A DNA stretch of 64,000 bases, from positions 4,157 through 68,156 of the forward strand of contig JBAMLO010000049.1 of assembly GCA_039793485.1 (NCBI GenBank). Reading direction: 5' to 3'. Under the pieces are notes generated by a model. The model was not told the DNA's origin and searched no databases. It saw only the letters and a program-made list of their open reading frames with translations. The stretch's first letter is position 1. Each line of letters opens with the position of its first letter. Positions 1-64,000 of this stretch are shown here, piece by piece. The translations under genes were made by a program, and so were the position numbers. This DNA is from Nitrososphaera sp. Lineage in GTDB: Archaea > Thermoproteota > EX4484-205 > JAAOZO01.

Positions 1-432
1 TGTGGCATGGGGGGAGTTCTCCTCGAAGCTGAACTAATAGGAGCGAGAGCAATTGGAGTTGACTTTAAAGAAAAAATGCTACGTGGAGCGAAAGAAAACC
101 TTACCTTTTATGGTGCTATGAACTATGATTTGATAAAAGGCGATGCAAGATTTCTTCCCGTAGCAAAGTCAGACAAAGTAGCAACTGATCCCCCATATGG
201 AAGACTATCTCCAAAACTTAAAAAAGAACCCATAGTTAATCTTTACACAAAGTTTATAGCTAACCTTTCCAACATCATTGCAACCGGTGGACACTTTGCC
301 ATGGTTTACCCAAAAGGTTTAGAGGTAAAAACGTTACTAAATGAGAACGGTTTCCAAGTAATTTCTGAAGATGATGTTATAGCTCATCAAAAGCTAACGA
401 GAGTTTTTTTAGCTTCACGTAAGGTGGGCTAA
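1..432 (+). CDS. RNA/DNA methyltransferase, C-terminal part (5'-truncated by window edge); DPPYG motif of m2G/N6-type MTases (Trm11/RlmL-like)
   Basis: The frame is open from position 1. The translation contains the ...DPPYG... SAM-dependent amino-methyltransferase motif IV. It lies directly upstream of RNase Z in a tRNA-processing cluster. Confidence 0.5.
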   Translation, partial: CGMGGVLLEAELIGARAIGVDFKEKMLRGAKENLTFYGAMNYDLIKGDARFLPVAKSDKVATDPPYGRLSPKLKKEPIVNLYTKFIANLSNIIATGGHFAMVYPKGLEVKTLLNENGFQVISEDDVIAHQKLTRVFLASRKVG

Positions 433-434
433 CT

Positions 435-1352
435 TTGAGGGGTAAACTCGTTTTTCTCGGAACCTCTGCAGGAGTTCCAACAGAGTCTAGAAGCTTGCCT
501 TCTTTAGCGTTAGTGTGGAATGGTGAAATTATCCTATTTGATGTAGGCGAGGGTACTCAACACAGAATGATAAAGGCGCAGTTAAGCCCAGTAAAGGTTA
601 CTAAGATCTTCATTACGCATATGCATGGCGACCACGTTCTTGGCTTACCTGGCTTAATAATGACGATGTCTTTAATGAAGAGAACACAGCCTCTAGAGGT
701 GTTCGGGCCCCCTGGAATTAAGACCTTTTTAAATTGCTTACTTCCAACAATTCATGAAGATGAAGAAAGCACAAAGTTTAGCATAATCGTAAATGAAATT
801 ACTCAAGATGGTCTTGTAGTTTCAGAGAAAGATTACGAAGTTTATTCGATTAAGGTTAAGCATAGCATAGAAAATAGAGCGTATAAATTCGTAGAGAAGG
901 ATAGACCTGGGAAGTTTAACGAAGAGGTAGCAAACAAGCTTGGCATTCCTGAAGGTCCATTGAGGAAAGAACTGATTGAAGGGAAAAGTATAACTCTAAA
1001 TGGAAAAGTTATAACTCCAGAAATGGTAGTTGGTCCTCCTCGACCTGGTTTTAAGCTTGTATATACTGGCGACACCGCTTATTCTGAAAACTTAGTTGAG
1101 TTTTCAAAAGACGTTGACATACTCGTGCATGAATCTACTTTTGATTCAAGCAAAGAAGATGCCGCAAAAAAAGTTTTTCACTCTTTGGCTTCTGATGCCG
1201 CTGTTGTTGCTGCGTTAAGTAGAGCTAAAAAACTTGTTTTAACCCATTTTAGTGCCAGATACAAAGACCCCAGCATATTGGTGGAAGATGCAAGGAGAGT
1301 TTTCAAAAATGTGGTTGCGGCAGAAGATTTAATGGAGATTATAATAGATTAG
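435..1352 (+). CDS. rnz: Ribonuclease Z (tRNA 3' endonuclease, metallo-beta-lactamase fold)
   Basis: HxHxDH motif (ITHMHGDHVLG). Length of about 305 aa is typical of short-form RNase Z. TTG start. Confidence 0.8.
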   Translation: MRGKLVFLGTSAGVPTESRSLPSLALVWNGEIILFDVGEGTQHRMIKAQLSPVKVTKIFITHMHGDHVLGLPGLIMTMSLMKRTQPLEVFGPPGIKTFLNCLLPTIHEDEESTKFSIIVNEITQDGLVVSEKDYEVYSIKVKHSIENRAYKFVEKDRPGKFNEEVANKLGIPEGPLRKELIEGKSITLNGKVITPEMVVGPPRPGFKLVYTGDTAYSENLVEFSKDVDILVHESTFDSSKEDAAKKVFHSLASDAAVVAALSRAKKLVLTHFSARYKDPSILVEDARRVFKNVVAAEDLMEIIID

Positions 1353-1424
1353 CTTGAAAAATAACGCTGTCCATTGTGTTTTTAGAATAAGTGCTCTTTT
1401 CCTCTATTTTGTTAATTAAGTATT

Positions 1425-1997
1425 TCAGCTACTATTTCTTAGTAGTCTAAGTTTTTCCATTATTTTTCTTACATTGTGTCTAAGTTCTTGTAAGTCTCCT
1501 TCGTTTTCTATCTTTATTCCCTCACTGTCGTTTATTACCTCTCTTAAGCCAATATTTAACTCAACTTCGTCTCTTGTTTTTAGTTCTTCCAAAGTTTTAG
1601 GGTCATCTGCTCTACGTCTTCTTGAAAGTCTTTTTAGTCTTGTTTCTATACTAGCAACAACGATCAACAGTAAAATTTTCTTGAAGGCTTTTCTAAAGAC
1701 CTCAAGCTCTTCTTTGCTCCTAAGTCCGTCTACTATAACAAAATTTTTGTTTAGTTCTTCAATCTTATTTATTGCTAGTTCCGCTACGATTCCAGGACCA
1801 TGCTCCTTTCTAAGCTCTACGATAAACTGCTGCATTGATTTTGCATCCTCTTTTATGCCTCTTTTCTTTGCTTCTTCCCTAACGCAATCTCCCATAGAAA
1901 CTACTGGAAAACTATATTCTTCCATTATGAGCTTTGATACTGTGGATTTTCCTGCGCCAGGAAGGCCTGTTACTACTATGAGTGTTTTATTTTTCAT
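1425..1997 (-). CDS. P-loop nucleotide/nucleoside-monophosphate kinase-like protein (archaeal UPF0200-like)
   Basis: N-terminal Walker A GLPGAGKST. Size of about 190 aa and adenylate-kinase-like layout. Confidence 0.5.
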   Translation of the reverse strand: MKNKTLIVVTGLPGAGKSTVSKLIMEEYSFPVVSMGDCVREEAKKRGIKEDAKSMQQFIVELRKEHGPGIVAELAINKIEELNKNFVIVDGLRSKEELEVFRKAFKKILLLIVVASIETRLKRLSRRRRADDPKTLEELKTRDEVELNIGLREVINDSEGIKIENEGDLQELRHNVRKIMEKLRLLRNSS

Positions 1998-2069
1998 TCT
2001 TGCTTTCTAAAGCGCCTAATGCAAAGAAAACAATTTAAATGTTGACTTTTCAGTTTTAGGAGGCTAGAA

Positions 2070-2621
2070 TTGCGAGCTTTTGTATCGATGGACCTTGAAG
2101 ACAAGAACGTTATTAGAAAAATAAAAGGGGTGCAAGAAGAAATAGTTTCAACAGGTTGCGACGTTAAACTAGTTGAAGAGTACAACTTCCATTTTAGCTT
2201 AGCTTTCTTGGGAGAAATCAGCGAGGTTCAAAGAGACGAAATATGTAAATTTTTAGGCACATTTGATAAGACAAGTACAAAAATTAAGCTAAGTGGAGTT
2301 GGCTCTTTTCCTTCGAGCAGCAATCCCCGAGTCGTATGGATTGGCGTTTCTGATGGCGCTGAGTTGCTTAGAGAAAGTGCAAAAAGAATTTGGCCTTTTT
2401 TAGAAAAAATTGGAATTAAAATAGATAAGAGGTTTGAGCCTCATTTAACGATAGCAAGGGTAAGGTCTCCAAGAAATAAGGATAAGTTGGTCGCGAAATT
2501 AGCTGAATTAGCTAGTGTCGAGTTTGGTGAAGTGTTCGTTTCTCCAATAAGGCTAAAGAAAAGTACTCTAACTTATAGTGGCCCAATCTATGAGACGTTG
2601 TGTGAGGCAGGACCAAAATGA
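2070..2621 (+). CDS. thpR: RNA 2',3'-cyclic phosphodiesterase (2'-5' RNA ligase family, ThpR/LigT)
   Basis: Two H-x-T/S-x motifs (HFSLAF and HLTIARV) at the spacing typical of the 2H phosphoesterase family. Confidence 0.75.
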   Translation: MRAFVSMDLEDKNVIRKIKGVQEEIVSTGCDVKLVEEYNFHFSLAFLGEISEVQRDEICKFLGTFDKTSTKIKLSGVGSFPSSSNPRVVWIGVSDGAELLRESAKRIWPFLEKIGIKIDKRFEPHLTIARVRSPRNKDKLVAKLAELASVEFGEVFVSPIRLKKSTLTYSGPIYETLCEAGPK

Positions 2622-4045
2622 GCGACGCTCTTTCTTCTGTAGTAGATCAAGCCTTAAGAATAATAAAGCCTGATGAAAACTTAAGGAAAAAAGTTAATCA
2701 AACTGTAGAGACTGTAATCAAAGACTTAAAGGAAGTTTTTTTAAAAATAGACCAAAGGATTGAAGTTGAGCTTGAAGGCTCAATAGCAAAAGATACATGG
2801 ACTTCAAAAGATATAGATGCAGATATTTTTGTTTTATTTCCAAAAGACTATAGCAAAAATGAAATTGGCAAGATCACAATCAATTCGGTAGTCTCAAAAT
2901 ATGGAAAAGAAAAATGCCTACTGAGGTACGCTGAGCACCCATATGTAACGATAAATTTTGAATTCATGGACGTAGATGTTGTCCCTTGCTATAAGGTTGA
3001 GCCTCCAAATTGGCTTTCTGCAACTGATAGATCTGTCTACCATACAAGGTTTATAAGAAGTAAGTTCGATGATAAGCTTAAAGATAGTTCAAGGTTGTTG
3101 AAAGTTTTTCTCAAGAGTATAGGTGCCTATGGTGCTGAAATAAAAATTGGCGGGTTTAGTGGTTTTTTGTGCGAGCTCCTAGTTTACAATTATGGTGGAT
3201 TTCTAGAAACGATCAAAGCTTTTTCTGAGGTAAAACTTCCACTAATCATTGACCCAACGAGAAAAAGCGCTCAATTAAACAAAAAAACTCTAATAGAAAC
3301 CTTTGGTTCTGATTTTATCGTCATCGACCCTGTAGACCCTGAGAGAAACGTAGCTGCTGCAGTAACGAAGGAAAATTTCTGGAAGTTTTCTTGGGCGTGC
3401 AGGTCTTTTTTAAAGCGGCCTTCTTTAAGTTACTTTAGACTAGAAGGTTTTTTGGAGCCTTCTTCCTTGGAAGAAATTACTAACGCAGTCTCTTCTGGAG
3501 ACTTGAAGATTTATGGCATTTTAGTGAAACCTTGGAAAGCTCCCCCTGATGTTCTTTGGGGGCAGATTAAACGTATATTAAAGCGGATTGAATCAGAAGC
3601 AAAACAAAACGACTTCAATGTCGTAAAAAGTGAGGCTTGGAGCGATGAAGTTGAAGAGCTTTTATTTCTTTTTGTTTTAGAAAACGATAAAATAGAAGCT
3701 AAAGAGCAACTTGGCCCAAAAACGTTCGACTATGAGAACGCAGAAAAGTTCATCAAAAAGCACCTTAACGATAAGAATACGCTCTTTGGTCCTTTTATAA
3801 AAGACGAGAGATGGTATGTGTTGAAGAAGAGAACTTTAACTACCTTCTCAGACATGCTAGAGTTCATAGTTTCAAGCGATAAGTTTTTAAGTAGTTTACC
3901 TCAGGAAGCAGTAAGTTCATTTAAATCTTTTAAAGTGCTAAAGAGCACCGACTTAATAAAGTACGTCACTTCTTCAAAAGATAAAAAGAAAGCGCTTGTA
4001 AGACTTCTTTCTGGGAAAGAATGGTGGATAAAAAACATAGTCTAA
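2618..4045 (+). CDS. cca: CCA-adding enzyme (archaeal class I tRNA nucleotidyltransferase)
   Basis: Pol-beta nucleotidyltransferase signature GSIAKDTWTSKDIDADIF. At about 475 aa the length matches archaeal CCA enzymes. It overlaps the thpR stop by 4 nt, which indicates an operon. Confidence 0.85.
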   Translation: MSDALSSVVDQALRIIKPDENLRKKVNQTVETVIKDLKEVFLKIDQRIEVELEGSIAKDTWTSKDIDADIFVLFPKDYSKNEIGKITINSVVSKYGKEKCLLRYAEHPYVTINFEFMDVDVVPCYKVEPPNWLSATDRSVYHTRFIRSKFDDKLKDSSRLLKVFLKSIGAYGAEIKIGGFSGFLCELLVYNYGGFLETIKAFSEVKLPLIIDPTRKSAQLNKKTLIETFGSDFIVIDPVDPERNVAAAVTKENFWKFSWACRSFLKRPSLSYFRLEGFLEPSSLEEITNAVSSGDLKIYGILVKPWKAPPDVLWGQIKRILKRIESEAKQNDFNVVKSEAWSDEVEELLFLFVLENDKIEAKEQLGPKTFDYENAEKFIKKHLNDKNTLFGPFIKDERWYVLKKRTLTTFSDMLEFIVSSDKFLSSLPQEAVSSFKSFKVLKSTDLIKYVTSSKDKKKALVRLLSGKEWWIKNIV

Positions 4046-4109
4046 GAGGTTTTTATTTTTAAGTAAGCTTTCTTTACAAAACCAAGTTTTAAAAAGTTTT
4101 AGCTTCTTT

Positions 4110-4643
4110 TTACGCTACAGATTCAAGGAGCTCTCTGCTTTTTTTATCCATCTTGTACAAATCTTCTGCTACATAGACGTTGTCGTTCGTGTCAACTATT
4201 ACAATCTTGTCCCCTGCTCTGCTTATACTTCTTCTTCCCCTCGTTCTAAACTCCCTCTGGCCTCTATCCGTTTCTACAGTCCACACAAACTCGTCTCCAC
4301 TTGTTTCTAACTTTTTCACCTTTTTTATTTTTGGCATAAAGTAAAGTTTATCTAGAAGCTCCTCCAAATTTTTCCTGGATTCTTCATCAATTTTTCTGTA
4401 GTCTTCTACCATGAGTATTTCGTTTCCACTAGTGTCAACAAATATTAAGAAATAAGGATAACTTATTGGAAACGGTTTCTTTGGTATTACTTCAAAAGTC
4501 TCTCCATTTTTGTTTACCAGCCTAACGGTGTTTGCTTTCTCGCCTTTAAGAATTTTTACGCCCTCTATTTCAGTAATCCATGTTTTCTTTAAGAAGTCCT
4601 CAAGCGGCGGCAACCTGTTTTTCACCTTCTGCAAACTGAGCAT
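4110..4643 (-). CDS. Hypothetical protein co-transcribed with the ABC exporter (possibly a DUF1854-type ABC-associated protein)
   Basis: Overlaps the 3' end of the upstream ABC gene by 44 nt on the same strand. No recognisable catalytic motif. Confidence 0.4.
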   Translation of the reverse strand: MLSLQKVKNRLPPLEDFLKKTWITEIEGVKILKGEKANTVRLVNKNGETFEVIPKKPFPISYPYFLIFVDTSGNEILMVEDYRKIDEESRKNLEELLDKLYFMPKIKKVKKLETSGDEFVWTVETDRGQREFRTRGRRSISRAGDKIVIVDTNDNVYVAEDLYKMDKKSRELLESVA

Positions 4644-6804
4644 TGTATATTCTTGCGTATAGCCCGTTTTTCTTTAGTAGTTCTTCGTGAGTTCCTTCTT
4701 CTACAATTCTGCCTTTTTCCATCACTATTATTTTATCAGATCGTCTAAGCGTAGAAAGGCGATGCGCAATTACTATCGTTGTCCTTTCTTTTGAAATGTT
4801 GTCTAAAGCTTCCTGAATTTGTCTTTCGGCTAAAGAATCTACAGAAGAGGTTGCTTCGTCCATTATGAGAATCTTTGGTTCAAGAATTATTGCTCTTGCT
4901 ATAGCTACCCTTTGTCTTTCTCCTCCAGAAAGTCTAGAACCTCTTTCCCCAACAGGTGAATCGTATGCCAATTGAAGGTTCATAATTGCTTCATGTATGT
5001 TTGCTGCTTTTGCAGCTGCTATCACCTTCTTTGGATCTACTTTCTCAAGACCATAAGTTATATTGAATAGTATCGAGTTGTCAAAGAGGAATGGATCTTG
5101 CGCAACTATTCCTATGCTTTTTCTCAGCCTTTCTATTTTGATTTTTCTAATGTCGACTCCATCTATCAAAATTCTACCTTCGTTTACATCGTAAAACCTC
5201 AGCAACAGTTTCGTTATTGTAGTTTTTCCAGATCCGCTTTGCCCAACTATCCCTATCATCTGGCCTGCCTTTATCTCGAAACTTATGTCCTTTAAGACTG
5301 GGATAAATGGCTCGTAGCCAAAGGTAACATGTTCAAACTTTATGTCTCCTTTTATCTCAAAGTCTCTAGCGTCAGGCGCATCCTTGATTGCAGGGTCTAC
5401 TCTAAGAATTTCCAGTACTCTTTCTCCAGAAGTTATTGCTTGCTGGAGTGGCTCTGCTAAGTTTGTCACAGTTTGGATTGGTCCGTAGAACATCCACATG
5501 TAGCTAACGAACGCGACAAGCGTACCTGGAGATATATCTCCTTTTATCACGTGCAAGCCCCCAACATACCACACTATGGCGGCGCCTGCGGAGCTAACGA
5601 ATCCAAGTAGTGGAAAGAAACCTAGATGAAGTTTCGTTGTATCCATGTTTGCATTTACAACATCGTTCATCTTTTCAACTAGTCTATTGACCTCTTCTTT
5701 TTCTTTTGCAAAGGACTTTACAATGGATATCCCTGGTATTGTGTCTACAAGTAAGGAGCTTAAGTCTGCCCACTTTCTCCAAGCCTTATGGTAAACAATT
5801 CTTGCTCTCGACCTAAACCTTGGCAACCCAACTATTATAAGTGGAAAGGGTAAAAGTGCAAAGAAAGATAGTCTGTAGTCCATGGTGAATATTATCATTC
5901 CTATTCCAATTATCGAGAGGATGTTTATAACTAAGCTTGGTATGCCCCAAACCAAAAACCACTGAACTCTGCCAATGTCATCTGTTATTCTTGATATTAC
6001 TCGTCCTGTGCTCATTTTATCGTAAAAAGACATTGAGAGTTCTTGTACGTGCGCATAAAGATCTTTTCTCATACTATAGACTAATTTTTGGCTCAGTAAG
6101 GAAAGCGAATAATTCTGAATTATTCCAAGTATTGTGTTCGTGGCATATATTGATATCAAAAGAAATGTTAGGTATCGTAGCTCACTTTCTTGCTTGTTTA
6201 CCACAACTTGGTCGATAAGCGTTTTCAACAACGATGGAGGCGCTAAGTTAAGACCGGTGATTGCGATGGACAAAATTAATCCTACCAATGCTAAGTACCA
6301 ATGAGGTCTTAAGTATGACAGTAGCCAAAACATGGCGCTCATTTTGCCTTTCTTATTGGTTTCTAAGGGAAATTCAAATTCTATTTCTTTTTGTTCTTTG
6401 TATTGGAGTAGAGCAGATATTACCCCAGCTGTATGCCTAAATTCCTCTATTTTTTCTCTTGAGAATCTTGCTATTGGTATTTCTTTTCCATCAACAACCA
6501 GTATGAGTTCGCTGTTTCCAAGGTAATCGTTGAAATTAACTTGTGTTATTCTTTGTATATCTATTTCTTTCTGGATTTTCCCATCTGTACCAAGTTTTAC
6601 TACTCTCTTACCTGTTACTATGAGTAAGTACTCAGAGTAATTACCTTCCTCATTTAGATTTCCCTTTGCAACCGATAGTATGGTTTCTTCTGGTTCTATT
6701 ATCTTTTCTACTAGATTCCTTTCCCTTTCTTCGAGCTTTTCCATAAGTATTTCTAGACTTTCTTTAGAGCGCATTACTTTCAAGTAGCGCCTCTTTACGA
6801 ACAT
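4600..6804 (-). CDS. ABC transporter, fused permease and ATPase (MsbA-type exporter) with an N-terminal cytoplasmic PH/GRAM-like domain of about 150 aa
   Basis: Six-TM domain followed by Walker A GQSGSGKT, ABC signature LSGGERQR and Walker B ILIMDEATS. The N-terminal 150 aa contain the YLLIVTGKRVVKL pattern typical of bacterial PH-like domains. Confidence 0.85.
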   Translation of the reverse strand: MFVKRRYLKVMRSKESLEILMEKLEERERNLVEKIIEPEETILSVAKGNLNEEGNYSEYLLIVTGKRVVKLGTDGKIQKEIDIQRITQVNFNDYLGNSELILVVDGKEIPIARFSREKIEEFRHTAGVISALLQYKEQKEIEFEFPLETNKKGKMSAMFWLLSYLRPHWYLALVGLILSIAITGLNLAPPSLLKTLIDQVVVNKQESELRYLTFLLISIYATNTILGIIQNYSLSLLSQKLVYSMRKDLYAHVQELSMSFYDKMSTGRVISRITDDIGRVQWFLVWGIPSLVINILSIIGIGMIIFTMDYRLSFFALLPFPLIIVGLPRFRSRARIVYHKAWRKWADLSSLLVDTIPGISIVKSFAKEKEEVNRLVEKMNDVVNANMDTTKLHLGFFPLLGFVSSAGAAIVWYVGGLHVIKGDISPGTLVAFVSYMWMFYGPIQTVTNLAEPLQQAITSGERVLEILRVDPAIKDAPDARDFEIKGDIKFEHVTFGYEPFIPVLKDISFEIKAGQMIGIVGQSGSGKTTITKLLLRFYDVNEGRILIDGVDIRKIKIERLRKSIGIVAQDPFLFDNSILFNITYGLEKVDPKKVIAAAKAANIHEAIMNLQLAYDSPVGERGSRLSGGERQRVAIARAIILEPKILIMDEATSSVDSLAERQIQEALDNISKERTTIVIAHRLSTLRRSDKIIVMEKGRIVEEGTHEELLKKNGLYARIYNAQFAEGEKQVAAA

Positions 6805-6890
6805 TTCCTTATTTAAGTTTTTTAGTTTATCGCGTAAATCTCTTATTCAGAAATCTTTTTATCTTGGCTTTTTACTAAAGATAACTGCTC

Positions 6891-8009
6891 TTGTCAGTGT
6901 CCGGAACCTTTGACTTAAGGCTACATGGGGGAAAAGCTCCACCTTGGCTAGTAAGTAGGATGCTCAAGCTAGCTGATGGCATATTTCAGGTAATTTATTC
7001 AGAGTTTGGCGAGGTGGAAATCTTAAGGAGGCTTTCTGATCCAATTTGGTTTCAAGCAATTTCCAACGTTCTTGGCTATGATTGGGATAGTAGCGGCTCA
7101 ACAACAGTTACGTCTGCTGTTCTAAAACATGTTTTCAATAAAAATAATCTTGACATAAAGGCCGCTGGTGGAAAGGGTAAAAGATCGAGATCAACTTTAG
7201 ATGAAATAGATCGTCTATGTGAGAAAAGTTACGATGTTAATCCAGAAGAACTTAAGTATGCATCAAGGCTTGTAGCAAAAGTTGATAATTCTGCAATTCA
7301 AGCAGGGTATAGCATTTACCACCATGTATTTTTCTTTACAAAAAGTGGCAAATGGGCAGTAGTTCAGCAGGGGATGAACACTAACTTAAAATCTGCGAGA
7401 CGTTATCATTGGTTTAGTGATAACGTAAGAAGTTTTGTAGTAGAACCACACTCTGGAATAATAGGCGACAGAGTTGTTAAAAACGTTATGAACATGGTTG
7501 CGTATGAAAGCGAGGAAGCCAGAAAAATTTCAGTTGAAATAGCAAGTGAGCCTCCTAACAATTTAAGAAGATATCTTTCATTAATAGAGGACTCAAAACA
7601 AACAACTTTAACTTCGTTTATAGACCCATCATTCAAAAATATAAAGCGTTACAAAATTGTTTTAGAGAAGAACATAAATTGGGATGCCCTCAAGGAAGCA
7701 TATGAAACGAAACCCTCAAATTTTGAACAATTATTAGCAATCAAAGGAGTTGGCCCTGCTACAGTAAAAGCTCTTGCTCTAGTTTCTGAGATAATTTTTG
7801 ATGCAGAAGTAAGTAAAAGAGATCCAATAAGATATTCTTTCGCTTTTGGAGGAAAAGATGGAATTCCTTATCCCGTTGACAGAAAGAAAATGGATGAAGC
7901 AATAGATTTCTTAAGATTTGCTGTAGAACGAGCTAAAATAGGCGACAAAAGCAAAATAGTTGCTCTAAGGCGGCTTAGTAGCTTTATGAATAAAAGTTTT
8001 CCACAGTGA
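6891..8009 (+). CDS. DUF763-family protein with a C-terminal helix-hairpin-helix motif
   Basis: N-terminal LHGGKAPPWL and SSGSTT motifs, recalled from memory as DUF763 features. HhH motif LLAIKGVGPATVKALAL. TTG start. Confidence 0.45.
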   Translation: MSVSGTFDLRLHGGKAPPWLVSRMLKLADGIFQVIYSEFGEVEILRRLSDPIWFQAISNVLGYDWDSSGSTTVTSAVLKHVFNKNNLDIKAAGGKGKRSRSTLDEIDRLCEKSYDVNPEELKYASRLVAKVDNSAIQAGYSIYHHVFFFTKSGKWAVVQQGMNTNLKSARRYHWFSDNVRSFVVEPHSGIIGDRVVKNVMNMVAYESEEARKISVEIASEPPNNLRRYLSLIEDSKQTTLTSFIDPSFKNIKRYKIVLEKNINWDALKEAYETKPSNFEQLLAIKGVGPATVKALALVSEIIFDAEVSKRDPIRYSFAFGGKDGIPYPVDRKKMDEAIDFLRFAVERAKIGDKSKIVALRRLSSFMNKSFPQ

Positions 8010-8017
8010 TGAAGTAG

Positions 8018-9544
8018 TTGGTTCAAGAAAGGATTAGACCAAGATACGTCGGTCTCTTAAACTTTATTTCTAGAATTTTTGCTCTTTTTGTTGGCTTTGC
8101 TTTTCTTACGCTTGTTTCTAGAAAGCTTCCTGTTGAGATCTTTGGGGCATGGCAGTACTTTTCTTCAGTACTCACGTATTTTGTAATACCTGCTTCCGTG
8201 ATTAACTTCTGGGCAACGAGAGAAGCAGGAAGAGAAAAGGCAGTTGGTCGGACTACGTTGCAATTAAGCTTTTTTACTTCTTTGGCTTCTCTTTCTCTCT
8301 TTTTAGTCTTAGCCAATCTAAACCTTTTTGTAAGGACAGAAATTTCAAACTTAGTTATTTACGTTTTTGCTCTTTGGATTGTTGCATATTTCGTTACAAC
8401 GTCAGCTGAAGCTATAAACTATGGCTTAAACCCAACACTTAACGTAATTTCTTCTATTGTATTTGAAGCAACAAAGCTCTTCTTTGGAGTACTGTTAGTT
8501 GTTGTTTTCAAGTTAAGCTTACTTGGCGCTGTTCTTTCAATCATATTAGCTTTTTTCCTTGAGTTTATGTTTTTTGTAGTTATGAATCCAAAAATGTTGT
8601 CTGGCAATTTTGATCGAACTTTAATAAGAAAGTGGGTGAGCAACGCATGGTTGCCGTTGATTAGTGCGCTGCCTGGCTTTATAGCTTCATTAGACGTCAT
8701 ATTTCTAGGATACTTCTTAGGAAGTAGCTCAGTAATTCCAATAGCGTATTTTAAGGCTGCTCTAACTTTCGGAAGTATTGTTGGTTACGCTGGTGCAATA
8801 TCATTTGCAATTTATCCAAAAATACTAAGAGAAGGCATTGACAACTCAAAGTCTTATATTGAAGATATAATTTCCTTAACAAACATGTTTGGAATTCCAA
8901 TGATGTTTGGAGCCATAATCTTGTCGGAACCTCTTTTATGTATTCTAAGGGAAGAATACAGTATTGCAAGAAACGCTCTTATCTTACTTTCAGTGAGTAG
9001 CTTACTTGGGGCAAACAGAAGCATCTTTACTTCTGTTCTGTTAGGATCAGAAAGGGCTGATGAAAAAGTGAGCTCTTTTTCAAAAGACTTAGTTAATTCT
9101 CTCCTGTTTAAGCTTCCAATAATTGATTCTATTAATTCATTGCTTTACGTAGTAACTTTAGCTTTAGCTACGATTGCGCTTTCTGGTCTAAAAGTTGGAT
9201 ATGAACTTTTTGCTACTGCTTTAGCATTTAGCAACTTGCTTTGGAACTTAGTTTTTACCTTTTACTACTTCGTTAAAGTTAAATCGTTAGTAAAGTTAAG
9301 TCTTCCTAAAAATTCATTCATAAAGTACACAATTTCAAGCTTGATAATGTCTGTTGTTCTCGTTCTTATGTATCCAAAAAGTGCGGTAAGTGAAAAGCTG
9401 TTTTTAGTATTGTATGGCGTTCTTCCAGTAATCGTAATTGGCGCTGCTGTATATTTTCTAGTTTTACTTCTCATAGATAAGAACACTAGAGTTCTTGTAA
9501 GAAGAGTTATTCTTCTTCTCACCAGCTTAACTAATTCGAAGTAG
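8018..9544 (+). CDS. Polysaccharide biosynthesis flippase (MOP/Wzx-like multi-pass membrane protein)
   Basis: About 14 predicted hydrophobic helices. The architecture is that of an oligosaccharide flippase family protein. Confidence 0.55.
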   Translation: MVQERIRPRYVGLLNFISRIFALFVGFAFLTLVSRKLPVEIFGAWQYFSSVLTYFVIPASVINFWATREAGREKAVGRTTLQLSFFTSLASLSLFLVLANLNLFVRTEISNLVIYVFALWIVAYFVTTSAEAINYGLNPTLNVISSIVFEATKLFFGVLLVVVFKLSLLGAVLSIILAFFLEFMFFVVMNPKMLSGNFDRTLIRKWVSNAWLPLISALPGFIASLDVIFLGYFLGSSSVIPIAYFKAALTFGSIVGYAGAISFAIYPKILREGIDNSKSYIEDIISLTNMFGIPMMFGAIILSEPLLCILREEYSIARNALILLSVSSLLGANRSIFTSVLLGSERADEKVSSFSKDLVNSLLFKLPIIDSINSLLYVVTLALATIALSGLKVGYELFATALAFSNLLWNLVFTFYYFVKVKSLVKLSLPKNSFIKYTISSLIMSVVLVLMYPKSAVSEKLFLVLYGVLPVIVIGAAVYFLVLLLIDKNTRVLVRRVILLLTSLTNSK

Positions 9545-9546
9545 AA

Positions 9547-10026
9547 CTATACGTTCGGAAATTTATCTCTTACTGGTTTGTAAACTTCTTCAAAAAATTT
9601 TCTTTGGTCTAGCAATGTCTCTTTATCAAACTTCTTTAAATAATCTATAGCTACCTTCCATGCTTCTTCGAATGGCATAACGTCTGCAATTTTGTCTATT
9701 ACTTCTCTTTCAAAATCTGAGGGTTTTTGTTCTTGGGTTCCTATCTTAAACCACCCGCTTTTCGATAAGTATGCTCCCTCGTTTCCAAGGAAGAATATTT
9801 TTTCTTCACCAATTTCCTTTTTTTCTCCTGAAACTTCTCGCGTTGATTTTAATCCTGTTTTACTTGGTCTTGCCTTTAGCGCTCTCTTCGCCCAAGCATA
9901 AAATATTGCTCTGTTAAGACCAAACGATAAAGCTTTTTCAAAATCCTTCATCAAAAGGTAATAACGAGCTGCCTGCAATAGAGCCATAACCTGAAATCTA
10001 CCAATCTTTCTTTCAGCTTTTTTCAT
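9547..10026 (-). CDS. Hypothetical protein
   Basis: 159-aa ORF with good coding appearance. No motif recognised. Confidence 0.3.
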   Translation of the reverse strand: MKKAERKIGRFQVMALLQAARYYLLMKDFEKALSFGLNRAIFYAWAKRALKARPSKTGLKSTREVSGEKKEIGEEKIFFLGNEGAYLSKSGWFKIGTQEQKPSDFEREVIDKIADVMPFEEAWKVAIDYLKKFDKETLLDQRKFFEEVYKPVRDKFPNV

Positions 10027-10085
10027 CTTTTGCTTAAGTTTGTGAGTTAGAAACTTTTTATACTTTTCCTTATTTCTTTTTCGCT

Positions 10086-10820
10086 ATGAAAAAAGCAACT
10101 TTAGTTGTAATTGGCGGCAGTGGAACTTCGGACTTGTTTCCACTAGAAGAAAGCGAGGAAGTAAGTACTCCCTATGGAAAAAGTCTTGTTTATTGGGTGC
10201 GTGTTGCGGGCAGGGATGTGGCTTTTATCAGTAGGCATGGTCTAGCGCACAGTCTTCCTCCTCATAAGGTGAACTATAGGGCGAACATATACACTGCTAA
10301 GCAGTTAAGTGATAATGGTTATGTTGTAGCAACTAACGCCGTAGGGTCGTTGAACAAGAGAATGCGTCCCGGGGAGCTAGTTCTTGCAGATCAGGTTATA
10401 GATTTTACGAAGGGGCGAACTTACACCTTTTTTGATGGTGCTAATGGAAAAGTTGTTCATACTGACGTAACCTTTCCCTTTTCTAGTTTGCTTACTTCAA
10501 AGATACTAATGGCTTCTAAAAAATTGGGTCTAAGAATACACCCTAAGGGAACTTATGTTTGCACGGAAGGACCACGGTTTGAAACAGCTGCAGAAATAAA
10601 GATGTTCAAGAAAATTGGAGGCGATTTAGTTGGAATGACCTTAGTTCCAGAAGTTTTTCTTGCAAAAGAATTAAGTCTTGAGTATGCATCGATTTGCATT
10701 GTAACAAATTGGGCTGCTGGAATTGCAAAAAAAGTTTCTAGTGAAGAGGTTTTACAGGTAATGAAAAATCTTGCTCCAAAGTTAAAGTTGCTGTTAGAAG
10801 AAACCATAAAACTTATTTAA
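10086..10820 (+). CDS. mtnP: S-methyl-5'-thioadenosine phosphorylase / purine nucleoside phosphorylase family
   Basis: PNP/MTAP fold signatures: the VIGGSG N-terminus and the TNAVGSL and GMTLVPE motifs. It sits next to the MTA deaminase. Confidence 0.75.
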   Translation: MKKATLVVIGGSGTSDLFPLEESEEVSTPYGKSLVYWVRVAGRDVAFISRHGLAHSLPPHKVNYRANIYTAKQLSDNGYVVATNAVGSLNKRMRPGELVLADQVIDFTKGRTYTFFDGANGKVVHTDVTFPFSSLLTSKILMASKKLGLRIHPKGTYVCTEGPRFETAAEIKMFKKIGGDLVGMTLVPEVFLAKELSLEYASICIVTNWAAGIAKKVSSEEVLQVMKNLAPKLKLLLEETIKLI

Positions 10821-10842
10821 GACGAAAAATTAAAAATATTCC

Positions 10843-12171
10843 ATGGGTCTGGTAATAAAAAATGGCATCGTACTAACAGGAGAAAAAATAATTAGCGAAG
10901 GAGTTGTCGTTGTAGAAGATGACACTATTGTTGATGTTGGGGACGAAAATCTTATCTCCAAGTATTCTTCTTACGAAAAGTTAGATGCGAAAGGATGCAT
11001 AGTAATGCCTGGTATGATAAACACGCATACGCACGCAGCAATGTCTGTTCTAAGAGGGTACGCTGAAGATTTACCGCTTCACGAGTGGTTACAGAATAAA
11101 ATTTGGCCAGTCGAAGCTAAACTAACACCAAAAGATATTGAACTGGGTGCGACTCTTGGAGCATATGAGTCGCTCTTGTTTGGAGTAACTACTTTAAATT
11201 CAATGTACTTTTATTCAAAGGAAGCAAGCGAGGCTCACGCTTTCGCTAAAGTTGGCATTCGAGCCGTCGTTGGCCATGGCATCTTTGAGACTACTAAAGA
11301 TACTGGGTTCAAGTTAACAGAAGAGCTTACCAAAACATGGCATGGTTATGATAAAGGAAGAATAAGGGTAAGTGTTGATCCCCATGCGCCCTATACAGTG
11401 GGCCCAGGTACGTTTAAAGAGTCAGTTAATCTAGCTAATGAACTTAATGAAAAATATCATGAAAAGGGCAAGATACTTGTTCATACACATGTTGCAGAAT
11501 CTTTTCAGGAGGCTGAATCTATAAAAAAGAACTTTAACGTTAACTTCGATGGTGGTGTTGTGAACTATCTCAACAACTTAGGCATCCTCTCGCCAAACCT
11601 TATAGCGGCTCACATGGTTCATGTTTCAGATGAAGAAATTAGTTTGTTGGCAAAAAACAACGTAAAAGTCTCTCTAAACTTAGTTTCTAACCTAAAGCTT
11701 GGCATGGGCGTTGCTCCGTACTTAAAGCTTAGGGATTTTGGAGTTGTAACTAGCTTAGGAACGGACAGCGCTGCTTCAAATAATGCTCTGGACATTCTAG
11801 AGTCAGCTAAGCTTCTCGCATTACTCTATAGGGGGCTTACACGAAAAGCAGATGCGGTTAAGTCTTATGAAGTTTTTAAGTTAATGACGGTCGAGGGTGC
11901 CAAGGCTTTGTGCTGGGAAAATGAAATCGGAAGGCTAGAGAAAGGATACAAAGCAGACATAGTTGTCTTAAGTTTGAAGAAAGTAAATGCGACCCCTCTT
12001 TATGATCCTTACGCGCATCTAATTTTTTCAGCTAAATGCAACGACGTGCTACACGTATTCGTAAACGGAAAGCAACTTGTTCAAAATGGATCAATAGTTG
12101 GATTAAACTACGAAGAATTCTTTAAAGAAGTAAATAAGCTAAAAGACAAGATTATCTCCATGTCGAGCTAA
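10843..12171 (+). CDS. mtaD: 5-methylthioadenosine/S-adenosylhomocysteine (5'-deoxyadenosine) deaminase, amidohydrolase superfamily
   Basis: HxH metal motif (INTHTHAAM). The size and layout match the MtaD/TRZ/ATZ family. Confidence 0.7.
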   Translation: MGLVIKNGIVLTGEKIISEGVVVVEDDTIVDVGDENLISKYSSYEKLDAKGCIVMPGMINTHTHAAMSVLRGYAEDLPLHEWLQNKIWPVEAKLTPKDIELGATLGAYESLLFGVTTLNSMYFYSKEASEAHAFAKVGIRAVVGHGIFETTKDTGFKLTEELTKTWHGYDKGRIRVSVDPHAPYTVGPGTFKESVNLANELNEKYHEKGKILVHTHVAESFQEAESIKKNFNVNFDGGVVNYLNNLGILSPNLIAAHMVHVSDEEISLLAKNNVKVSLNLVSNLKLGMGVAPYLKLRDFGVVTSLGTDSAASNNALDILESAKLLALLYRGLTRKADAVKSYEVFKLMTVEGAKALCWENEIGRLEKGYKADIVVLSLKKVNATPLYDPYAHLIFSAKCNDVLHVFVNGKQLVQNGSIVGLNYEEFFKEVNKLKDKIISMSS

Positions 12172-12173
12172 GT

Positions 12174-12386
12174 TTAAACTTCTTTTATCTTATTCTCCTT
12201 CCTTAACTCTTCCAATACGGAGTACAGCTCCCAGAGATGGCAGTTAACTTCTTTCCAAATTTCTCCGCTCCTAGCAGTTCTTTTAGCTTTTATTACATTA
12301 AGCACTTTTCTCTTTAACTCGTCTTTGTCCTGAGTTACAACCATGTCAAGATGAGGCCCAACAACTATTGGTTCTTCGTTACTCAT
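12174..12386 (-). CDS. Small hypothetical protein (possible winged-helix)
   Basis: 70-aa ORF that abuts the mtaD stop. Confidence 0.25.
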   Translation of the reverse strand: MSNEEPIVVGPHLDMVVTQDKDELKRKVLNVIKAKRTARSGEIWKEVNCHLWELYSVLEELRKENKIKEV

Positions 12387-12504
12387 GTTAACTTTTCTAG
12401 TAAATGAAAGTCGAGTATGCTTTTTAAGCTTTTTATTTTCATTTTCGTGTTGCTTGTTATATTAATTAAAATAAAGTTTTACTGTTCTTTTATTGGCCAA
12501 AAAG

Positions 12505-12512
12505 TTAATAAA
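12505..12512 (+). promoter_or_regulatory. Archaeal TATA box (TTAATAAA) with an A-rich BRE-like upstream sequence
   Basis: Lies 27 nt upstream of the ATG at 12539. This fits a leaderless archaeal promoter for the histone-fold gene. Confidence 0.4.
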
Positions 12513-12529
12513 GTCTACCCTCTCTTTAG

Positions 12530-12742
12530 GTGGTAGCAATGTCTCAAGAAGAAAAGAAGGAGGAAAAAGAAACAAGCTACATAACAAAATCTGCTGTAAG
12601 AGAATTCTTCAAGCAAAAGAACAAAAGAGTTGCTGAAGATGCTCTTGATGCTCTTAACAAGCAAGTAGAAGCATTACTTGCTAAAGCTGCAGAAAGGGCA
12701 GAAATGAACAAGAGAGCGACGATACAACCACAGGACTTCTAA
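12530..12742 (+). CDS. Histone-fold protein (archaeal histone-like / DUF1931-like)
   Basis: The pattern ITKSAVREFF..RVAEDALDALNKQVEALLAKAAERAEMNKRATI matches the alpha1-L1-alpha2-L2 pattern of archaeal histones (RVS.DA...L......A...A...RKTI). The true start is probably the ATG at 12539. Confidence 0.45.
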   Translation: MVAMSQEEKKEEKETSYITKSAVREFFKQKNKRVAEDALDALNKQVEALLAKAAERAEMNKRATIQPQDF

Positions 12743-12806
12743 ACCCTACAATAAAGTTCGATGAATAAATTTTTATTTTTGCATATCAGGTTGTTCTTCG
12801 GTCAAC

Positions 12807-13601
12807 TTGTCTCCAAACTTTTGCCCTGAGCCAGAAGGAAATGAAGGTAAAGTCAAAGCAGTAGTACTTGCTGGAGGCGAGGGCTTACGGCTAAGGCCGC
12901 TAACCTATTATTTTCAAAAATGTATGGTTCCAATAGGCTCTAAACAAAAACCTCTATTAGAGTATGTTATTCGGTTGCTAAAGTACCACAACATAACAGA
13001 AGTATGTATTCTTGCTGGGTATAAGGCAGATCAAATAGAAAATTACTTTGATGATGGAAGCAGATTTGGTGTAAAAATAACTTACGTTCTCGACGCTCCA
13101 AACATGAAGGGCACTGCATGTGCTTTATTGAATGCATACTTAGCTGGTGCTTTAAGTGAAAACGACCTATTACTAATTTACTATGGAGATATCTTAACAA
13201 ACCTAAACATCAAAGAGGTTTTGAATTATCACAAAGAAAAGAAGGCAACAGCAACGGTTGTGCTTTCTATGAACTATCCTATACAAGTAGGAACGGCTGA
13301 ACTTTCAAATGATTTTCGCATAGTTAAGTTCATTGAAAAACCAGACCTAAAAGTTCCAGTCAGCATAGGAGTCTTAGTTTTAAGTGGTAAGATCCTTACG
13401 TACTTAAGGCAGATGTGGAACGGAAGTCACTGTGATTTAGATCTTATGCGTGATTTAATTCCTTTCCTTATTTCTAAGAACGAAAATGTCTTTGGCTTCA
13501 TAACTTCCTCTTTTTGGTACGATGTGGGAACTACTGAGAAATATGAGAAACTTTCTAACTACACGATAGAAAAGGAACTAAGTTTTCTTTTCTATCGCTA
13601 G
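12807..13601 (+). CDS. Sugar-phosphate nucleotidyltransferase (NDP-sugar pyrophosphorylase)
   Basis: N-terminal AVVLAGGEGLRLRPLT matches the G-x-G-x-R-L motif of glucose-1-P thymidylyl- and mannose-1-P guanylyltransferases. Confidence 0.7.
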   Translation: MSPNFCPEPEGNEGKVKAVVLAGGEGLRLRPLTYYFQKCMVPIGSKQKPLLEYVIRLLKYHNITEVCILAGYKADQIENYFDDGSRFGVKITYVLDAPNMKGTACALLNAYLAGALSENDLLLIYYGDILTNLNIKEVLNYHKEKKATATVVLSMNYPIQVGTAELSNDFRIVKFIEKPDLKVPVSIGVLVLSGKILTYLRQMWNGSHCDLDLMRDLIPFLISKNENVFGFITSSFWYDVGTTEKYEKLSNYTIEKELSFLFYR

Positions 13602-13698
13602 ATTTTTGATTCTCTAAAATATTTTTAACCTTAATTTCTAAGATAGACGTGAAGGTGAGCAGTCTCTGAGATACATTCGTGACTATAGACTAGAAACG

Positions 13699-14052
13699 GT
13701 GTTGAGCAAAATTATAAGAGATCTTGAGTTACATTATATTCGTCCAGAAAGGGTTCGCGTTGTTAGAAGCAGGGGTAGTCATTCGATAGGCACCGTAGCA
13801 AGAATTCATGGGTTACCAAAATGCGTCCAAGTTGGCTTAGGGCTCGAACCAAGCTATGTAATCGAGATAATAGACGAAAAATTCAATTCTTTAAACAAAC
13901 AACAGAAAATTAGAGTTCTGATACACGAACTTCTTCATATTCCGAGTAATTTTGGGGGTGGGGTTTTAGCCCATGCTCGAAAAAACTTTTCAAAACTTGA
14001 GGAACTTTATTTTTCAAAACTTGAGGATACTTTAGATTCGTATCAACTTTGA
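13699..14052 (+). CDS. Small putative zinc metallopeptidase/hydrolase (HExxH motif)
   Basis: IHELLHIP contains HELLH. Size is 117 aa. Confidence 0.3.
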   Translation: MLSKIIRDLELHYIRPERVRVVRSRGSHSIGTVARIHGLPKCVQVGLGLEPSYVIEIIDEKFNSLNKQQKIRVLIHELLHIPSNFGGGVLAHARKNFSKLEELYFSKLEDTLDSYQL

Positions 14053-14129
14053 ACTTTTAAGGCTTTTGATCTAAAGTAGGAGTTTAGCAAAAGAGTTAAA
14101 TTTAGGCTAGGTGGAACCTCTTGTAGGAA

Positions 14130-14786
14130 GTGGAAATGGTAAGGATTGAGTGGTTGGGGCATGCTTGCTTCTTCATTCAACACGAACAAACTAAAATTGT
14201 AGTAGACCCCTTTGAAACTTCTTCTGGTATTCGTTATCCAAAGATCGATAAAGTTGCCAATTACGTATTGGTTTCGCATGAGCACTTTGACCATAACAAC
14301 GTTAAAGTTGTTAAAGGTAATCCAAAAATCATAAGGTCTCCCACAGAGCTAGCAGAAGACGGAGTAAAAATAAAAGGTGTTCCTGAATTTCATGATAAAT
14401 CAATGGGAAAAGAGAGAGGAAAAATTACTGTGTTCAAGATCTCTTTGGGTGGTATAGATATTGTTCATTTAGGAGATCTTGGCGAAGTTCCAAGTTCGGA
14501 ATTCAAAAATAAAATAGGTAACGTAGACGTACTATTAGTTCCTGTTGGTGGTACTTACACTATAAATTCGGAAGAAGCGGATGAAGTTGTGAAATTGCTT
14601 AATCCTAAAGTAGTTATACCTATGCATTACAGAACAGAATACCTTGATTTTCCAATAGATGGTGTTGAGAAATTCTTGAAGAATAAGACAAATGTAAAAA
14701 GGTTTGAAACTAATTGGGTAGAAATAACTAAAGCCGAACTTCCAGACAAGCAAACAATATATTTGCTTGCTCCGCCTAAAAAATAA
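14130..14786 (+). CDS. Metallo-beta-lactamase-fold hydrolase (UPF0173-like)
   Basis: The WLGHACF and VSHEHFDH motifs are typical of the MBL fold. Confidence 0.7.
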   Translation: MEMVRIEWLGHACFFIQHEQTKIVVDPFETSSGIRYPKIDKVANYVLVSHEHFDHNNVKVVKGNPKIIRSPTELAEDGVKIKGVPEFHDKSMGKERGKITVFKISLGGIDIVHLGDLGEVPSSEFKNKIGNVDVLLVPVGGTYTINSEEADEVVKLLNPKVVIPMHYRTEYLDFPIDGVEKFLKNKTNVKRFETNWVEITKAELPDKQTIYLLAPPKK

Positions 14787-14860
14787 GTCGAAAGTTCATA
14801 TTAACGTAAGCACAGCCCAAAAAATTCGCTGAAATTATGATGAGTTCGGAGTAGGTAGTT

Positions 14861-16597
14861 ATGAAGACTTCTCACGAATTAAAACAACTTCATGTCTTCA
14901 GTTTCCTGTTTAGCTGCACTAAAAAGCTAAGATTTAGTTTCGTTTTAGTCCCGTTTCTTTTTCTGTTTTTCTTCCTCTTTTCACCAAGTTATCAAGTTAA
15001 AGTTAATTACTACAATACTTCTTTTTGGGATCTCTCTTCCGTTAACAAGCCAACAAATTTTTCACTTGGGACTTGGAGAGTTGTTGATGGCGTAGAAGTT
15101 GCAGAAGTAAACTATACCAGCGAAATCTATGGAGGAGAAAAAGTGGTAATAAATGGCTACATAGCAAGACCGTTTCAAGAAGGCGTTTTTCCGGCTATCC
15201 TTCTAATGCATGGCTCTTATGGTACAGCAGACTCGATGCTACCCTTTGCAATTGAACTTGCAAAAAGAGGCTACGTTGCATTATCGATCTCTGGCCCCGG
15301 TCAAGGAAAGTCAACTGGCCCATCAGAATCTAACGAAAATAGGCTTAACTTGTCCAGTTCTCCCTATTTTTCGTACTACTACCGCCTAACTTATTCTGCG
15401 TTACGCGGAGTAACCTTACTTTTAGAGTTGCCTTTTGTTAACAAGTCTGCTGTTGCAGTGTGTGGTGCCTCTCAGGGAGGCCTCGAATCCATCTGGATTG
15501 CTGCTCTCGACAAAAGAATAAGAACAAGCGTTCCTGTAGTTGCTGGAGGCGATTTTCCTTACTTAATATCAAGCGGATCTCTTGCTTTGGGGCATATTCC
15601 AAAAAATGAAAGTGCGTCTTCTCAAAAGGCTTTGAAGCTAGCTGAATTTTTTGACCCAATAGGCTATGCTAAAGAAATAAAAGTTCCAATACTTTTTTTA
15701 GTTGGTACTTCTGATGAGTTCTTTCCGTTTTTTAGCTTCAATGAAACATACTCTTCTATCAACAGCATAAAATCAATAGATATGCTTCCAAACGTTGGCC
15801 ACTTTAAGGTGCAAGCTGCTTGGGTTAACTCGGCGCTTATATGGTTTAATTACTGGTTAAAAAATGAAGGTCGTTTACCAAGTGTAAGTATCTTGAGTTA
15901 TAAAGTTGAGAAAGACAAAGTAGAGATAAATGTTGCTGGCAACAATGTAGATTCTGTTGTAGTTAACTACAGGTACGATATGCCTTGGGATCGGTGGAAA
16001 ACCAAGAAGCTTGAGGTAAAAAGCGGCTTCTTTTCGGGTTATGTTGAAAAACCTCTCTTTGGTTCATTGTACTTTTACGCTGGAGGCATAGTAAATGGAG
16101 AACAAGTAGTATCTTCAGAAGTAAGAGCTGTGAAGAGTTCCATCTTTGATTCTTTTGTATTTCTGCTCTTTATTTTTTCTTTGGTAACTCCTCTGTTTCT
16201 AGTGGTAATAAGTCTTGGTTTAGATTGGTTTGCATCATTTCAAAGAGGGTTAATATTCTTTTTCAACTGGCTTTCTTACTTTCTTCCGATAATAGTCGTG
16301 TCCAAGGCAGTACCTCTTACAGTTTGGACTTTCTTTAGAACCTATGAGCTTCATATTCCGCAACTCGTTTCTCTCTTGTTCGTTCTATCCTTTTTCATAT
16401 TGCTCCTTTTTTCTTCAATTTCTGATTTGAACCTAATCCTCTCGCTACTTACAACTTTTACAATTAGTTTGGTATTTTACTTAGCTGTAAGCAACTTGCT
16501 TGGAAACTACGTTGAAATCATCCCAAGCTCCGCAATCCTCTTTCAATTACTTTGTCTCATTATAGTTTCCCTTGAAACTAAGTTTAGAAAGGATTAA
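14861..16597 (+). CDS. Alpha/beta-hydrolase (dienelactone hydrolase / acetyl-xylan-esterase-like) fused to a C-terminal multi-TM domain
   Basis: N-terminal hydrophobic segment. Nucleophile elbow GASQGG and a downstream HGSYG-type oxyanion region. The last roughly 150 aa form several hydrophobic helices. Confidence 0.55.
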   Translation: MKTSHELKQLHVFSFLFSCTKKLRFSFVLVPFLFLFFFLFSPSYQVKVNYYNTSFWDLSSVNKPTNFSLGTWRVVDGVEVAEVNYTSEIYGGEKVVINGYIARPFQEGVFPAILLMHGSYGTADSMLPFAIELAKRGYVALSISGPGQGKSTGPSESNENRLNLSSSPYFSYYYRLTYSALRGVTLLLELPFVNKSAVAVCGASQGGLESIWIAALDKRIRTSVPVVAGGDFPYLISSGSLALGHIPKNESASSQKALKLAEFFDPIGYAKEIKVPILFLVGTSDEFFPFFSFNETYSSINSIKSIDMLPNVGHFKVQAAWVNSALIWFNYWLKNEGRLPSVSILSYKVEKDKVEINVAGNNVDSVVVNYRYDMPWDRWKTKKLEVKSGFFSGYVEKPLFGSLYFYAGGIVNGEQVVSSEVRAVKSSIFDSFVFLLFIFSLVTPLFLVVISLGLDWFASFQRGLIFFFNWLSYFLPIIVVSKAVPLTVWTFFRTYELHIPQLVSLLFVLSFFILLLFSSISDLNLILSLLTTFTISLVFYLAVSNLLGNYVEIIPSSAILFQLLCLIIVSLETKFRKD

Positions 16598-16630
16598 AAA
16601 TAAAAAATTTATTAAACAAAGTATTTTTTC

Positions 16631-17017
16631 TTAGCTAACTTCGTCTGAAAAGCTTATCTCAATTTTTCCATATTCTAAAGTTCTTGAGTTAATTGTAATT
16701 TTGTGCGTTCCGGGCTGCAGTCCTCCCTCCTTTCTCACGATAAACGTTACTTCATCGCCTATATCAAAAGGCATACTTCTTGTTTCTAGTTCCTTTACAC
16801 TAAATTCGTTCTCCCCCTTTCTTATTGAAACTAATTCTGGTTCAATTGGTGTTTCATCTACTAATATGTTTAGTGTTCCCTTTATCGTTCCGGATCCTAA
16901 GTTGTTTCTTAGTTTAAACGAATAGCCCTTTATCTGGTCTCCCTCCTTTATGTTCTGCAGACTGCCTTTTACGTAAAGTTGTCTCAACATGAACGATGGT
17001 ATCATGTTTTCACACAC
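16631..17017 (-). CDS. Hypothetical protein
   Basis: 128-aa ORF. No motif recognised. Confidence 0.3.
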   Translation of the reverse strand: MCENMIPSFMLRQLYVKGSLQNIKEGDQIKGYSFKLRNNLGSGTIKGTLNILVDETPIEPELVSIRKGENEFSVKELETRSMPFDIGDEVTFIVRKEGGLQPGTHKITINSRTLEYGKIEISFSDEVS

Positions 17018-17124
17018 CGATTTATGTCTAAGGTGCTAAGTAAGATAAATACTTTTCCTTTTCAAAGCAAGCATACTAAACGCAAAAATAAAAAACTGAG
17101 TGAAAAATTCTAGAGTTAAATCTT

Positions 17125-18168
17125 TTAAAAACAGTACTTTTTCTCGAATTCTCTTACAGCTGATTCTATGCTTTTTTGGCTTGGAGTTTTCTTGAAGCCA
17201 AAGTTGCATATTTCGCTAACGGCTCCATACTCTCCTTTTCTCACAGAATACTTCACTGCGCGAATCACATCGAGTAGTACGTTGGTAGCGTTTGGGGCAT
17301 CTTCTGTAGTCAGTAATAAGTCGATAGTGTACTTCTTTCCCAGAAGTCCCTCAGCCTCAAACCAAAAGTGGCTTACTCTCCTATTTTTCATAAATTCTAC
17401 GTAGTCTGTAGTTCCGGTAACAACTTCATATGAGTCTCCAACTTCTGAAACGATTGCGTTTGTTTTTATATTCTTTTTTAGTTCTTTAAGGTCTTCGTCC
17501 ATAGTGTTCAGACTTTCCAGGCCTCCACCAACATCGACTTGGTAACTCTTTACTGCTGAGATTCCTCTAAGTTTCATGAAGTTCAGTATTCCTCTATGTA
17601 ATGCTGTTCCTCCAAATTGGCTCATTAAGTCATCTCCAACAACAACAAGCCTTCTTTCTTCAAATTTTTTTGCAATTGTTGGATTACTTGCTATCGTAGA
17701 AGGCGTAGCATTTACTAAAGAAACTCCTACATTTAACGCTTGTTCTGCGTAAGCTTCAGAAGTTTTCTGCAAACCACTTGATATTGTGAGAAGAAGTATT
17801 TCTGCGCCGGAGTCTGCAAGAACTTTGCCTATATTTTCTGGGGTTTCTGTTTTCGCAATTCTTAGTTTGTCTTTTGCAAAATAAGAGATTTCATCTAGCA
17901 AAATTCCTCTTCGCACTCTTACCTCTTCCCCTACTGTTATGCCACTTAAATTTACAACATTTGGTTCTGTTGTAGCTGCTTCGTTGAGTGGTTTTCCAAT
18001 TTTTCTTTCATCTATGTCAAAAGCAGCTACGATCTCTATATCTTTTACTGCTATGCCCCCTACTTTTTGATGCCATATTCCCTCAGGTTCATCCTTTAGG
18101 CTTAACGTCTTAAGAAGGTAAGCGATACTGTTTCCTACCCCCGCAACTGCAACCTTAACTTTTTCCAT
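17125..18168 (-). CDS. myo-Inositol-1-phosphate synthase family protein (Ino1-like NAD-binding Rossmann protein)
   Basis: N-terminal VKVAVAGVGNSIAYLL matches the MIPS signature VRVAIVGVGNCASSLVQG. The central GDD...GxT region is also consistent. Confidence 0.5.
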   Translation of the reverse strand: MEKVKVAVAGVGNSIAYLLKTLSLKDEPEGIWHQKVGGIAVKDIEIVAAFDIDERKIGKPLNEAATTEPNVVNLSGITVGEEVRVRRGILLDEISYFAKDKLRIAKTETPENIGKVLADSGAEILLLTISSGLQKTSEAYAEQALNVGVSLVNATPSTIASNPTIAKKFEERRLVVVGDDLMSQFGGTALHRGILNFMKLRGISAVKSYQVDVGGGLESLNTMDEDLKELKKNIKTNAIVSEVGDSYEVVTGTTDYVEFMKNRRVSHFWFEAEGLLGKKYTIDLLLTTEDAPNATNVLLDVIRAVKYSVRKGEYGAVSEICNFGFKKTPSQKSIESAVREFEKKYCF

Positions 18169-18325
18169 AGCATCAGATGGACTTTTAATGGTTTTAAATC
18201 TTAACTCTTTTCTCTTTGGACCTAAAATTAAGTACTCTAAAGCAACCTGTGTTTTGGAGAATTTAAAGTTATAGTTAACGGAAAGTACTGAAAGTTTTTA
18301 TTTTTCTATTTTTCCTTTACAAGGC

Positions 18326-19522
18326 ATGAGCTTTATCGAAAGTTTAGAAAAAATTAGAGCAAAACCTAAAAAAAGGATAGTTGGCCTCATGTCGGGAACT
18401 TCTGCTGACGGTGTTACTGCTTCATTGGTTGAAGTTGAAGGGAACTACACAGGTACGAAGGTGAACCTAATAAATTATCACACTTATCCGTATGATGAGC
18501 ATGTAAGAGCACTAATTTTTGAGTTGTTTGACCCAAAGAAAAGTAACGTTGAGAAGATATGTGAAGCCAACTTTCTGTTGGGAGAAGTTTTTGCTAAAGC
18601 TGCTGTTGAAATAGTTAAAGATTCAAAATTAAACCTAAATGAAATTGACCTTATTGGTTCTCATGGTCAAACAATTTATCACATGCCTAAGGGAAAGCTG
18701 GTAAGGAAGTCAACACTACAGATAGGCGAATTAGCTGTAATCGCAGAAAGAACAGGAATAACAACAGTAGGAGACTTTAGGAAAAGAGATATAGCTGTTG
18801 GCGGCGACGGCGCACCACTTGTTCCTTATGTGGACTTCATACTTTTTAGAAGTGATAAAAAAAGCATAGTCATTCAGAACATTGGGGGAATTTCAAACTT
18901 AACGTTCTTGCCTTCTGGGTGCAGTGAAGAAGAAGTTGTTGCGTTTGATACTGGACCGGGAAACATGGTTATTGACTATCTTGTCAAAAAGTATACTTCT
19001 GGAAAACTTAACTACGATGTTGACGGCCAAATCGCATCTAGAGGTGAAGTTAGTAAAGAGCTTTTGAACTACTTTATGAGCAACGAATACTTTAGCATTC
19101 CTCCTCCAAAGTCAACAGGTAGAGAAGTTTTTGGTTCACATTTTGCTGAAAGCTTTGCTCTTCAAGGAGAAAAACTTGGCTTAAAGAAAGAAGATATAAT
19201 TGCAACAGCCACAGCTCTTACTGCTGAGTCGATAGTAAAGTCATACGAAGACTTTATTTTAAGCAAGGAAACCATAGACGAAGTCTACGTAGCAGGAGGT
19301 GGGCTAAAGAACAAGGCTCTAATCAACATGATAAGAAAAAGATTGCCCCAAATTCCCGTTCTTCCCTTTGATGTTCTAGGCTTTCCATCGGAAGCTCGAG
19401 AGTCAGTATACTTTGCAATTCTTGCCAACGAATTTATCCATGGCAATAAGACAAATCTGCCGAGTGCAACAGGAGCCAGTAAGAAGGTTTTACTTGGAAC
19501 TTTAGTGCCTGGAAATTTCTAA
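18326..19522 (+). CDS. anmK: Anhydro-N-acetylmuramic acid kinase-like (AnmK / 1,6-anhydro-sugar kinase, UPF0075)
   Basis: N-terminal GLMSGTSADGV is the AnmK family signature (GxMSGTSxDGID). Length is about 400 aa. Confidence 0.7.
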   Translation: MSFIESLEKIRAKPKKRIVGLMSGTSADGVTASLVEVEGNYTGTKVNLINYHTYPYDEHVRALIFELFDPKKSNVEKICEANFLLGEVFAKAAVEIVKDSKLNLNEIDLIGSHGQTIYHMPKGKLVRKSTLQIGELAVIAERTGITTVGDFRKRDIAVGGDGAPLVPYVDFILFRSDKKSIVIQNIGGISNLTFLPSGCSEEEVVAFDTGPGNMVIDYLVKKYTSGKLNYDVDGQIASRGEVSKELLNYFMSNEYFSIPPPKSTGREVFGSHFAESFALQGEKLGLKKEDIIATATALTAESIVKSYEDFILSKETIDEVYVAGGGLKNKALINMIRKRLPQIPVLPFDVLGFPSEARESVYFAILANEFIHGNKTNLPSATGASKKVLLGTLVPGNF

Positions 19523-19573
19523 AGAACAGCACAACAAAAGACTTTTTAAATACAAGTTCTTATTATTAAAACG

Positions 19574-20497
19574 TTGGGAAAAATGAAGCTAGTTGAGTTT
19601 GAGGAAAGCTACTTCGAAGAGGTTCGAAGTTTACTAAACCTAAGCCTTTCTGAAGACTTTATTTCTGATAGAAGCCTTAAGAGAATAACGTTCGATGACC
19701 CAAACTATGATGAGCGTTACGCTCTTGTTGCAATAGAGAATGAAAATATAGTTGGGTTTGCACTTGGAGTTAAGAGAAAAAGAGCTCCAGAAGAACTGGT
19801 TGAAGCTCAAAAAGGGTTAGCTTGGATAAAGGTTTTTGCTGTAAGAGAAGGCTACAGAAATAAAGGAATAGCAACAAAGCTGTTTGAGGAACTAGAAAGC
19901 CGACTTAAAGATAGTGGTACTAAGAAAGTTCGAATTGCTGACTTTCCAGGGTGGACTCTTTTCAGTGGCGTAGACTTAAAATACCAGGATGCGCTTGCTT
20001 TCTTACTTGGTAGGGGGTTTAAGAAGGTAGGAGAAGCTGTCGACTACGAAATAGATTTACTAAACTTTTACATACCAAAAAGGATCCTTAAGACGAACGT
20101 TAGCCCAGCTGTAGTACGCAAAGCCGAGAAATCAGATAAAAACAAAGTTCTAAGCTGGGTAAAGTCAGAATTTTCTGCTTTTTGGGAATACGAGGCAAGT
20201 GTAGGCTTTACATACGACAAGCCAAAGTTATGGATCGCTGAAGAGGGCAACGAAATTATTGGGTTCTCTGTTTATAGTGCACTTGAACCTCATTGGTTTG
20301 GTCCAATTGGCGTTTCTGCAAAAACTAGACTAAAGGGAATAGGTTCTTTGCTTCTCTTTAACTGTCTCAAGAGCATGAGAGAGGAAGGTCAAAGAATCGC
20401 AGTAATACCTTGGACTAGCCACTTGTTCTTTTACACACAGGTACCTGGAATAAATAGAATCCGTCACTATTGGATTCTCGAAAAAACCTTCCCTTAG
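19574..20497 (+). CDS. Tandem GNAT-domain N-acetyltransferase
   Basis: Two acetyl-CoA binding motifs: VREGYRNKGIATKLF and the region around GPIGVSAKTRLKGIGSLL. Confidence 0.6.
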   Translation: MGKMKLVEFEESYFEEVRSLLNLSLSEDFISDRSLKRITFDDPNYDERYALVAIENENIVGFALGVKRKRAPEELVEAQKGLAWIKVFAVREGYRNKGIATKLFEELESRLKDSGTKKVRIADFPGWTLFSGVDLKYQDALAFLLGRGFKKVGEAVDYEIDLLNFYIPKRILKTNVSPAVVRKAEKSDKNKVLSWVKSEFSAFWEYEASVGFTYDKPKLWIAEEGNEIIGFSVYSALEPHWFGPIGVSAKTRLKGIGSLLLFNCLKSMREEGQRIAVIPWTSHLFFYTQVPGINRIRHYWILEKTFP

Positions 20498-20637
20498 ATC
20501 TTACGTTCAATAAAAAGGAAAACAAGAATTACCATATCTGAAGTGCCAGCTCATGCACTGTTTTGAAGCGAAGTAGGGATTAGTAGGATTGTCCTAGTTC
20601 TAAGGTCATGTAGTTTAGTTTAAGTCTTTTAAAAGTT

Positions 20638-21843
20638 TCAGGTTGTTACAGAGATTACTTTCTTCACAGCCGAACTTATCGTAACTATTTCATTGTCCGT
20701 AAGCACAGGGTCCGTGTACAAGCTAAATACTCTTCCTGAAACATCTTCGCTTACCGGGAAGTCTCCTGCTTTGTACTTTATGTTTTTATAGAAGTCTAAC
20801 CTTTTTCCTCTCTCATATAGATCCTGAAAAAGTGGTTCTAGGTGGAGTGGAGTAGGATAAAACACTCCTGCTGGTGCGTTCTCCGCTCTTAAGTACTTCA
20901 CGAACTCATCTCTTGGCACTTTCACGTCTTCAGTTAGCTTAATCGTATATAAGTGAAAGACATGTTTTGCATATGGTCTTTCAATGGGGAGCTCTAAACC
21001 CTTTATCCCTTTTAACTCATCATAGTATATTTTAGCATGCTTCCTCCTTATGTTGTTAAAATTTTCTAGTTTTTTAAGCTGAACTAGTCCTATTGCTGAT
21101 TGCATCTCTGTTATTCTATAGTTGTATCCAAGTATTTCGTAGTGATATGTTGAGGCCTGGCCATGATGTCTAACCAACCTGGCTTTGTTTGCCATTTTTT
21201 CGTCGTTAGTCAAAACCATGCCCCCTTCTCCAGTCATCATATTTTTTGTCGCGTAAAAACTGAAAGCAGATATGTGCCCTATACTCCCAACTTTCTTACC
21301 CTTATATTCTGCTCCTATTGCCTGTGCACAATCTTCAACAACTATTAAATTTTTTTCTCTTGCGATTTCCATTATCTCATCCATTTCAGCAGGGTGACCA
21401 AATAAATGAACAACGATTATTGCTTTTGTTTTTTCAGTGATTTTTCTCTTTACATCTTCTGGATCAATTGTAAAAGTTTCTTTGTCTATATCTGCAAAAA
21501 CGGGTACTGCATCTTGATGAAGCACGCTAGTTGCTGTAGCAACAAAAGTAAACGGTGGAACGATTACTTCGTCTCCCGCTTTTATCCCTGCCGCCGCTAA
21601 CGCAGTATGGAGTGCAGTAGTTCCGTTTGAAGTTGCAATAGCAAATTTTGTTCCAATATATTTAGCGAATTCTTCTTCAAATTTTTTTGTTTTATCTCCT
21701 GCTAGGCTTGAAAGTTTTCTTGATCTTAAAACTTCTTCTACAGCCTCTATTTCTTCTTCCTCTATTACTGGTCTTGGTCTTATGGGCTGCTCACTTACGG
21801 GCTTACCACCGTAGAAAGCTAGCCTACTTAGGTCGTTCATCAT
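20638..21843 (-). CDS. DegT/DnrJ/EryC1/StrS-family PLP-dependent sugar aminotransferase
   Basis: SFYATKNMMTGEGGMV contains the lysine of the PLP-binding motif. Fold type I layout. Confidence 0.8.
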   Translation of the reverse strand: MMNDLSRLAFYGGKPVSEQPIRPRPVIEEEEIEAVEEVLRSRKLSSLAGDKTKKFEEEFAKYIGTKFAIATSNGTTALHTALAAAGIKAGDEVIVPPFTFVATATSVLHQDAVPVFADIDKETFTIDPEDVKRKITEKTKAIIVVHLFGHPAEMDEIMEIAREKNLIVVEDCAQAIGAEYKGKKVGSIGHISAFSFYATKNMMTGEGGMVLTNDEKMANKARLVRHHGQASTYHYEILGYNYRITEMQSAIGLVQLKKLENFNNIRRKHAKIYYDELKGIKGLELPIERPYAKHVFHLYTIKLTEDVKVPRDEFVKYLRAENAPAGVFYPTPLHLEPLFQDLYERGKRLDFYKNIKYKAGDFPVSEDVSGRVFSLYTDPVLTDNEIVTISSAVKKVISVTT

Positions 21844-22116
21844 ACTTGACTGTAAACTGCCCTTTTTTAGTTTTTCTTACTGCTTATAGTGAGCCACCCG
21901 CATTACGGACGAAGTCTCCTTGCGAAAAGGAAGAAAGGGCGATTTTTATAGAACAAATTTAGATTTTCAAGAACAGTTTTGCGCAAAGGCCTTCGGTTGA
22001 TGATAGAAAGAAAAACGATGCTTATGTTTTTAAAGGATTTTGTTGAAAACATACAAATCCTTACAGCCTCAGCTTTTTCATTAGGATTTAAATACCTTCT
22101 TTGCAAGTAGGCTGCC

Positions 22117-22839
22117 ATGAAAAAACCCACGTTATTCTTTAATGAAGGTATGAAAATAAGCGGAATTCTCTCAGAGGTTGAAGGTTCCGAAGACATCGTA
22201 ATCTTCTTTCATGGCTTCACTGGTGACAAAAATGAAGCTAACAACCTTTTTGTTGAAGCTGAAAATTATTTCAACAGAGAAGGTATTTCAACCTTTCGCT
22301 TTGATTTTAGATTTTCAAAAACAAACTCTAACAAGAGTGAGAGCGAAGGCACTATAGACGAAATGCTTCCCTCTGCTTGGATTTCCGATGGTCTTTTTGT
22401 CACAAGAAAAATTAAGCAACTCTTTTCAAAAAAGAAAATTCATTTAGTGGGGCTAAGTATGGGTGGATTAGTTGGCATTCACGTTGCGGTAAATGAAAAA
22501 GTTAACTCATTGATTTTATGGTCCGCAGTTGTAGACTCTGAATCGTTACTTGATGGCTCGAAAGAATGGATAAAAAGTATAATGCCAAAAAATTACGAAG
22601 CGTTTGTAGCAGACTTTGCAAGAAACAATCCAGTTAAACTTTACAACAAACTAACTAATACTCCTATATTTATAGTAGCAGGAGAAAAAGATATTACGGT
22701 TCCGGTAAGTCAAGCTGAAATGTTTCATAAACTCTTAGAAAACTCAAAACTGGTAGTAATTCCAGAAGCGGACCACGTCTTTTCAACAAAGAAAAATGAA
22801 CTTTTCGAAGCAACCCTGGGCTGGATAAAAAGCCTTTAA
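22117..22839 (+). CDS. Alpha/beta hydrolase (esterase/dienelactone hydrolase-like)
   Basis: GLSMGG nucleophile elbow and HGF oxyanion motif. Confidence 0.6.
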   Translation: MKKPTLFFNEGMKISGILSEVEGSEDIVIFFHGFTGDKNEANNLFVEAENYFNREGISTFRFDFRFSKTNSNKSESEGTIDEMLPSAWISDGLFVTRKIKQLFSKKKIHLVGLSMGGLVGIHVAVNEKVNSLILWSAVVDSESLLDGSKEWIKSIMPKNYEAFVADFARNNPVKLYNKLTNTPIFIVAGEKDITVPVSQAEMFHKLLENSKLVVIPEADHVFSTKKNELFEATLGWIKSL

Positions 22840-22856
22840 GTTGTTGCTTTCTACAA

Positions 22857-24419
22857 CTATTGCAAAACAAAATTTATAGTAACTTTCCACTTTTCATTTT
22901 CGCTTGGAAAATCTTTTCTGTAGTGGCAGCCCCTACTTTCTTCCCTAACCAATGCTGCCGTCGTTATTAGTTCAGATAGGTCCAACATGTTTACAAATTC
23001 TAATTGCTTTTTATCAAAAATTTTCTTCTGCTGATTGATTCTATTTCTTGTTTTCTTAATCCTTAGTATTGCTTCACTGAGAGTTCTCCTCTCTCTTACA
23101 ATTCCAACGTTATTCCACATCACTTCTTTCAACTCGTTTACATCCTTTATAATTTTCACGTCTTCCTGATGTTCATCTAACTCTACGGAAGGATTTACTA
23201 AGTCTTTTTTCTCTAATCTTAATCCTTTCCATTTAGCTCCGTCGACTATTGCTTCAACAGCTCTAGAAGAAAAAACTACTGCTTCAAGTAAAGAGTTACT
23301 TGCCAGTCTATTTGCACCGTGAACTCCTGTACAAGATGCTTCTCCTATTGCATACAATCCTTCTAGGTTGCTTTGTCCAAGTTCGTTAACTCTAATTCCT
23401 CCATTCATATAGTGTGCTGCTGGGACGATTTCTATCGGTTCTTTCGTTATGTCTTTCTTGTACCGCATCATAGTTTCATAAAATCCTTCAAATTCTTTCT
23501 TTATTTTTTCTACTGGAACGTCTCTTAGGTCAAGATAAATGCGAGTGTTTTTCTCTTGCATTTCGAAGTAAATTGCTCTAGATATAATGTCTCTAGTTGC
23601 TAGCTCACATCTTTCATCGTACTTACACACAAACCGTTCTCCTCTATCGTTTATTATTTTAGCTCCAGCGCCTCTAATTGCTTCTGTTATTAATCTAACC
23701 TTGCCATCAGGTAAAATTGTGGCTGTTGGATGAAATTGCACAAATTCGAGGTTGCTTACTACTGCTCCAGCTCTATATGCAACAGCTATTCCATCTCCTG
23801 TCGCAGTTCGTGCATTTGTCGTGATCTTGTAAAGTTGTCCTGATCCTCCAGTTGCCAGTATTACGTTATCTGCAGACATTTTCATGCGTTCTCCGTTTAA
23901 CATAATCTCTGCTCCTCTAACGTGGCTTTCCTCTGTTACTAATTTAAGTAAAAACGCATTCTCAATTATCTTTATGTTTTCATGTAAAGCTTTCTCTATA
24001 AGGCTTTTTTGTATATACTCACCAGTTTTATCTTTTATATGCAAAATTCGGGGAAGCGAATGCCCTCCTTCAAGAGCAAAGTCAAACTCTTCATTCTTTC
24101 TTTCAAACTGTATTCCAACAAACCTTATGAATTCTTCAACTCGATTTTTTGCTTCAGAGACGAGTATTCTCACAATTTCTTCATCGCTTATTCCAGCTCC
24201 AGATTCGAGGGTATCTTTTAGATGCAACTCTATGCTATCGTCTTTGCCAAGAGCTACAGCCATTCCTCCTTGAGCTAAATTTGTGTTTGTTTCGTCTACT
24301 TTGTCTTTTGTTATAACAACTACATTTAGCCCATACTTTTTTAACCTCAAGGCTGAGTAAAGACCAGCAATTCCACTTCCAACAACTATTACATCAAATT
24401 TTTTATCTTCTTTATCCAT
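22857..24419 (-). CDS. nadB: L-aspartate oxidase
   Basis: FAD-binding N-terminus DVIVVGSGIAGL. Succinate dehydrogenase / fumarate reductase flavoprotein-like layout. It lies downstream of nadA and nadC. Confidence 0.85.
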   Translation of the reverse strand: MDKEDKKFDVIVVGSGIAGLYSALRLKKYGLNVVVITKDKVDETNTNLAQGGMAVALGKDDSIELHLKDTLESGAGISDEEIVRILVSEAKNRVEEFIRFVGIQFERKNEEFDFALEGGHSLPRILHIKDKTGEYIQKSLIEKALHENIKIIENAFLLKLVTEESHVRGAEIMLNGERMKMSADNVILATGGSGQLYKITTNARTATGDGIAVAYRAGAVVSNLEFVQFHPTATILPDGKVRLITEAIRGAGAKIINDRGERFVCKYDERCELATRDIISRAIYFEMQEKNTRIYLDLRDVPVEKIKKEFEGFYETMMRYKKDITKEPIEIVPAAHYMNGGIRVNELGQSNLEGLYAIGEASCTGVHGANRLASNSLLEAVVFSSRAVEAIVDGAKWKGLRLEKKDLVNPSVELDEHQEDVKIIKDVNELKEVMWNNVGIVRERRTLSEAILRIKKTRNRINQQKKIFDKKQLEFVNMLDLSELITTAALVREESRGCHYRKDFPSENEKWKVTINFVLQ

Positions 24420-24479
24420 GGTCTTAGCCTTTAGCTTCTCATGGGTTCTACTTAAGTTTATTTTATAAATAAGCTTATC

Positions 24480-25337
24480 TTATGGCCTTAGGACTTCAAA
24501 AACTTCTAAACTCACGTCAACGGCTTTTGCTGAGTGAGTTATAGCTCCACTACTTATGATGTCTACGTCGCAAGCAGCATAATCTAAAATGTTTTCCTCG
24601 TTAATTCTCCCTGAAACCTCTATCAAAACTTTTTCTCTCAACTTAAGTTCTCTAAGTTTATTTACCGTTTCTTTAATTTCTTCAACAGTAAAGTTATCCA
24701 GCATTATGATGTCTGCCCCTCCTTTAGCTGCTTCTATAGCCTCTTCTAAGTTACTTACTTCGATTTCTACTTTCATAAATGAGGACGCTTTTTCTTTAGC
24801 TTGTTTGATTGCTTCTCTTATACCTCCGATTATTCTTACATGATTGTCCTTTATTAGTATCATATCGCTTAAGCTCATCCTATGTGTATCACCTCCTCCA
24901 AGCTTAACTGCCTTCTTCTCTAAGTACCTAAGTCCAGGTAACGTTTTTCTTGTAGCTGCTACTCTAACTTTTGGGTTCACTTTCCTGCATAACTTCACAA
25001 GGTTGTTTGTTGCTGTAGCAATTCCTGAAGCATGAGAAATTATGTTAAGTATTAGTCTCTCAATACTTAGAATGTCTCTTGCGTTACCCTCTAGTATTGC
25101 TATTTTCTCTCCTTCTTTTACGTCTTCGCCATCCTTCTTAAGTTGTCTTGCATTCACTCCAACTACGCTTAAGAATTGAATGCACTCTTCAAGACCTGCT
25201 AGAACAAAATTCTGCTTAGCTACTATTGCTGCTTTACACCTTACTTCCTCCCCAATTAGTTCTGAAGTGACGTCAAAGAATGGAATGTCTTCGTTAATAT
25301 AGTCAAAAAACTTCATTGCTTCTGCTTTGCTCCTCAT
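24480..25337 (-). CDS. nadC: Nicotinate-nucleotide pyrophosphorylase (quinolinate phosphoribosyltransferase)
   Basis: Typical QPRTase length and motifs. It overlaps nadA by 4 nt. Confidence 0.85.
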   Translation of the reverse strand: MRSKAEAMKFFDYINEDIPFFDVTSELIGEEVRCKAAIVAKQNFVLAGLEECIQFLSVVGVNARQLKKDGEDVKEGEKIAILEGNARDILSIERLILNIISHASGIATATNNLVKLCRKVNPKVRVAATRKTLPGLRYLEKKAVKLGGGDTHRMSLSDMILIKDNHVRIIGGIREAIKQAKEKASSFMKVEIEVSNLEEAIEAAKGGADIIMLDNFTVEEIKETVNKLRELKLREKVLIEVSGRINEENILDYAACDVDIISSGAITHSAKAVDVSLEVFEVLRP

Positions 25338-26266
25338 AGTTTTATTCCCACCAGTTCGTATGTCTTAATAATTTTTTCTCTTGCCATATTGGCTAAGTTT
25401 TCATCAACTACAACCCTATTCTTCATGTCTCTCAGCGAATCACGAATGCTTTTCAGCGTTATCTGTTTCATGAATCTGCAGATTGCTGAATCATTGAGAG
25501 GTATGTATTCCTTTCCTGGACATTCTTTCTTAAGCCTATGTACAAGCCCAATTTCTGTTCCTATTATAACTTGGTTGCTTTCGCAACTGCATGCATACTT
25601 CATCATTTGACTGGTTGAACCTACGAAATCCGCAAGCTGCCTTACTTCTTTTGGAGTTTCTGGATGAACAGCTATCTTAGCATTAGGATATTTTTCTCTC
25701 GCTAAAATTATATCTTCCCTACTTATTATATGTGAGTGAACATAGCAGTGGCTTTCCTGTGGTACTACTATTACTTCTTTTCCTGATTTTTCAGCTACAT
25801 ACTCGGCTAAATTTCTATCAGGCCCAAACAAGATTTTGGGAGAGTCTATCTTTTTTACAACTTCTGCCGCATTTGCACTTGTAACGATATAATCTGAAAT
25901 TGCCTTTACTTCTAGATAAGAGTTAACATAAACAACTAACGGTATGCCTGGATATTTTTCCTTGTAAGCTCTAGCTACTTTTGAAGTTAGATAGTTTGCT
26001 AGAGAGCATGTCGCTCCTCTTTCAGGATGGAGTACAACTTTGTTTGGATTGAGTATGGCCGCTTGTTCTGCCATAAAATCAACACCAGCTAGAACTATCA
26101 CTTTGTTACTAAGCTTCGTTGCCTTTATTGAAAGTTCTAGTGAATCACCAACAAAGTCAGAAACGTCTTGAACCTCTGGAAGTTGGTAGTTGTGCGCCAG
26201 CACCACCGCATCTCTTTCTTTTTTTAGCCTAATTATCTCCTCTCTTAATTCTTCCTGCATTCTCAT
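25334..26266 (-). CDS. nadA: Quinolinate synthase A
   Basis: NadA family. Conserved cysteines for the 4Fe-4S cluster. Operon position. Confidence 0.85.
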   Translation of the reverse strand: MRMQEELREEIIRLKKERDAVVLAHNYQLPEVQDVSDFVGDSLELSIKATKLSNKVIVLAGVDFMAEQAAILNPNKVVLHPERGATCSLANYLTSKVARAYKEKYPGIPLVVYVNSYLEVKAISDYIVTSANAAEVVKKIDSPKILFGPDRNLAEYVAEKSGKEVIVVPQESHCYVHSHIISREDIILAREKYPNAKIAVHPETPKEVRQLADFVGSTSQMMKYACSCESNQVIIGTEIGLVHRLKKECPGKEYIPLNDSAICRFMKQITLKSIRDSLRDMKNRVVVDENLANMAREKIIKTYELVGIKL

Positions 26267-26347
26267 GCTTCTTATTCGTAGAGGGGTATAAGTGCGTTAT
26301 TCCAACACAAAAGTCAGAATGTACCTTAAGGAAAAGTTTTTAACTTC

Positions 26348-27805
26348 TTGTTTGAGGTATTTTTCTTTATGGACGTAGAAAGTCTTCTAAAGTATGGCCT
26401 TTCAATGGCTCAAAAAAACGGCGCGAGTTACGCGGAAGGCCGATACCAAGCAGACCGAGGTGAAGGCCTAATGCTAAAAAATGGGGTACCTGAGTTAGCA
26501 AGTCACTTCAACAACGCGGGTATTTCGTTTAGGGTTTTAGTTGATGGTGCCTTAGGCTTCGCTGCAACAAACAGAGTTTCTAAAAAAGAAGTAAGTAAAG
26601 TTGTAGACATGGCAATAAAAAGTGCAAAAGCTGCCTCGTTTTTGTTTAAGGATAAAGTTGGGCTGAGCGAAGAAGAGCCCAGAGAAGATAAGGTTGTTGT
26701 AAAGCAGAGAATAAAATTTGAGAATGTAGATCAGGAGAGCATGATCGAACTTCTTAGAGAGGCTGATAGCGTTGCAGTGGAATCAGCAAGCAAGCATGAA
26801 GCAAAGCTTGTTGGAAGAATCTTTTTCGTAAGGTCGTGGACAACAGAAAAAAGGATAGTAACAACCGATGGAATAGACGTTTATAGCTTCATACCAAGAG
26901 TAGCTTTTTCATTTTACTTAACTGCATTAGGCCCCAACAAGTTAGCTTCTCAAAGGTTCGCTGAGAAAGGAGAAAGTGGAGGCTGGGAAGCAATAGAAAA
27001 GCTAGATGTTGTTCGTATGATGAAGAGCGAGGGAGAAACGCTAGGAAGATTAGTAACTCAAGCTAAATCTCCACCGAAAGATAAACTAGACGTTGTCTTG
27101 GGGAGCGAAGTCGTTGGAATTGTTTGCCATGAATCTAGTGGTCATCCTGGAGAAATGGATAGAATACTGGGAAGAGAGGCCGCCCAGGCTGGCGAAAGCT
27201 ACTTAACTAAGGACTCCCTAGGAAAGGTTGTAGGTTCAAAAGTAGTTAATGTTGTTGATGACCCAACCATTCCTCACTCTTTTGGTTTTTACCTCTATGA
27301 TGATGAAGGTGTTAAAGCTAGGAAGAGGTACTTAATCAAAGAAGGAAAAATAAATGAATTCCTTCAGAACAGAGAAACCGCTTTTGCAACTGGAACAAAG
27401 AGTAACGGTGCTGCCAGAGCTTCACAGTACAATAGAGAGCCAATCGTTAGAATGGCAAATACCTACATGGAACCTGGCGACTATAAGTTTGACGAGCTTC
27501 TAGAAGACATAAAGTTTGGAATCTACATTAAGAATTTTACGGAATGGAACATAGATGATAGGCGCTTTAATCAAAGGTACGTTGGCTTAGAGTCCTACAT
27601 AATCGAAAACGGCGAGCTAAAGGATATGGTAAGAAACCCTGTTATAGAAATGACAACGGTCGGCCTATTCTCTTCAGTTGATGCAGTTGGCTCTGACCTA
27701 GACTTCTGGGCTGCCACCTGCGGAAAAGGCGACCCAATGCAGGGTGTTCCTGTTTGGACCGGTGGGCCCTCGATAAGATTAAGAAATGTAAACCTTGGAG
27801 GGTGA
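26348..27805 (+). CDS. tldD: TldD-family metalloprotease (TldD/PmbA pair, first member)
   Basis: HESSGH motif. Size of about 480 aa. The true start may be the Met at 26369. Confidence 0.75.
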   Translation: MFEVFFFMDVESLLKYGLSMAQKNGASYAEGRYQADRGEGLMLKNGVPELASHFNNAGISFRVLVDGALGFAATNRVSKKEVSKVVDMAIKSAKAASFLFKDKVGLSEEEPREDKVVVKQRIKFENVDQESMIELLREADSVAVESASKHEAKLVGRIFFVRSWTTEKRIVTTDGIDVYSFIPRVAFSFYLTALGPNKLASQRFAEKGESGGWEAIEKLDVVRMMKSEGETLGRLVTQAKSPPKDKLDVVLGSEVVGIVCHESSGHPGEMDRILGREAAQAGESYLTKDSLGKVVGSKVVNVVDDPTIPHSFGFYLYDDEGVKARKRYLIKEGKINEFLQNRETAFATGTKSNGAARASQYNREPIVRMANTYMEPGDYKFDELLEDIKFGIYIKNFTEWNIDDRRFNQRYVGLESYIIENGELKDMVRNPVIEMTTVGLFSSVDAVGSDLDFWAATCGKGDPMQGVPVWTGGPSIRLRNVNLGG

Positions 27806-27811
27806 AGAAAG

Positions 27812-29143
27812 ATGAGCGCAAGAGAAATAGCATCGAAGGTAATTAAGTTAGCCAAGAGAGAAGGAGCAACAGATGCTGTAGCACGGATAGAAGAACTTGA
27901 GTGGTACATGCTAAGATTTTCCAACAATAGCCTCACTGTAACAAAAAGCTTGTTGGAAAAAGAGCTTCATATCTTTGTCTGCATAAATGGCAAGAAGGCC
28001 AGCTGTTCTATTATGAACCTAAGCGAAGAAGCCATAAAAGAAGCAACAATAAAAACAGTGAGACTCGCGAAAAGTAGCAGAGAAAGCGACCTTTACGCTC
28101 CACTGCCAAAAGGTCCTTTCAAGTACGACAAGAAGTTCAAAAAAATAGGTGACGAAAACATAGATGTTGAAAAACTGCCTACTATAGTTAAAGCTTCGAT
28201 TGAATCTGCTTTAAGTTCAGGTGCAAGTAGAGTCGCTGGCTCTTTAATAGCTCAAAGAGTAAAAGTCCTTCAGGAAACTTCAGGCAGTGCAAGAAGCGAA
28301 TTTGAAAGTACGATGTACAACTTATCAGTTAGAGCATTTGCAGATTCAGATGCTACGGGACAGTTTGCAACAACTTCAACTTTTCTTTCAAAAATGGATG
28401 CTGAAAAAGTAGGCAGGATGGCTGGAGAAATAGCAAAAATGGCGAAGGATCCAAAGCCTGCAGAAGCTGGGGTTTACGACGTTGTATTTGGTCCCATGAC
28501 CTTTGCTGACCTAATAGAAGAGGTAGTTGACGCCTCTTCTGCGTTTTCTGTGGATGCAAAAACCTCATTCCTAGTTGATAAGCTAAATGAAAAAATTTCA
28601 AGTAAGGAAGTTACTGTAGAAGACGACCCTTTGAATCAAGAGGCTCCGGGGTCTTCGCCTTTTGATCAAGAAGGTTTACCAACATTCCGTAAGAAAATTA
28701 TAGATAGCGGCATTTTGAGCACGTACCTCCACAATTCAGCTACCTCAAAAAAGATGAATCAGAAGAATACTGCAAACGCTGGGCTCATTCGTCCTTTTCC
28801 GTTTAACATAGTAGTTTCTGAGGGGAACAAGTCTTTAGACGAGCTTATCTCATCCATAGACAATGGCCTGTATGTGACGAACAACTGGTACCTTAGGTAT
28901 ACGAATAGCTTGACCGGAGACTTCTCAACTATACTTAGAGACGGCTTATTTAAGATAAGGAATGGATCCATTGAAGGACCAATAAAAGGGCTCAGGCTTT
29001 CCGACAACATGTTGAATTTCTTGAAGAACATCGAAGAACTTGGAAGAGAAAGATATTGGATAAAGTGGTGGGAAGTTGACGTTCCGGTGCTAACAGGGGC
29101 TGCTTTGGTAAGGCAAATGAAGTTCACAAAACCCACAGTATAA
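27812..29143 (+). CDS. pmbA: PmbA/TldE-family protein (TldD/PmbA pair, second member)
   Basis: TldD/PmbA fold and adjacency to tldD. Confidence 0.7.
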   Translation: MSAREIASKVIKLAKREGATDAVARIEELEWYMLRFSNNSLTVTKSLLEKELHIFVCINGKKASCSIMNLSEEAIKEATIKTVRLAKSSRESDLYAPLPKGPFKYDKKFKKIGDENIDVEKLPTIVKASIESALSSGASRVAGSLIAQRVKVLQETSGSARSEFESTMYNLSVRAFADSDATGQFATTSTFLSKMDAEKVGRMAGEIAKMAKDPKPAEAGVYDVVFGPMTFADLIEEVVDASSAFSVDAKTSFLVDKLNEKISSKEVTVEDDPLNQEAPGSSPFDQEGLPTFRKKIIDSGILSTYLHNSATSKKMNQKNTANAGLIRPFPFNIVVSEGNKSLDELISSIDNGLYVTNNWYLRYTNSLTGDFSTILRDGLFKIRNGSIEGPIKGLRLSDNMLNFLKNIEELGRERYWIKWWEVDVPVLTGAALVRQMKFTKPTV

Positions 29144-29198
29144 AGTATTAATAAGAAACATTTTTAATTACCTTTTTAAGGTACAAAAACGATAAAAA

Positions 29199-30506
29199 TT
29201 GGAGGTAGGTGCCGCAAAAGTAGACATAACGCCTACTAACAATGTTTGGCTGGGCGGGTTTGCTGCAAGGTACAAACCAAGCGAAGGGGTGCACGATCCA
29301 CTATTTGCTAAAGCCTTCTTCATAAGCTCAAGAAGTTCTGAAGCCCTGTTAATCTCATGTGATCTTTTGAATATTCCAGAAGAACTCTACTCCATAGCTT
29401 CGGAAAAGATTTCTAGCGAGACGGGCATCGAACAGAACGCCATTCTAATAGCTGCTACTCATACTCATTCCGGTCCCTCGCTTTCTCCAAATATTTCTTC
29501 TTCAGCCAATCACGAGAATAAATCAAACAATGCTTACTACAGATCGTTACCAGGTCTAATAGCAGAAGCAGGTATAAGGGCAGTAGAGAAGTCAAGAAGC
29601 GGTTACATTGGCTTTGGTTCAACTAGTCTAAACATTTCCTTTAACAGAAGGAAAAAAGATGGACCGACCGATCCTGAGCTAATAGTTGCATTTGCAACAG
29701 ACCACGACAAAAATCCTATAGCAGTAACTATTAACTACGCATGCCATGGTGTAGTTCTTGGTCCAAGCAATTATCAAATTTCTTCAGATTTTATGGGCTA
29801 TGCTACCAGAACCGTTGAATCCTTAATAAAGGATAAAGTAGTGTCTTTGTTTTTTAATGGTGCTGATGGAGACCTCAACCCGATAACTTGCAAGGGCTAC
29901 GCTTGTAATGGAACGTTTGACGATGTAGAACGTCTAGGACTTGCTCTGTCTGACAGGGTGATAGATGCAATTCAGAACGTTACGCTGTTAGACAACATTG
30001 AAATAGGTCATGCGTTTAAAAAGATGGACGTGGAACTAGAAAAACCTTCTCTTGAACTCGCTGAAAAAATGTACAGGGAACAAGAAAACTACATAAAGAG
30101 TTTTTCTTCGAGCCGCTCTCCAACAGAAGCTATTCCTGCAGATAAAATTGAAGAGGCTACAGCAGTACTAAAATACTTAAGGAAAAACTTAGATAAAATA
30201 AAAACACAAAACTTTCCGGACAAAACTGTTGCAAATTTACAAGCAATCAGAATTGGTGATTACGCCATATTGGCTTTACCTGGTGAACCATTCGTAGAGC
30301 TTGGTCTTAAGATAAAGTCAAACTCACCCTTTAAGTTAACTTCTGTGTTTTCTTATGCAAATGGCTATGTTGGATATATTGCCCCTTTAACTTCCTATGA
30401 GGAAGGGGGATATGAAGTAATGCCTACGTATTGGAATAGGCTTAAGAAAGGCTCCGGAGAGTTGTTTGTTGAAGAAGGACTGAAGCTTTTGGGTTCGCTA
30501 AAGTAG
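29199..30506 (+). CDS. Neutral/alkaline ceramidase-like hydrolase family protein
   Basis: N-terminal GAAKVDITP...GVHDPLFAKAFFI...ATHTHSGP parallels bacterial neutral ceramidase (GVGKADITG...ARAFVI...ATHTHSGPG). TTG start. Confidence 0.55.
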   Translation: MEVGAAKVDITPTNNVWLGGFAARYKPSEGVHDPLFAKAFFISSRSSEALLISCDLLNIPEELYSIASEKISSETGIEQNAILIAATHTHSGPSLSPNISSSANHENKSNNAYYRSLPGLIAEAGIRAVEKSRSGYIGFGSTSLNISFNRRKKDGPTDPELIVAFATDHDKNPIAVTINYACHGVVLGPSNYQISSDFMGYATRTVESLIKDKVVSLFFNGADGDLNPITCKGYACNGTFDDVERLGLALSDRVIDAIQNVTLLDNIEIGHAFKKMDVELEKPSLELAEKMYREQENYIKSFSSSRSPTEAIPADKIEEATAVLKYLRKNLDKIKTQNFPDKTVANLQAIRIGDYAILALPGEPFVELGLKIKSNSPFKLTSVFSYANGYVGYIAPLTSYEEGGYEVMPTYWNRLKKGSGELFVEEGLKLLGSLK

Positions 30507-30573
30507 GAAGTCTATTTCCGCTAAGTTCAAGAAGATTTATATCTATAGTATTTTTCATTCTGCTTTTAAAAGC

Positions 30574-31776
30574 GTGCGCAAAATGAAGTTTACGAACTTC
30601 CAAATAATTTTTCTACTTGGCTTTTTAACATGGAGTTCGCTTGCTCCCCTTTACCTGTACTATGGCTGGTACTTAAGGTCTGAAGGTATAAGCTACGTTG
30701 AGATAGGAATGGTTTTAAGCTCAAACGTTATTTTTACATTTTTTGCTCAGTTGCTTTCTGGATTTCTTTTTGATCGTTTCCATAATTATAAATATTTACT
30801 TCTTTTTACTTTTCTCATTAGATCTTTGTCTACCTCATTCATTGCCTATTTACCAAATCCACGTGACACTTACATTTGGTATGTTCTATCCTCTTTTTCT
30901 TTAGGCATGTTCTCCCCTCTCTCGCAATCCATAATTGCTGAAACATCAAGAAGTGAAAAATTGGGTACAAACTTAGGTCAATTTAGGCTTTCTGGTTCCG
31001 CTGGATGGGTTTTTTCTTGCATAGTTTCTGGATTTGTTGCGATGCAATCGTTAAAGGGATCTTTTGTTCTTGCATCCTTCTTCTCTATACTATCGCTTCC
31101 TCTTATACTATTGCTTAAAACTAGCGCCAACACTAGCCAGAACGTTAATAACTTAAATCTTAGCAAAGACACTAACAATAGTACAAGACAAAATAATTTA
31201 GCTATATTCCTTTTTTACTTAAGTATATTTCTTGCCAGCATTGGAATGGGAGCAGCTAGCAATTTTTTGAATATATTTATTTTAGAAAATGGAAACAATG
31301 CTCTTTCACTTTCTCTAATTTTGGCAATTGGTGCACTAGTTGAAGTTCCCTCTATGTTGCTCTCAGGAAAGCTTTCTGATGCAGTAGGCCCGTTGAAACT
31401 TCTCTCAGTAAGTGAGTTCTTCTTGGGGTTGGTGTACTTAGGCTATGCGTCTGTAAAAAACCTTTATAGCTTTTTTGTAGTTCAGTCCTTCAGAGGGCTT
31501 TTTTATGCTATTTTTACAGTTTCCGGTATGCACTTTAGTTCTATCGCAGGAGGAGAAAAGAAAAGAGGCATTTCAGCAGGAGTTTACAATGTGGCTAATA
31601 CTATAGGTTTAGCTTTAGGCCCTTATTTAGCAGGATTAATTTCGCAGTATCCTCTTTTTCTCTTAGGTTCATACTCTGGCATCTCTGCTTCTTTTATTTT
31701 TTCTTTCTTTATCTCAATTTTTGCTGCGGCCTTATTGCTCCTTTACGAGTTGCTGAAAAAGCTACTAAAGTATTAG
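30574..31776 (+). CDS. Major facilitator superfamily transporter
   Basis: Twelve predicted TM helices in two 6-TM halves. Confidence 0.75.
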   Translation: MRKMKFTNFQIIFLLGFLTWSSLAPLYLYYGWYLRSEGISYVEIGMVLSSNVIFTFFAQLLSGFLFDRFHNYKYLLLFTFLIRSLSTSFIAYLPNPRDTYIWYVLSSFSLGMFSPLSQSIIAETSRSEKLGTNLGQFRLSGSAGWVFSCIVSGFVAMQSLKGSFVLASFFSILSLPLILLLKTSANTSQNVNNLNLSKDTNNSTRQNNLAIFLFYLSIFLASIGMGAASNFLNIFILENGNNALSLSLILAIGALVEVPSMLLSGKLSDAVGPLKLLSVSEFFLGLVYLGYASVKNLYSFFVVQSFRGLFYAIFTVSGMHFSSIAGGEKKRGISAGVYNVANTIGLALGPYLAGLISQYPLFLLGSYSGISASFIFSFFISIFAAALLLLYELLKKLLKY

Positions 31777-31787
31777 TTGTCTCTTTG

Positions 31788-32780
31788 TTATTTGTCGAGA
31801 TTAATTTGAGGTAAGGGCCACATTAGAAGTATCTCGTAGTTTATTCCCATAGGTTTTTCCTTAGCGCTTCCAATAAGAGTGCTTGAGCCTAACAGTAAGT
31901 CCAAAATTGATGGTTTTGGAAGCGAAATAACCTTGGTTGGTGCATCTTGTGGCAAGCCTGCAAGTTGTTTTGCTCTAGAAACCGCATACTCGAAGCTTCC
32001 AACTTCATCAACCAGTCCAACCTTCAGTGCTTGCTTTCCTAAGTATGGTTTAGCAGTTACAACTTCGCTTAGGTTTACTTTGCTTCCTCTGTTTTCTACA
32101 ACCTTTTCTATGAAGTCCTTAGCAGTTTCATTTACCATTTCTCTAAATATTTCTTGTTCGTTTTCAGTTATGTTTCTATATGGGCTGCCAATATCTTTAA
32201 AGTTACCGCTCTTAAAGGTGTATACTTCAACTCCTAGCTTATTTAATAGGTTGCCGTAATTTATAAGTACGGAAACCGCTCCTACCGAACCTGTAAGTGA
32301 CAAAGGTGAGGCTATTATTTCTTTTGAAGGCAAAGCTATCATATATCCCCCAGATGCCCCATATTCAGTTATGTACGCAACAACTGCTTTCTTTTCTGCA
32401 AGTTCCTTTACTTGGTAATAAATTTCTTCTGAGGCAGCAGCACTTCCTCCGGGGCTGTTTATCACAAAAAGAACACCTTTAGCATTTGAGTCCTCTTCCA
32501 CTGTCTTTAAGAGGCTTCTTACACTACTTGGAGTTATTGTTCTCCCCGAAATAAAACTGGATTCTTCGTATGCAATTGTACCTGAAAGTTCTACTATGGC
32601 TAAGTAGTTCTTACCTGGACCTTTACTTGGACCTGTAAACTCTAGGTACCCCACTACTAGAGTCAGCACCACTAGTATGACGATTAGAGCTAAGATCTTC
32701 TTCTTTTTTCCACTTTGATTTTCTTTCATAAATATTTTTAGTAAAGCTTTCACCATATAAAATTTATCGTGAGCTAACAA
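31788..32780 (-). CDS. sppA: Signal peptide peptidase SppA (S49 family, 36K type)
   Basis: N-terminal TM anchor and a ClpP/crotonase-like S49 domain with the GGYMIA region. Confidence 0.7.
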   Translation of the reverse strand: MLAHDKFYMVKALLKIFMKENQSGKKKKILALIVILVVLTLVVGYLEFTGPSKGPGKNYLAIVELSGTIAYEESSFISGRTITPSSVRSLLKTVEEDSNAKGVLFVINSPGGSAAASEEIYYQVKELAEKKAVVAYITEYGASGGYMIALPSKEIIASPLSLTGSVGAVSVLINYGNLLNKLGVEVYTFKSGNFKDIGSPYRNITENEQEIFREMVNETAKDFIEKVVENRGSKVNLSEVVTAKPYLGKQALKVGLVDEVGSFEYAVSRAKQLAGLPQDAPTKVISLPKPSILDLLLGSSTLIGSAKEKPMGINYEILLMWPLPQINLDK

Positions 32781-32804
32781 GAGAACCTCCTGCTAAGCGT
32801 GAAG

Positions 32805-33021
32805 GCGAACTACGAAAGCTTAAATAAACGTTGAGATACTAAAAACTTAGGGAACGTTTCTTATGCAGAAGGATGTTCAGGTCTGTGTTGAAGGAAAGGT
32901 TTTCAAGCTGAATAGGCTTGTAAAATGGCAGAGCTGTGAACTCAGCGAACCAGCAGATGAAGAGATAGGCGTGAAGTCTACCATAGGTACTGGAAGCCCT
33001 TCTGAGGGGAGAGTAGTTCGC
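32805..33021. ncRNA. Candidate structured ncRNA / repeat element, copy A
   Basis: 217-nt intergenic segment closed by a perfect 9-bp inverted repeat (gcgaactac ... gtagttcgc). It shares an exact 19-mer aaacgttgagatactaaaa and further blocks with copy B at 43.7 kb. Confidence 0.35.
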
Positions 33022-33042
33022 GTAAGTTGAGCCCAAGGTGGT

Positions 33043-33594
33043 TTGATGGTGGAATTTCTGGTGGTTTCAGTTCCAAACAAAGAGGCCAAAGCAAAAATAG
33101 AATTATTGGATGCTATTCTTTTAGCAGATAAAGATGTTAAGATAATAGAAACTGAACAAAAAAGCGCATTCAGAATAGTAACAAAACTCAACGAGGATGA
33201 CTTCTTGCATCTAGTCTTTAGTTCCTTGCCAAGATACATCGTTAGAGTCGTTCCTATTTACAAAACTTGCAGCTTAAACAAAAACGAAGTGCTCGCGTCT
33301 GCTTTAAGTTTGCTTGAAGATTTAAATTCAACTAAGAAAATTAAGGTAGAACTCAAATCTAAAAAGTCTTTAAGAAGTCTCTTAGATCCAATAAAAGAGG
33401 AGCTTCTTAAGGCAGTAAGAACAAAAGGCTATGAGCTAGACGTTATCTCTCCCGAGGTTATCCTATACCTTGAAACCATAGGCAATAAAATGATTATTTC
33501 TCTGCTACGAAGTACTCTTCCACTTTCATTGTACTCCCTGAGAGACAAAGCCTGCAAATTCGTAAAGCATATAACTGAAGAAAAAGGCACTTAA
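33043..33594 (+). CDS. Hypothetical protein (possible THUMP-like RNA-binding domain)
   Basis: 183-aa ORF with only weak resemblance to THUMP-domain proteins. Confidence 0.3.
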   Translation: MMVEFLVVSVPNKEAKAKIELLDAILLADKDVKIIETEQKSAFRIVTKLNEDDFLHLVFSSLPRYIVRVVPIYKTCSLNKNEVLASALSLLEDLNSTKKIKVELKSKKSLRSLLDPIKEELLKAVRTKGYELDVISPEVILYLETIGNKMIISLLRSTLPLSLYSLRDKACKFVKHITEEKGT

Positions 33595-33611
33595 AAGGAC
33601 AAGGAGAAACA

Positions 33612-34724
33612 ATGATGCTTGAGCCAAAAGCGCAGGACTATCTCTTTCCTTTAACTAGAGGTTATCTTCCGCCTCGTCTTCCCTTTAGGGAAAAAGAACT
33701 AAGTGAGCTAGAATCTTTCTATCTTACTGGAATTAAGCTAGGATCCTTTCCTACCTTTCTCTTAATTGGACCAAGAAGCTCAGGAAAAACCACACTTGCA
33801 CTTAAGCTAGCTGAAGGCTTAAGAGTGAAGTTAGGTCTCAGAAGCATAGTAATTGACTGCAGCGCTGAAAGCAGTGAATTCAAAATAATTTCGAAGACGA
33901 TTAACATTCTTGGCATAACTTCAAGTAGACTTAAGGGTTCTTCAACAGAAGAACTTTTATCTTTCTTACTGAGATATTTTGCTTATGACAAACTTAAAAC
34001 CTTAATGGTTCTTGATAACATTGAATGTTTGGGCATTAGCAAAAATAAATTCTTGCTTAGCGCTCTACTGAAACTAAATGAAAACTTCAGAGAGGCCAGT
34101 AGAAACCTCGCGCTACTTTTTACAGCTAATGAAAAAGAATTTGAAAACCTGAGGCAATCAATAAAAGAATTCCAGAGGGTCCCAGTACTTAGGTTAAAGA
34201 GGTATACAAAAGAACAAGTTTACAACATAATAAAGTATAGGATAAGTTTGTTGCCTCTTCACCTTAAGTTTTCTAAGAGTAGCATAGAGCGTCTTGCTGA
34301 ACTCTCAACCAGTTATGAAGATGTAAGCCTAGCTCTTTCCCTTCTTTCGAGTTTAATTTTAGAGGCAAAAAGTACAAGAAAGGAAGAGATAACTCAAAGC
34401 GACGTAGATGACATTTATTCTAAAACGATCATTTCACGTAGTCGAGAATCTTTTACTCTTTCTGATGAGGAGGCGCTAATTTTCAACGTAATCTTAGAAC
34501 TAAAAGGAAACGAGTCTCTTAATCCAATAAAGTCTAGTCTTCTATGGGAAACTTATCAAAAGGTTTGCGAAAGAAAAGGAAAAAAGTTAATTTCATACAC
34601 AAAGTTCTGGAACATACTAGTTCAACTAGAAAGAAAGGGCTTAATAAAAAGGGATGTGAAAAGCTTTGGAAGGTTTGGGAGGTCAACTTTAATTTTCGTC
34701 CATAATGAACCAAATAGAGCTTAA
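33612..34724 (+). CDS. Orc1/Cdc6-family AAA+ protein, divergent paralog with a C-terminal winged helix
   Basis: Conserved N-terminal LPPRLPFREKE (hRE motif). Walker A GPRSSGKT. The Walker B is atypical at VLDNIE, where DE has become DN. Sensor-1 LFTAN. C-terminal wH with GRFGRS. Confidence 0.6.
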   Translation: MMLEPKAQDYLFPLTRGYLPPRLPFREKELSELESFYLTGIKLGSFPTFLLIGPRSSGKTTLALKLAEGLRVKLGLRSIVIDCSAESSEFKIISKTINILGITSSRLKGSSTEELLSFLLRYFAYDKLKTLMVLDNIECLGISKNKFLLSALLKLNENFREASRNLALLFTANEKEFENLRQSIKEFQRVPVLRLKRYTKEQVYNIIKYRISLLPLHLKFSKSSIERLAELSTSYEDVSLALSLLSSLILEAKSTRKEEITQSDVDDIYSKTIISRSRESFTLSDEEALIFNVILELKGNESLNPIKSSLLWETYQKVCERKGKKLISYTKFWNILVQLERKGLIKRDVKSFGRFGRSTLIFVHNEPNRA

Positions 34725-34974
34725 AATTAGAAAAAGAGCTTTAACCCCTTTTTATCGAATACTGAAGGTGCTTTCAGAAGAGGAAGAGCTAACTATTACT
34801 CAAATTGAACTAAGGGCAAGAGTAAATCACAAAACAGCTGTATCCAACCTTATCTTGTTAAAGAATGCGGGAATGGTGTTTGAAGTATCGCTAGGTCGAG
34901 TAAAAATGTACAGACTAAATAAAGACAACGAAAGAGTACAAATTTTAATCAAATTATTTTCTTCTTGGCCTTGA
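34705..34974 (+). CDS. Small winged-helix DNA-binding protein
   Basis: 89 aa with an HTH-like TITQIELRARVNHKTAVSNLILLKNAGMV. It overlaps the end of the Orc1-like gene by 20 nt. Confidence 0.3.
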   Translation: MNQIELKIRKRALTPFYRILKVLSEEEELTITQIELRARVNHKTAVSNLILLKNAGMVFEVSLGRVKMYRLNKDNERVQILIKLFSSWP

Positions 34975-36120
34975 GCTGCCTTTCTTTTTTTCTGCTATAA
35001 AGTTCATCAAAGGAATAGTTTCAAATATGATTGTTCTGGTGGTTTCATGGTATTTTGTTTTCAGCTCTTTTATTTTTCCAGCTCTTTCCTGACTTTTTGA
35101 TATCCTTATCCATTTTTCTGACACCCTATTTGGTCTAGAAAGCCTAATGTATCCACCTTTTTTCGACTCCATAAGAGCAATCGCTAACAAATCGTAAATA
35201 TATGGAATTAATGACCACGACCTCTTCTTTTGAACAGTTGCAAGTATAAAGTCTGCGTCCGCTATTCTCTTTAAAAATTCATAAGCTTTCGTGCTGTCAT
35301 TCGCAATGTTTAGAAAGTTTCCATATATCCAGTCTAAAAGTTCATCGGGATTCATGTCTACGCTCATGAGGTGCGCTTTTGCTTCGTTTATGCTCTTTGC
35401 ATAAATTGCATGTCTAATAGCATCAAATATGCTTTCCTCTCTAAGTCTGTTTCCAAGTAAACTTTTCACTGACCCGTTGCTTATAACTTCGCTTTCTGTA
35501 GTTAATGCCTCCAAGTCTGTTAAAGCACTTCTCATGTCTCCTCCAGACCTTTCAGCAATTGCTTCCAAAGCTTCGTCTTTTATGAGAATGCCTTCTTCTT
35601 CAACAATCTTCTTTAGCCTTTTTAGTACTTGATCTTTTCTTAATCTATTAAATTCTATCATAAGACATTTTTCTCTTATTTCTCTTAAGCTTTGCTTCCA
35701 GGGGTCATTTGCAACCATAACTATTGGACTAGTTGCCTGATCAATTAACTGCTTTATAGCACTAACAGCCCCAACATCTTCTCGCTGGTATATCCCATCA
35801 ACTTCATCAAGGAAAACTAAGTTTGGTTTTCCTGAAATCGATCTGCTTCTTGAAGCTGGAAGAACTTTTTCCAGTATAACGTCTTTTGTTCTTGAGTCGC
35901 TTGCATTAAGCTCGATTAAGTTGTAGCCAAGCATTTTTGCTGCAATTTCTACTGTTAACGACTTTCCAACTCCTGCTGGTCCGTATATCAGTGCTGCCTT
36001 CTTTCCTTCTGGAGACCAGTTTTTTAACCAGTTTAAAAATTCCTCTCGCGCTTTTTCATTTCCAACTATCTCATTCCAGCTTTTGGGTTTAAATTTAGTA
36101 GTCCAAATTTCTCTAAGCAT
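34954..36120 (-). CDS. rfcL: Replication factor C large subunit
   Basis: N-terminal W..KY.P....EIVG and Walker A GPAGVGKS. Adjacent to rfcS. Confidence 0.85.
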   Translation of the reverse strand: MLREIWTTKFKPKSWNEIVGNEKAREEFLNWLKNWSPEGKKAALIYGPAGVGKSLTVEIAAKMLGYNLIELNASDSRTKDVILEKVLPASRSRSISGKPNLVFLDEVDGIYQREDVGAVSAIKQLIDQATSPIVMVANDPWKQSLREIREKCLMIEFNRLRKDQVLKRLKKIVEEEGILIKDEALEAIAERSGGDMRSALTDLEALTTESEVISNGSVKSLLGNRLREESIFDAIRHAIYAKSINEAKAHLMSVDMNPDELLDWIYGNFLNIANDSTKAYEFLKRIADADFILATVQKKRSWSLIPYIYDLLAIALMESKKGGYIRLSRPNRVSEKWIRISKSQERAGKIKELKTKYHETTRTIIFETIPLMNFIAEKKKGSSRPRRK

Positions 36121-36169
36121 TCGTTGATTTCACAGCTCACGATTAACTTTAAATGTCTTTCTCCTAACT

Positions 36170-37156
36170 CTAGCCACTGCTCTGTTTCTTTCTTTTATCT
36201 GCTGAAAGCATACTTATTTTAGCAAGTAAAGCAGAAATTTGAATTTCTGGATCCGCTCCAGAGTGAATTCTGTATTCTACATCAGCCAACATAGAAACCA
36301 TGTCTGCTTTTTCTTGAGCGCTGAGAGTTGATTGTGTCACGTTTTTGTGAATTCCTCTTATTATTTCTTTTGGGGGTATTCCTTCATTGTACAGTAAGTT
36401 GTTTAAGGTGTTCATAGCTGCCTCTAGGTCACCATGAAATGCTTTTTCAAATACTTGGTCGATTTTTCCAACTCCGGCATACCCAATGAAATCCTTTACT
36501 GATTTTACTGTTATGGCTCCTTCAATAGCTGCAGCACCTTGTGCAAAGTTAATTGCTTTTCTCATATCTCCTTCTGACTTTTCAACTATCATTTTTAATG
36601 CCTCTTCTTCGTATTTTATGTTTTCTTTAGTTGCTATTTCCTTCAGTCTTTCTAGGATTGCGCTGTCAGGAAGTGGACCGAATCTAAAAACTGCACACCT
36701 AGATTGTATTGGTTCTATTATCTTGTAAAGTTCGTTTGCTATTAAGATAAATCTTGTTGTGTTTGAGTATCGCTCCATCGTCCTCCTTAAGGCTTGTTGC
36801 GCTTCTTCGGTAGTGCTATCGCACTCATCCAGTATGATAATTTTAAATGGCACTTCGCCCAGAGGAACTGATCGAGCAAATTCCTTAACTCTATTTCTTA
36901 TAACGTCAATTCCTCTCTCATCTGAAGCGTTCAACTCTATGTAGTTTCCTGAAACATTTCCATTGTACATGTCGTAAACTAAAGCCAGTGCAGAAGTTGT
37001 CTTCGAAGTTCCAGGCGGCCCAACGAAAAGCAAGTGGGGCATATTCTTAGTTTTTACAAATGTTTCAAGTCTCTTGACGATTTCTTCTCTATCAACCATT
37101 TCGCTTAGACGCCTTGGTCTGTACTTTTCAGTCCAAACTTGCTCAGCTTCCATCAT
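36170..37156 (-). CDS. rfcS: Replication factor C small subunit
   Basis: WTEKYRP...GPPGTSKTT, the DEAD-like ILDECD motif, and the SRC motif (QSRCAVFRF). Confidence 0.9.
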   Translation of the reverse strand: MMEAEQVWTEKYRPRRLSEMVDREEIVKRLETFVKTKNMPHLLFVGPPGTSKTTSALALVYDMYNGNVSGNYIELNASDERGIDVIRNRVKEFARSVPLGEVPFKIIILDECDSTTEEAQQALRRTMERYSNTTRFILIANELYKIIEPIQSRCAVFRFGPLPDSAILERLKEIATKENIKYEEEALKMIVEKSEGDMRKAINFAQGAAAIEGAITVKSVKDFIGYAGVGKIDQVFEKAFHGDLEAAMNTLNNLLYNEGIPPKEIIRGIHKNVTQSTLSAQEKADMVSMLADVEYRIHSGADPEIQISALLAKISMLSADKRKKQSSG

Positions 37157-37412
37157 CTTGATTTTATTTAGTATTTTTAAAGCAATTTAAAGTTTTTATT
37201 AAAGCTAATGTTTTTGCTGAGGTAAAATAACTAAAAATGGACGTCTCTAAAGTCTTCTTCTAAGAAGCTCATTTTTAAGTTTTCTTAAGCTTTAGACCCT
37301 TCTAACTTTCAGAAAACTTTTGTTCAAACAACTAAAGAGTCTTAGTGTTAACCTAAATTAAACTTAAAAGATAAGGTTATATTACTCTCTTACTAGAACT
37401 ACAACTATAAGT

Positions 37413-37955
37413 TTGATGGAAAGCGAGCGTGCCCTAGTGAGTCTTTTAGTTAAAAAAGGCATAAGCAGAGTGAGAGCTGAGCTACTGATAAAGCCCATAA
37501 AAGTGGCACCAAAGTCGGAAACAGAGCTTTCTTCTACTCTTTTCGGAGAGATTCAAGTAAAGAAGTCTTCAAGTACTGAAATTCCATACTTTGCTGCTAC
37601 CATTATGGAGCGAAACGGGTTGTTGGAAATACCAAACTCTGACTTATCGGAGAAAAACCTAAAAATGCTTAGCTGGAACGAAAAGTACAAGGAAACAAAG
37701 CTTTCTTCTCTACCTGAAAACTTCTATCTCCTAGCGCAAGAAGCGCTTTTGAATACGAAAGATAAAAAAATTGATTCTCTAATTATTGAAATTGTTAGCT
37801 TAAGGATTAAAAAACTATTAAGATATCTCGTCCTTCCTTCAATTCCATCCGAGGTAATAAGTTCTTTTAGTCCAGAGGAGAAGTATCTCTTTTATTTGTT
37901 AAGAGAAGTTATAAGCTCATGGCAAAGGGAGGTGCTTGGAATTGGAGCAAGATAA
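37413..37955 (+). CDS. Possible GINS subunit (Gins23/Gins15-like)
   Basis: A 180-aa alpha-helical protein immediately upstream of, and overlapping, mcm. This is the position occupied by gins23 in several archaea. The assignment is by context only. Confidence 0.3.
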   Translation: MMESERALVSLLVKKGISRVRAELLIKPIKVAPKSETELSSTLFGEIQVKKSSSTEIPYFAATIMERNGLLEIPNSDLSEKNLKMLSWNEKYKETKLSSLPENFYLLAQEALLNTKDKKIDSLIIEIVSLRIKKLLRYLVLPSIPSEVISSFSPEEKYLFYLLREVISSWQREVLGIGAR

Positions 37956-39990
37956 AACTGAATCTATAACTGTTCTTTTCTCAAACTTCATTAGAAGCTT
38001 TTCTGACAACGAGGGTAAGTTTAAGTACTTGGATGCAATAATAAGTATGCCAATAAACTTAGAAAAATCTATAGTAGTAAGCTTTGAAGACATGCTCATT
38101 TTTGATAGTAAACTTTGTGAATTTTTAGAAAAGAATCCAAGTGAAGCAATAAAGCAGTTTGAAGAAGCTGCTTTAATGATTTTAGCTGAGCATGATGCTG
38201 AGTATGCAAAGAAGATAAGAAAAGTCAGAGTTAGAATAAGCGGCTACCCACAATCCGTAACAATAAGAGACCTTAATTCTTCTTTCATAGGAAAAATTGT
38301 TAAAATAGAAGGCGTCGTTGTTAGACAGTCCCAAGTAAAAACACAACTTGTTGAAGGAACTTTCAGGTGTTTGAATTGTGGAACTCTCATTTCGGTCGAG
38401 CAAAATTCTCAAAGTTTAACTCTTCCAAAGGCTTGTCCTGCCTGCAACGCTAACAACCCAAGTAATTTTGAGCTTGATCCCTCTAAGTCCGTGTTTGACG
38501 ACTTTCAAATGATTTCTATTCAAGAAAAACCAGAGTCTTTGCCAGCAGGACAAATTCCTCAAACTATTGACCTTAACTTAACTGGAGACCTAACAAATAA
38601 GGTCAGACCTGGCGATAGAGTTAAGTTAACTGGGATAGTTGGGATTCGTTACGCTAAGTCTGCGTTTGGTAAACCTAAGTCAAAGATATTTGAACTCTCA
38701 CTAGAAGTTAACAATGTTGAAATTGAAACAGAGGAAAGTTCAGACTTAGTATTAAGCGAAGAGTTAATTGAAAAATTCAAGAAAGATGTCAAGGATCCTC
38801 TTTTCTATAGAAAGCTGGTTTCTTCCATTGCTCCCTCAATACATGGTCTTGCTCACATTAAGGAGGCTATACTCCTGCAACTAGTAGGCGGAGTACCTAA
38901 GCAATTTAAAGATGGAATTAGAGTTCGTGGAGACATAAACATTTTACTTGTTGGAGACCCTGGAACTGGAAAGTCGCAACTCTTGAAGTACGCTCAAAGA
39001 ATTGCACCACGTGGTTTGTATACTTCTGGCAGAGGTGCCACAGCAGCTGGACTGACGGCAGCAGCGGTAAGAGATGAAAGTGGCACGTTCATGCTAGAAG
39101 CGGGTGCCTTAGTGCTCGCCGATAAGGGTTTAGCAGCTATCGATGAGTTTGAGAAAATGAGAGAGGAAGATCGAGTAGCAATTCATGAAGCTTTAGAACA
39201 ACAAACATGTAGTATTGCGAAAGGAGGAATAGTGGCTACTCTAAACGCTAGAACTGCAGTTCTAGCTGCAGCCAATCCTCAACTAGGGCGTTATGATCCC
39301 AATAGAAGCTTTTACGACAACATAAGCTTGTCAAGCACGATACTTTCAAGATTCGACCTTTATTTCATATTGAGAGATGTTCCAAATCCATCGGCTGATG
39401 AAGAGCTTGTCACTCATATTTTAGCGCAGCATCGTTACGAAGAAGCTGTAGAAGAGGAAATCTTTGATATCAACTACTTAAGGAAGTTCATCGCTTATGC
39501 AAAAACAATTGAACCAAAGCTTAGCAAAGAAGCAGAGGCAACTATTAAGGCATACTTCCTCTCCTTGAGAAGTGCAAGCACAAGCGCTTCACTTCAAATA
39601 ACCCCAAGGCAACTAGAATCTCTTATAAGGCTGAGTGAGGCTAGAGCTAAGCTGATGCTTAGGAACGAAGTTCTAAAAGAAGATGCTGAAGTAGCAATAA
39701 GGTTGTACAGAATTTCGATGGAGCAAGTTGGAATTGACATGGAAACAGGACAAATAGACGTGGATGCCATAACTGGTAAGCCTCGTTCAACAAGAGAAAA
39801 AATGTCTACAATAATGTCAATCTGCGACCAACTTGAAAGCGAGTTTGGTTCTGCCTCGATAGAAGAAGTTCTAAAGAGGTGTGAAGAAAAAGGAATAGAC
39901 AAAAATGATGCGAGACGTTTAATAAACCAGCTTTTGAGAGATGGCGTGTTTTACTCTCCTGACGACAAATCGCTGAAAAGAGTTAGGTGA
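37936..39990 (+). CDS. mcm: MCM replicative helicase
   Basis: Zn-finger CxxC...CxxC, Walker A GDPGTGKSQ, Walker B DEFEKM and arginine finger SRFDL. The start is TTG at 37936 or a downstream ATG. Confidence 0.9.
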   Translation: MELEQDKTESITVLFSNFIRSFSDNEGKFKYLDAIISMPINLEKSIVVSFEDMLIFDSKLCEFLEKNPSEAIKQFEEAALMILAEHDAEYAKKIRKVRVRISGYPQSVTIRDLNSSFIGKIVKIEGVVVRQSQVKTQLVEGTFRCLNCGTLISVEQNSQSLTLPKACPACNANNPSNFELDPSKSVFDDFQMISIQEKPESLPAGQIPQTIDLNLTGDLTNKVRPGDRVKLTGIVGIRYAKSAFGKPKSKIFELSLEVNNVEIETEESSDLVLSEELIEKFKKDVKDPLFYRKLVSSIAPSIHGLAHIKEAILLQLVGGVPKQFKDGIRVRGDINILLVGDPGTGKSQLLKYAQRIAPRGLYTSGRGATAAGLTAAAVRDESGTFMLEAGALVLADKGLAAIDEFEKMREEDRVAIHEALEQQTCSIAKGGIVATLNARTAVLAAANPQLGRYDPNRSFYDNISLSSTILSRFDLYFILRDVPNPSADEELVTHILAQHRYEEAVEEEIFDINYLRKFIAYAKTIEPKLSKEAEATIKAYFLSLRSASTSASLQITPRQLESLIRLSEARAKLMLRNEVLKEDAEVAIRLYRISMEQVGIDMETGQIDVDAITGKPRSTREKMSTIMSICDQLESEFGSASIEEVLKRCEEKGIDKNDARRLINQLLRDGVFYSPDDKSLKRVR

Positions 39991-42194
39991 AATTTTTGAG
40001 AGTAGAAGACCTTGAAATACCAGAAGAGGTAAAAGCTTCGCTAAGAGAGCTTGGCTTTAGTACGCTTTATCCTGTTCAGGAGCAGTCAATTAAAGGTGGC
40101 CTGTTGGAAGGGCGAAATCTTTTAATTTCTGCACCCACTGCATCAGGAAAAACTTTAGTTCCGATTATCGCAGCCGCTAATAAAGTTTACAACAATGAAG
40201 GAAAAGTTGTTTACTTAGTGCCATTGAAGGCACTCGCAAACGAAAAGTTCGAAGAATTTAATTCTGCGCTAAAAATAAAAAAGAAGGATGGTTCAAAGAT
40301 TAAGGTTGGAATAAGTACTAGTGATTTTTATTCAACTGGAGAAGAACTTAGAAAGTTCGACGTAATCATTGCAACTTATGAAAAAATGGATTCTTTGATT
40401 AGACATAAGCCATCTTGGTTAAGGAACATATCCTTACTAACGTTCGATGAGATTCACTTAATAGGTTCTGCAGATCGAGGTCCCGTTGTTGAAATGATCT
40501 TAACTTGGCTAAAAGAAATTTCTCCCAATTCTCAGAACATTGCTTTAAGCGCAACAGTAACAAATGCCAAAAAAATTGCTGAGTGGCTTAACGCAAAACT
40601 AGTTCAAAGCGACTGGAGACCAGTTCCGCTTAAGGAAGGAGTATTCTTCTCCAACAGTATTGTTCTTGAGGATGAAACCATTCAAGTGAACAACGTCTTT
40701 GGAGATGAACTCCAAGATTTAGCAAATCATGCAATAAAAGACAGCAGAGGCCAAATTCTCTTTTTTGTTCCAACGCGAAAAAGAGCAGTAGCCCTAGCTA
40801 GGAAGCTTTCTCCAGTATCGTCGCTAGCCTTAAGCAAAAATGAAAAGGCAATTCTCGAAAAAATTTCTTCTGAACTTCTTTCGATTGAAGATTTAACTCC
40901 AGTAGGTTCTGAGCTTGCCAACTTGGTGAAGAAAGGCGCCGCATTTCATCATGCTGGGCTTACTTCATTTCAGAGGAGAAAAATTGAAGAAGCTTTTAAG
41001 AAGCACTACATCAAGATTTTAGTTGCAACCCCAACTCTAGCTGCTGGAGTTAACTTGCCTGCTAGGTATGTTTGTATAACTTCTTTAGAAAGGTACTCTC
41101 AAGAAGTTGGGTACCAGCAAATACCTATTTTAGAGTACAAGCAAATGGCAGGTAGAGCTGGAAGGCCTCAGTTTGACGATGTTGGTTATTCTTTGATATA
41201 TGCTAGAAAGCAAGAAGATATCGACTATTTTGTAGACAACTACATCAAGGCAAAGCCTGAGCCAATAAGGTCAAACCTCACATTGTCTAGCTATCTTTCT
41301 TCTGCCGTTCTCTCAACTATAGTTGTTGGACTAGCTTCAGATGAAGTTGAACTTGAAGAGGTATTTGAGAAAACTTTTCTAGCAAAACAAACAACTCCGC
41401 AATTAATTAAATACAAAGTAATGCAATCCTTAGACTACTTGATGAAAAATGGCGCAGTTGTTCTTTCAAATGGGATAAAGGCAACTCCCCTAGGAAGAAG
41501 AATTGCTGAACTTTACGTGCTCCCAGAAACTGCCTTTTCTATATTGAATAAGCTTTCTTCTCTTCCACGAAAAGTTTCAGAGATTACACTCTTGCAAATT
41601 GTAGTTTCTACTCCTGATATGCATCCCCTTCTCTCGTCTACTAGAAAGGATTTGCTGTGGATTGATAGTTTTATAAGCGAACATTACGATGAACTTTACT
41701 TCTTAGAAACGGAATCTGCAATTCAAGACCAACTGAAAACAATTAGGGCGATTGAGATGTGGATAAACGAGTACTCTTTAGACAAAATTTATGAAGAATT
41801 AGACCTTGAGCCTGGCGACTTGTATGCTTTAAACGAAAAAGCCACATGGCTTCTCTTTGCAGCTTCTGAGATTGCAAAGTGGTCGAAGTATCCGGAGCTC
41901 GTCAAGAACTTTGAGACACTGAGTATGAGAGTAAAGTATGGAGTGAAGAGCGAGCTATTAGACCTAGTAAGCCTAGAGGGCATCGGGCGGGTGAGGGCCA
42001 GAAATCTGTATAAACTTGGCATAAGGAGTAGGGAGGATATCGCTAAAACTCCATTTGATGAGCTTGTTAAAGTTCCTGGAATAGGTGCAAAATTAGCGTA
42101 TAAGATAAAGTCCCAAGTTGGAGGGCAAGTAAAAGAAGTGGGAACAAAAGAAGTTACACAAAAAAGTTTATTTGGCAACGAGAAAAATTATTAA
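39987..42194 (+). CDS. hel308: Hel308/Hjm Ski2-like DNA helicase
   Basis: Motif I APTASGKT, motif II DEIH and motif VI QMAGRAGR. The C-terminal HhH domain is followed by a basic tail. GTG start overlapping the mcm stop. Confidence 0.85.
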   Translation: MKFLRVEDLEIPEEVKASLRELGFSTLYPVQEQSIKGGLLEGRNLLISAPTASGKTLVPIIAAANKVYNNEGKVVYLVPLKALANEKFEEFNSALKIKKKDGSKIKVGISTSDFYSTGEELRKFDVIIATYEKMDSLIRHKPSWLRNISLLTFDEIHLIGSADRGPVVEMILTWLKEISPNSQNIALSATVTNAKKIAEWLNAKLVQSDWRPVPLKEGVFFSNSIVLEDETIQVNNVFGDELQDLANHAIKDSRGQILFFVPTRKRAVALARKLSPVSSLALSKNEKAILEKISSELLSIEDLTPVGSELANLVKKGAAFHHAGLTSFQRRKIEEAFKKHYIKILVATPTLAAGVNLPARYVCITSLERYSQEVGYQQIPILEYKQMAGRAGRPQFDDVGYSLIYARKQEDIDYFVDNYIKAKPEPIRSNLTLSSYLSSAVLSTIVVGLASDEVELEEVFEKTFLAKQTTPQLIKYKVMQSLDYLMKNGAVVLSNGIKATPLGRRIAELYVLPETAFSILNKLSSLPRKVSEITLLQIVVSTPDMHPLLSSTRKDLLWIDSFISEHYDELYFLETESAIQDQLKTIRAIEMWINEYSLDKIYEELDLEPGDLYALNEKATWLLFAASEIAKWSKYPELVKNFETLSMRVKYGVKSELLDLVSLEGIGRVRARNLYKLGIRSREDIAKTPFDELVKVPGIGAKLAYKIKSQVGGQVKEVGTKEVTQKSLFGNEKNY

Positions 42195-42220
42195 AGCACC
42201 TTTATCAGTGAACAAGAAGC

Positions 42221-42883
42221 ATGTCTAAGATAAAGTTAGTTGCTTTTGATTTGGATGGCACTTTAGTAGAAGAAAAAAGTAGCTGGAGAAAGGTTCATGA
42301 ATTTTTTGGGACTGAAGAGAAGAGCGACGAAGGCCTAAAACTTTATGTGGATGGAAAAATAAACTATGAACAATTTGTTGCTCATGACCTTAGTTTGTGG
42401 CCCAAGGGCATCTCCAAAAACGTCTTCAACTATGTGTTTAGTAAGATTCCTCTAAGTGAGGGAGCAAAAGAAGTTGTAACCGAAATTAAAAAGAGAGGTA
42501 AGTTAGTGGCAATCGTTAGCAGTGGCATAAGCTTGTTGGCTGAAAAAGTTTCAAAGGAACTTGGCGTTGACTTCTTTATTGCTAATGAAATTGTGTTCGA
42601 TGAAAAAGGTCGAAGTACTGGGTCTGGCATTGCCACTGTTGACCTAAATAAAAAGGATGAAGCCCTACTAAAAATACTTGAAAAAGTCAATATAAAACCA
42701 CAGGAAGTTCTTGGAGTTGGAGACTCTGAGTTTGACCTAAGCTTCTTAAAAGTTTGTGGATACTCAGTTTTGCTAAGAAAAAAAGACAGCCAAATGGGAA
42801 ACGAGAAGTATGGAGTAAACTTTGTCATAGATAGTTTGCACGAGCTAATAAAAGTTATAGACATCATAGAGAAAGATGAATAG
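42221..42883 (+). CDS. HAD-superfamily phosphatase (phosphoserine phosphatase SerB-like)
   Basis: Motif I FDLDGTL and the C-terminal GDSEFD motif. Confidence 0.65.
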   Translation: MSKIKLVAFDLDGTLVEEKSSWRKVHEFFGTEEKSDEGLKLYVDGKINYEQFVAHDLSLWPKGISKNVFNYVFSKIPLSEGAKEVVTEIKKRGKLVAIVSSGISLLAEKVSKELGVDFFIANEIVFDEKGRSTGSGIATVDLNKKDEALLKILEKVNIKPQEVLGVGDSEFDLSFLKVCGYSVLLRKKDSQMGNEKYGVNFVIDSLHELIKVIDIIEKDE

Positions 42884-42963
42884 TTGAAAAACTAACTCTT
42901 ATTTTTTGTTTTACTAAGTAACAATACTTTTATAATGTTTTTGCTAGCTATGTGTAGAAACAA

Positions 42964-43689
42964 ATGAACGAAATAGTAAATAAGATGTTGTATAGATCAA
43001 AAGAAACTTCTTCAAGAATAATCTTGGCCTTCGACCTAGATAGCGTAGAAGATTACGAAAGAGGGAAGAACCTCTTAAATCTGGTTGAGCCTTACTTAGT
43101 AGGCGTAAAATTTGGTTATCCTACGATATTGTCTTTTGGATTAGAAAGAATAAAAGAAGTAATTCTCTTGTTAAGAGAAAGAGGTCTCGTTTCAATAGCT
43201 GATGCTAAAATTGCAGACGTAAGTCATACCAACTCAAAAATTGCAAGAATACTGTTTAGGAATGGATTTGACGCTGTAATTGCTCATGGCTTTATGGGAT
43301 TCAAAGGGTCTTTAGATGGGCTGTCAAGAACTGTTAAAGAAGAAAACAAAGCCCTCTTCGTTTTAGCTACGATGTCTAATGAAGGAGCTTCAGTAATAAT
43401 GGACAAAGTTGTTGAGCAAATAATTAGTGAGTCTTTGTTAGCTGAACCCTCTGGTTTTGTAGTTCCTGCAACTAGGCCTGCTATGATCAAGAAGGTGAAA
43501 GAACTTTTGCCAATGAGCAACGAGCTTGTTCTCTTAAGCCCTGGAGTTGGTGCACAAGGAGCGCCATACGGTTCTGCAATAGCTAATGGTGCACACTTTG
43601 AAATAATTGGACGTTCTATCTATGAGTCTGCTAAGCCTCTTGAAGAAGTTAAGAAGATTATATTAGAACAAAAGAAGTTTTATTCCTAA
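42964..43689 (+). CDS. pyrF: Orotidine 5'-phosphate decarboxylase
   Basis: LAFDLD and the catalytic-lysine region DAKIADVSHT. It lies adjacent to pyrE. Confidence 0.75.
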   Translation: MNEIVNKMLYRSKETSSRIILAFDLDSVEDYERGKNLLNLVEPYLVGVKFGYPTILSFGLERIKEVILLLRERGLVSIADAKIADVSHTNSKIARILFRNGFDAVIAHGFMGFKGSLDGLSRTVKEENKALFVLATMSNEGASVIMDKVVEQIISESLLAEPSGFVVPATRPAMIKKVKELLPMSNELVLLSPGVGAQGAPYGSAIANGAHFEIIGRSIYESAKPLEEVKKIILEQKKFYS

Positions 43690-43724
43690 GTTAGCAAGAA
43701 GACCCCCATGCGTAAGCATGAAAT

Positions 43725-43921
43725 AAGTTGCGAAAGCCCAAACAAACGTTGAGATACTAAAACGTAAGCATAGATAAACATTAGCGCAATAGAGTAACGA
43801 GCTCTATGAAGTGGCGGAGCTGTGAATCCCACAAATCAACAGGTGAAAGAAAGCGTAAAGCTTACCATAAACGCCGGAAGCCTTCTGAAATGAAGAAAAA
43901 GCAGTTCACAAAAAGTAACTT
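43725..43921. ncRNA. Candidate structured ncRNA / repeat element, copy B
   Basis: Shares the exact 19-mer, the ggcRgagctgtgaa block, the ccggaagccttctga block and the gttgaaRgaaaggtttt block with copy A. It has an analogous closing helix aagttgc / gtaactt immediately 5' of the conserved gaaagc. Confidence 0.35.
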
Positions 43922-43961
43922 CCAAGTTGAAAGAAAGGTTTTAAAGTAAAGAATCAAAGCT

Positions 43962-44558
43962 ATGCTCATGAATTTTAAAGAAGAGTTACTTCTAGGAATA
44001 TGGGAAAAGAAACTAATAAAGTTTGGCGACTTCAAGTTAAGTTCTGGGCTTTCAAGCAACTACTACATTGACTTAAGACCTTTACCTTCTTATCCACGCT
44101 TGTTGAAACTTGCAGTACTTGGACTTAAAGAAGCACTAAGAGAAGAGCTATCTCAAGACGTTGGCATCGCAACTATTGAACTTTCAGGCATTCCTTTAGC
44201 TACCGCACTTGCTTATGCCGTTGAAAAGCCGCTAATTTATGTTAGAAAGAAACAAAAAGACCATGGCACAAAAAGTCTAGTAGAGGGCGACTTAAGCTCA
44301 GCAAGAGAGTTTGTAGTTGTTGACGATGTGCTGACTACAGGCTCAAGCGTACTACAGGTTGTAAGTGAGCTAAGGAGCAATGGCGCTTCTGTTAAAACAG
44401 CTGCTGTTGTATTCGATAGACTTCAGGGAGGAGAAGAAAACCTGCTTAAAAACAATGTAAGATTAAGGAAGGTCTTTGACATAGGAGAAGCAGCAGTAAT
44501 GCTAAAGCAAAAAGGACTTATATCTCAAGATGAACTCAACAAAATCCTAAAAGTCTAA
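43962..44558 (+). CDS. pyrE: Orotate phosphoribosyltransferase
   Basis: PRTase motif VVVDDVLTTGSS and the N-terminal FGDFKLSSG motif. Confidence 0.8.
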   Translation: MLMNFKEELLLGIWEKKLIKFGDFKLSSGLSSNYYIDLRPLPSYPRLLKLAVLGLKEALREELSQDVGIATIELSGIPLATALAYAVEKPLIYVRKKQKDHGTKSLVEGDLSSAREFVVVDDVLTTGSSVLQVVSELRSNGASVKTAAVVFDRLQGGEENLLKNNVRLRKVFDIGEAAVMLKQKGLISQDELNKILKV

Positions 44559-44559
44559 C

Positions 44560-45219
44560 TTATATTTTAAGAAGCTTAAGTTGTCTTAAGCTAAGTTTGT
44601 CTATTGTTTTCCAACTCCACCTAACAAAGTCATACTTTCTCCCATCTTTTGATATAATCTCCTTCAAAAACTCTCTAGTTCTTCTGTCTGAAGGATATCC
44701 ACTTCCAAAGAAGCCATACTTCTTTGCTATTTTTCTCACTGCTTTATCTCTTTCAACTTTTGCAACGATTGAAGCACAAGCAACCTCTACCCATTTGTCC
44801 TCAGCTTTGTTGGCAGAAATTACTTTTATGTTATTGTTTCTTAGGATCTTTTCTATCATGAGCTTAAAAGTCTCAGGCTTTGAGTACGGCGAATCAACGT
44901 AGGCTATGTCTGGAGCTAGTTGCATTATGTGCTTAGAAATTATCTTAGCCTCTAGGTAGTTTAGCGTTTTCATTTTTATCCTTTTCCATACGTAAGAATC
45001 TATAACTTTTGGCTTTAGGTAAGAGACTTTGTAGCTAACGCAGTTCTTTTTTATTATCTTGCTAAGGACCTCTCTCCTCTTCGGAGATAGCTTCTTAGAG
45101 TCTTTTACTCCAATTTCTTTAAATTTTTCTTCGTCTTCTTGATCCAGCACTACTGTGGCTACGACGAGTGGTCCTATTACACTTCCCCTTCCAGCTTCAT
45201 CACTCCCCGAAGCTATCAA
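44560..45219 (-). CDS. rnhB: Ribonuclease HII
   Basis: N-terminal GSDEAGRGSVIGPLVV with catalytic DEAGRG. Confidence 0.85.
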   Translation of the reverse strand: MIASGSDEAGRGSVIGPLVVATVVLDQEDEEKFKEIGVKDSKKLSPKRREVLSKIIKKNCVSYKVSYLKPKVIDSYVWKRIKMKTLNYLEAKIISKHIMQLAPDIAYVDSPYSKPETFKLMIEKILRNNNIKVISANKAEDKWVEVACASIVAKVERDKAVRKIAKKYGFFGSGYPSDRRTREFLKEIISKDGRKYDFVRWSWKTIDKLSLRQLKLLKI

Positions 45220-45879
45220 CTACTTCCACCTACATACTACCATCTCGTGAGCCCTGTCAAACGGTTCTAGGTCTACTCTTTCTATTAGTTTAAAGCCAAG
45301 TTTTTCCATCTTTTTTATTTCTTCGTCTACTACTACATGAGGATCTTTTGTTGAGTCTATGCTGCTTGCCTTTATTGCTACGCATGCTATTCCTCTAGGC
45401 TTTAAATAGGCAAGAGCATTACTGTAAACTATGTCCGTTTGGTCTGGTTGCGCAACATCAGCGTAAATTAAGTCAACGTTCTCCACTAGGTAGCAATAGC
45501 TAAATGGCTTTCTTGCATCTGCAAGTATTGGGACTACGTTTGTTCTTCTTTTTGCAACTTTCTCAACTAAGTCTCTCATTGGTCTGAAAGCAACCTCAAC
45601 AGCATATATAGCACCATTTTTGGCTACATCGGAGACATGACTAACTGTTGTTCCGTTTGCTGCTCCCAAGTAAAGTATCTTAGAATCCTCTTTTATTGGA
45701 AAGTTTTTCAAGCCTTTCTTTATGGCGGCTGAGATCTTACTTCTGTAGGGATCCCAAACTCTGTACTCTTTTGACTCTACTTTAATCAGCTCTTCACCAT
45801 AAACAGAAAATCCTGGAACTAAGTTAAGGGTAAGAATTTTTTCATTTTCCTCAAAAACATTCTTGAAAATTTCTCTCAT
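45220..45879 (-). CDS. flpA: Fibrillarin-like rRNA/tRNA 2'-O-methyltransferase
   Basis: Fibrillarin family with SAM motif LYLGAANGTTVSH. Adjacent to nop5. Confidence 0.9.
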   Translation of the reverse strand: MREIFKNVFEENEKILTLNLVPGFSVYGEELIKVESKEYRVWDPYRSKISAAIKKGLKNFPIKEDSKILYLGAANGTTVSHVSDVAKNGAIYAVEVAFRPMRDLVEKVAKRRTNVVPILADARKPFSYCYLVENVDLIYADVAQPDQTDIVYSNALAYLKPRGIACVAIKASSIDSTKDPHVVVDEEIKKMEKLGFKLIERVDLEPFDRAHEMVVCRWK

Positions 45880-45883
45880 TATG

Positions 45884-46975
45884 CTACGCCTCCATCTTCA
45901 CTCCAATTTTTTTCAGTTTTTCTTTTAGTTCGGATTTTAATTTTTGACTAGAATCAACTCCAGAGAATGCATCAAACCTTGCAGCCATTACAATCTTGCT
46001 GGCTAGTGTTCTTGCTACCTTACCTCTTAGCTTCCTTGGAGCATTGTGAACTAGTGGATGCTGAAATATCATTCCATGCTTTGGAGGTTTGCTTCCTTCT
46101 TTTATTGCTCTAAATAAAGCCTTCTCTGCTCCTATAACTTGCACTGTAGAGGAAGGCATCTTAGCCAGTTCAACTAGTCCTCCTGCCTTTGTAATCAGCT
46201 TTGCAGCTAGCACTGGACCTGCAACTTCTGATAAGTTGGGTGCTATTTCTTTAGCTATTTCTGTAATTCTTTCGGTTAACTTATCTTTAAGCTTGTAAAG
46301 TGCTCTTACACCTTTTGCGTACTCGTAAATCGTTTCTTCGCTTTCTTTTCTCATAGGAGCCCCTATTGACTTTTCTGCTGCTCTCACAACTTCTTTCCCA
46401 ACTTCCAAGCGTTTACTATCTTTTTTTGTACTTAAAAGCAACTCTCTTGAAGGATACTCTGTAAGAAAACTTACATACTTTTCAGGGTTCCTTAAAACTC
46501 TCCTAAGTTCCGGAAAGAAGAGGTCGTTTAAATCCTGAAGTTTTTCTGTAAGTTCATTGATTGCTCCATTTATGCTTTCATAGGCGTTTACTAGAGCTAT
46601 TAGCTCCTTATCAAGCCTGGCAGAGTCTTCAGAGATTCTTTTACTTGTTATCTCCAGGGCAATTTCCCTATACTTGCTCAGGTAGTCTTTTACTCCAAAA
46701 AGTTCAGAAATTTTTTGCATGTTTTCTCTTACCCACCTACCCCCCCTAGAGGGTTGCTCGAGAATTGCCTTACCGTTTGCTTGCTCGATAACTTTCTTTA
46801 AGTTCTCGTCTTCAACAACGAACGTTGTGTCTGGGTGCTTTCTTACAAGATCTTCAAAGAGGCTTTGTTTTTGAAAATCTTTCTCGCTTTCTAAGGGAAA
46901 GACGTCCTCGACTTCTAAATTGCTGTTTAAGGTTATTATTCCAAGAGCTGTAGTTACTACGAAGACATTTTCCAT
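45884..46975 (-). CDS. nop5: Nop5 (Nop56/58) C/D-box sRNP core protein
   Basis: NOP domain with coiled-coil. Immediately upstream of flpA. Confidence 0.85.
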   Translation of the reverse strand: MENVFVVTTALGIITLNSNLEVEDVFPLESEKDFQKQSLFEDLVRKHPDTTFVVEDENLKKVIEQANGKAILEQPSRGGRWVRENMQKISELFGVKDYLSKYREIALEITSKRISEDSARLDKELIALVNAYESINGAINELTEKLQDLNDLFFPELRRVLRNPEKYVSFLTEYPSRELLLSTKKDSKRLEVGKEVVRAAEKSIGAPMRKESEETIYEYAKGVRALYKLKDKLTERITEIAKEIAPNLSEVAGPVLAAKLITKAGGLVELAKMPSSTVQVIGAEKALFRAIKEGSKPPKHGMIFQHPLVHNAPRKLRGKVARTLASKIVMAARFDAFSGVDSSQKLKSELKEKLKKIGVKMEA

Positions 46976-47074
46976 CTCTCGGTCATTTCTTAATATTTTA
47001 CGGTGGGTATTTAAAGCATTAGAACGTTCGATAACTATTTATGGCGCCTAGCAAATAAAAACGAGCGAAGTTAA

Positions 47075-47464
47075 ATGGTTAAGGTTCTACTCGACTCAAG
47101 TGCGTTGATTTATTGCATTTCGGGCAAGACAAACTTTATTGTTGAGCTAGAAAACCTCCTAGATAAGGTTGATTTTTGTGTTACAGAAAGTACTGTTAAG
47201 GAACTTATCTTACTTTCAAAAATAAGAAGGGGTTCGCTAGCTTCTAGTGCAAAAAAAGCCCTAGAAATTGCAAAAAAAGCCAAAATTTTAAAGTCTGCAA
47301 GCGAAAACGTTGACGAAGACCTTCTAATAGTCGCGAAGAAAAGTAAAGCAATTGTTGCTACTTCGGACAAAAGTCTAAGGGAAAAACTAATAAAAAGTGG
47401 AGTAGCGGTCGCCTTCCCTACCAAAGGGAAAAGAATAAGAATAGATGGTTTTGTAGAGTTGTAG
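47075..47464 (+). CDS. PIN-domain protein, Fcf1/Utp24-like
   Basis: PIN motifs VLLDSSALI, TESTVKEL and IVATSDKSLREKL. Located beside the C/D-box RNP genes. Confidence 0.45.
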   Translation: MVKVLLDSSALIYCISGKTNFIVELENLLDKVDFCVTESTVKELILLSKIRRGSLASSAKKALEIAKKAKILKSASENVDEDLLIVAKKSKAIVATSDKSLREKLIKSGVAVAFPTKGKRIRIDGFVEL

Positions 47465-47470
47465 GGGAAG

Positions 47471-48046
47471 TTGTTTAAGATAATAAAACTAGAAGATACG
47501 TTGAGAGTTCCTCCAGAACTTTATGGTAGGTCTGTTAAAGATGCCATAAGGAGCTTACTCGAGGAAAAGTACGAGGGAATGGTCTTTGAAGACCTTGGCT
47601 TCGTTCTCTCTGTTCTAGACTTTTCATTCAACCCAAAAGGCAAAGTAATGCCCGGCGACGGCGGTTCTTACCATAAGGTTACATTTACCGTTCTATCTTT
47701 TATGCCAGAAGTTCAAGAGGTTACCTTAGGAAAAGTAACAGAAGTTGAAGAGTACGGTGCTTTCGTAAGAATTGGCCCATTTGAAGCTCTCCTGCACGTT
47801 AGTTCTATAGTCGACGACTTCGTTGATTTTAACAAGTCTCAGGGTATCTTAGTTGGCAGAAAGACAAGGCGAGTTCTTTCGAGTGGAGATTGGGTTAGAG
47901 TTAGGATAACCGCAGTAAGTATTGGAGGTGCTGGCGGCGATAAAATTGGAGTGATGAGCAGGCAGCCCTTCTTAGGAAAAGAAGAATGGATACAAGAAGA
48001 CATAAAGAAGCTGGCAGCAGAAGCTAAAGCAAGTGAGCAAAAATGA
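47471..48046 (+). CDS. rpo7: DNA-directed RNA polymerase subunit Rpo7 (E')
   Basis: N-terminal RNAP Rpb7-like domain plus an S1 domain. Followed by spt4. Confidence 0.85.
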   Translation: MFKIIKLEDTLRVPPELYGRSVKDAIRSLLEEKYEGMVFEDLGFVLSVLDFSFNPKGKVMPGDGGSYHKVTFTVLSFMPEVQEVTLGKVTEVEEYGAFVRIGPFEALLHVSSIVDDFVDFNKSQGILVGRKTRRVLSSGDWVRVRITAVSIGGAGGDKIGVMSRQPFLGKEEWIQEDIKKLAAEAKASEQK

Positions 48047-48228
48047 AGGAACATGCATGCATTAAGTGCAAGTTCATAACAACGGAAAGCGTTTGCCCAA
48101 ACTGTGGGTCAACAGAATTTTCAGAAAATTGGTCTGGGGTTGTCTACATAATAAAGCCAGAAGACTCTTACGTTGCAAAGCTCATAAACGCAAAAAAACC
48201 AGGCATGTATGCTATTAAAATAAGATGA
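48043..48228 (+). CDS. spt4: Transcription elongation factor Spt4 (RpoE'')
   Basis: 61 aa with a four-cysteine Zn ribbon (CIKC...CPNC). Conserved position after rpo7. Confidence 0.7.
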   Translation: MKEHACIKCKFITTESVCPNCGSTEFSENWSGVVYIIKPEDSYVAKLINAKKPGMYAIKIR

Positions 48229-48737
48229 ATTTATTCTACAAAATTAAAGAGGAGCAAAGAAGGAAGCTTTCTGTGCCAATAGGGCCGCTCGTAAGAGGAA
48301 CACCCGAGGAAGTAGCAGAAAGAATAAAAGGCAGCTACAAAAACAAGGATATCTCTTTTTGTGTAGGTGATTTTGTTACGAACAATTTTTTAGTACACAA
48401 TATTAAGTTTAAAGCAGCCATAGTTGACTTTAAAACCGAGAGAAAAAAACTTCCAGGTGAACTAAAGTACTGCTTTAAGTTGTTTAATCCGCAAGGACAT
48501 ATAAACGCTGAAGCTTGGAATGTTCTGAAAGCCGCTCTTGAAAAAGACAACGGCTGCATCGTTTTTGTTGAGGGAGAAGAAGACCTACTAGCTTTGCCTG
48601 CAATTGAGGTCTCAGAAATTGGAAGCTTAGTGGTGTATGGCCAACCAGGGGAAGGCGTTGTTGTTGTAGAGGTAAACGATTACTATAAAAAATTTGTAAG
48701 AGAAATTATACTATCGTCAGAAGCTGTTGTTTTCTAA
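48225..48737 (+). CDS. DUF359-family protein (archaeal GTP-dependent dephospho-CoA kinase family)
   Basis: Size is about 170 aa. It follows spt4, which is the conserved position of DUF359. The assignment is by linkage and overall pattern. Confidence 0.45.
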   Translation: MNLFYKIKEEQRRKLSVPIGPLVRGTPEEVAERIKGSYKNKDISFCVGDFVTNNFLVHNIKFKAAIVDFKTERKKLPGELKYCFKLFNPQGHINAEAWNVLKAALEKDNGCIVFVEGEEDLLALPAIEVSEIGSLVVYGQPGEGVVVVEVNDYYKKFVREIILSSEAVVF

Positions 48738-48866
48738 CATCTCCTATGAAAAGTCTATTCTTTTTAATTTTAGAGAAGAAAAATAAATCTTTAGCTCTCC
48801 TTTTTTCTATGCTTTTGCTATGTATTACTTTTTAGTTTGTAGGTGCCGTCTATGTTATCTCTATCT

Positions 48867-49001
48867 AAGATTTTTCTTTTTTGCTTAGAAACCAAGATGC
48901 AAAGGCTTTTAGTGCCTTAGCTCTGTGAGAATACTTGTTTTTCTCTTCGATGCTCATCTCAGCGAACGTGAGGTTTGAGCCTAAAGGCTTAAAGACGGGG
49001 T
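48867..49001. repeat. Left direct repeat (135 bp), a duplicated copy of the ham1 3' end (putative attL)
   Basis: 100 % identical to 51670..51804. Confidence 0.9.
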
Positions 49002-49666
49002 TTTCCTGTTTCAGAGATAGCAAGGTCTACTAGAACTTCGTCTTCAGTAACATCAATATCAGAGATTTCAAGCTTATCTACTTCCAGAGACAATTCATAA
49101 CCTAAAATACGCTTTGCCAGCTTCTTCTTGATCAACTTCTTCGATAAAGAGTAAACAAGTTTTACCATCTCATTAAAATTAAAATGGAAGGCCCCCACCC
49201 GCATTCTAATTCCATACTCAGGTTCAAGTTCAGAGAATAGATGCATGTCAGGAAAGACCAAAATTTTCCTTCCATTCATTAAAGCCTTCACTCGTGGATC
49301 TTTTTTAACTTTTTCGATGCACTTTCTTTCAAGAATCTTATACTGTTTTCTTACTTCATTAAGCTCTTTTAAATGTGTTTTGTTATTTTGAAATTCCTCC
49401 TCAGAGAGTTCCAATGTGATTTCATAAACTTTGTTTTTCTCCCTTAGAACTAGATTAAGCAAGCGGTCTACTAAGATTCCAATGCTTTCTCGATCTCTAG
49501 TGTATGCATCGATACCAAAAAGTATATCCTTACTTCTACTCTTCCCAACTAAAGTTATGCGACATTCCTTGGTTGTTACTTTCCAAAACTTCTTAGCGCA
49601 AATTTCGCTATTGGTTTTCGCAGATTTGTAGTCGTCGCCCCACCCCCAAATAGTAATTTTTTTCAT
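48989..49666 (-). CDS. Hypothetical protein (island cargo)
   Basis: 225-aa ORF. Its last 13 nt run into the left direct repeat in a frame different from ham1. No recognisable motif. Confidence 0.4.
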
Positions 49667-50577
49667 TCTTCTTTCCTCTTTTTTATTCTCCCTCTTCTTA
49701 CCTTTCCTTCCTTATATGCTTTTAGAAACCTTTTGAACCTTTCTATATGTGAAGGTTTACAACTTCCTATCTCCTCAATGAATCTCATTTGCTCTTTTGA
49801 GTATATCTCTAAGTAATGTGCATCGTAAGTTCTATCAGTGCGAACCTCAGAAGGATTAAAGCCTAGTCTTACTAATGCTTCTCTGACCTCCTCTAAGCAA
49901 TCTTTGTATTTTGACGATATCCGAAGTTTAATAGCATACTTCCCATGCTTTGCAACGCTCCCATCCCCTGAGAAAAAACCCCTTAAGTACGCTCTCAATC
50001 CTTCTTTATCTAGATGCTCTAAAGGAACATGATACCTATATGGTCCAGTCTTAGCACCTATTTCTTTTAAGTCATAATATGCTTCCTTGTTAGCTATTCC
50101 TGCTATAAGTTCACCTTTACCTTTGTAGATATTTGGCACCTTCCCGTAAACTTTCTCAAACAGTTCATTAAACCTTTTAATAAGTTCAATGTCAGCAGAG
50201 TGAAAGAAAATTCTGTAATGACCTCTTTGAGAAGGTAAACTTCCTTCAGAAGCTATAAGGCCGCATAATTCTGCTTTTTCAGGAATAAAAATTTCTTTTA
50301 TTCCATCTTTCGATACCTCTAGCATTACTCCAAGGCCCAAAGGGAACAAAATTCTATCTTCTTCCATCTTCGCCTTTGAAAATGTAGCTATAACGGTGTC
50401 TCCTCTTACTAATTTGTACTCTTCGCTTTCTGTTATACTTACTTTATACTCACCAAACTCTATTGTTTGTTGGCTTGATTGCTCACAAGATTTCCATCCT
50501 TCTTTATTTTCTGTAGAAACATGCTCCCCTTCGTGAAATCTTAGTTGGTGCTGTCTTATCAGCGAAGCTTCTCCCAT
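49663..50577 (-). CDS. LAGLIDADG-type homing-endonuclease-like protein, two-motif form
   Basis: Two LAGLIDADG-like motifs about 95 aa apart: LCGLIASEGSL and YLRGFFSGDGSV. The basic C-terminal tail is [13 protein letters not shown]. Confidence 0.55.
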   Translation of the reverse strand: MGEASLIRQHQLRFHEGEHVSTENKEGWKSCEQSSQQTIEFGEYKVSITESEEYKLVRGDTVIATFSKAKMEEDRILFPLGLGVMLEVSKDGIKEIFIPEKAELCGLIASEGSLPSQRGHYRIFFHSADIELIKRFNELFEKVYGKVPNIYKGKGELIAGIANKEAYYDLKEIGAKTGPYRYHVPLEHLDKEGLRAYLRGFFSGDGSVAKHGKYAIKLRISSKYKDCLEEVREALVRLGFNPSEVRTDRTYDAHYLEIYSKEQMRFIEEIGSCKPSHIERFKRFLKAYKEGKVRRGRIKKRKEE

Positions 50578-50578
50578 T

Positions 50579-51661
50579 TCATGTATTTCGCTTCCAATCT
50601 AATAAGTTGTGAATAGCTAATATCCTTTTACAGGATTCTAGATCTTTGATCCATAGATCGATTAAATCCTGTGGTGTCATACCTCTACAGGCATCGCAGT
50701 AACATTCCTTAAATCTTATTCTTTCATCTCTCATATCATATAATTTACAATTTCTGAAATAAAGCCCATGTTTAGCTTCAAGAAACCACGAAAAATTGCT
50801 ATAACTTATTCTACTATATTTGAGCTTTCTTCCAACTCCGTAAACAAGCATTTCAAAATTTTTGTTGTTAGTTTTGCCTAACTTCTTTAACATGCTCAAT
50901 ACATATGGAAGAACGTCATTTAACAAACCTTGCTCAAAAAGTTCTCTAGAGGGCATGACAAAGGAAACATAGCCCATCTCTATCTCTTTTTTAAGAGACC
51001 AATATATTTGACGTAAGTTTGCTCCCTTAATTAAACCAATTAATGGAATGTCAAGACAAAGAAACTCGTTTGCAAGTTGTACTAATCGTATTGTTTGCGA
51101 CCAAGATTGATATAATGGTGCATCAGTGTATGTATAGTTGTCCGGTATCATTGTAGCATCTGGTTTTAGGTCTTCAATTAGCTTGAGGTAGTCATCTATT
51201 TTTAGCTTATCAATAAGTTCATCTGGCATAACTGTGGATAGTAATATTTTTCCATTAAATTCAAGGAAGTCATGAAGACTTTTGCTTAAAGCCTTTAGTA
51301 GCAGATCTTTATGGAGAATCAACTGCCAAAGTGGAACAAATATAGCGGATGTCTCTACCTCCTCTTTCCAGAACCACGAGCTCTGGTCTGTTACATCAAC
51401 TTGAGGTATAAAAGTCGAAAAGTTGACTTTTAACATGCTTTTCTTTTTAAGAGGCGGAAGTAAGAGGGGAGGAGGCTTGCTCTTTCCTCCAATTGGACAG
51501 TACTCTCTTAGTTTGCAGAACGACTTGGGATAAGTTATGCCTGTAAAGGAATGTCCCTTAATGCATAGATCTACAAGACAACTTTCAATTACACAACCAG
51601 GACATAGTTTTCTATAGTAGTAGCATTCTTCACAAAGTATTCCACATTTACTTTTTTTCAT
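50579..51661 (-). CDS. tRNA-guanine-transglycosylase-superfamily protein (TGT/DpdA-like) with an N-terminal Cys-rich extension
   Basis: The C-terminal CYCDAC followed 25 residues later by H (AIHNL) equals the TGT zinc signature C-x-C-x2-C-x25-H (E. coli CDCYTC...TIHNL). The N-terminus contains CGILCEECYYY, a CxxxCxxC-aromatic arrangement, plus four more cysteines. Confidence 0.5.
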   Translation of the reverse strand: MKKSKCGILCEECYYYRKLCPGCVIESCLVDLCIKGHSFTGITYPKSFCKLREYCPIGGKSKPPPLLLPPLKKKSMLKVNFSTFIPQVDVTDQSSWFWKEEVETSAIFVPLWQLILHKDLLLKALSKSLHDFLEFNGKILLSTVMPDELIDKLKIDDYLKLIEDLKPDATMIPDNYTYTDAPLYQSWSQTIRLVQLANEFLCLDIPLIGLIKGANLRQIYWSLKKEIEMGYVSFVMPSRELFEQGLLNDVLPYVLSMLKKLGKTNNKNFEMLVYGVGRKLKYSRISYSNFSWFLEAKHGLYFRNCKLYDMRDERIRFKECYCDACRGMTPQDLIDLWIKDLESCKRILAIHNLLDWKRNT

Positions 51662-51667
51662 TTCTGC

Positions 51668-52240
51668 TCAAGATTTTTCTTTTTTGCTTAGAAACCAAGA
51701 TGCAAAGGCTTTTAGTGCCTTAGCTCTGTGAGAATACTTGTTTTTCTCTTCGATGCTCATCTCAGCGAACGTGAGGTTTGAGCCTAAAGGCTTAAAGACG
51801 GGGTCAAATCCGAAGCCGCTTTTTCCTCGGGCTTCAGTTGTTATTACTCCATCTACTCTTCCACTAAAGATCTTTAGTTCACCTCCTGGTTCGCCGTAGG
51901 CTAAAGCTGTCATAAAGTAAGCCGACCTATCTGTTGAGCCAGAGAGCAATTTAAGTATGCCTTCATAACCAATTGTTCTATAAACGTATGACGAGTATAC
52001 ACCTGGAAAGCCATTCAAAGATTTTATAAAAAGACCGGAGTCGTCGATGATGAAGTTTCCCTTAACAATCTTTAAAGCGTCCTCAGCACACTTCCTAACA
52101 ACTTCTTCTAAGCTGTCTGACTGAGGCTCGGTTATGTCAAGGTCAACCTGCTCAAGTTCAATTCCAAAGTCCTTAAGCAATTTTTGTGCTTCAAGGAACT
52201 TTCCACGGTTGCTAGTTATGAAGATAAGTTTAGCCTTCAT
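51668..52240 (-). CDS. ham1: Non-canonical purine NTP pyrophosphatase (Ham1/ITPase/RdgB family)
   Basis: N-terminal FITSNRGK and central FGFDPVF are hallmark Ham1 motifs. Confidence 0.85.
   Translation of the reverse strand: MKAKLIFITSNRGKFLEAQKLLKDFGIELEQVDLDITEPQSDSLEEVVRKCAEDALKIVKGNFIIDDSGLFIKSLNGFPGVYSSYVYRTIGYEGILKLLSGSTDRSAYFMTALAYGEPGGELKIFSGRVDGVITTEARGKSGFGFDPVFKPLGSNLTFAEMSIEEKNKYSHRAKALKAFASWFLSKKEKS
51670..51804. repeat. Right direct repeat (135 bp), the native 3' end of ham1 (putative attR)
   Basis: 100 % identical to 48867..49001. Its reverse complement encodes the ham1 C-terminus ...[42 protein letters not shown]. Confidence 0.9.
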
Positions 52241-52413
52241 TGGACAATGCTTTCATTAGGTGCTATTAAAAGCTTAAAACTCTTAGTAGCAATGAGACAA
52301 CGAACGCTTAAAAGATAGAAGTAGCATGCAAGTTTAAAGACTACTTAAAGTATCGTTTTATTCTTGTCTATGGCTCTTTAAAATTTTCTTAAAATTTAGT
52401 ATTAGAGTTTGTT

Positions 52414-53070
52414 TTATTTGCTTTTTCTCCTTTGCTTATATCTTCCTCTCTTATTTATTTCGTTCAGTCTCCCAATTATCTCTCTCGAAGCTTCTCCGCC
52501 TTGACTAATATAGCCGTTAATTATGGCATTCCACTTCTTATAATAGCTATCTCCAAGCTTTGATTGCAAACTCTTTTGAAGGACATTTAAATCTTCAGCA
52601 AATTTTTCGATATCTGAAACTTTTTCTCCTAAGCCAAAGTCGATGAAATAAGGTTCGTGGTTTACTACTATTATGTTTGATGGAGTAAGGTCTCCATGGT
52701 AAATTTTTGAAGAGTGCATCAAGTAGATATCTCTGCCAACTTTATTAAGCAGTTCTTCGTTTTCTTCTTGAATAACTTCAGCTAAGCTCTTTCCTTCTAC
52801 GAAAGACATTATAAGCCAACCCTTCACTGGGTTAACGTGAAGAACATAAGGAACTTTAATTCCGGCCTTTTTTGCTTCATAAAGTAAGGAAGCTTCTTTT
52901 AATGTCCTTGACTTTATTAGCTCGTCATCAAGTTCCCTTACTCTGTAGCCTTTCTTAATTCTTTTCTTCAAAACAACTCTTATGTTAAGCCAAATTCCAA
53001 GCCATAGCTCTGCTTCAGCTCCTCTGTAAAGTAGCTTCTCGGGTATAAATTCACCAGGGAATTCTGACAT
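52414..53070 (-). CDS. bud32: KEOPS complex kinase Bud32
   Basis: Small RIO-like kinase with HGDLTPSNII and DFG. Immediately downstream of kae1, with an overlap. Confidence 0.8.
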   Translation of the reverse strand: MSEFPGEFIPEKLLYRGAEAELWLGIWLNIRVVLKKRIKKGYRVRELDDELIKSRTLKEASLLYEAKKAGIKVPYVLHVNPVKGWLIMSFVEGKSLAEVIQEENEELLNKVGRDIYLMHSSKIYHGDLTPSNIIVVNHEPYFIDFGLGEKVSDIEKFAEDLNVLQKSLQSKLGDSYYKKWNAIINGYISQGGEASREIIGRLNEINKRGRYKQRRKSK

Positions 53071-54028
53071 CGTCTATTCTAAACCTCACAAGAACCTTTG
53101 ATTCTTCAACACTTATTGTATCTCCAGATAAGTACTGCTTAAGCCCAGTCCATGCTATCATTGCTCCGTTATCTCCATAGTATTCTGTTGGGTAGTCTAA
53201 GAACTTAGCTCCTCTTTCCTCGCACATTGTTCTTGCCATTTCTCTTAGTCTCTCATTTGCTCCCACTCCACCTGCAATTACAAGCTCGTCTTTCTTTAAG
53301 TAAGCCATAGCTCTTTCTGTAGCTTCCAGAAGCATGGCAAAAGAAGTTTCTTGAAGGGAGTATGCTAGGTCTTCAATACTCTCCTTTCCAATAAGTTTTT
53401 CTGCAGCAGTTAAAGTGCCTGAAAAAGAAACATTCATTCCCTTTACAACGTATGGCAACTTTATTAGTTTTTTTCCATTCTTTGCAAGCTTCATTATTTT
53501 TGGTCCACCCGGAAAAGGTAGTCCTGCTGACCTCGCAAAAGCATCGAAGAGGTTTCCTACTGCAATATCTTCTGTCTCTCCAAACACAACATATCTATCT
53601 TTTACTTTAGATATTATTTGTGTGTTACCTCCCGAAACATAGAGGAATACTGGATCTCTTGCTCCACTCTTTAAATATCCAATTTCAAGATGCGCAACAG
53701 CATGATTTACGCCAACAAGTGGCTTTTTGAATTTTAGCGAGATAGCTCTTGCAAGGGTGGCCCCCGCCCTCAAGCATGGACCAAGACCAGGTCCCCTTGA
53801 AAAAGCAACTACAGCAACATCCTCCAATTTTACTTTTGCTTCTTCTTTTGCTTTTCTTAAAACACTTACAGCAACCTCGTAATGGTGTTTAGATGCTTCC
53901 CTTGGATGAATTCCTCCTTCTTTAGGAGTATACACAGACTTTACGTTAGAGAGAACTTCGCCTTTGTCGTTTACAAAAGCAACTCCAAAAGTATGAGCTG
54001 TTGTTTCAATTCCAAGCGAAACTAACAT
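53051..54028 (-). CDS. kae1: tRNA N6-adenosine threonylcarbamoyltransferase Kae1
   Basis: ASKH-fold Kae1/TsaD motifs LGIETTAH and HxxAH. Confidence 0.9.
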   Translation of the reverse strand: MLVSLGIETTAHTFGVAFVNDKGEVLSNVKSVYTPKEGGIHPREASKHHYEVAVSVLRKAKEEAKVKLEDVAVVAFSRGPGLGPCLRAGATLARAISLKFKKPLVGVNHAVAHLEIGYLKSGARDPVFLYVSGGNTQIISKVKDRYVVFGETEDIAVGNLFDAFARSAGLPFPGGPKIMKLAKNGKKLIKLPYVVKGMNVSFSGTLTAAEKLIGKESIEDLAYSLQETSFAMLLEATERAMAYLKKDELVIAGGVGANERLREMARTMCEERGAKFLDYPTEYYGDNGAMIAWTGLKQYLSGDTISVEESKVLVRFRIDDVRIPW

Positions 54029-54121
54029 CTTTCTCTCTTAGCTGTTACTTGTTACTTTTTTAAATTTATAAGACTTAACTACAAGAAGAATGTTAAAAGT
54101 TTGTTAGTTTCTCACTAAACT

Positions 54122-54322
54122 TTAAGTTGCTACAAATTCAGTATAGTGGCAACTACCGCAGTAGTACCTTTTTCTTCCCTCTGAGTGAAACGCTAAGAAA
54201 TTTCCACACCTTGGACACTTCTTCTTAGTTAGCTTTACTTCTTTTTTCTGCAAGTCTACAACGTAGTAGCTCCATGCTCCCGTCTTCTTATCCTTTTTGC
54301 CCTTTTCTTCCTTTTTGCTCAT
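54122..54322 (-). CDS. rps27ae: Ribosomal protein S27ae (eS31)
   Basis: 66 aa with a C4 zinc ribbon (CPRC...CGSC). Follows rps24e. Confidence 0.75.
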   Translation of the reverse strand: MSKKEEKGKKDKKTGAWSYYVVDLQKKEVKLTKKKCPRCGNFLAFHSEGRKRYYCGSCHYTEFVAT

Positions 54323-54690
54323 TTCTTACCCCCTCCCTTTGCTACAGCCTTCTTTTCTGTTCTTGCTTTTTTAAGTTCTTCAAGTTTTGCTTTTCTTTGA
54401 GCTGGTTCAAGGTTTGCGATTATGATGTGCTTGCTCTCAAAAGCTTGAGCTGCCTTTTCGTCCTTATACACGTGCGCAACTCCTATGCTTTTGTTCGTGC
54501 CAAACTTACTCTTAAGCTTAACAACAAAAGTTCCTTCAATTGGAAAACCTCCTACTGCAGCTAGAGTCTTCCTAACTTCCCATATTGGTGGTGTGGGGGC
54601 GCCGTCGTGAGCTACTTCAAACGTTACCTCGTTTCTTCCAATTAATTTTTTTTCAACGTTTTCCAGTATCTTTAGTTCCATTGCTCTCAC
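54319..54690 (-). CDS. rps24e: Ribosomal protein S24e (eS24)
   Basis: eS24 pattern N.LL.R.E..F...H. It forms an operon with S27ae, as in many archaea. Confidence 0.8.
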   Translation of the reverse strand: MRAMELKILENVEKKLIGRNEVTFEVAHDGAPTPPIWEVRKTLAAVGGFPIEGTFVVKLKSKFGTNKSIGVAHVYKDEKAAQAFESKHIIIANLEPAQRKAKLEELKKARTEKKAVAKGGGKK

Positions 54691-54810
54691 TTGCTTAAAC
54701 TATGCATTTTTTAAGCATTTTGTTTTTTGTAGCTGACAATTTAAAACCTCAAATAGCTCCAAATTCGAAAACTTTTATATAATGTGAAAAAAACGAGTTA
54801 ACTATCTAAA

Positions 54811-55257
54811 ATGGCTAGGATGTACAGTCATAAAAAGGGTAAAAGCGGTTCAGTAAAGCCAATAGTTAAAACTAAGCAAGAATGGGTTCAAATGCCCCCT
54901 GAAGAAATTAAAAAGCTAGTTGTAAATTTGTACAAAGAAGGTAACACAAAAAGCTTAATTGGAGCAATACTAAGAGACAACTACGGTATACCTTCAGTTA
55001 AGCTTGCTACCGGGATGTCCATAACTGAAATTTTAAAGGAAGCTGGAGAAGACCCATCTTACGGAGAAGACCTGAAGATTTTAACTTTAAAGGCCGAAAG
55101 GCTAAGGAAACACCTCGAGAGGTATAAGTCCGACAAATTAAACGTTCACAACCTCCAGCTCATTGAATCTAAGATAAGAAGGCTTTCAAAATACTACAAG
55201 AGAATTGGCGTCCTGCCAAAAGATTGGAAGTATGAGCCAAAGTTTGAGTGGAAGTAG
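54811..55257 (+). CDS. rps15: Ribosomal protein S15 (uS15, S13e type)
   Basis: N-terminal MARMYSHKKGKSGS and the conserved C-terminal helical domain. Confidence 0.85.
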   Translation: MARMYSHKKGKSGSVKPIVKTKQEWVQMPPEEIKKLVVNLYKEGNTKSLIGAILRDNYGIPSVKLATGMSITEILKEAGEDPSYGEDLKILTLKAERLRKHLERYKSDKLNVHNLQLIESKIRRLSKYYKRIGVLPKDWKYEPKFEWK

Positions 55258-56665
55258 GGCAAGAGAGTTTATAGCTAATGCAAGAGAGGTTTCTAAACAA
55301 ATTCTTGAGTGGTCTGAAACAAGCGACCTTTCTTTAGTTGCCCATTGGGATGCTGACGGCATTGCGGCAGGTTCTTCACTAGCATCTGCGCTTATGCAGA
55401 GGAGTATCCCTTTTAGGCTTAGGTTTGTTGATTCCATAAGCGAAGAGCTCCTAGAGCAGCTTTCTCATGAAGGTTTGCCCGTAATTTTCTTAGACCTTGG
55501 CTCCGGTTACCTTGAAGAAATCTTTTTACACTTAAAGGAAAAAGTTGCTGTCCTTGACCACCACCAGCCTTCAGGCAACATAGAAGAAATAGTTCACTTG
55601 AACCCAATGAACTTTGGCTTCGACGGCTCAAAAGACCTTTCTGGAGCTGGAGTTTCTTACTTCGTTTCAAAGCATATCGTAAGGGATGCAGACGCCTCTT
55701 GCATCTTAGCAATAGTTGGTGCTCTTGCAGACCTTCAAGACAAGAACGAAAGACGAGAGCTTAGGGGATTAAACTCAATAATAGTTAACGATGCGGAAGA
55801 GCATGGGCTCGTGAAAGTAGAAGACGATTTTGTCTTCTTTGGGAGAGAAACTAGGCCGATTTCAAAGGCGATAGCGAGCACACCTTCTATTCAAATCCCA
55901 GGCTTAACCGGTAACGAAACAGCAGTAATTAACTTGCTGAGGTCGCTTTCAATAAACTTCGAAGAAAATGGAAGAATAAGAACTCTGGCTGAGCTCTCAA
56001 TGGAGGAAAAGCACAAGCTTCTGGCGGGCATCCTCCAAGTTATGATCGACGTTGGCTTAACGCTGCCAGAAGAGTTTCCCCTAATAGGGAAAGTTTACAC
56101 TCTAGTTAGGGAAGACAAATGGTCTCCCACGAGGGATGCAAGGGAATTTTCGTTTTTGCTTAACTCCCTCGGCAGAATGAGCGCATTCGACGTAGCCCTT
56201 AAACTTTCCTTAGGATACAGAGGCGAGGTTCTTGAAAAAGCAATAGAAGTCTCAAAGGAGTACACAAACTCAATACAGTCTGCAATAAGCCAAATCCTTT
56301 CCTTACCGGGGGCAATTCAGGAAACAAAAAACCTTATAGTCATAAGAGGTGAAGGCATAATAAATTCAAACATAGTCAGCCCAATTTCTACAATGATGGC
56401 TGGAGGTCCCCTTTACAAGGAAGACAAGATGTTGGTGGTCGTTTCTAATCAAAGCCAAGAAGAGCTGAGAATATCAGTTAGAATTTCAAGTAAGCTTGTT
56501 GAAAGAGGAGTTAACGCTGGTAAGATTGTTGAAAGCGTAGCAAAGAAACTTGGCGGCACAGGAGGAGGACACAACGTTGCTGCCGGTGCAACAATTTCGA
56601 GAAAAAAGCTCATTAAGTTTTTAGAGGAGGTTGAAGGTTTGTTGGATGAAAAATCCAGAAATTGA
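55232..56665 (+). CDS. RecJ-like DHH phosphoesterase (archaeal RecJ/Cdc45 homolog, GAN-like)
   Basis: DHH motifs HWDADGI and LDHHQ. The C-terminal DHHA1 carries GGGH. The start is uncertain between 55205 and 55232 and overlaps the rps15 end. Confidence 0.7.
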   Translation: MSQSLSGSRAREFIANAREVSKQILEWSETSDLSLVAHWDADGIAAGSSLASALMQRSIPFRLRFVDSISEELLEQLSHEGLPVIFLDLGSGYLEEIFLHLKEKVAVLDHHQPSGNIEEIVHLNPMNFGFDGSKDLSGAGVSYFVSKHIVRDADASCILAIVGALADLQDKNERRELRGLNSIIVNDAEEHGLVKVEDDFVFFGRETRPISKAIASTPSIQIPGLTGNETAVINLLRSLSINFEENGRIRTLAELSMEEKHKLLAGILQVMIDVGLTLPEEFPLIGKVYTLVREDKWSPTRDAREFSFLLNSLGRMSAFDVALKLSLGYRGEVLEKAIEVSKEYTNSIQSAISQILSLPGAIQETKNLIVIRGEGIINSNIVSPISTMMAGGPLYKEDKMLVVVSNQSQEELRISVRISSKLVERGVNAGKIVESVAKKLGGTGGGHNVAAGATISRKKLIKFLEEVEGLLDEKSRN

Positions 56666-56894
56666 AGTAGAAATAAGAACTAAAGTTGAGGACGAGAATG
56701 TTGCTAGAATTCTTACGCTTTCTCTTACTCCAGATGAGGAGTTTGAGTTAGAAGGGTTAGCTATAAGAACAACTTATGAGAAAAACATAGTGACTACAAA
56801 AGTTGTTTGTTCGAGAGGTCCAAGGTCCTTAGCTGAAACACTAAATGAAATAATGCTTGCTTACGAAGTTGTTTTTGGTTCTATGGAGCTTTAA
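56631..56894 (+). CDS. Possible KEOPS subunit Pcc1-like protein
   Basis: 87 aa with a SLTPDEE...RSLAETLNEIMLAYEVV pattern reminiscent of Pcc1. Context only. Confidence 0.3.
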   Translation: MKVCWMKNPEIEVEIRTKVEDENVARILTLSLTPDEEFELEGLAIRTTYEKNIVTTKVVCSRGPRSLAETLNEIMLAYEVVFGSMEL

Positions 56895-56896
56895 CT

Positions 56897-58426
56897 TCAC
56901 GGCCACGTTACAAGCTTTATGTTTTCAGGAAGCTTCCCTAGATATTTTCTAAAATCCTTTGGCCAATCCTCTGGATTAAAGCCGTGGTTTGCGAGCAAAG
57001 AAATAACCCATCTTTCAAGTCCATTTCCAGAGCAGCCAGTCCAAACTTCTCTTTCTTTTTTCTCCTTAACGTTATACCATTGCATGTACTTGTCAAAATG
57101 CACGGAAGCATTTCCAACTTCTAGCCATTCGCTAGTTTCTCTTTTTCCCCTATACGGTAGGTAAACTTCAAAGTCAAGCGTTGCAGGTATGCTTCTTTGC
57201 ACGTCGCTTGTAACGCCCGCATGAGCCATCCAAACTGGAGTAACTTCTACAGTCCTTACTTCAAGGTCTAAAGTTTTGTCAAGGACTCTTTGGTAGGAGT
57301 CAACCAACTTGTCTCTAATCTCCACAACTTGTTCTGGGGTTCCAAGGTACGTAATCTCTATTCTGTTGAAGGCATTTAGCCTTTCTAAACCAGTTAATCC
57401 CCCCGACTCATACCTAAAGCTAAACCCCGACCTATCAAAGAGCTTTATTGGCCCTTGGTCAACGTCAACAATTTCTCCAGAGAATATTTCGTAGAAGGGC
57501 TCGCATTGAGCATATGGCAAAGCGTACGTTGGGGGCTTAAGCTTGCCTAAAAGTTCAGTTGGCAAGGTCTCGTTTGTAACTTTTACTTTGTCCATGTAGT
57601 CTTCAAAGTAGGAAACGTCTCTTGAAATCGGCTCACAAACATAGAACATTTCATTTGGTATGCCATAAAGTTGCCCTTTCTTCCTCATTACTTCTAACGT
57701 GATTAGTTTTGGGAAGTAAGCTTCTACGAAGCCATTTGGCACTGCAATTTCTTCGACTATTATCTTCTCCATGGCCCTCATTAAAGCAGCAAACGGTGGC
57801 ATGTAGTACCAAATTCCTTGGTCAAATCTTTTAACCCACCCTCTCTTTACTAGCTCTAAGTTTGGGTCAACATCGTACTTGTGGGGCTTTTGCTGACTGC
57901 TCCACTTTATTTCATGTATCTCCTTGCCAGTTGGAGCTTCCTGTTGCTTTTCTAAGAAAAGCTTAACTATCCTATCTGGAACCTGAGAGTAAATTTCCTT
58001 TTCAGTTAAGTTAAGTTTTACTCTCGCTTCGTTTTCGTTGGTCGTTACTTCCTTTGTAAATGGTAAGCTAACTTTCTTGAAGTTGCTACCTTCGAAGATT
58101 ATTTCGTAGTCTTCAACTTGAATTTCTCTTACTCCAATCCCAAGCTTCTTGCCAAGCTCTTCTCCAATTGCTTTTCTTAGCCTTGCAAAAGCATCATGGG
58201 GCCTCACGCTTCTCCCCGAAGAAATCTCCAAACTTATTTTATTATCAAAAACTTCAAAATTTTCAATCTTTGCCGCTTCTTCTTTTACTTTAGTTCCCTT
58301 TGAAAGAAGCTCTCCTGCTCTAAGCTTAATCCATTTGCTTAGTTCATCTCTTTTTTCTTCCTCGAGAGGCTTACTGAGCTTAAGGGTAGCCCTTGCCCTA
58401 AAGCTTATCCTCCTTACTTTCTCCAT
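56897..58426 (-). CDS. serS: Seryl-tRNA synthetase, methanogen-type (type-2 SerRS)
   Basis: Blocks GRSVRPHDAFARLRK, VPDRIV, FDRSGFSFRYESGGLTGLERL, LPYRG...W and WTGCSGNGLERW closely parallel Methanosarcina type-2 SerRS. Confidence 0.8.
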   Translation of the reverse strand: MEKVRRISFRARATLKLSKPLEEEKRDELSKWIKLRAGELLSKGTKVKEEAAKIENFEVFDNKISLEISSGRSVRPHDAFARLRKAIGEELGKKLGIGVREIQVEDYEIIFEGSNFKKVSLPFTKEVTTNENEARVKLNLTEKEIYSQVPDRIVKLFLEKQQEAPTGKEIHEIKWSSQQKPHKYDVDPNLELVKRGWVKRFDQGIWYYMPPFAALMRAMEKIIVEEIAVPNGFVEAYFPKLITLEVMRKKGQLYGIPNEMFYVCEPISRDVSYFEDYMDKVKVTNETLPTELLGKLKPPTYALPYAQCEPFYEIFSGEIVDVDQGPIKLFDRSGFSFRYESGGLTGLERLNAFNRIEITYLGTPEQVVEIRDKLVDSYQRVLDKTLDLEVRTVEVTPVWMAHAGVTSDVQRSIPATLDFEVYLPYRGKRETSEWLEVGNASVHFDKYMQWYNVKEKKEREVWTGCSGNGLERWVISLLANHGFNPEDWPKDFRKYLGKLPENIKLVTWP

Positions 58427-58477
58427 TTCTCCCTACAGAATTGCTTAAATACCTTATTTAAGCCTGAGTGCGTAGAA

Positions 58478-59080
58478 TTGTCGACTAGGAAAAAAAGAGA
58501 AAGAGTTGAGCTGTGGCTTGAAGTAACGTCACCAAGCTACTTAGGAGAAAAGCCAGTTGGGAACATACTAGTTTACTCTGAACAAGAAGCAATAGGGAGA
58601 ACCTTAGAAATTCTTTACTCAGACATAACGGAAGACCCCTCGCACTCCTATACAAAAATTAAGCTAAGAGTAGTTGAAGTCTCTGGAGGCGTTGCAAAGA
58701 CTTCTTATTGGGGGCACGAGGTTTCAAGAGACTACTTAAGAAGTATACTTAGAAGAGGCTCGTCAAAAGTTGAACCAATAATAGACGCTACAACAAAAGA
58801 CGGCTACTTACTTCGCCTAAGAGTAACCTTAATTACAAGAGAAAAGATATCTTCAAACAAATCAACTTTCATCCACCACCTACTAACGGACATGATGAAG
58901 GAAAAAGTTTCTTCAATGAAGCTTCACCAACTTGTTCAGGACATGCTTTCCGGAAAAACTGAGTCTGACATCTTCAACTTAGCAAAGAAGCACGCTAGAA
59001 TTAAATACGCTGGAGTTTCAAAAGTAAAGATTCTCCAAACTCCAGAAGTGAAGAAAGAAGAGGTTGCGGCTGCTACTTAG
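58478..59080 (+). CDS. rps3ae: Ribosomal protein S3Ae (eS1)
   Basis: N-terminal basic region followed by W...V..P..LG, typical of eS1. About 200 aa. Confidence 0.8.
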   Translation: MSTRKKRERVELWLEVTSPSYLGEKPVGNILVYSEQEAIGRTLEILYSDITEDPSHSYTKIKLRVVEVSGGVAKTSYWGHEVSRDYLRSILRRGSSKVEPIIDATTKDGYLLRLRVTLITREKISSNKSTFIHHLLTDMMKEKVSSMKLHQLVQDMLSGKTESDIFNLAKKHARIKYAGVSKVKILQTPEVKKEEVAAAT

Positions 59081-60272
59081 ATGCTGAGACTATGCTTATT
59101 ACGTCAAGGTGCTTAAGCTTATAGTCATCAGGTAGCCTAATCATCTTTCTTGCATCTACAGCATAAAGAAAGTTTTTTCCTATTTCACTGTGTATCGCAA
59201 AAGCTAAGTCTCTCACAGTTGAGTCTTTGTCCATTAGATAAACGTCTGGAAGAACTCTTCCCTTGTTATCTGTAAGTTTCCTTGGGTCTGCAACTGGATA
59301 GACTGCAACCATGCCAAGAAGGTTAAAGGTGGCGTGCTCCAAAGCTTGTTGCACTCCAGTGCTACCCCATTTTTCAAGGACTTTCTCTCTTATGAAGTTA
59401 AGTGCCCTAAGCTGAGCTTCTTTTATTTTTATTCCCTCCTTCATTTTAAAGGAGCTTTCTCCTGCAACATAGTCTATGATTCCAAGCTTGTCTGCTCTCT
59501 TTAGTGCAAGTTCAGCCTCTGCAGAAACTGGAACAACAGAGTAGCCTTCTTTAGTTAATCGTTTAATGTTTTCCTCAGCCTCTGGAACGTCTACTTTGTT
59601 TGCAACGATCAAAGTTGGCTTTGTTAGCTTCATTAAAAGCTTAGAGAAAGAGAGGAAGTCCTCTTCCTTCCACAGCTTTGCTTCCTCTGGAAGCTCACTA
59701 CTAGAAATAACTTCTTTTACTACGCCTTCGCTCTTAGCTAAGTTTGAAATCGTGGAAAATATTGCTTCTGCTAAGTTCAGCTTCTGAACTTCCTGCTTCC
59801 TTGCTACTTTTTCCCAGTTCTTCTTCAAAACTTCAACCTGCCACATTATGTACTCTTCCTCAAGAAACTTTATGTCCTTTAGGACATCGTGGCTTCCAGG
59901 CTTAACCGGTCTTCCTTCCTCGTCGGTTCCCCCGGAAGCGTCTACAATATGAAGTAAGGCGTCAGCTGTACTAACTTCTGTAAGGAACTGGTTTCCAAGG
60001 CCTCTTCCTTCGTGTGCTCCTGGAACTAAGCCAGGCAAGTCAACAAGCTGCACTGGAACAAACCTGTAGCCACCTCTTACGAAAGAATTGTTTGGTTCGG
60101 GCTTTACGTTAAACTCTTCTGAAACTTCCTTTATCCTAACGTAGCCAACTCCAACGTTTGGCTCAATCGTAGTAAAGGGGTAGTTTGCTATCTTTACTGG
60201 AATCAACGTTGCAGCCGCAAAAAACGTTGATTTTCCAACGTTTGGTTTCCCCGTTACGCCTATTAATCTCAA
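59073..60272 (-). CDS. ychF: YchF/OLA1-type Obg-family GTPase/ATPase
   Basis: G1 GKPNVGKST, ANYPFTTIEPN and GLGNQFL. Confidence 0.75.
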   Translation of the reverse strand: MRLIGVTGKPNVGKSTFFAAATLIPVKIANYPFTTIEPNVGVGYVRIKEVSEEFNVKPEPNNSFVRGGYRFVPVQLVDLPGLVPGAHEGRGLGNQFLTEVSTADALLHIVDASGGTDEEGRPVKPGSHDVLKDIKFLEEEYIMWQVEVLKKNWEKVARKQEVQKLNLAEAIFSTISNLAKSEGVVKEVISSSELPEEAKLWKEEDFLSFSKLLMKLTKPTLIVANKVDVPEAEENIKRLTKEGYSVVPVSAEAELALKRADKLGIIDYVAGESSFKMKEGIKIKEAQLRALNFIREKVLEKWGSTGVQQALEHATFNLLGMVAVYPVADPRKLTDNKGRVLPDVYLMDKDSTVRDLAFAIHSEIGKNFLYAVDARKMIRLPDDYKLKHLDVISIVSASK

Positions 60273-60339
60273 CTCCTTGTACTATAGTTAAGGAAAAGAT
60301 TATTTAAGGAGTTTTGTTAGCTTGAGCGCGACGAAGTAA

Positions 60340-60750
60340 ATGAAAGTTAAGCTTTCGGAGGAGCTTAAGGCAGAACTAAAGGCGGCTCTTGAAGACTTTA
60401 ACAAAAAAGTACTCGAAAGGGTAAGAAAGTTGCCGGCAGTAGCTAAGTTAGAAAGGCCTTTTAGGGTTTCAAGGTGCAGGCGTCTTGGCTACAAACCAAA
60501 GCCTGGTTACGTTGTAGTTGTAAGTAGAGTACCAAGAGGCGGAAGAAGAAAGCCTAGGCCAAACTCTGGGCGAAGGCCAAAGCACGCTGGTTCTGTACTT
60601 TTTACTCCTGGACTAAGCAGAAAAGAAATAGCAGTCTACAGGGCAAAAAGAAAGTTTCCAAACATGAAGGTTCTAGGTGCTCATAAGCTAGTAGAAGACG
60701 GAAGACACATTTGGTATGAAATTGTAATGGTAGACAAAACCTTAGCTTAA
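60340..60750 (+). CDS. rpl15e: Ribosomal protein L15e (short form)
   Basis: The core RLGYKPKPGYVVVVSRVPRGGRRKPRP...FPNMKVLGA...GRHIWYEIVMVD matches eL15. It lacks the usual N- and C-terminal extensions and is 136 aa. Confidence 0.7.
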   Translation: MKVKLSEELKAELKAALEDFNKKVLERVRKLPAVAKLERPFRVSRCRRLGYKPKPGYVVVVSRVPRGGRRKPRPNSGRRPKHAGSVLFTPGLSRKEIAVYRAKRKFPNMKVLGAHKLVEDGRHIWYEIVMVDKTLA

Positions 60751-60777
60751 ACTTTTTAACTGGGTTTTTTAAGTTAG

Positions 60778-61548
60778 TTGCAAATGAGCTTTGTTCAGGA
60801 AGAAAGGCTAAGAGTCCCAACCGGAGTTGTAAACTTCGATAAGCTTATAAGTGGAGGCCTAATAAGAGGAAAAACTTACTTAGTTGCTGGAGAAACTGGA
60901 ACTGGAAAAACAATCTTTTCCTTAAAGTTCTTGCTTACCGGAGCACAAAATGGAGAACCAGGCTTATACATTCCTTTTGATGAAACCATAGATAGCACTA
61001 TAGAAGGTGCCCTAACTTTGGGATGGGACCTAATGGACCCAATAAAGAAAGGCTTAATTGAAATTCTTGATGTTAGACCTTTCTTCGCTGAAGTTACAAG
61101 GGAAAAGTTCATGGCTGAAACTGTAAAAGAAGTTATAAATGAACTAAAAAGACACGTAGGAAGAATAAAAGCTAAGAGGCTTGTAGTTGATCCAGTGGCA
61201 CCTTTGCTTGGAGAAGTTGTAGATATCTCTTGGACTAGGGACTACATAAGAGCTCTAGTTTCTGCCATTGAAAGGTTCTTAGGAACTACCACAATAATAA
61301 CTTCTGAGATTCCAACATCTTCAAATGCCTTAAGCAGGTTTGGGGTTGAAGAGTTCCTAGCTTCAGGAATAATAAGGCTATCGATTGAGAAGATAGACTT
61401 CATGAACGTAAGAACAATAACAGTTAGAAAGATGAGATGGACAAAGGTTGACCTCATGCCATACGTTTACGAAATAAAACCGGGAGAAGGAATAGTCGTA
61501 GGTGACCCTTTACCTACATTCATGAACAAGGTAAGGAAGCTGTACTAA
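60778..61548 (+). CDS. KaiC-like RecA-superfamily ATPase
   Basis: Walker A GETGTGKT. Single KaiC/RadA-like domain of about 250 aa. Confidence 0.7.
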   Translation: MQMSFVQEERLRVPTGVVNFDKLISGGLIRGKTYLVAGETGTGKTIFSLKFLLTGAQNGEPGLYIPFDETIDSTIEGALTLGWDLMDPIKKGLIEILDVRPFFAEVTREKFMAETVKEVINELKRHVGRIKAKRLVVDPVAPLLGEVVDISWTRDYIRALVSAIERFLGTTTIITSEIPTSSNALSRFGVEEFLASGIIRLSIEKIDFMNVRTITVRKMRWTKVDLMPYVYEIKPGEGIVVGDPLPTFMNKVRKLY

Positions 61549-61748
61549 CTGAATCCCAAGAAAGTCAGAAACAAAGGATATATTGCAAGGCTATAGCTTA
61601 ATTCTCTGCCTCTATCTTTTTGGAAGGTAGTAGCATTTCAGGTGCCATTAAATTTTTACGCAAGTTTCTTCTTAGTTAAGAATTAGTTTTAAAGTTTAAA
61701 ATATATTTTAACAACAGAAGCGTAGCCACTGAAATAGCTAAAAGTCTT

Positions 61749-63692
61749 TTGGCACATAGACGATTCGTCTATAAAACTTATAAGACTCTGTCGTCCAACG
61801 ATGCCAATATGGATGCAAAGAACTCTATGCCAAAGTTAACTAAACTTTTACCTAAAGCTCTTAGCAACCAGAGAACAAAAAGTTCTTACTTGAATAAGCT
61901 CTTTAGCTTTTGGTTTATATCTATATTACTTCTTATATCTTCAACTTTTTATCCCTTTAATTTTGGAGAAAAAGAAATTGTTTATGGTGCAACTTACAGT
62001 ACAGCAAGCACCAGTTCGCCTCTAATTAATGTATATGGCATAGTAGTAGATTCCAACAACAATCCAATTTGGGGTGTATCAGTTTCTATTTACGACAGCT
62101 ATGGCTCTCTTGTTACCCAAACCCAAACTTCATCAGCTGGGAACTTCATAGTAACACTAAATCCCGGCACATATAGGGTTCAGCTTGATAAAGTAGGTTA
62201 TGAGTATAAGTCGATAACGTTCAACGTTCCAAGCACTGGACCTGTGTACTTAGGAACTATTACCTTAGGCTATAGTCTCTCACTTTCTGTAGCACTAACT
62301 TACTTAAAAGTGAACTGTCTATCAGAAGTTAACATACCTATAACGATAACTGAAAAAGGTTCACGAAATGAACTAGTTAATCTTTCAGTAAACGCTCCAA
62401 AAGGATGGAGTGCTGGTGTTTACCTAGGACAAACTGAGATAGGTGGACTAAACTTAGCTCCAAATCAAGTTCAGAATCTTAATCTTAATCTACAAATCCC
62501 CTACAACGCTTCTGGTCTTTACAATGTAACGATTGTAGCGTCTGGATGGACAATACAAAATGAAACAATTTCAGTCTATGTTAATAATGTTGATCCACAA
62601 CTTTTAACCTCAACGTATTCAATTATTAAAGCTATGCCAGATTCAACAGCTAACTTCGATCTAACTATCAGCAATAAACTTTCAGAAAGGTTCTTTGGCA
62701 TAATATCTATTGAGCTTCCAAATGGGTGGATTGGAAGCATTACAAATAACGCAGATGGCAACAACTTGTATGGAATTTCTCTTGATCCTGGAAGTTTTAT
62801 TAAGGCAACAGCTACTTTACAAGTTCCTGGGAACATAGCCTCGGGTGACTATGTTGTTGCTGTAAAGCTTGAAGGCACAGATCCATACTTTATATCAAAG
62901 CTTCAACTTCATGTTGTTATAGCGCAAGGAGCTCCCGTTGTAAAGCTTCACACAGATACTCCATATCTTGACGCTTACGCTGGGCAGGCAGTTAGTTTTC
63001 CTGTAGATGTAAAAAACGTTGGAGACGCTAACGGCATCGTAAGCATAAACCTAAAGGGACTTCCTCCGGGTTATAGTTGGATGGCCAAAGATCCTAGTGG
63101 AAACGTTCTTTCTAAGCTTTACTTGAAGGCTGGAGAAGATAAAAACTTAAGGATAGTTGTAAGTATACCTCCATTAGCTGAACCCAGTGTTTTGTCCTTT
63201 GCTCTAGAAGCCAACTCAAGTAGTTCCTATGATAATATTTCTCTTAGTCTTGGTATCCTTGGAAGTTACAGCATAAATTATGTAACTCAAAGCTTTTATG
63301 TAGAATCAACTGCTGGTGCTACAACAACATTTCAAGTACAGGTTCAAAACACAGGCTACAGCTCTTTGACCAACGTAAAAATTAATTTAGCTAATATTCC
63401 AAGTAGTTTTGACGTGCAAGTTGATCCCAATCTCGTTCTCTTACTTAAGCCTCAGGACACTGCTACTTTTACTATAACGATTACTACTACCGCAGACGTA
63501 AGCGCTGGAGACTACTACATAACTTTGGGCCTTACAGCAGACCAGCTTACCGCGGACCAAACTTCAAGCTTAGTTAGAGCTCTTCACGTCTATTTAAAGC
63601 AAAGTAGTGTTGTTGTTTATGTTGGAGTGGGAATTGTTTTAGTTGTGTTGGTAGCGTTGTTTATAGTTTACAGGAGGTATGGTAGGAGGTGA
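61749..63692 (+). CDS. Large extracellular/surface protein with an N-terminal signal anchor, a carboxypeptidase-regulatory-like beta-sandwich domain, CARDB/DUF11-like repeats and a C-terminal TM anchor
   Basis: N-terminal hydrophobic segment. The GTYRVQLDKVGYEY pattern is CarboxypepD_reg-like. The C-terminal TM is VVVYVGVGIVLVVLVALFIV followed by basic RRYGRR. An ABC ATPase gene follows, as in the COG1470-ABC arrangement. Confidence 0.5.
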   Translation: MAHRRFVYKTYKTLSSNDANMDAKNSMPKLTKLLPKALSNQRTKSSYLNKLFSFWFISILLLISSTFYPFNFGEKEIVYGATYSTASTSSPLINVYGIVVDSNNNPIWGVSVSIYDSYGSLVTQTQTSSAGNFIVTLNPGTYRVQLDKVGYEYKSITFNVPSTGPVYLGTITLGYSLSLSVALTYLKVNCLSEVNIPITITEKGSRNELVNLSVNAPKGWSAGVYLGQTEIGGLNLAPNQVQNLNLNLQIPYNASGLYNVTIVASGWTIQNETISVYVNNVDPQLLTSTYSIIKAMPDSTANFDLTISNKLSERFFGIISIELPNGWIGSITNNADGNNLYGISLDPGSFIKATATLQVPGNIASGDYVVAVKLEGTDPYFISKLQLHVVIAQGAPVVKLHTDTPYLDAYAGQAVSFPVDVKNVGDANGIVSINLKGLPPGYSWMAKDPSGNVLSKLYLKAGEDKNLRIVVSIPPLAEPSVLSFALEANSSSSYDNISLSLGILGSYSINYVTQSFYVESTAGATTTFQVQVQNTGYSSLTNVKINLANIPSSFDVQVDPNLVLLLKPQDTATFTITITTTADVSAGDYYITLGLTADQLTADQTSSLVRALHVYLKQSSVVVYVGVGIVLVVLVALFIVYRRYGRR

Positions 63693-63697
63693 GAAAG

Positions 63698-64000
63698 ATG
63701 GAATACGCAATAGAAACAGAGAACCTAGTCAAGGTCTATGGAGACAAAAAGTCAGAGGTTAGAGCACTTGACGGAGTTAATTTAAAAGTGCCAAAAGGGA
63801 GCATTTTTGGGCTTCTTGGTCCAAATGGCTCTGGAAAGTCAACCTTGATCTCAATCTTAGTAGGATTGTTGCTACCAACTAGCGGAAGTGCTAAGGTTCT
63901 AGGCTTTGACGTAATAAGGCAATCTGTAGAAATTAGGAAGAGGGTTGGCCTTCTTCCAGAAGGCTTTGGACTCTACGAGTACATGACCGCACTTGAAAAC
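63698..64000 (+). CDS. ABC transporter ATP-binding protein (3'-truncated by window edge)
   Basis: MEYAIETENLVKVYGDKKSEVRALDGVNLKVPKGSIFGLLGPNGSGKSTLI carries the Walker A motif. Confidence 0.75.
   Translation, partial: MEYAIETENLVKVYGDKKSEVRALDGVNLKVPKGSIFGLLGPNGSGKSTLISILVGLLLPTSGSAKVLGFDVIRQSVEIRKRVGLLPEGFGLYEYMTALEN

Follow-up and report, generated by a model that had tools for sequence, protein, structure and literature searches.

The gene at positions 50579-51661 of the window (the whole 64,000-nt stretch of DNA analysed here) encodes a TGT-like protein inside a mobile element, and the initial annotation proposed it as a candidate DpdA-like DNA or RNA transglycosylase. This raises the question of whether the protein can still perform base exchange and, if not, what a TGT fold does in such an element. 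The gene (TGTL) and the parts of its product are located as follows.

50579-51661, minus strand: TGT-like gene TGTL, 360 aa, ATG start, first gene of the cassette
51494-51661, minus strand: N-terminal Cys-rich region of TGTL, aa 1-56 (C6, C10, C13, C20, C23, C28, C33, C49, C55), from the family alignment, AF2 and Pfam
50762-51412, minus strand: predicted TIM-barrel core, aa ~84-300, from model secondary structure, HMM alignment to ArcTGT, hhalign to E. coli Tgt and clade-wide conservation
50609-50704, minus strand: zinc motif C320-x-C322-xx-C325-x25-H351, visible in the translation, alignable with the zinc sites of both ArcTGT and E. coli Tgt, family-conserved

Fold and domains of TGTL

The motifs on which the proposal was built are present. 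The translation reads C320-Y-C322-D-A-C325, followed by 25 residues and H351 within AIHNLL, which is exactly the C-x-C-x2-C-x25-H signature described in the initial annotation, and both HMMER and hhalign match it to the zinc-binding positions in ArcTGT and E. coli Tgt. Among 38 homologues, C322 never varies, and conservation is 90% or higher for C320, C325, and H351. The TGT-like blocks MIPDNYT and LVYGVGRK were also confirmed, at aa 171-177 and 272-279, respectively. A profile search and a structure prediction had been suggested as checks on the superfamily assignment. The former gave a divided answer: the ArcTGT profile matches TGTL (E=3e-6), whereas PF01702 (TGT) scores 18.7 bits, below its gathering cut-off of 26.3, and covers only aa 295-353. 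TIGR00449 (NCBIfam) likewise scores 10.2 against a cut-off of 47.6, and matches to the PADLOC 'TGT' model are weak. The latter agreed with the assignment, the AF2 model showing a TGT-type (β/α)8 barrel at the fold level. ArcTGT is the best match by both sequence and Foldseek (E=1e-12). Judged by its predicted structure, TGTL belongs to the TGT superfamily as a diverged protein that keeps a TIM barrel and a zinc subdomain.

ArcTGT (PDB 1IQ8) is, like TGTL, archaeal and has the CxCx2Cx25H spacing followed by HNL. The two proteins are only ~19-20% identical, however, and the C-terminal domains of ArcTGT are missing from TGTL. Moreover, ArcTGT is encoded by a single housekeeping gene, whereas TGTL is multi-copy and mobile.

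An additional Cys-rich N-terminal domain, found in neither TGT nor DpdA, had been pointed out earlier together with its CxxxCxxC cluster, and both are borne out. The cluster (C6-x3-C10-x2-C13) belongs to a set of nine Cys that is kept in every homologue having an N-terminus in the alignment of 38. The AF2 model has a pLDDT of ~50 in this region. The radical-SAM-like character attributed to the ~60-aa domain did not survive. Because the aromatic residue comes after, not before, the last Cys of CxxxCxxC, the sequence does not follow the CX3CX-φ-C pattern. A Pfam search with the N-terminal 70 aa of four TGTL-family proteins returned no match even at E<=10, radical SAM and ferredoxin families included, and the ferredoxin identity was rejected on the same result.

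Catalytic and base-recognising residues

Three Asp residues are invariant in TGT and DpdA, and their mutation abolishes activity (PMC10164549, the DpdA structure paper). TGTL lacks the general acid/base Asp (D102 in Z. mobilis, D95 in both ArcTGT and DpdA). The HMM alignment places ArcTGT D95 opposite S142 (posterior ~0.7), a Ser that is invariant in the close family (38 homologues) and at least 90% conserved in the wider clade. The nucleophile (D280 in Z. mobilis, D249 in ArcTGT, D264 in E. coli, D256 in DpdA) is absent by two independent alignments, ArcTGT D249 being placed at S288 by the HMM alignment (posterior ~0.8) and E. coli D264 at the same residue by hhalign. Column 288 is variable in the close family (S, A, I or T, never acidic), and the neighbouring columns contain no Asp. 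Neither the S142 nor the S288 column is ever Asp in the 38 close homologues or in the 25 diverse clade members aligned. The third residue, the base-recognising Asp, is retained as D174, which is invariant in the clade and corresponds in the alignments to D130 of ArcTGT and D143 of E. coli (equivalent to Z. mobilis D156 and DpdA D130). K212-G213 aligns with the Gln-Gly position in both the HMM alignment and hhalign, K212 occupying the Gln/His/Lys position. The part of the pocket predicted to read a purine, D174 and K212, is therefore kept.

The pattern of two lost and one retained Asp appears to hold for the whole TGTL clade, whose 274 cluster representatives include no canonical TGT. Since the general acid/base and the nucleophile are both lost, TGTL is predicted to be incapable of canonical double-displacement base exchange. 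Some other acidic residue might still take up the place of either Asp. According to the family and clade alignments, the invariant residues of the core are S142, D147, D168, D174, Y178, K212-G213, Y274-G275, and W292. The invariant polar residues S142, D147, D168, Y178, and Q218 would suit a reader no less than a re-tooled enzyme.

These substitutions bear on the proposal that TGTL is a DpdA- or ArcTGT-like transglycosylase, which would insert host-made 7-deazaguanine into DNA or tRNA and thereby shield the DNA of the element or host from restriction. The zinc site, the retained base-recognising Asp, the weak PADLOC matches and the mobile-element context are in its favour, and it is established that TGT-fold enzymes modify DNA sequence-specifically (PMC10164549, PMC6884629). 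However, both catalytic Asp residues are gone clade-wide, and in DpdA mutating either one kills activity (PMC10164549). DpdA (PDB 7UI4), which inserts preQ0 into DNA in the Dpd system and in phages, has Asp95 and Asp256, for which TGTL has no equivalents, and it lacks the nine-Cys domain. TGTL is no nearer to DpdA than to the TGT, QTRT2, and ArcTGT branches, and its Pfam TGT score stays below the gathering threshold. In the Dpd system DpdA is accompanied by DpdB, a ParB-like ATPase, whereas the obligate neighbours of TGTL are a LAGLIDADG nuclease and a protein of 225 aa (P225). Neither the cassette nor the ~61 kb of the window with annotations contains a gene for DpdB, DpdC or preQ0 synthesis. 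The absence of preQ0 genes alongside TGTL, already remarked upon in the initial annotation, extends to the QueC, QueD, QueE, FolE, and TGT families throughout the Pfam annotations of positions ~840-61,700. The initial annotation is partly supported: the mobile-element setting, the extra Cys-rich domain, and the absence of preQ0 genes hold, whereas the Asp pair, the affinity to DpdA, and the partner genes speak against DpdA. Considering these three points and the lack of radical-SAM features, canonical 7-deazaguanine insertion by TGTL seems unlikely, and we consider the transglycosylase proposal as a whole improbable.

Other members of the superfamily offer two further comparisons. Cap10 of type IV CBASS (PDB 9NTN), which partners the QueC-like Cap9 and modifies a protein, retains its catalytic Asp248 and a D73/S74/D122 pocket, unlike TGTL. 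QTRT2 (QTRTD1, PDB 6FV5), the non-catalytic subunit of eukaryotic TGT, resembles TGTL in having kept the fold and the zinc site while losing the catalytic residues. TGTL could accordingly be conceived as a QTRT2-like pseudoenzyme that pairs with host ArcTGT or tRNA, for instance to manipulate archaeosine modification of the targeted tRNAs, and the association of cassettes with tRNA genes would fit such a role. QTRT2, however, forms a heterodimer with the catalytic QTRT1 on tRNA, whereas the cassette encodes no catalytic partner and the pocket of TGTL is strongly conserved. Furthermore, the constant partners are nucleases or phosphoesterases rather than tRNA enzymes, and one cassette lineage targets Ham1 and has no tRNA link. 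This pairing strikes us as very improbable indeed.

The three-gene cassette and its target sites

In the window, TGTL belongs to a repeat-bounded unit with the following features.

48867-49001, no strand: second copy of the direct repeat, a piece of the Ham1 3' end that is displaced and has no promoter (repeat search; tblastn finds Ham1 aa 146-190 a second time)
48989-49666, minus strand: P225, 225 aa, found only in the same lineage as the cassette
49002-51669, minus strand: cassette insert without the repeats, 2,668 bp long (2,803 bp if one repeat is counted), from the repeat spacing of 2803 and similar units elsewhere
49663-50577, minus strand: LAGLIDADG endonuclease, 304 aa, two motifs (…LIASEG…, …FFSGDG…), Pfam LAGLIDADG_3 (PF14528) E=5e-19
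51668-52240, minus strand: the Ham1/ITPase gene used as target, 190 aa and intact; Pfam Ham1p_like E=3e-52 over the full profile (1-186 of 186)
51670-51804, no strand: first copy of the direct repeat, formed by the final 135 nt of Ham1/ITPase, which is intact (repeat search, 135 nt, 100% identity)

The perfect 135-nt direct repeat encloses exactly three genes and was found in a second assembly of the same species (134/135 identity), in agreement with the mobile-element location given earlier. The genes are translationally coupled in the order TGTL, LAGLIDADG, and P225: the LAGLIDADG gene starts 1 nt past the TGTL stop, and P225 overlaps the LAGLIDADG stop by 4 nt. The last four codons and the stop of P225 fall within the repeat. 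The acidic motif residues of the endonuclease (D/E at aa 111, D at aa 205) are kept in 31/31 intact copies, and the enzyme is apparently active. P225 is predicted to adopt a novel fold of two domains, and its model contains no recombinase fold. Pfam, NCBIfam, PHROGs, and PADLOC scans detected no integrase or recombinase among the three cassette proteins. The surroundings of the cassette in the window are housekeeping genes, not a defence island. An Rfam scan of positions 47000-53000 gave no structured RNA at E<=1, and ARAGORN found no tRNA in the whole window. A promoter/terminator scan remained at background level and, being designed for bacteria, carries no information here.

Copies elsewhere were compared using MAGs and metagenome contigs, from which all comparative data derive. 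The gene order is kept in at least 33 cassettes, and units of the same kind, ~2.65-2.9 kb in length, are bounded by repeats at other loci. A single Brockarchaeota MAG carries up to ~8 cassette loci with diverged copies, some of them decayed. Repeats of 27-135 nt surround 16 cassettes; 11 of these repeats reproduce the host target, in most cases the 3' half of a tRNA, and those at tRNA-adjoining cassettes measure 27-81 nt. The cassette usually adjoins the 3' end of a tRNA gene, and in at least 15 loci that end faces it. Two such loci, L020 and L026, have nothing in common except the element and tRNA-Leu. At the Ham1 site, full, internally deleted, solo-fragment, and empty alleles were found. 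Comparing locus L071, which is empty, with the occupied L005 and L070 yields attB/attL/attR-like junctions. The results show that the cassette is multi-copy and precisely inserted at the 3' ends of tRNA genes or Ham1, and that the host gene remains intact because the cassette is bracketed by 27-135-nt repeats of the target 3' end. As the repeat-bounded unit holds only these three genes in lineages with different target sites, they appear to be the whole mobile unit.

Several explanations for the repeats and for a free form of the element were rejected. A simple staggered-cut target-site duplication does not serve as a general explanation, given repeat lengths from ~27 to 135 nt and the situation at L015, where compensatory changes in the T-stem distinguish the two copies of the tRNA 3' half, which therefore come from two different functional tRNAs. 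Two Logan contigs of ~2.8 kb (L055 and L057) were considered as circles; both ends lie in the tRNA T-arm repeat, with an overlap of only 17-21 nt, which is no sign of circularity. Four JGI contigs (L061-L064) considered as an episomal form proved to be one integrated sequence that is always broken at approximately codon 100 of P225. Among the contigs examined, no circular or episomal cassette was found, and an IMG/VR scan with the TGTL family profile revealed no viral relative.

The cassette shares features with three kinds of known elements. Like archaeal tRNA-targeting integrative elements (SSV-type and pTN3-type, with tyrosine integrases), it inserts at tRNA 3' ends, restores the gene through repeats, and has lineage-specific targets, and one lineage has an att site that overlaps a gene of the element. 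It differs in having no tyrosine or serine recombinase in the repeat-bounded unit, a size of only 2.7 kb, three unrelated genes, and repeats ranging from 27 to 135 nt. Free-standing LAGLIDADG homing genes likewise have conserved catalytic residues, fixed sites in conserved genes, and full, degenerate, and empty alleles reflecting a cycle of invasion, decay, and loss. Classical homing, however, involves neither long target repeats nor further genes, whereas the cassette has two more genes that are strictly co-inherited, one of which is more conserved than the nuclease. Restriction-modification (R-M) units with long target duplications are also small selfish nuclease units with direct target repeats of ~100 nt, but the cassette is archaeal, has no methyltransferase, and targets tRNA 3' ends.

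Possible roles of TGTL

We tentatively favour the reading in which TGTL, instead of inserting preQ0/7-deazaguanine, uses its base pocket for recognition or processing, as a subunit alongside the nuclease of a self-mobile cassette; we hold it with less than even confidence. The LAGLIDADG nuclease would start insertion, and host homologous recombination would finish it through the element-borne copy of the target 3' end. TGTL would dock on the nucleic acid at the attachment site as a base-flipping recognition or processing subunit and, once docked, may either license the nuclease or shield resident copies from it. A homing-type model leaves unexplained how repeat copies escape re-cleavage, both copies in the window being identical. 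A simple model of an element carrying the target 3' end does not fit the Ham1 lineage in other genomes, where the repeat lies within the 5' coding region of TGTL.

A bolder proposal, which we regard as possible but doubtful, makes TGTL the hallmark DNA-processing enzyme and functional 'integrase' of an unrecognised class of integrase-less elements. It would use a re-tooled active site (Ser142, Asp147, Asp174, Tyr178, Lys212) together with its nuclease partner to insert 2.7-kb cassettes at tRNA 3' ends. The wider clade without the catalytic Asp pair would then constitute a new family whose modules act on nucleic acids or nucleobases and were repeatedly recruited by conflict systems with LAGLIDADG, metallophosphoesterase or TIR effectors.

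TGTL is the most conserved of the three cassette genes (e.g., 62/37/35% identity in L006), and among its relatives the TGT-like protein stays constant where the neighbouring nuclease differs or where a calcineurin-like metallophosphoesterase is fused to it. A variable nuclease beside a conserved partner recalls restriction enzymes and their methyltransferases. TGTL may be a re-tooled enzyme, for example a sequence-specific DNA glycosylase or a non-canonical base modifier acting through D147 or S142, that forms an R-M-like selfish pair with LAGLIDADG, with TGTL as the conserved 'M/immunity' component or lesion-maker and the nuclease as the variable 'R'. The catalytic face of the barrel carries polar and acidic residues that never vary, which is compatible with this, and the fused metallophosphoesterase could clean DNA ends. 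R.PabI is a restriction glycosylase, and some R-M insertions are reportedly flanked by long target duplications of ~100 nt. However, no nucleophile was found in TGTL, and insertion specific to tRNA 3' ends is atypical of R-M units. In three loci (L031, L034, and L015), moreover, the LAGLIDADG gene is intact and TGTL is frameshifted, a state that would be lethal for such a pair unless complemented in trans or due to assembly error. On balance we think an R-M-like pair unlikely.

The distant relatives introduce a further option. Two homologues without the zinc site, P0223 and P0234, lie in a conserved module of CARF/Csa3-like, TGT-like, ThsB-type TIR, and 8xMP genes; one adjoins Mrr-type nuclease and methyltransferase genes, and the other is on a conjugative element. 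Because of these CARF-TIR defence-type modules, TGTL could be a defence sensor carried as cargo. Without catalysis and without a role of its own in mobility, it would sense a ligand that contains a base, which could be a nucleotide signal or a modified purine in invading DNA, and would be coupled to an effector; the cassette would then be a small system for defence or abortive infection, riding along with a homing endonuclease. Loss of catalytic residues with retention of the pocket is the usual signature of a reader domain, and the calcineurin-like phosphoesterase fusions resemble the sensor-effector architecture of PUA-Calcineurin-CE-HAD systems (bioRxiv 10.64898/2026.01.15.699771). Nevertheless, the TIR-linked relatives are only 22-29% identical to TGTL and have neither the zinc site nor the Cys domain, the window cassette is not in a defence island, and the repeat-bounded unit consists of only three genes across lineages with different sites. 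In addition, up to ~8 diverged, decaying copies per genome look selfish rather than selected for defence. We therefore judge the cargo-sensor option to have a low probability, on a par with the R-M-like pair, and retain the subunit working with the nuclease as the preferred reading.

To our knowledge, every characterised enzyme of the TGT superfamily (bacterial TGT, ArcTGT, QTRT1, DpdA, and Cap10) uses the same Asp nucleophile. A clade that has dropped this residue, yet keeps a conserved pocket and always travels with nucleases, a phosphoesterase or a TIR protein, suggests either new chemistry or a new reader function for the fold. Such genes should not be annotated as 'queuine tRNA-ribosyltransferase' or DpdA. 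In literature searches on TGT-like proteins with LAGLIDADG, mobile elements or Brockarchaeota, no description of the TGTL family or the cassette was found. Few site-specific integrative units known from archaea are as small as the cassette, which has no recognisable recombinase. It could yield compact, programmable DNA-targeting parts from thermophiles, and the way in which three genes insert precisely at tRNA 3' ends could reveal a new mechanism of mobility.

A repeat-bounded three-gene cassette

The TGT-like protein of the window is encoded by the first of three tightly packed minus-strand genes, which a direct repeat brackets exactly.

50579-51661, minus strand: TGT-like protein, 360 aa
minus strand, start 1 nt past the stop of the TGT-like gene: LAGLIDADG protein, 304 aa (PF14528, E = 5e-19)
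minus strand, 4-nt overlap with the LAGLIDADG stop: protein of 225 aa (P225)
48867-49001 and 51670-51804: perfect 135-nt direct repeat around the three genes

The repeat is the 3' end of the intact Ham1/ITPase gene. The TGT-like gene starts 6 nt beyond the Ham1 stop codon, and the last four codons and stop of P225 lie inside the second repeat copy, a displaced Ham1 fragment. The neighbours are housekeeping genes (Kae1, Bud32, DUF359, Spt4, and Rpo7). The cassette structure recurs in a second assembly of this species, with a repeat identity of 134/135. Neither preQ0 nor tgt genes were found in the annotated ~61 kb of the window, in agreement with the initial annotation, which had stated that no preQ0 synthesis genes accompany the protein. 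By coordinate arithmetic, contig JBMFJS010000005.1 (L059, same species) is expected to end inside repeat copy 2, at window position ~48,900, which would fit a repeat-induced assembly break. The window also holds replication genes at 33612-39990, namely Orc1/Cdc6 (33612-34724), two RFC subunits (34954-37156), a GINS/Sld5-like gene (~37416-37955), and MCM (37936-39990); this cluster may mark a replication-origin region.

Fold and active site of the TGT-like protein

Sequence methods detect TGT family membership weakly. Pfam PF01702 matched at E = 1e-3 over aa 295-353 only, and the score of 18.7 bits lies under the cut-off of 26.3, so that the Pfam check yielded a match but one below threshold. 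The E-values were 0.25 with NCBIfam tgt_general, 1e-3 with PADLOC 'TGT', and, with the archaeosine transglycosylase ArcTGT (1iq8), 2e-3 by single sequence and 3e-6 by family profile. The AlphaFold2 model computed from the family alignment has high confidence at residues 70-360 (mean pLDDT 85) and is poor at residues 1-60. With this model ArcTGT was the top Foldseek hit (E = 1e-12), ahead of dozens of Z. mobilis TGT entries. The protein has the TGT fold and is a genuine member of the superfamily, about equidistant from every characterised branch.

Its translation ends in C320-Y-C322-D-A-C325, 25 residues, and H351 within AIHNLL, which is the zinc signature C-x-C-x2-C-x25-H described initially. 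Among 38 aligned homologues C322 never varies, and conservation at C320, C325, and H351 reaches at least 90%. The N-terminus carries C6-GIL-C10-EE-C13 and then C20, C23, C28, C33, C49, and C55; all nine cysteines are conserved where a homologue has this region. Many ~290-aa database entries lack it only through start-codon choice, and at nearly all genome loci the tblastn match to the DNA begins at residues 1-3. Because of this conservation, and of the N-terminus being present in the DNA, the Cys/His pattern is correct and not due to chance. The CxxxCxxC spacing is real, but the radical-SAM-like arrangement that had been read into it did not hold up: the aromatic residue stands after the last cysteine, not before it, the domain spans ~60 residues, and a Pfam search with four family N-termini found nothing at E ≤ 10. 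The low model confidence is compatible with a metal-dependent fold, in which the metal could be Zn or Fe-S.

TGTs and DpdAs have three invariant aspartates in common, and exchange is lost in D95A or D256A mutants (PMC10164549). In the HMM alignment, ArcTGT D95 corresponds to Ser142 (posterior ~0.7), D130 to Asp174, and the nucleophile D249 to Ser288 (posterior ~0.8); the same register is reached by counting back from the Ala-Lys that is conserved in the next helix. An independent hhalign comparison with E. coli Tgt matched its D143 to D174, its pocket Gln to K212, and its nucleophile D264 to S288, and aligned the zinc site too. Across the 38 homologues Ser142 is invariant, and the Ser288 column contains S, A, I, or T, with no acidic residue in the adjoining columns. 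When 1.84 billion cluster representatives were searched exhaustively by HMM, only 274 relatives reached E ≤ 1e-3, and among the 150 matches listed none looks like a canonical TGT. In 25 diverse clade members D174, Y178, G213, and G275 are invariant, and P86, L133, G137, S142, D147, D168, K212, Q218, and N352 are at least 90% conserved. By these alignments the two catalytic aspartates have been lost and the pocket keeps its purine-reading part, although a substitute acidic residue may reach the site. The CBASS homologue Cap10, unlike this family, retains its catalytic Asp248. For all the TGT fold and zinc site, serines at the D95 and nucleophile positions and the equal distance to all branches argue against the DpdA-like transglycosylase proposed initially, and a true insertase of this kind is improbable. 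The protein could also be a pseudoenzyme acting on tRNA or ArcTGT, like the non-catalytic subunit QTRT2, which we regard as highly unlikely.

Distribution and insertion sites of the cassette

All 115 close homologues come from Thermoproteota/Brockarchaeota MAGs or unnamed metagenome sequences. Scanning one genome per species gave 52 loci; the MAG GD2_1 has the most, 8, and three further MAGs have 6-7. The gene order is kept in at least 33 cassettes. Many of the remainder are truncated at contig ends or have frameshifts or deletions. All sequences derive from MAGs and metagenomes, and some frameshifts may be assembly errors. Around 16 cassettes there are direct repeats of 27-135 nt at a spacing of 2.65-2.9 kb, and in 11 of them the repeats are copies of the host target, mostly 3' parts of tRNA genes. 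ARAGORN located a tRNA gene with its 3' end towards one cassette end in at least 15 loci, either upstream of the TGT-like gene or downstream of P225, and the two positions fit a single intergenic att region in circular permutation. Insertion is target-specific: related elements have common targets, and a group of 80-86% identity lies entirely at tRNA-Leu genes. Loci L020 and L026 have the element and the tRNA alone in common, a pattern of mobility, whereas synteny throughout L009/L011 and L014/L015 is vertical inheritance. The tRNA 3'-half copies flanking the cassettes of L015 (7883-7922 vs 10716-10755) and L014 (7890-7927 vs 10716-10753) differ by compensatory T-stem changes (CTGGG/CCCAG vs CCGCG/CGCGG); therefore, one copy came from a different functional tRNA, and the foreign copy in L015 was presumably carried by the element.

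Several loci show other arrangements. One cassette sequence recurs at ≥99.9% identity in four JGI metagenomes (L061-L064), every contig stopping at about codon 100 of P225; a repeat, strain variation, or a hot spot of rearrangement could explain this break. A ~2.5-kb insertion splits the LAGLIDADG gene of L048 (9441-11948). L016, L018, L021, and L022 (~7030-9990) contain a rearranged variant in which P225 is inverted upstream of the TGT-like gene and both borders carry a 49-58-nt repeat of the LAGLIDADG 3' end; a tRNA-Gly gene follows just downstream. L026 also has a solitary fragment (11778-11920, residues 1-48 of the TGT-like protein) ~180 nt from a tRNA-Val gene and 3 kb from a full cassette.

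In other genomes, too, the closest cassette lineage (TGT-like proteins 71-73% identical) lies immediately behind Ham1. Scanning metagenomes with Ham1 brought up alleles of this site in all states, from occupied to empty.

Alleles at the Ham1 site (metagenome loci)
Full cassette: L070, L076, L078, L079
Internal deletion joining codon ~8 of the TGT-like gene to LAGLIDADG residue ~240: L069, L072, L073, L075
Further decay: L074
~100-nt 5' fragment of the TGT-like gene alone: L066, L067, L071
Nothing inserted: L077, L080

The window genome has its nearest relatives in L066 and L067 (88% nt identity). The Ham1 site is an insertion hot spot, and with a repeat-bounded unit, multiple copies, and polymorphic alleles the mobile-element location suggested initially is supported. 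Synteny between L071 and the occupied alleles L005 and L070 extends to both flanks, and the junctions of the three are attB-, attL-, and attR-like with a 35-47-nt common core. In this lineage the core lies inside codons ~12-27 of the TGT-like gene, not in Ham1. Repeats thus vary in nature and length between insertion events, which argues for homology-dependent recombination and against a fixed-core recombinase or a fixed staggered cut.

Proposed role and wider clade

The three cassette proteins include no tyrosine or serine recombinase, no transposase, and no Rep. The LAGLIDADG nuclease is probably active, because both acidic motif residues are kept in 31 of 31 intact copies. All known members of its family start recombination by a double-strand break that is repaired by host homologous recombination. 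The cassette nuclease would initiate in this way, and homology would be supplied by an element-carried copy of the target 3' end. This would explain why repeats are present and vary in length and why the host gene stays intact, although identical repeat copies would have to escape re-cleavage, and the core inside the TGT-like gene at Ham1 in other genomes fits a simple form of this model poorly. The TGT-like protein is the constant and most conserved component (for example, identities of 62/37/35% for the three proteins in L006 and 57/39/37% in L020), with its purine pocket kept and its exchange chemistry lost. It would therefore most likely flip and read, or otherwise process, a base at the attachment site and either license the nuclease or shield resident copies. 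We tentatively favour this reading as a whole, short of even confidence. The protein could instead be a re-tooled enzyme forming a restriction-modification-like pair with the nuclease, which seems unlikely.

The wider clade includes distant paralogues (25-28% identity) of 530-617 aa, in which a Cys-rich N-terminus and a TGT-like barrel with zinc site are fused to a C-terminal calcineurin-like metallophosphoesterase matching Pfam Metallophos and Metallophos_2 (L053 7968-11576; L010 3395-7597, minus strand). By eye, the next gene has LAGLIDADG-like motifs in L053 and a C-terminus resembling PD-(D/E)xK in L010. Short relatives of ~300 aa have neither the Cys domain nor the zinc motif. Two of them, ~33% identical to each other, each lie in a conserved module of a divergently transcribed CARF/Csa3-like gene, the TGT-like gene, a ThsB-type TIR gene, and 8xMP (L147 5035-8010; L150 187-2660; also L148, L149, and L151). 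One module adjoins Mrr-type nuclease, DNA methyltransferase, and integrase genes, and the other is on a T4SS conjugative element; they may represent an undescribed Thoeris/CARF-type defence module. Thus, the Asp-less barrel recurs beside effectors typical of conflict systems. Such company would suit a defence sensor carried as cargo, a reading to which we give a low probability.

Full-text literature searches found no description of the family or the cassette. Within the TGT superfamily the TGT-like proteins form a new clade, Asp-less throughout, and the cassette is an integrative element with unprecedented gene content; there is a minor but real chance that its mobility mechanism is categorically new.
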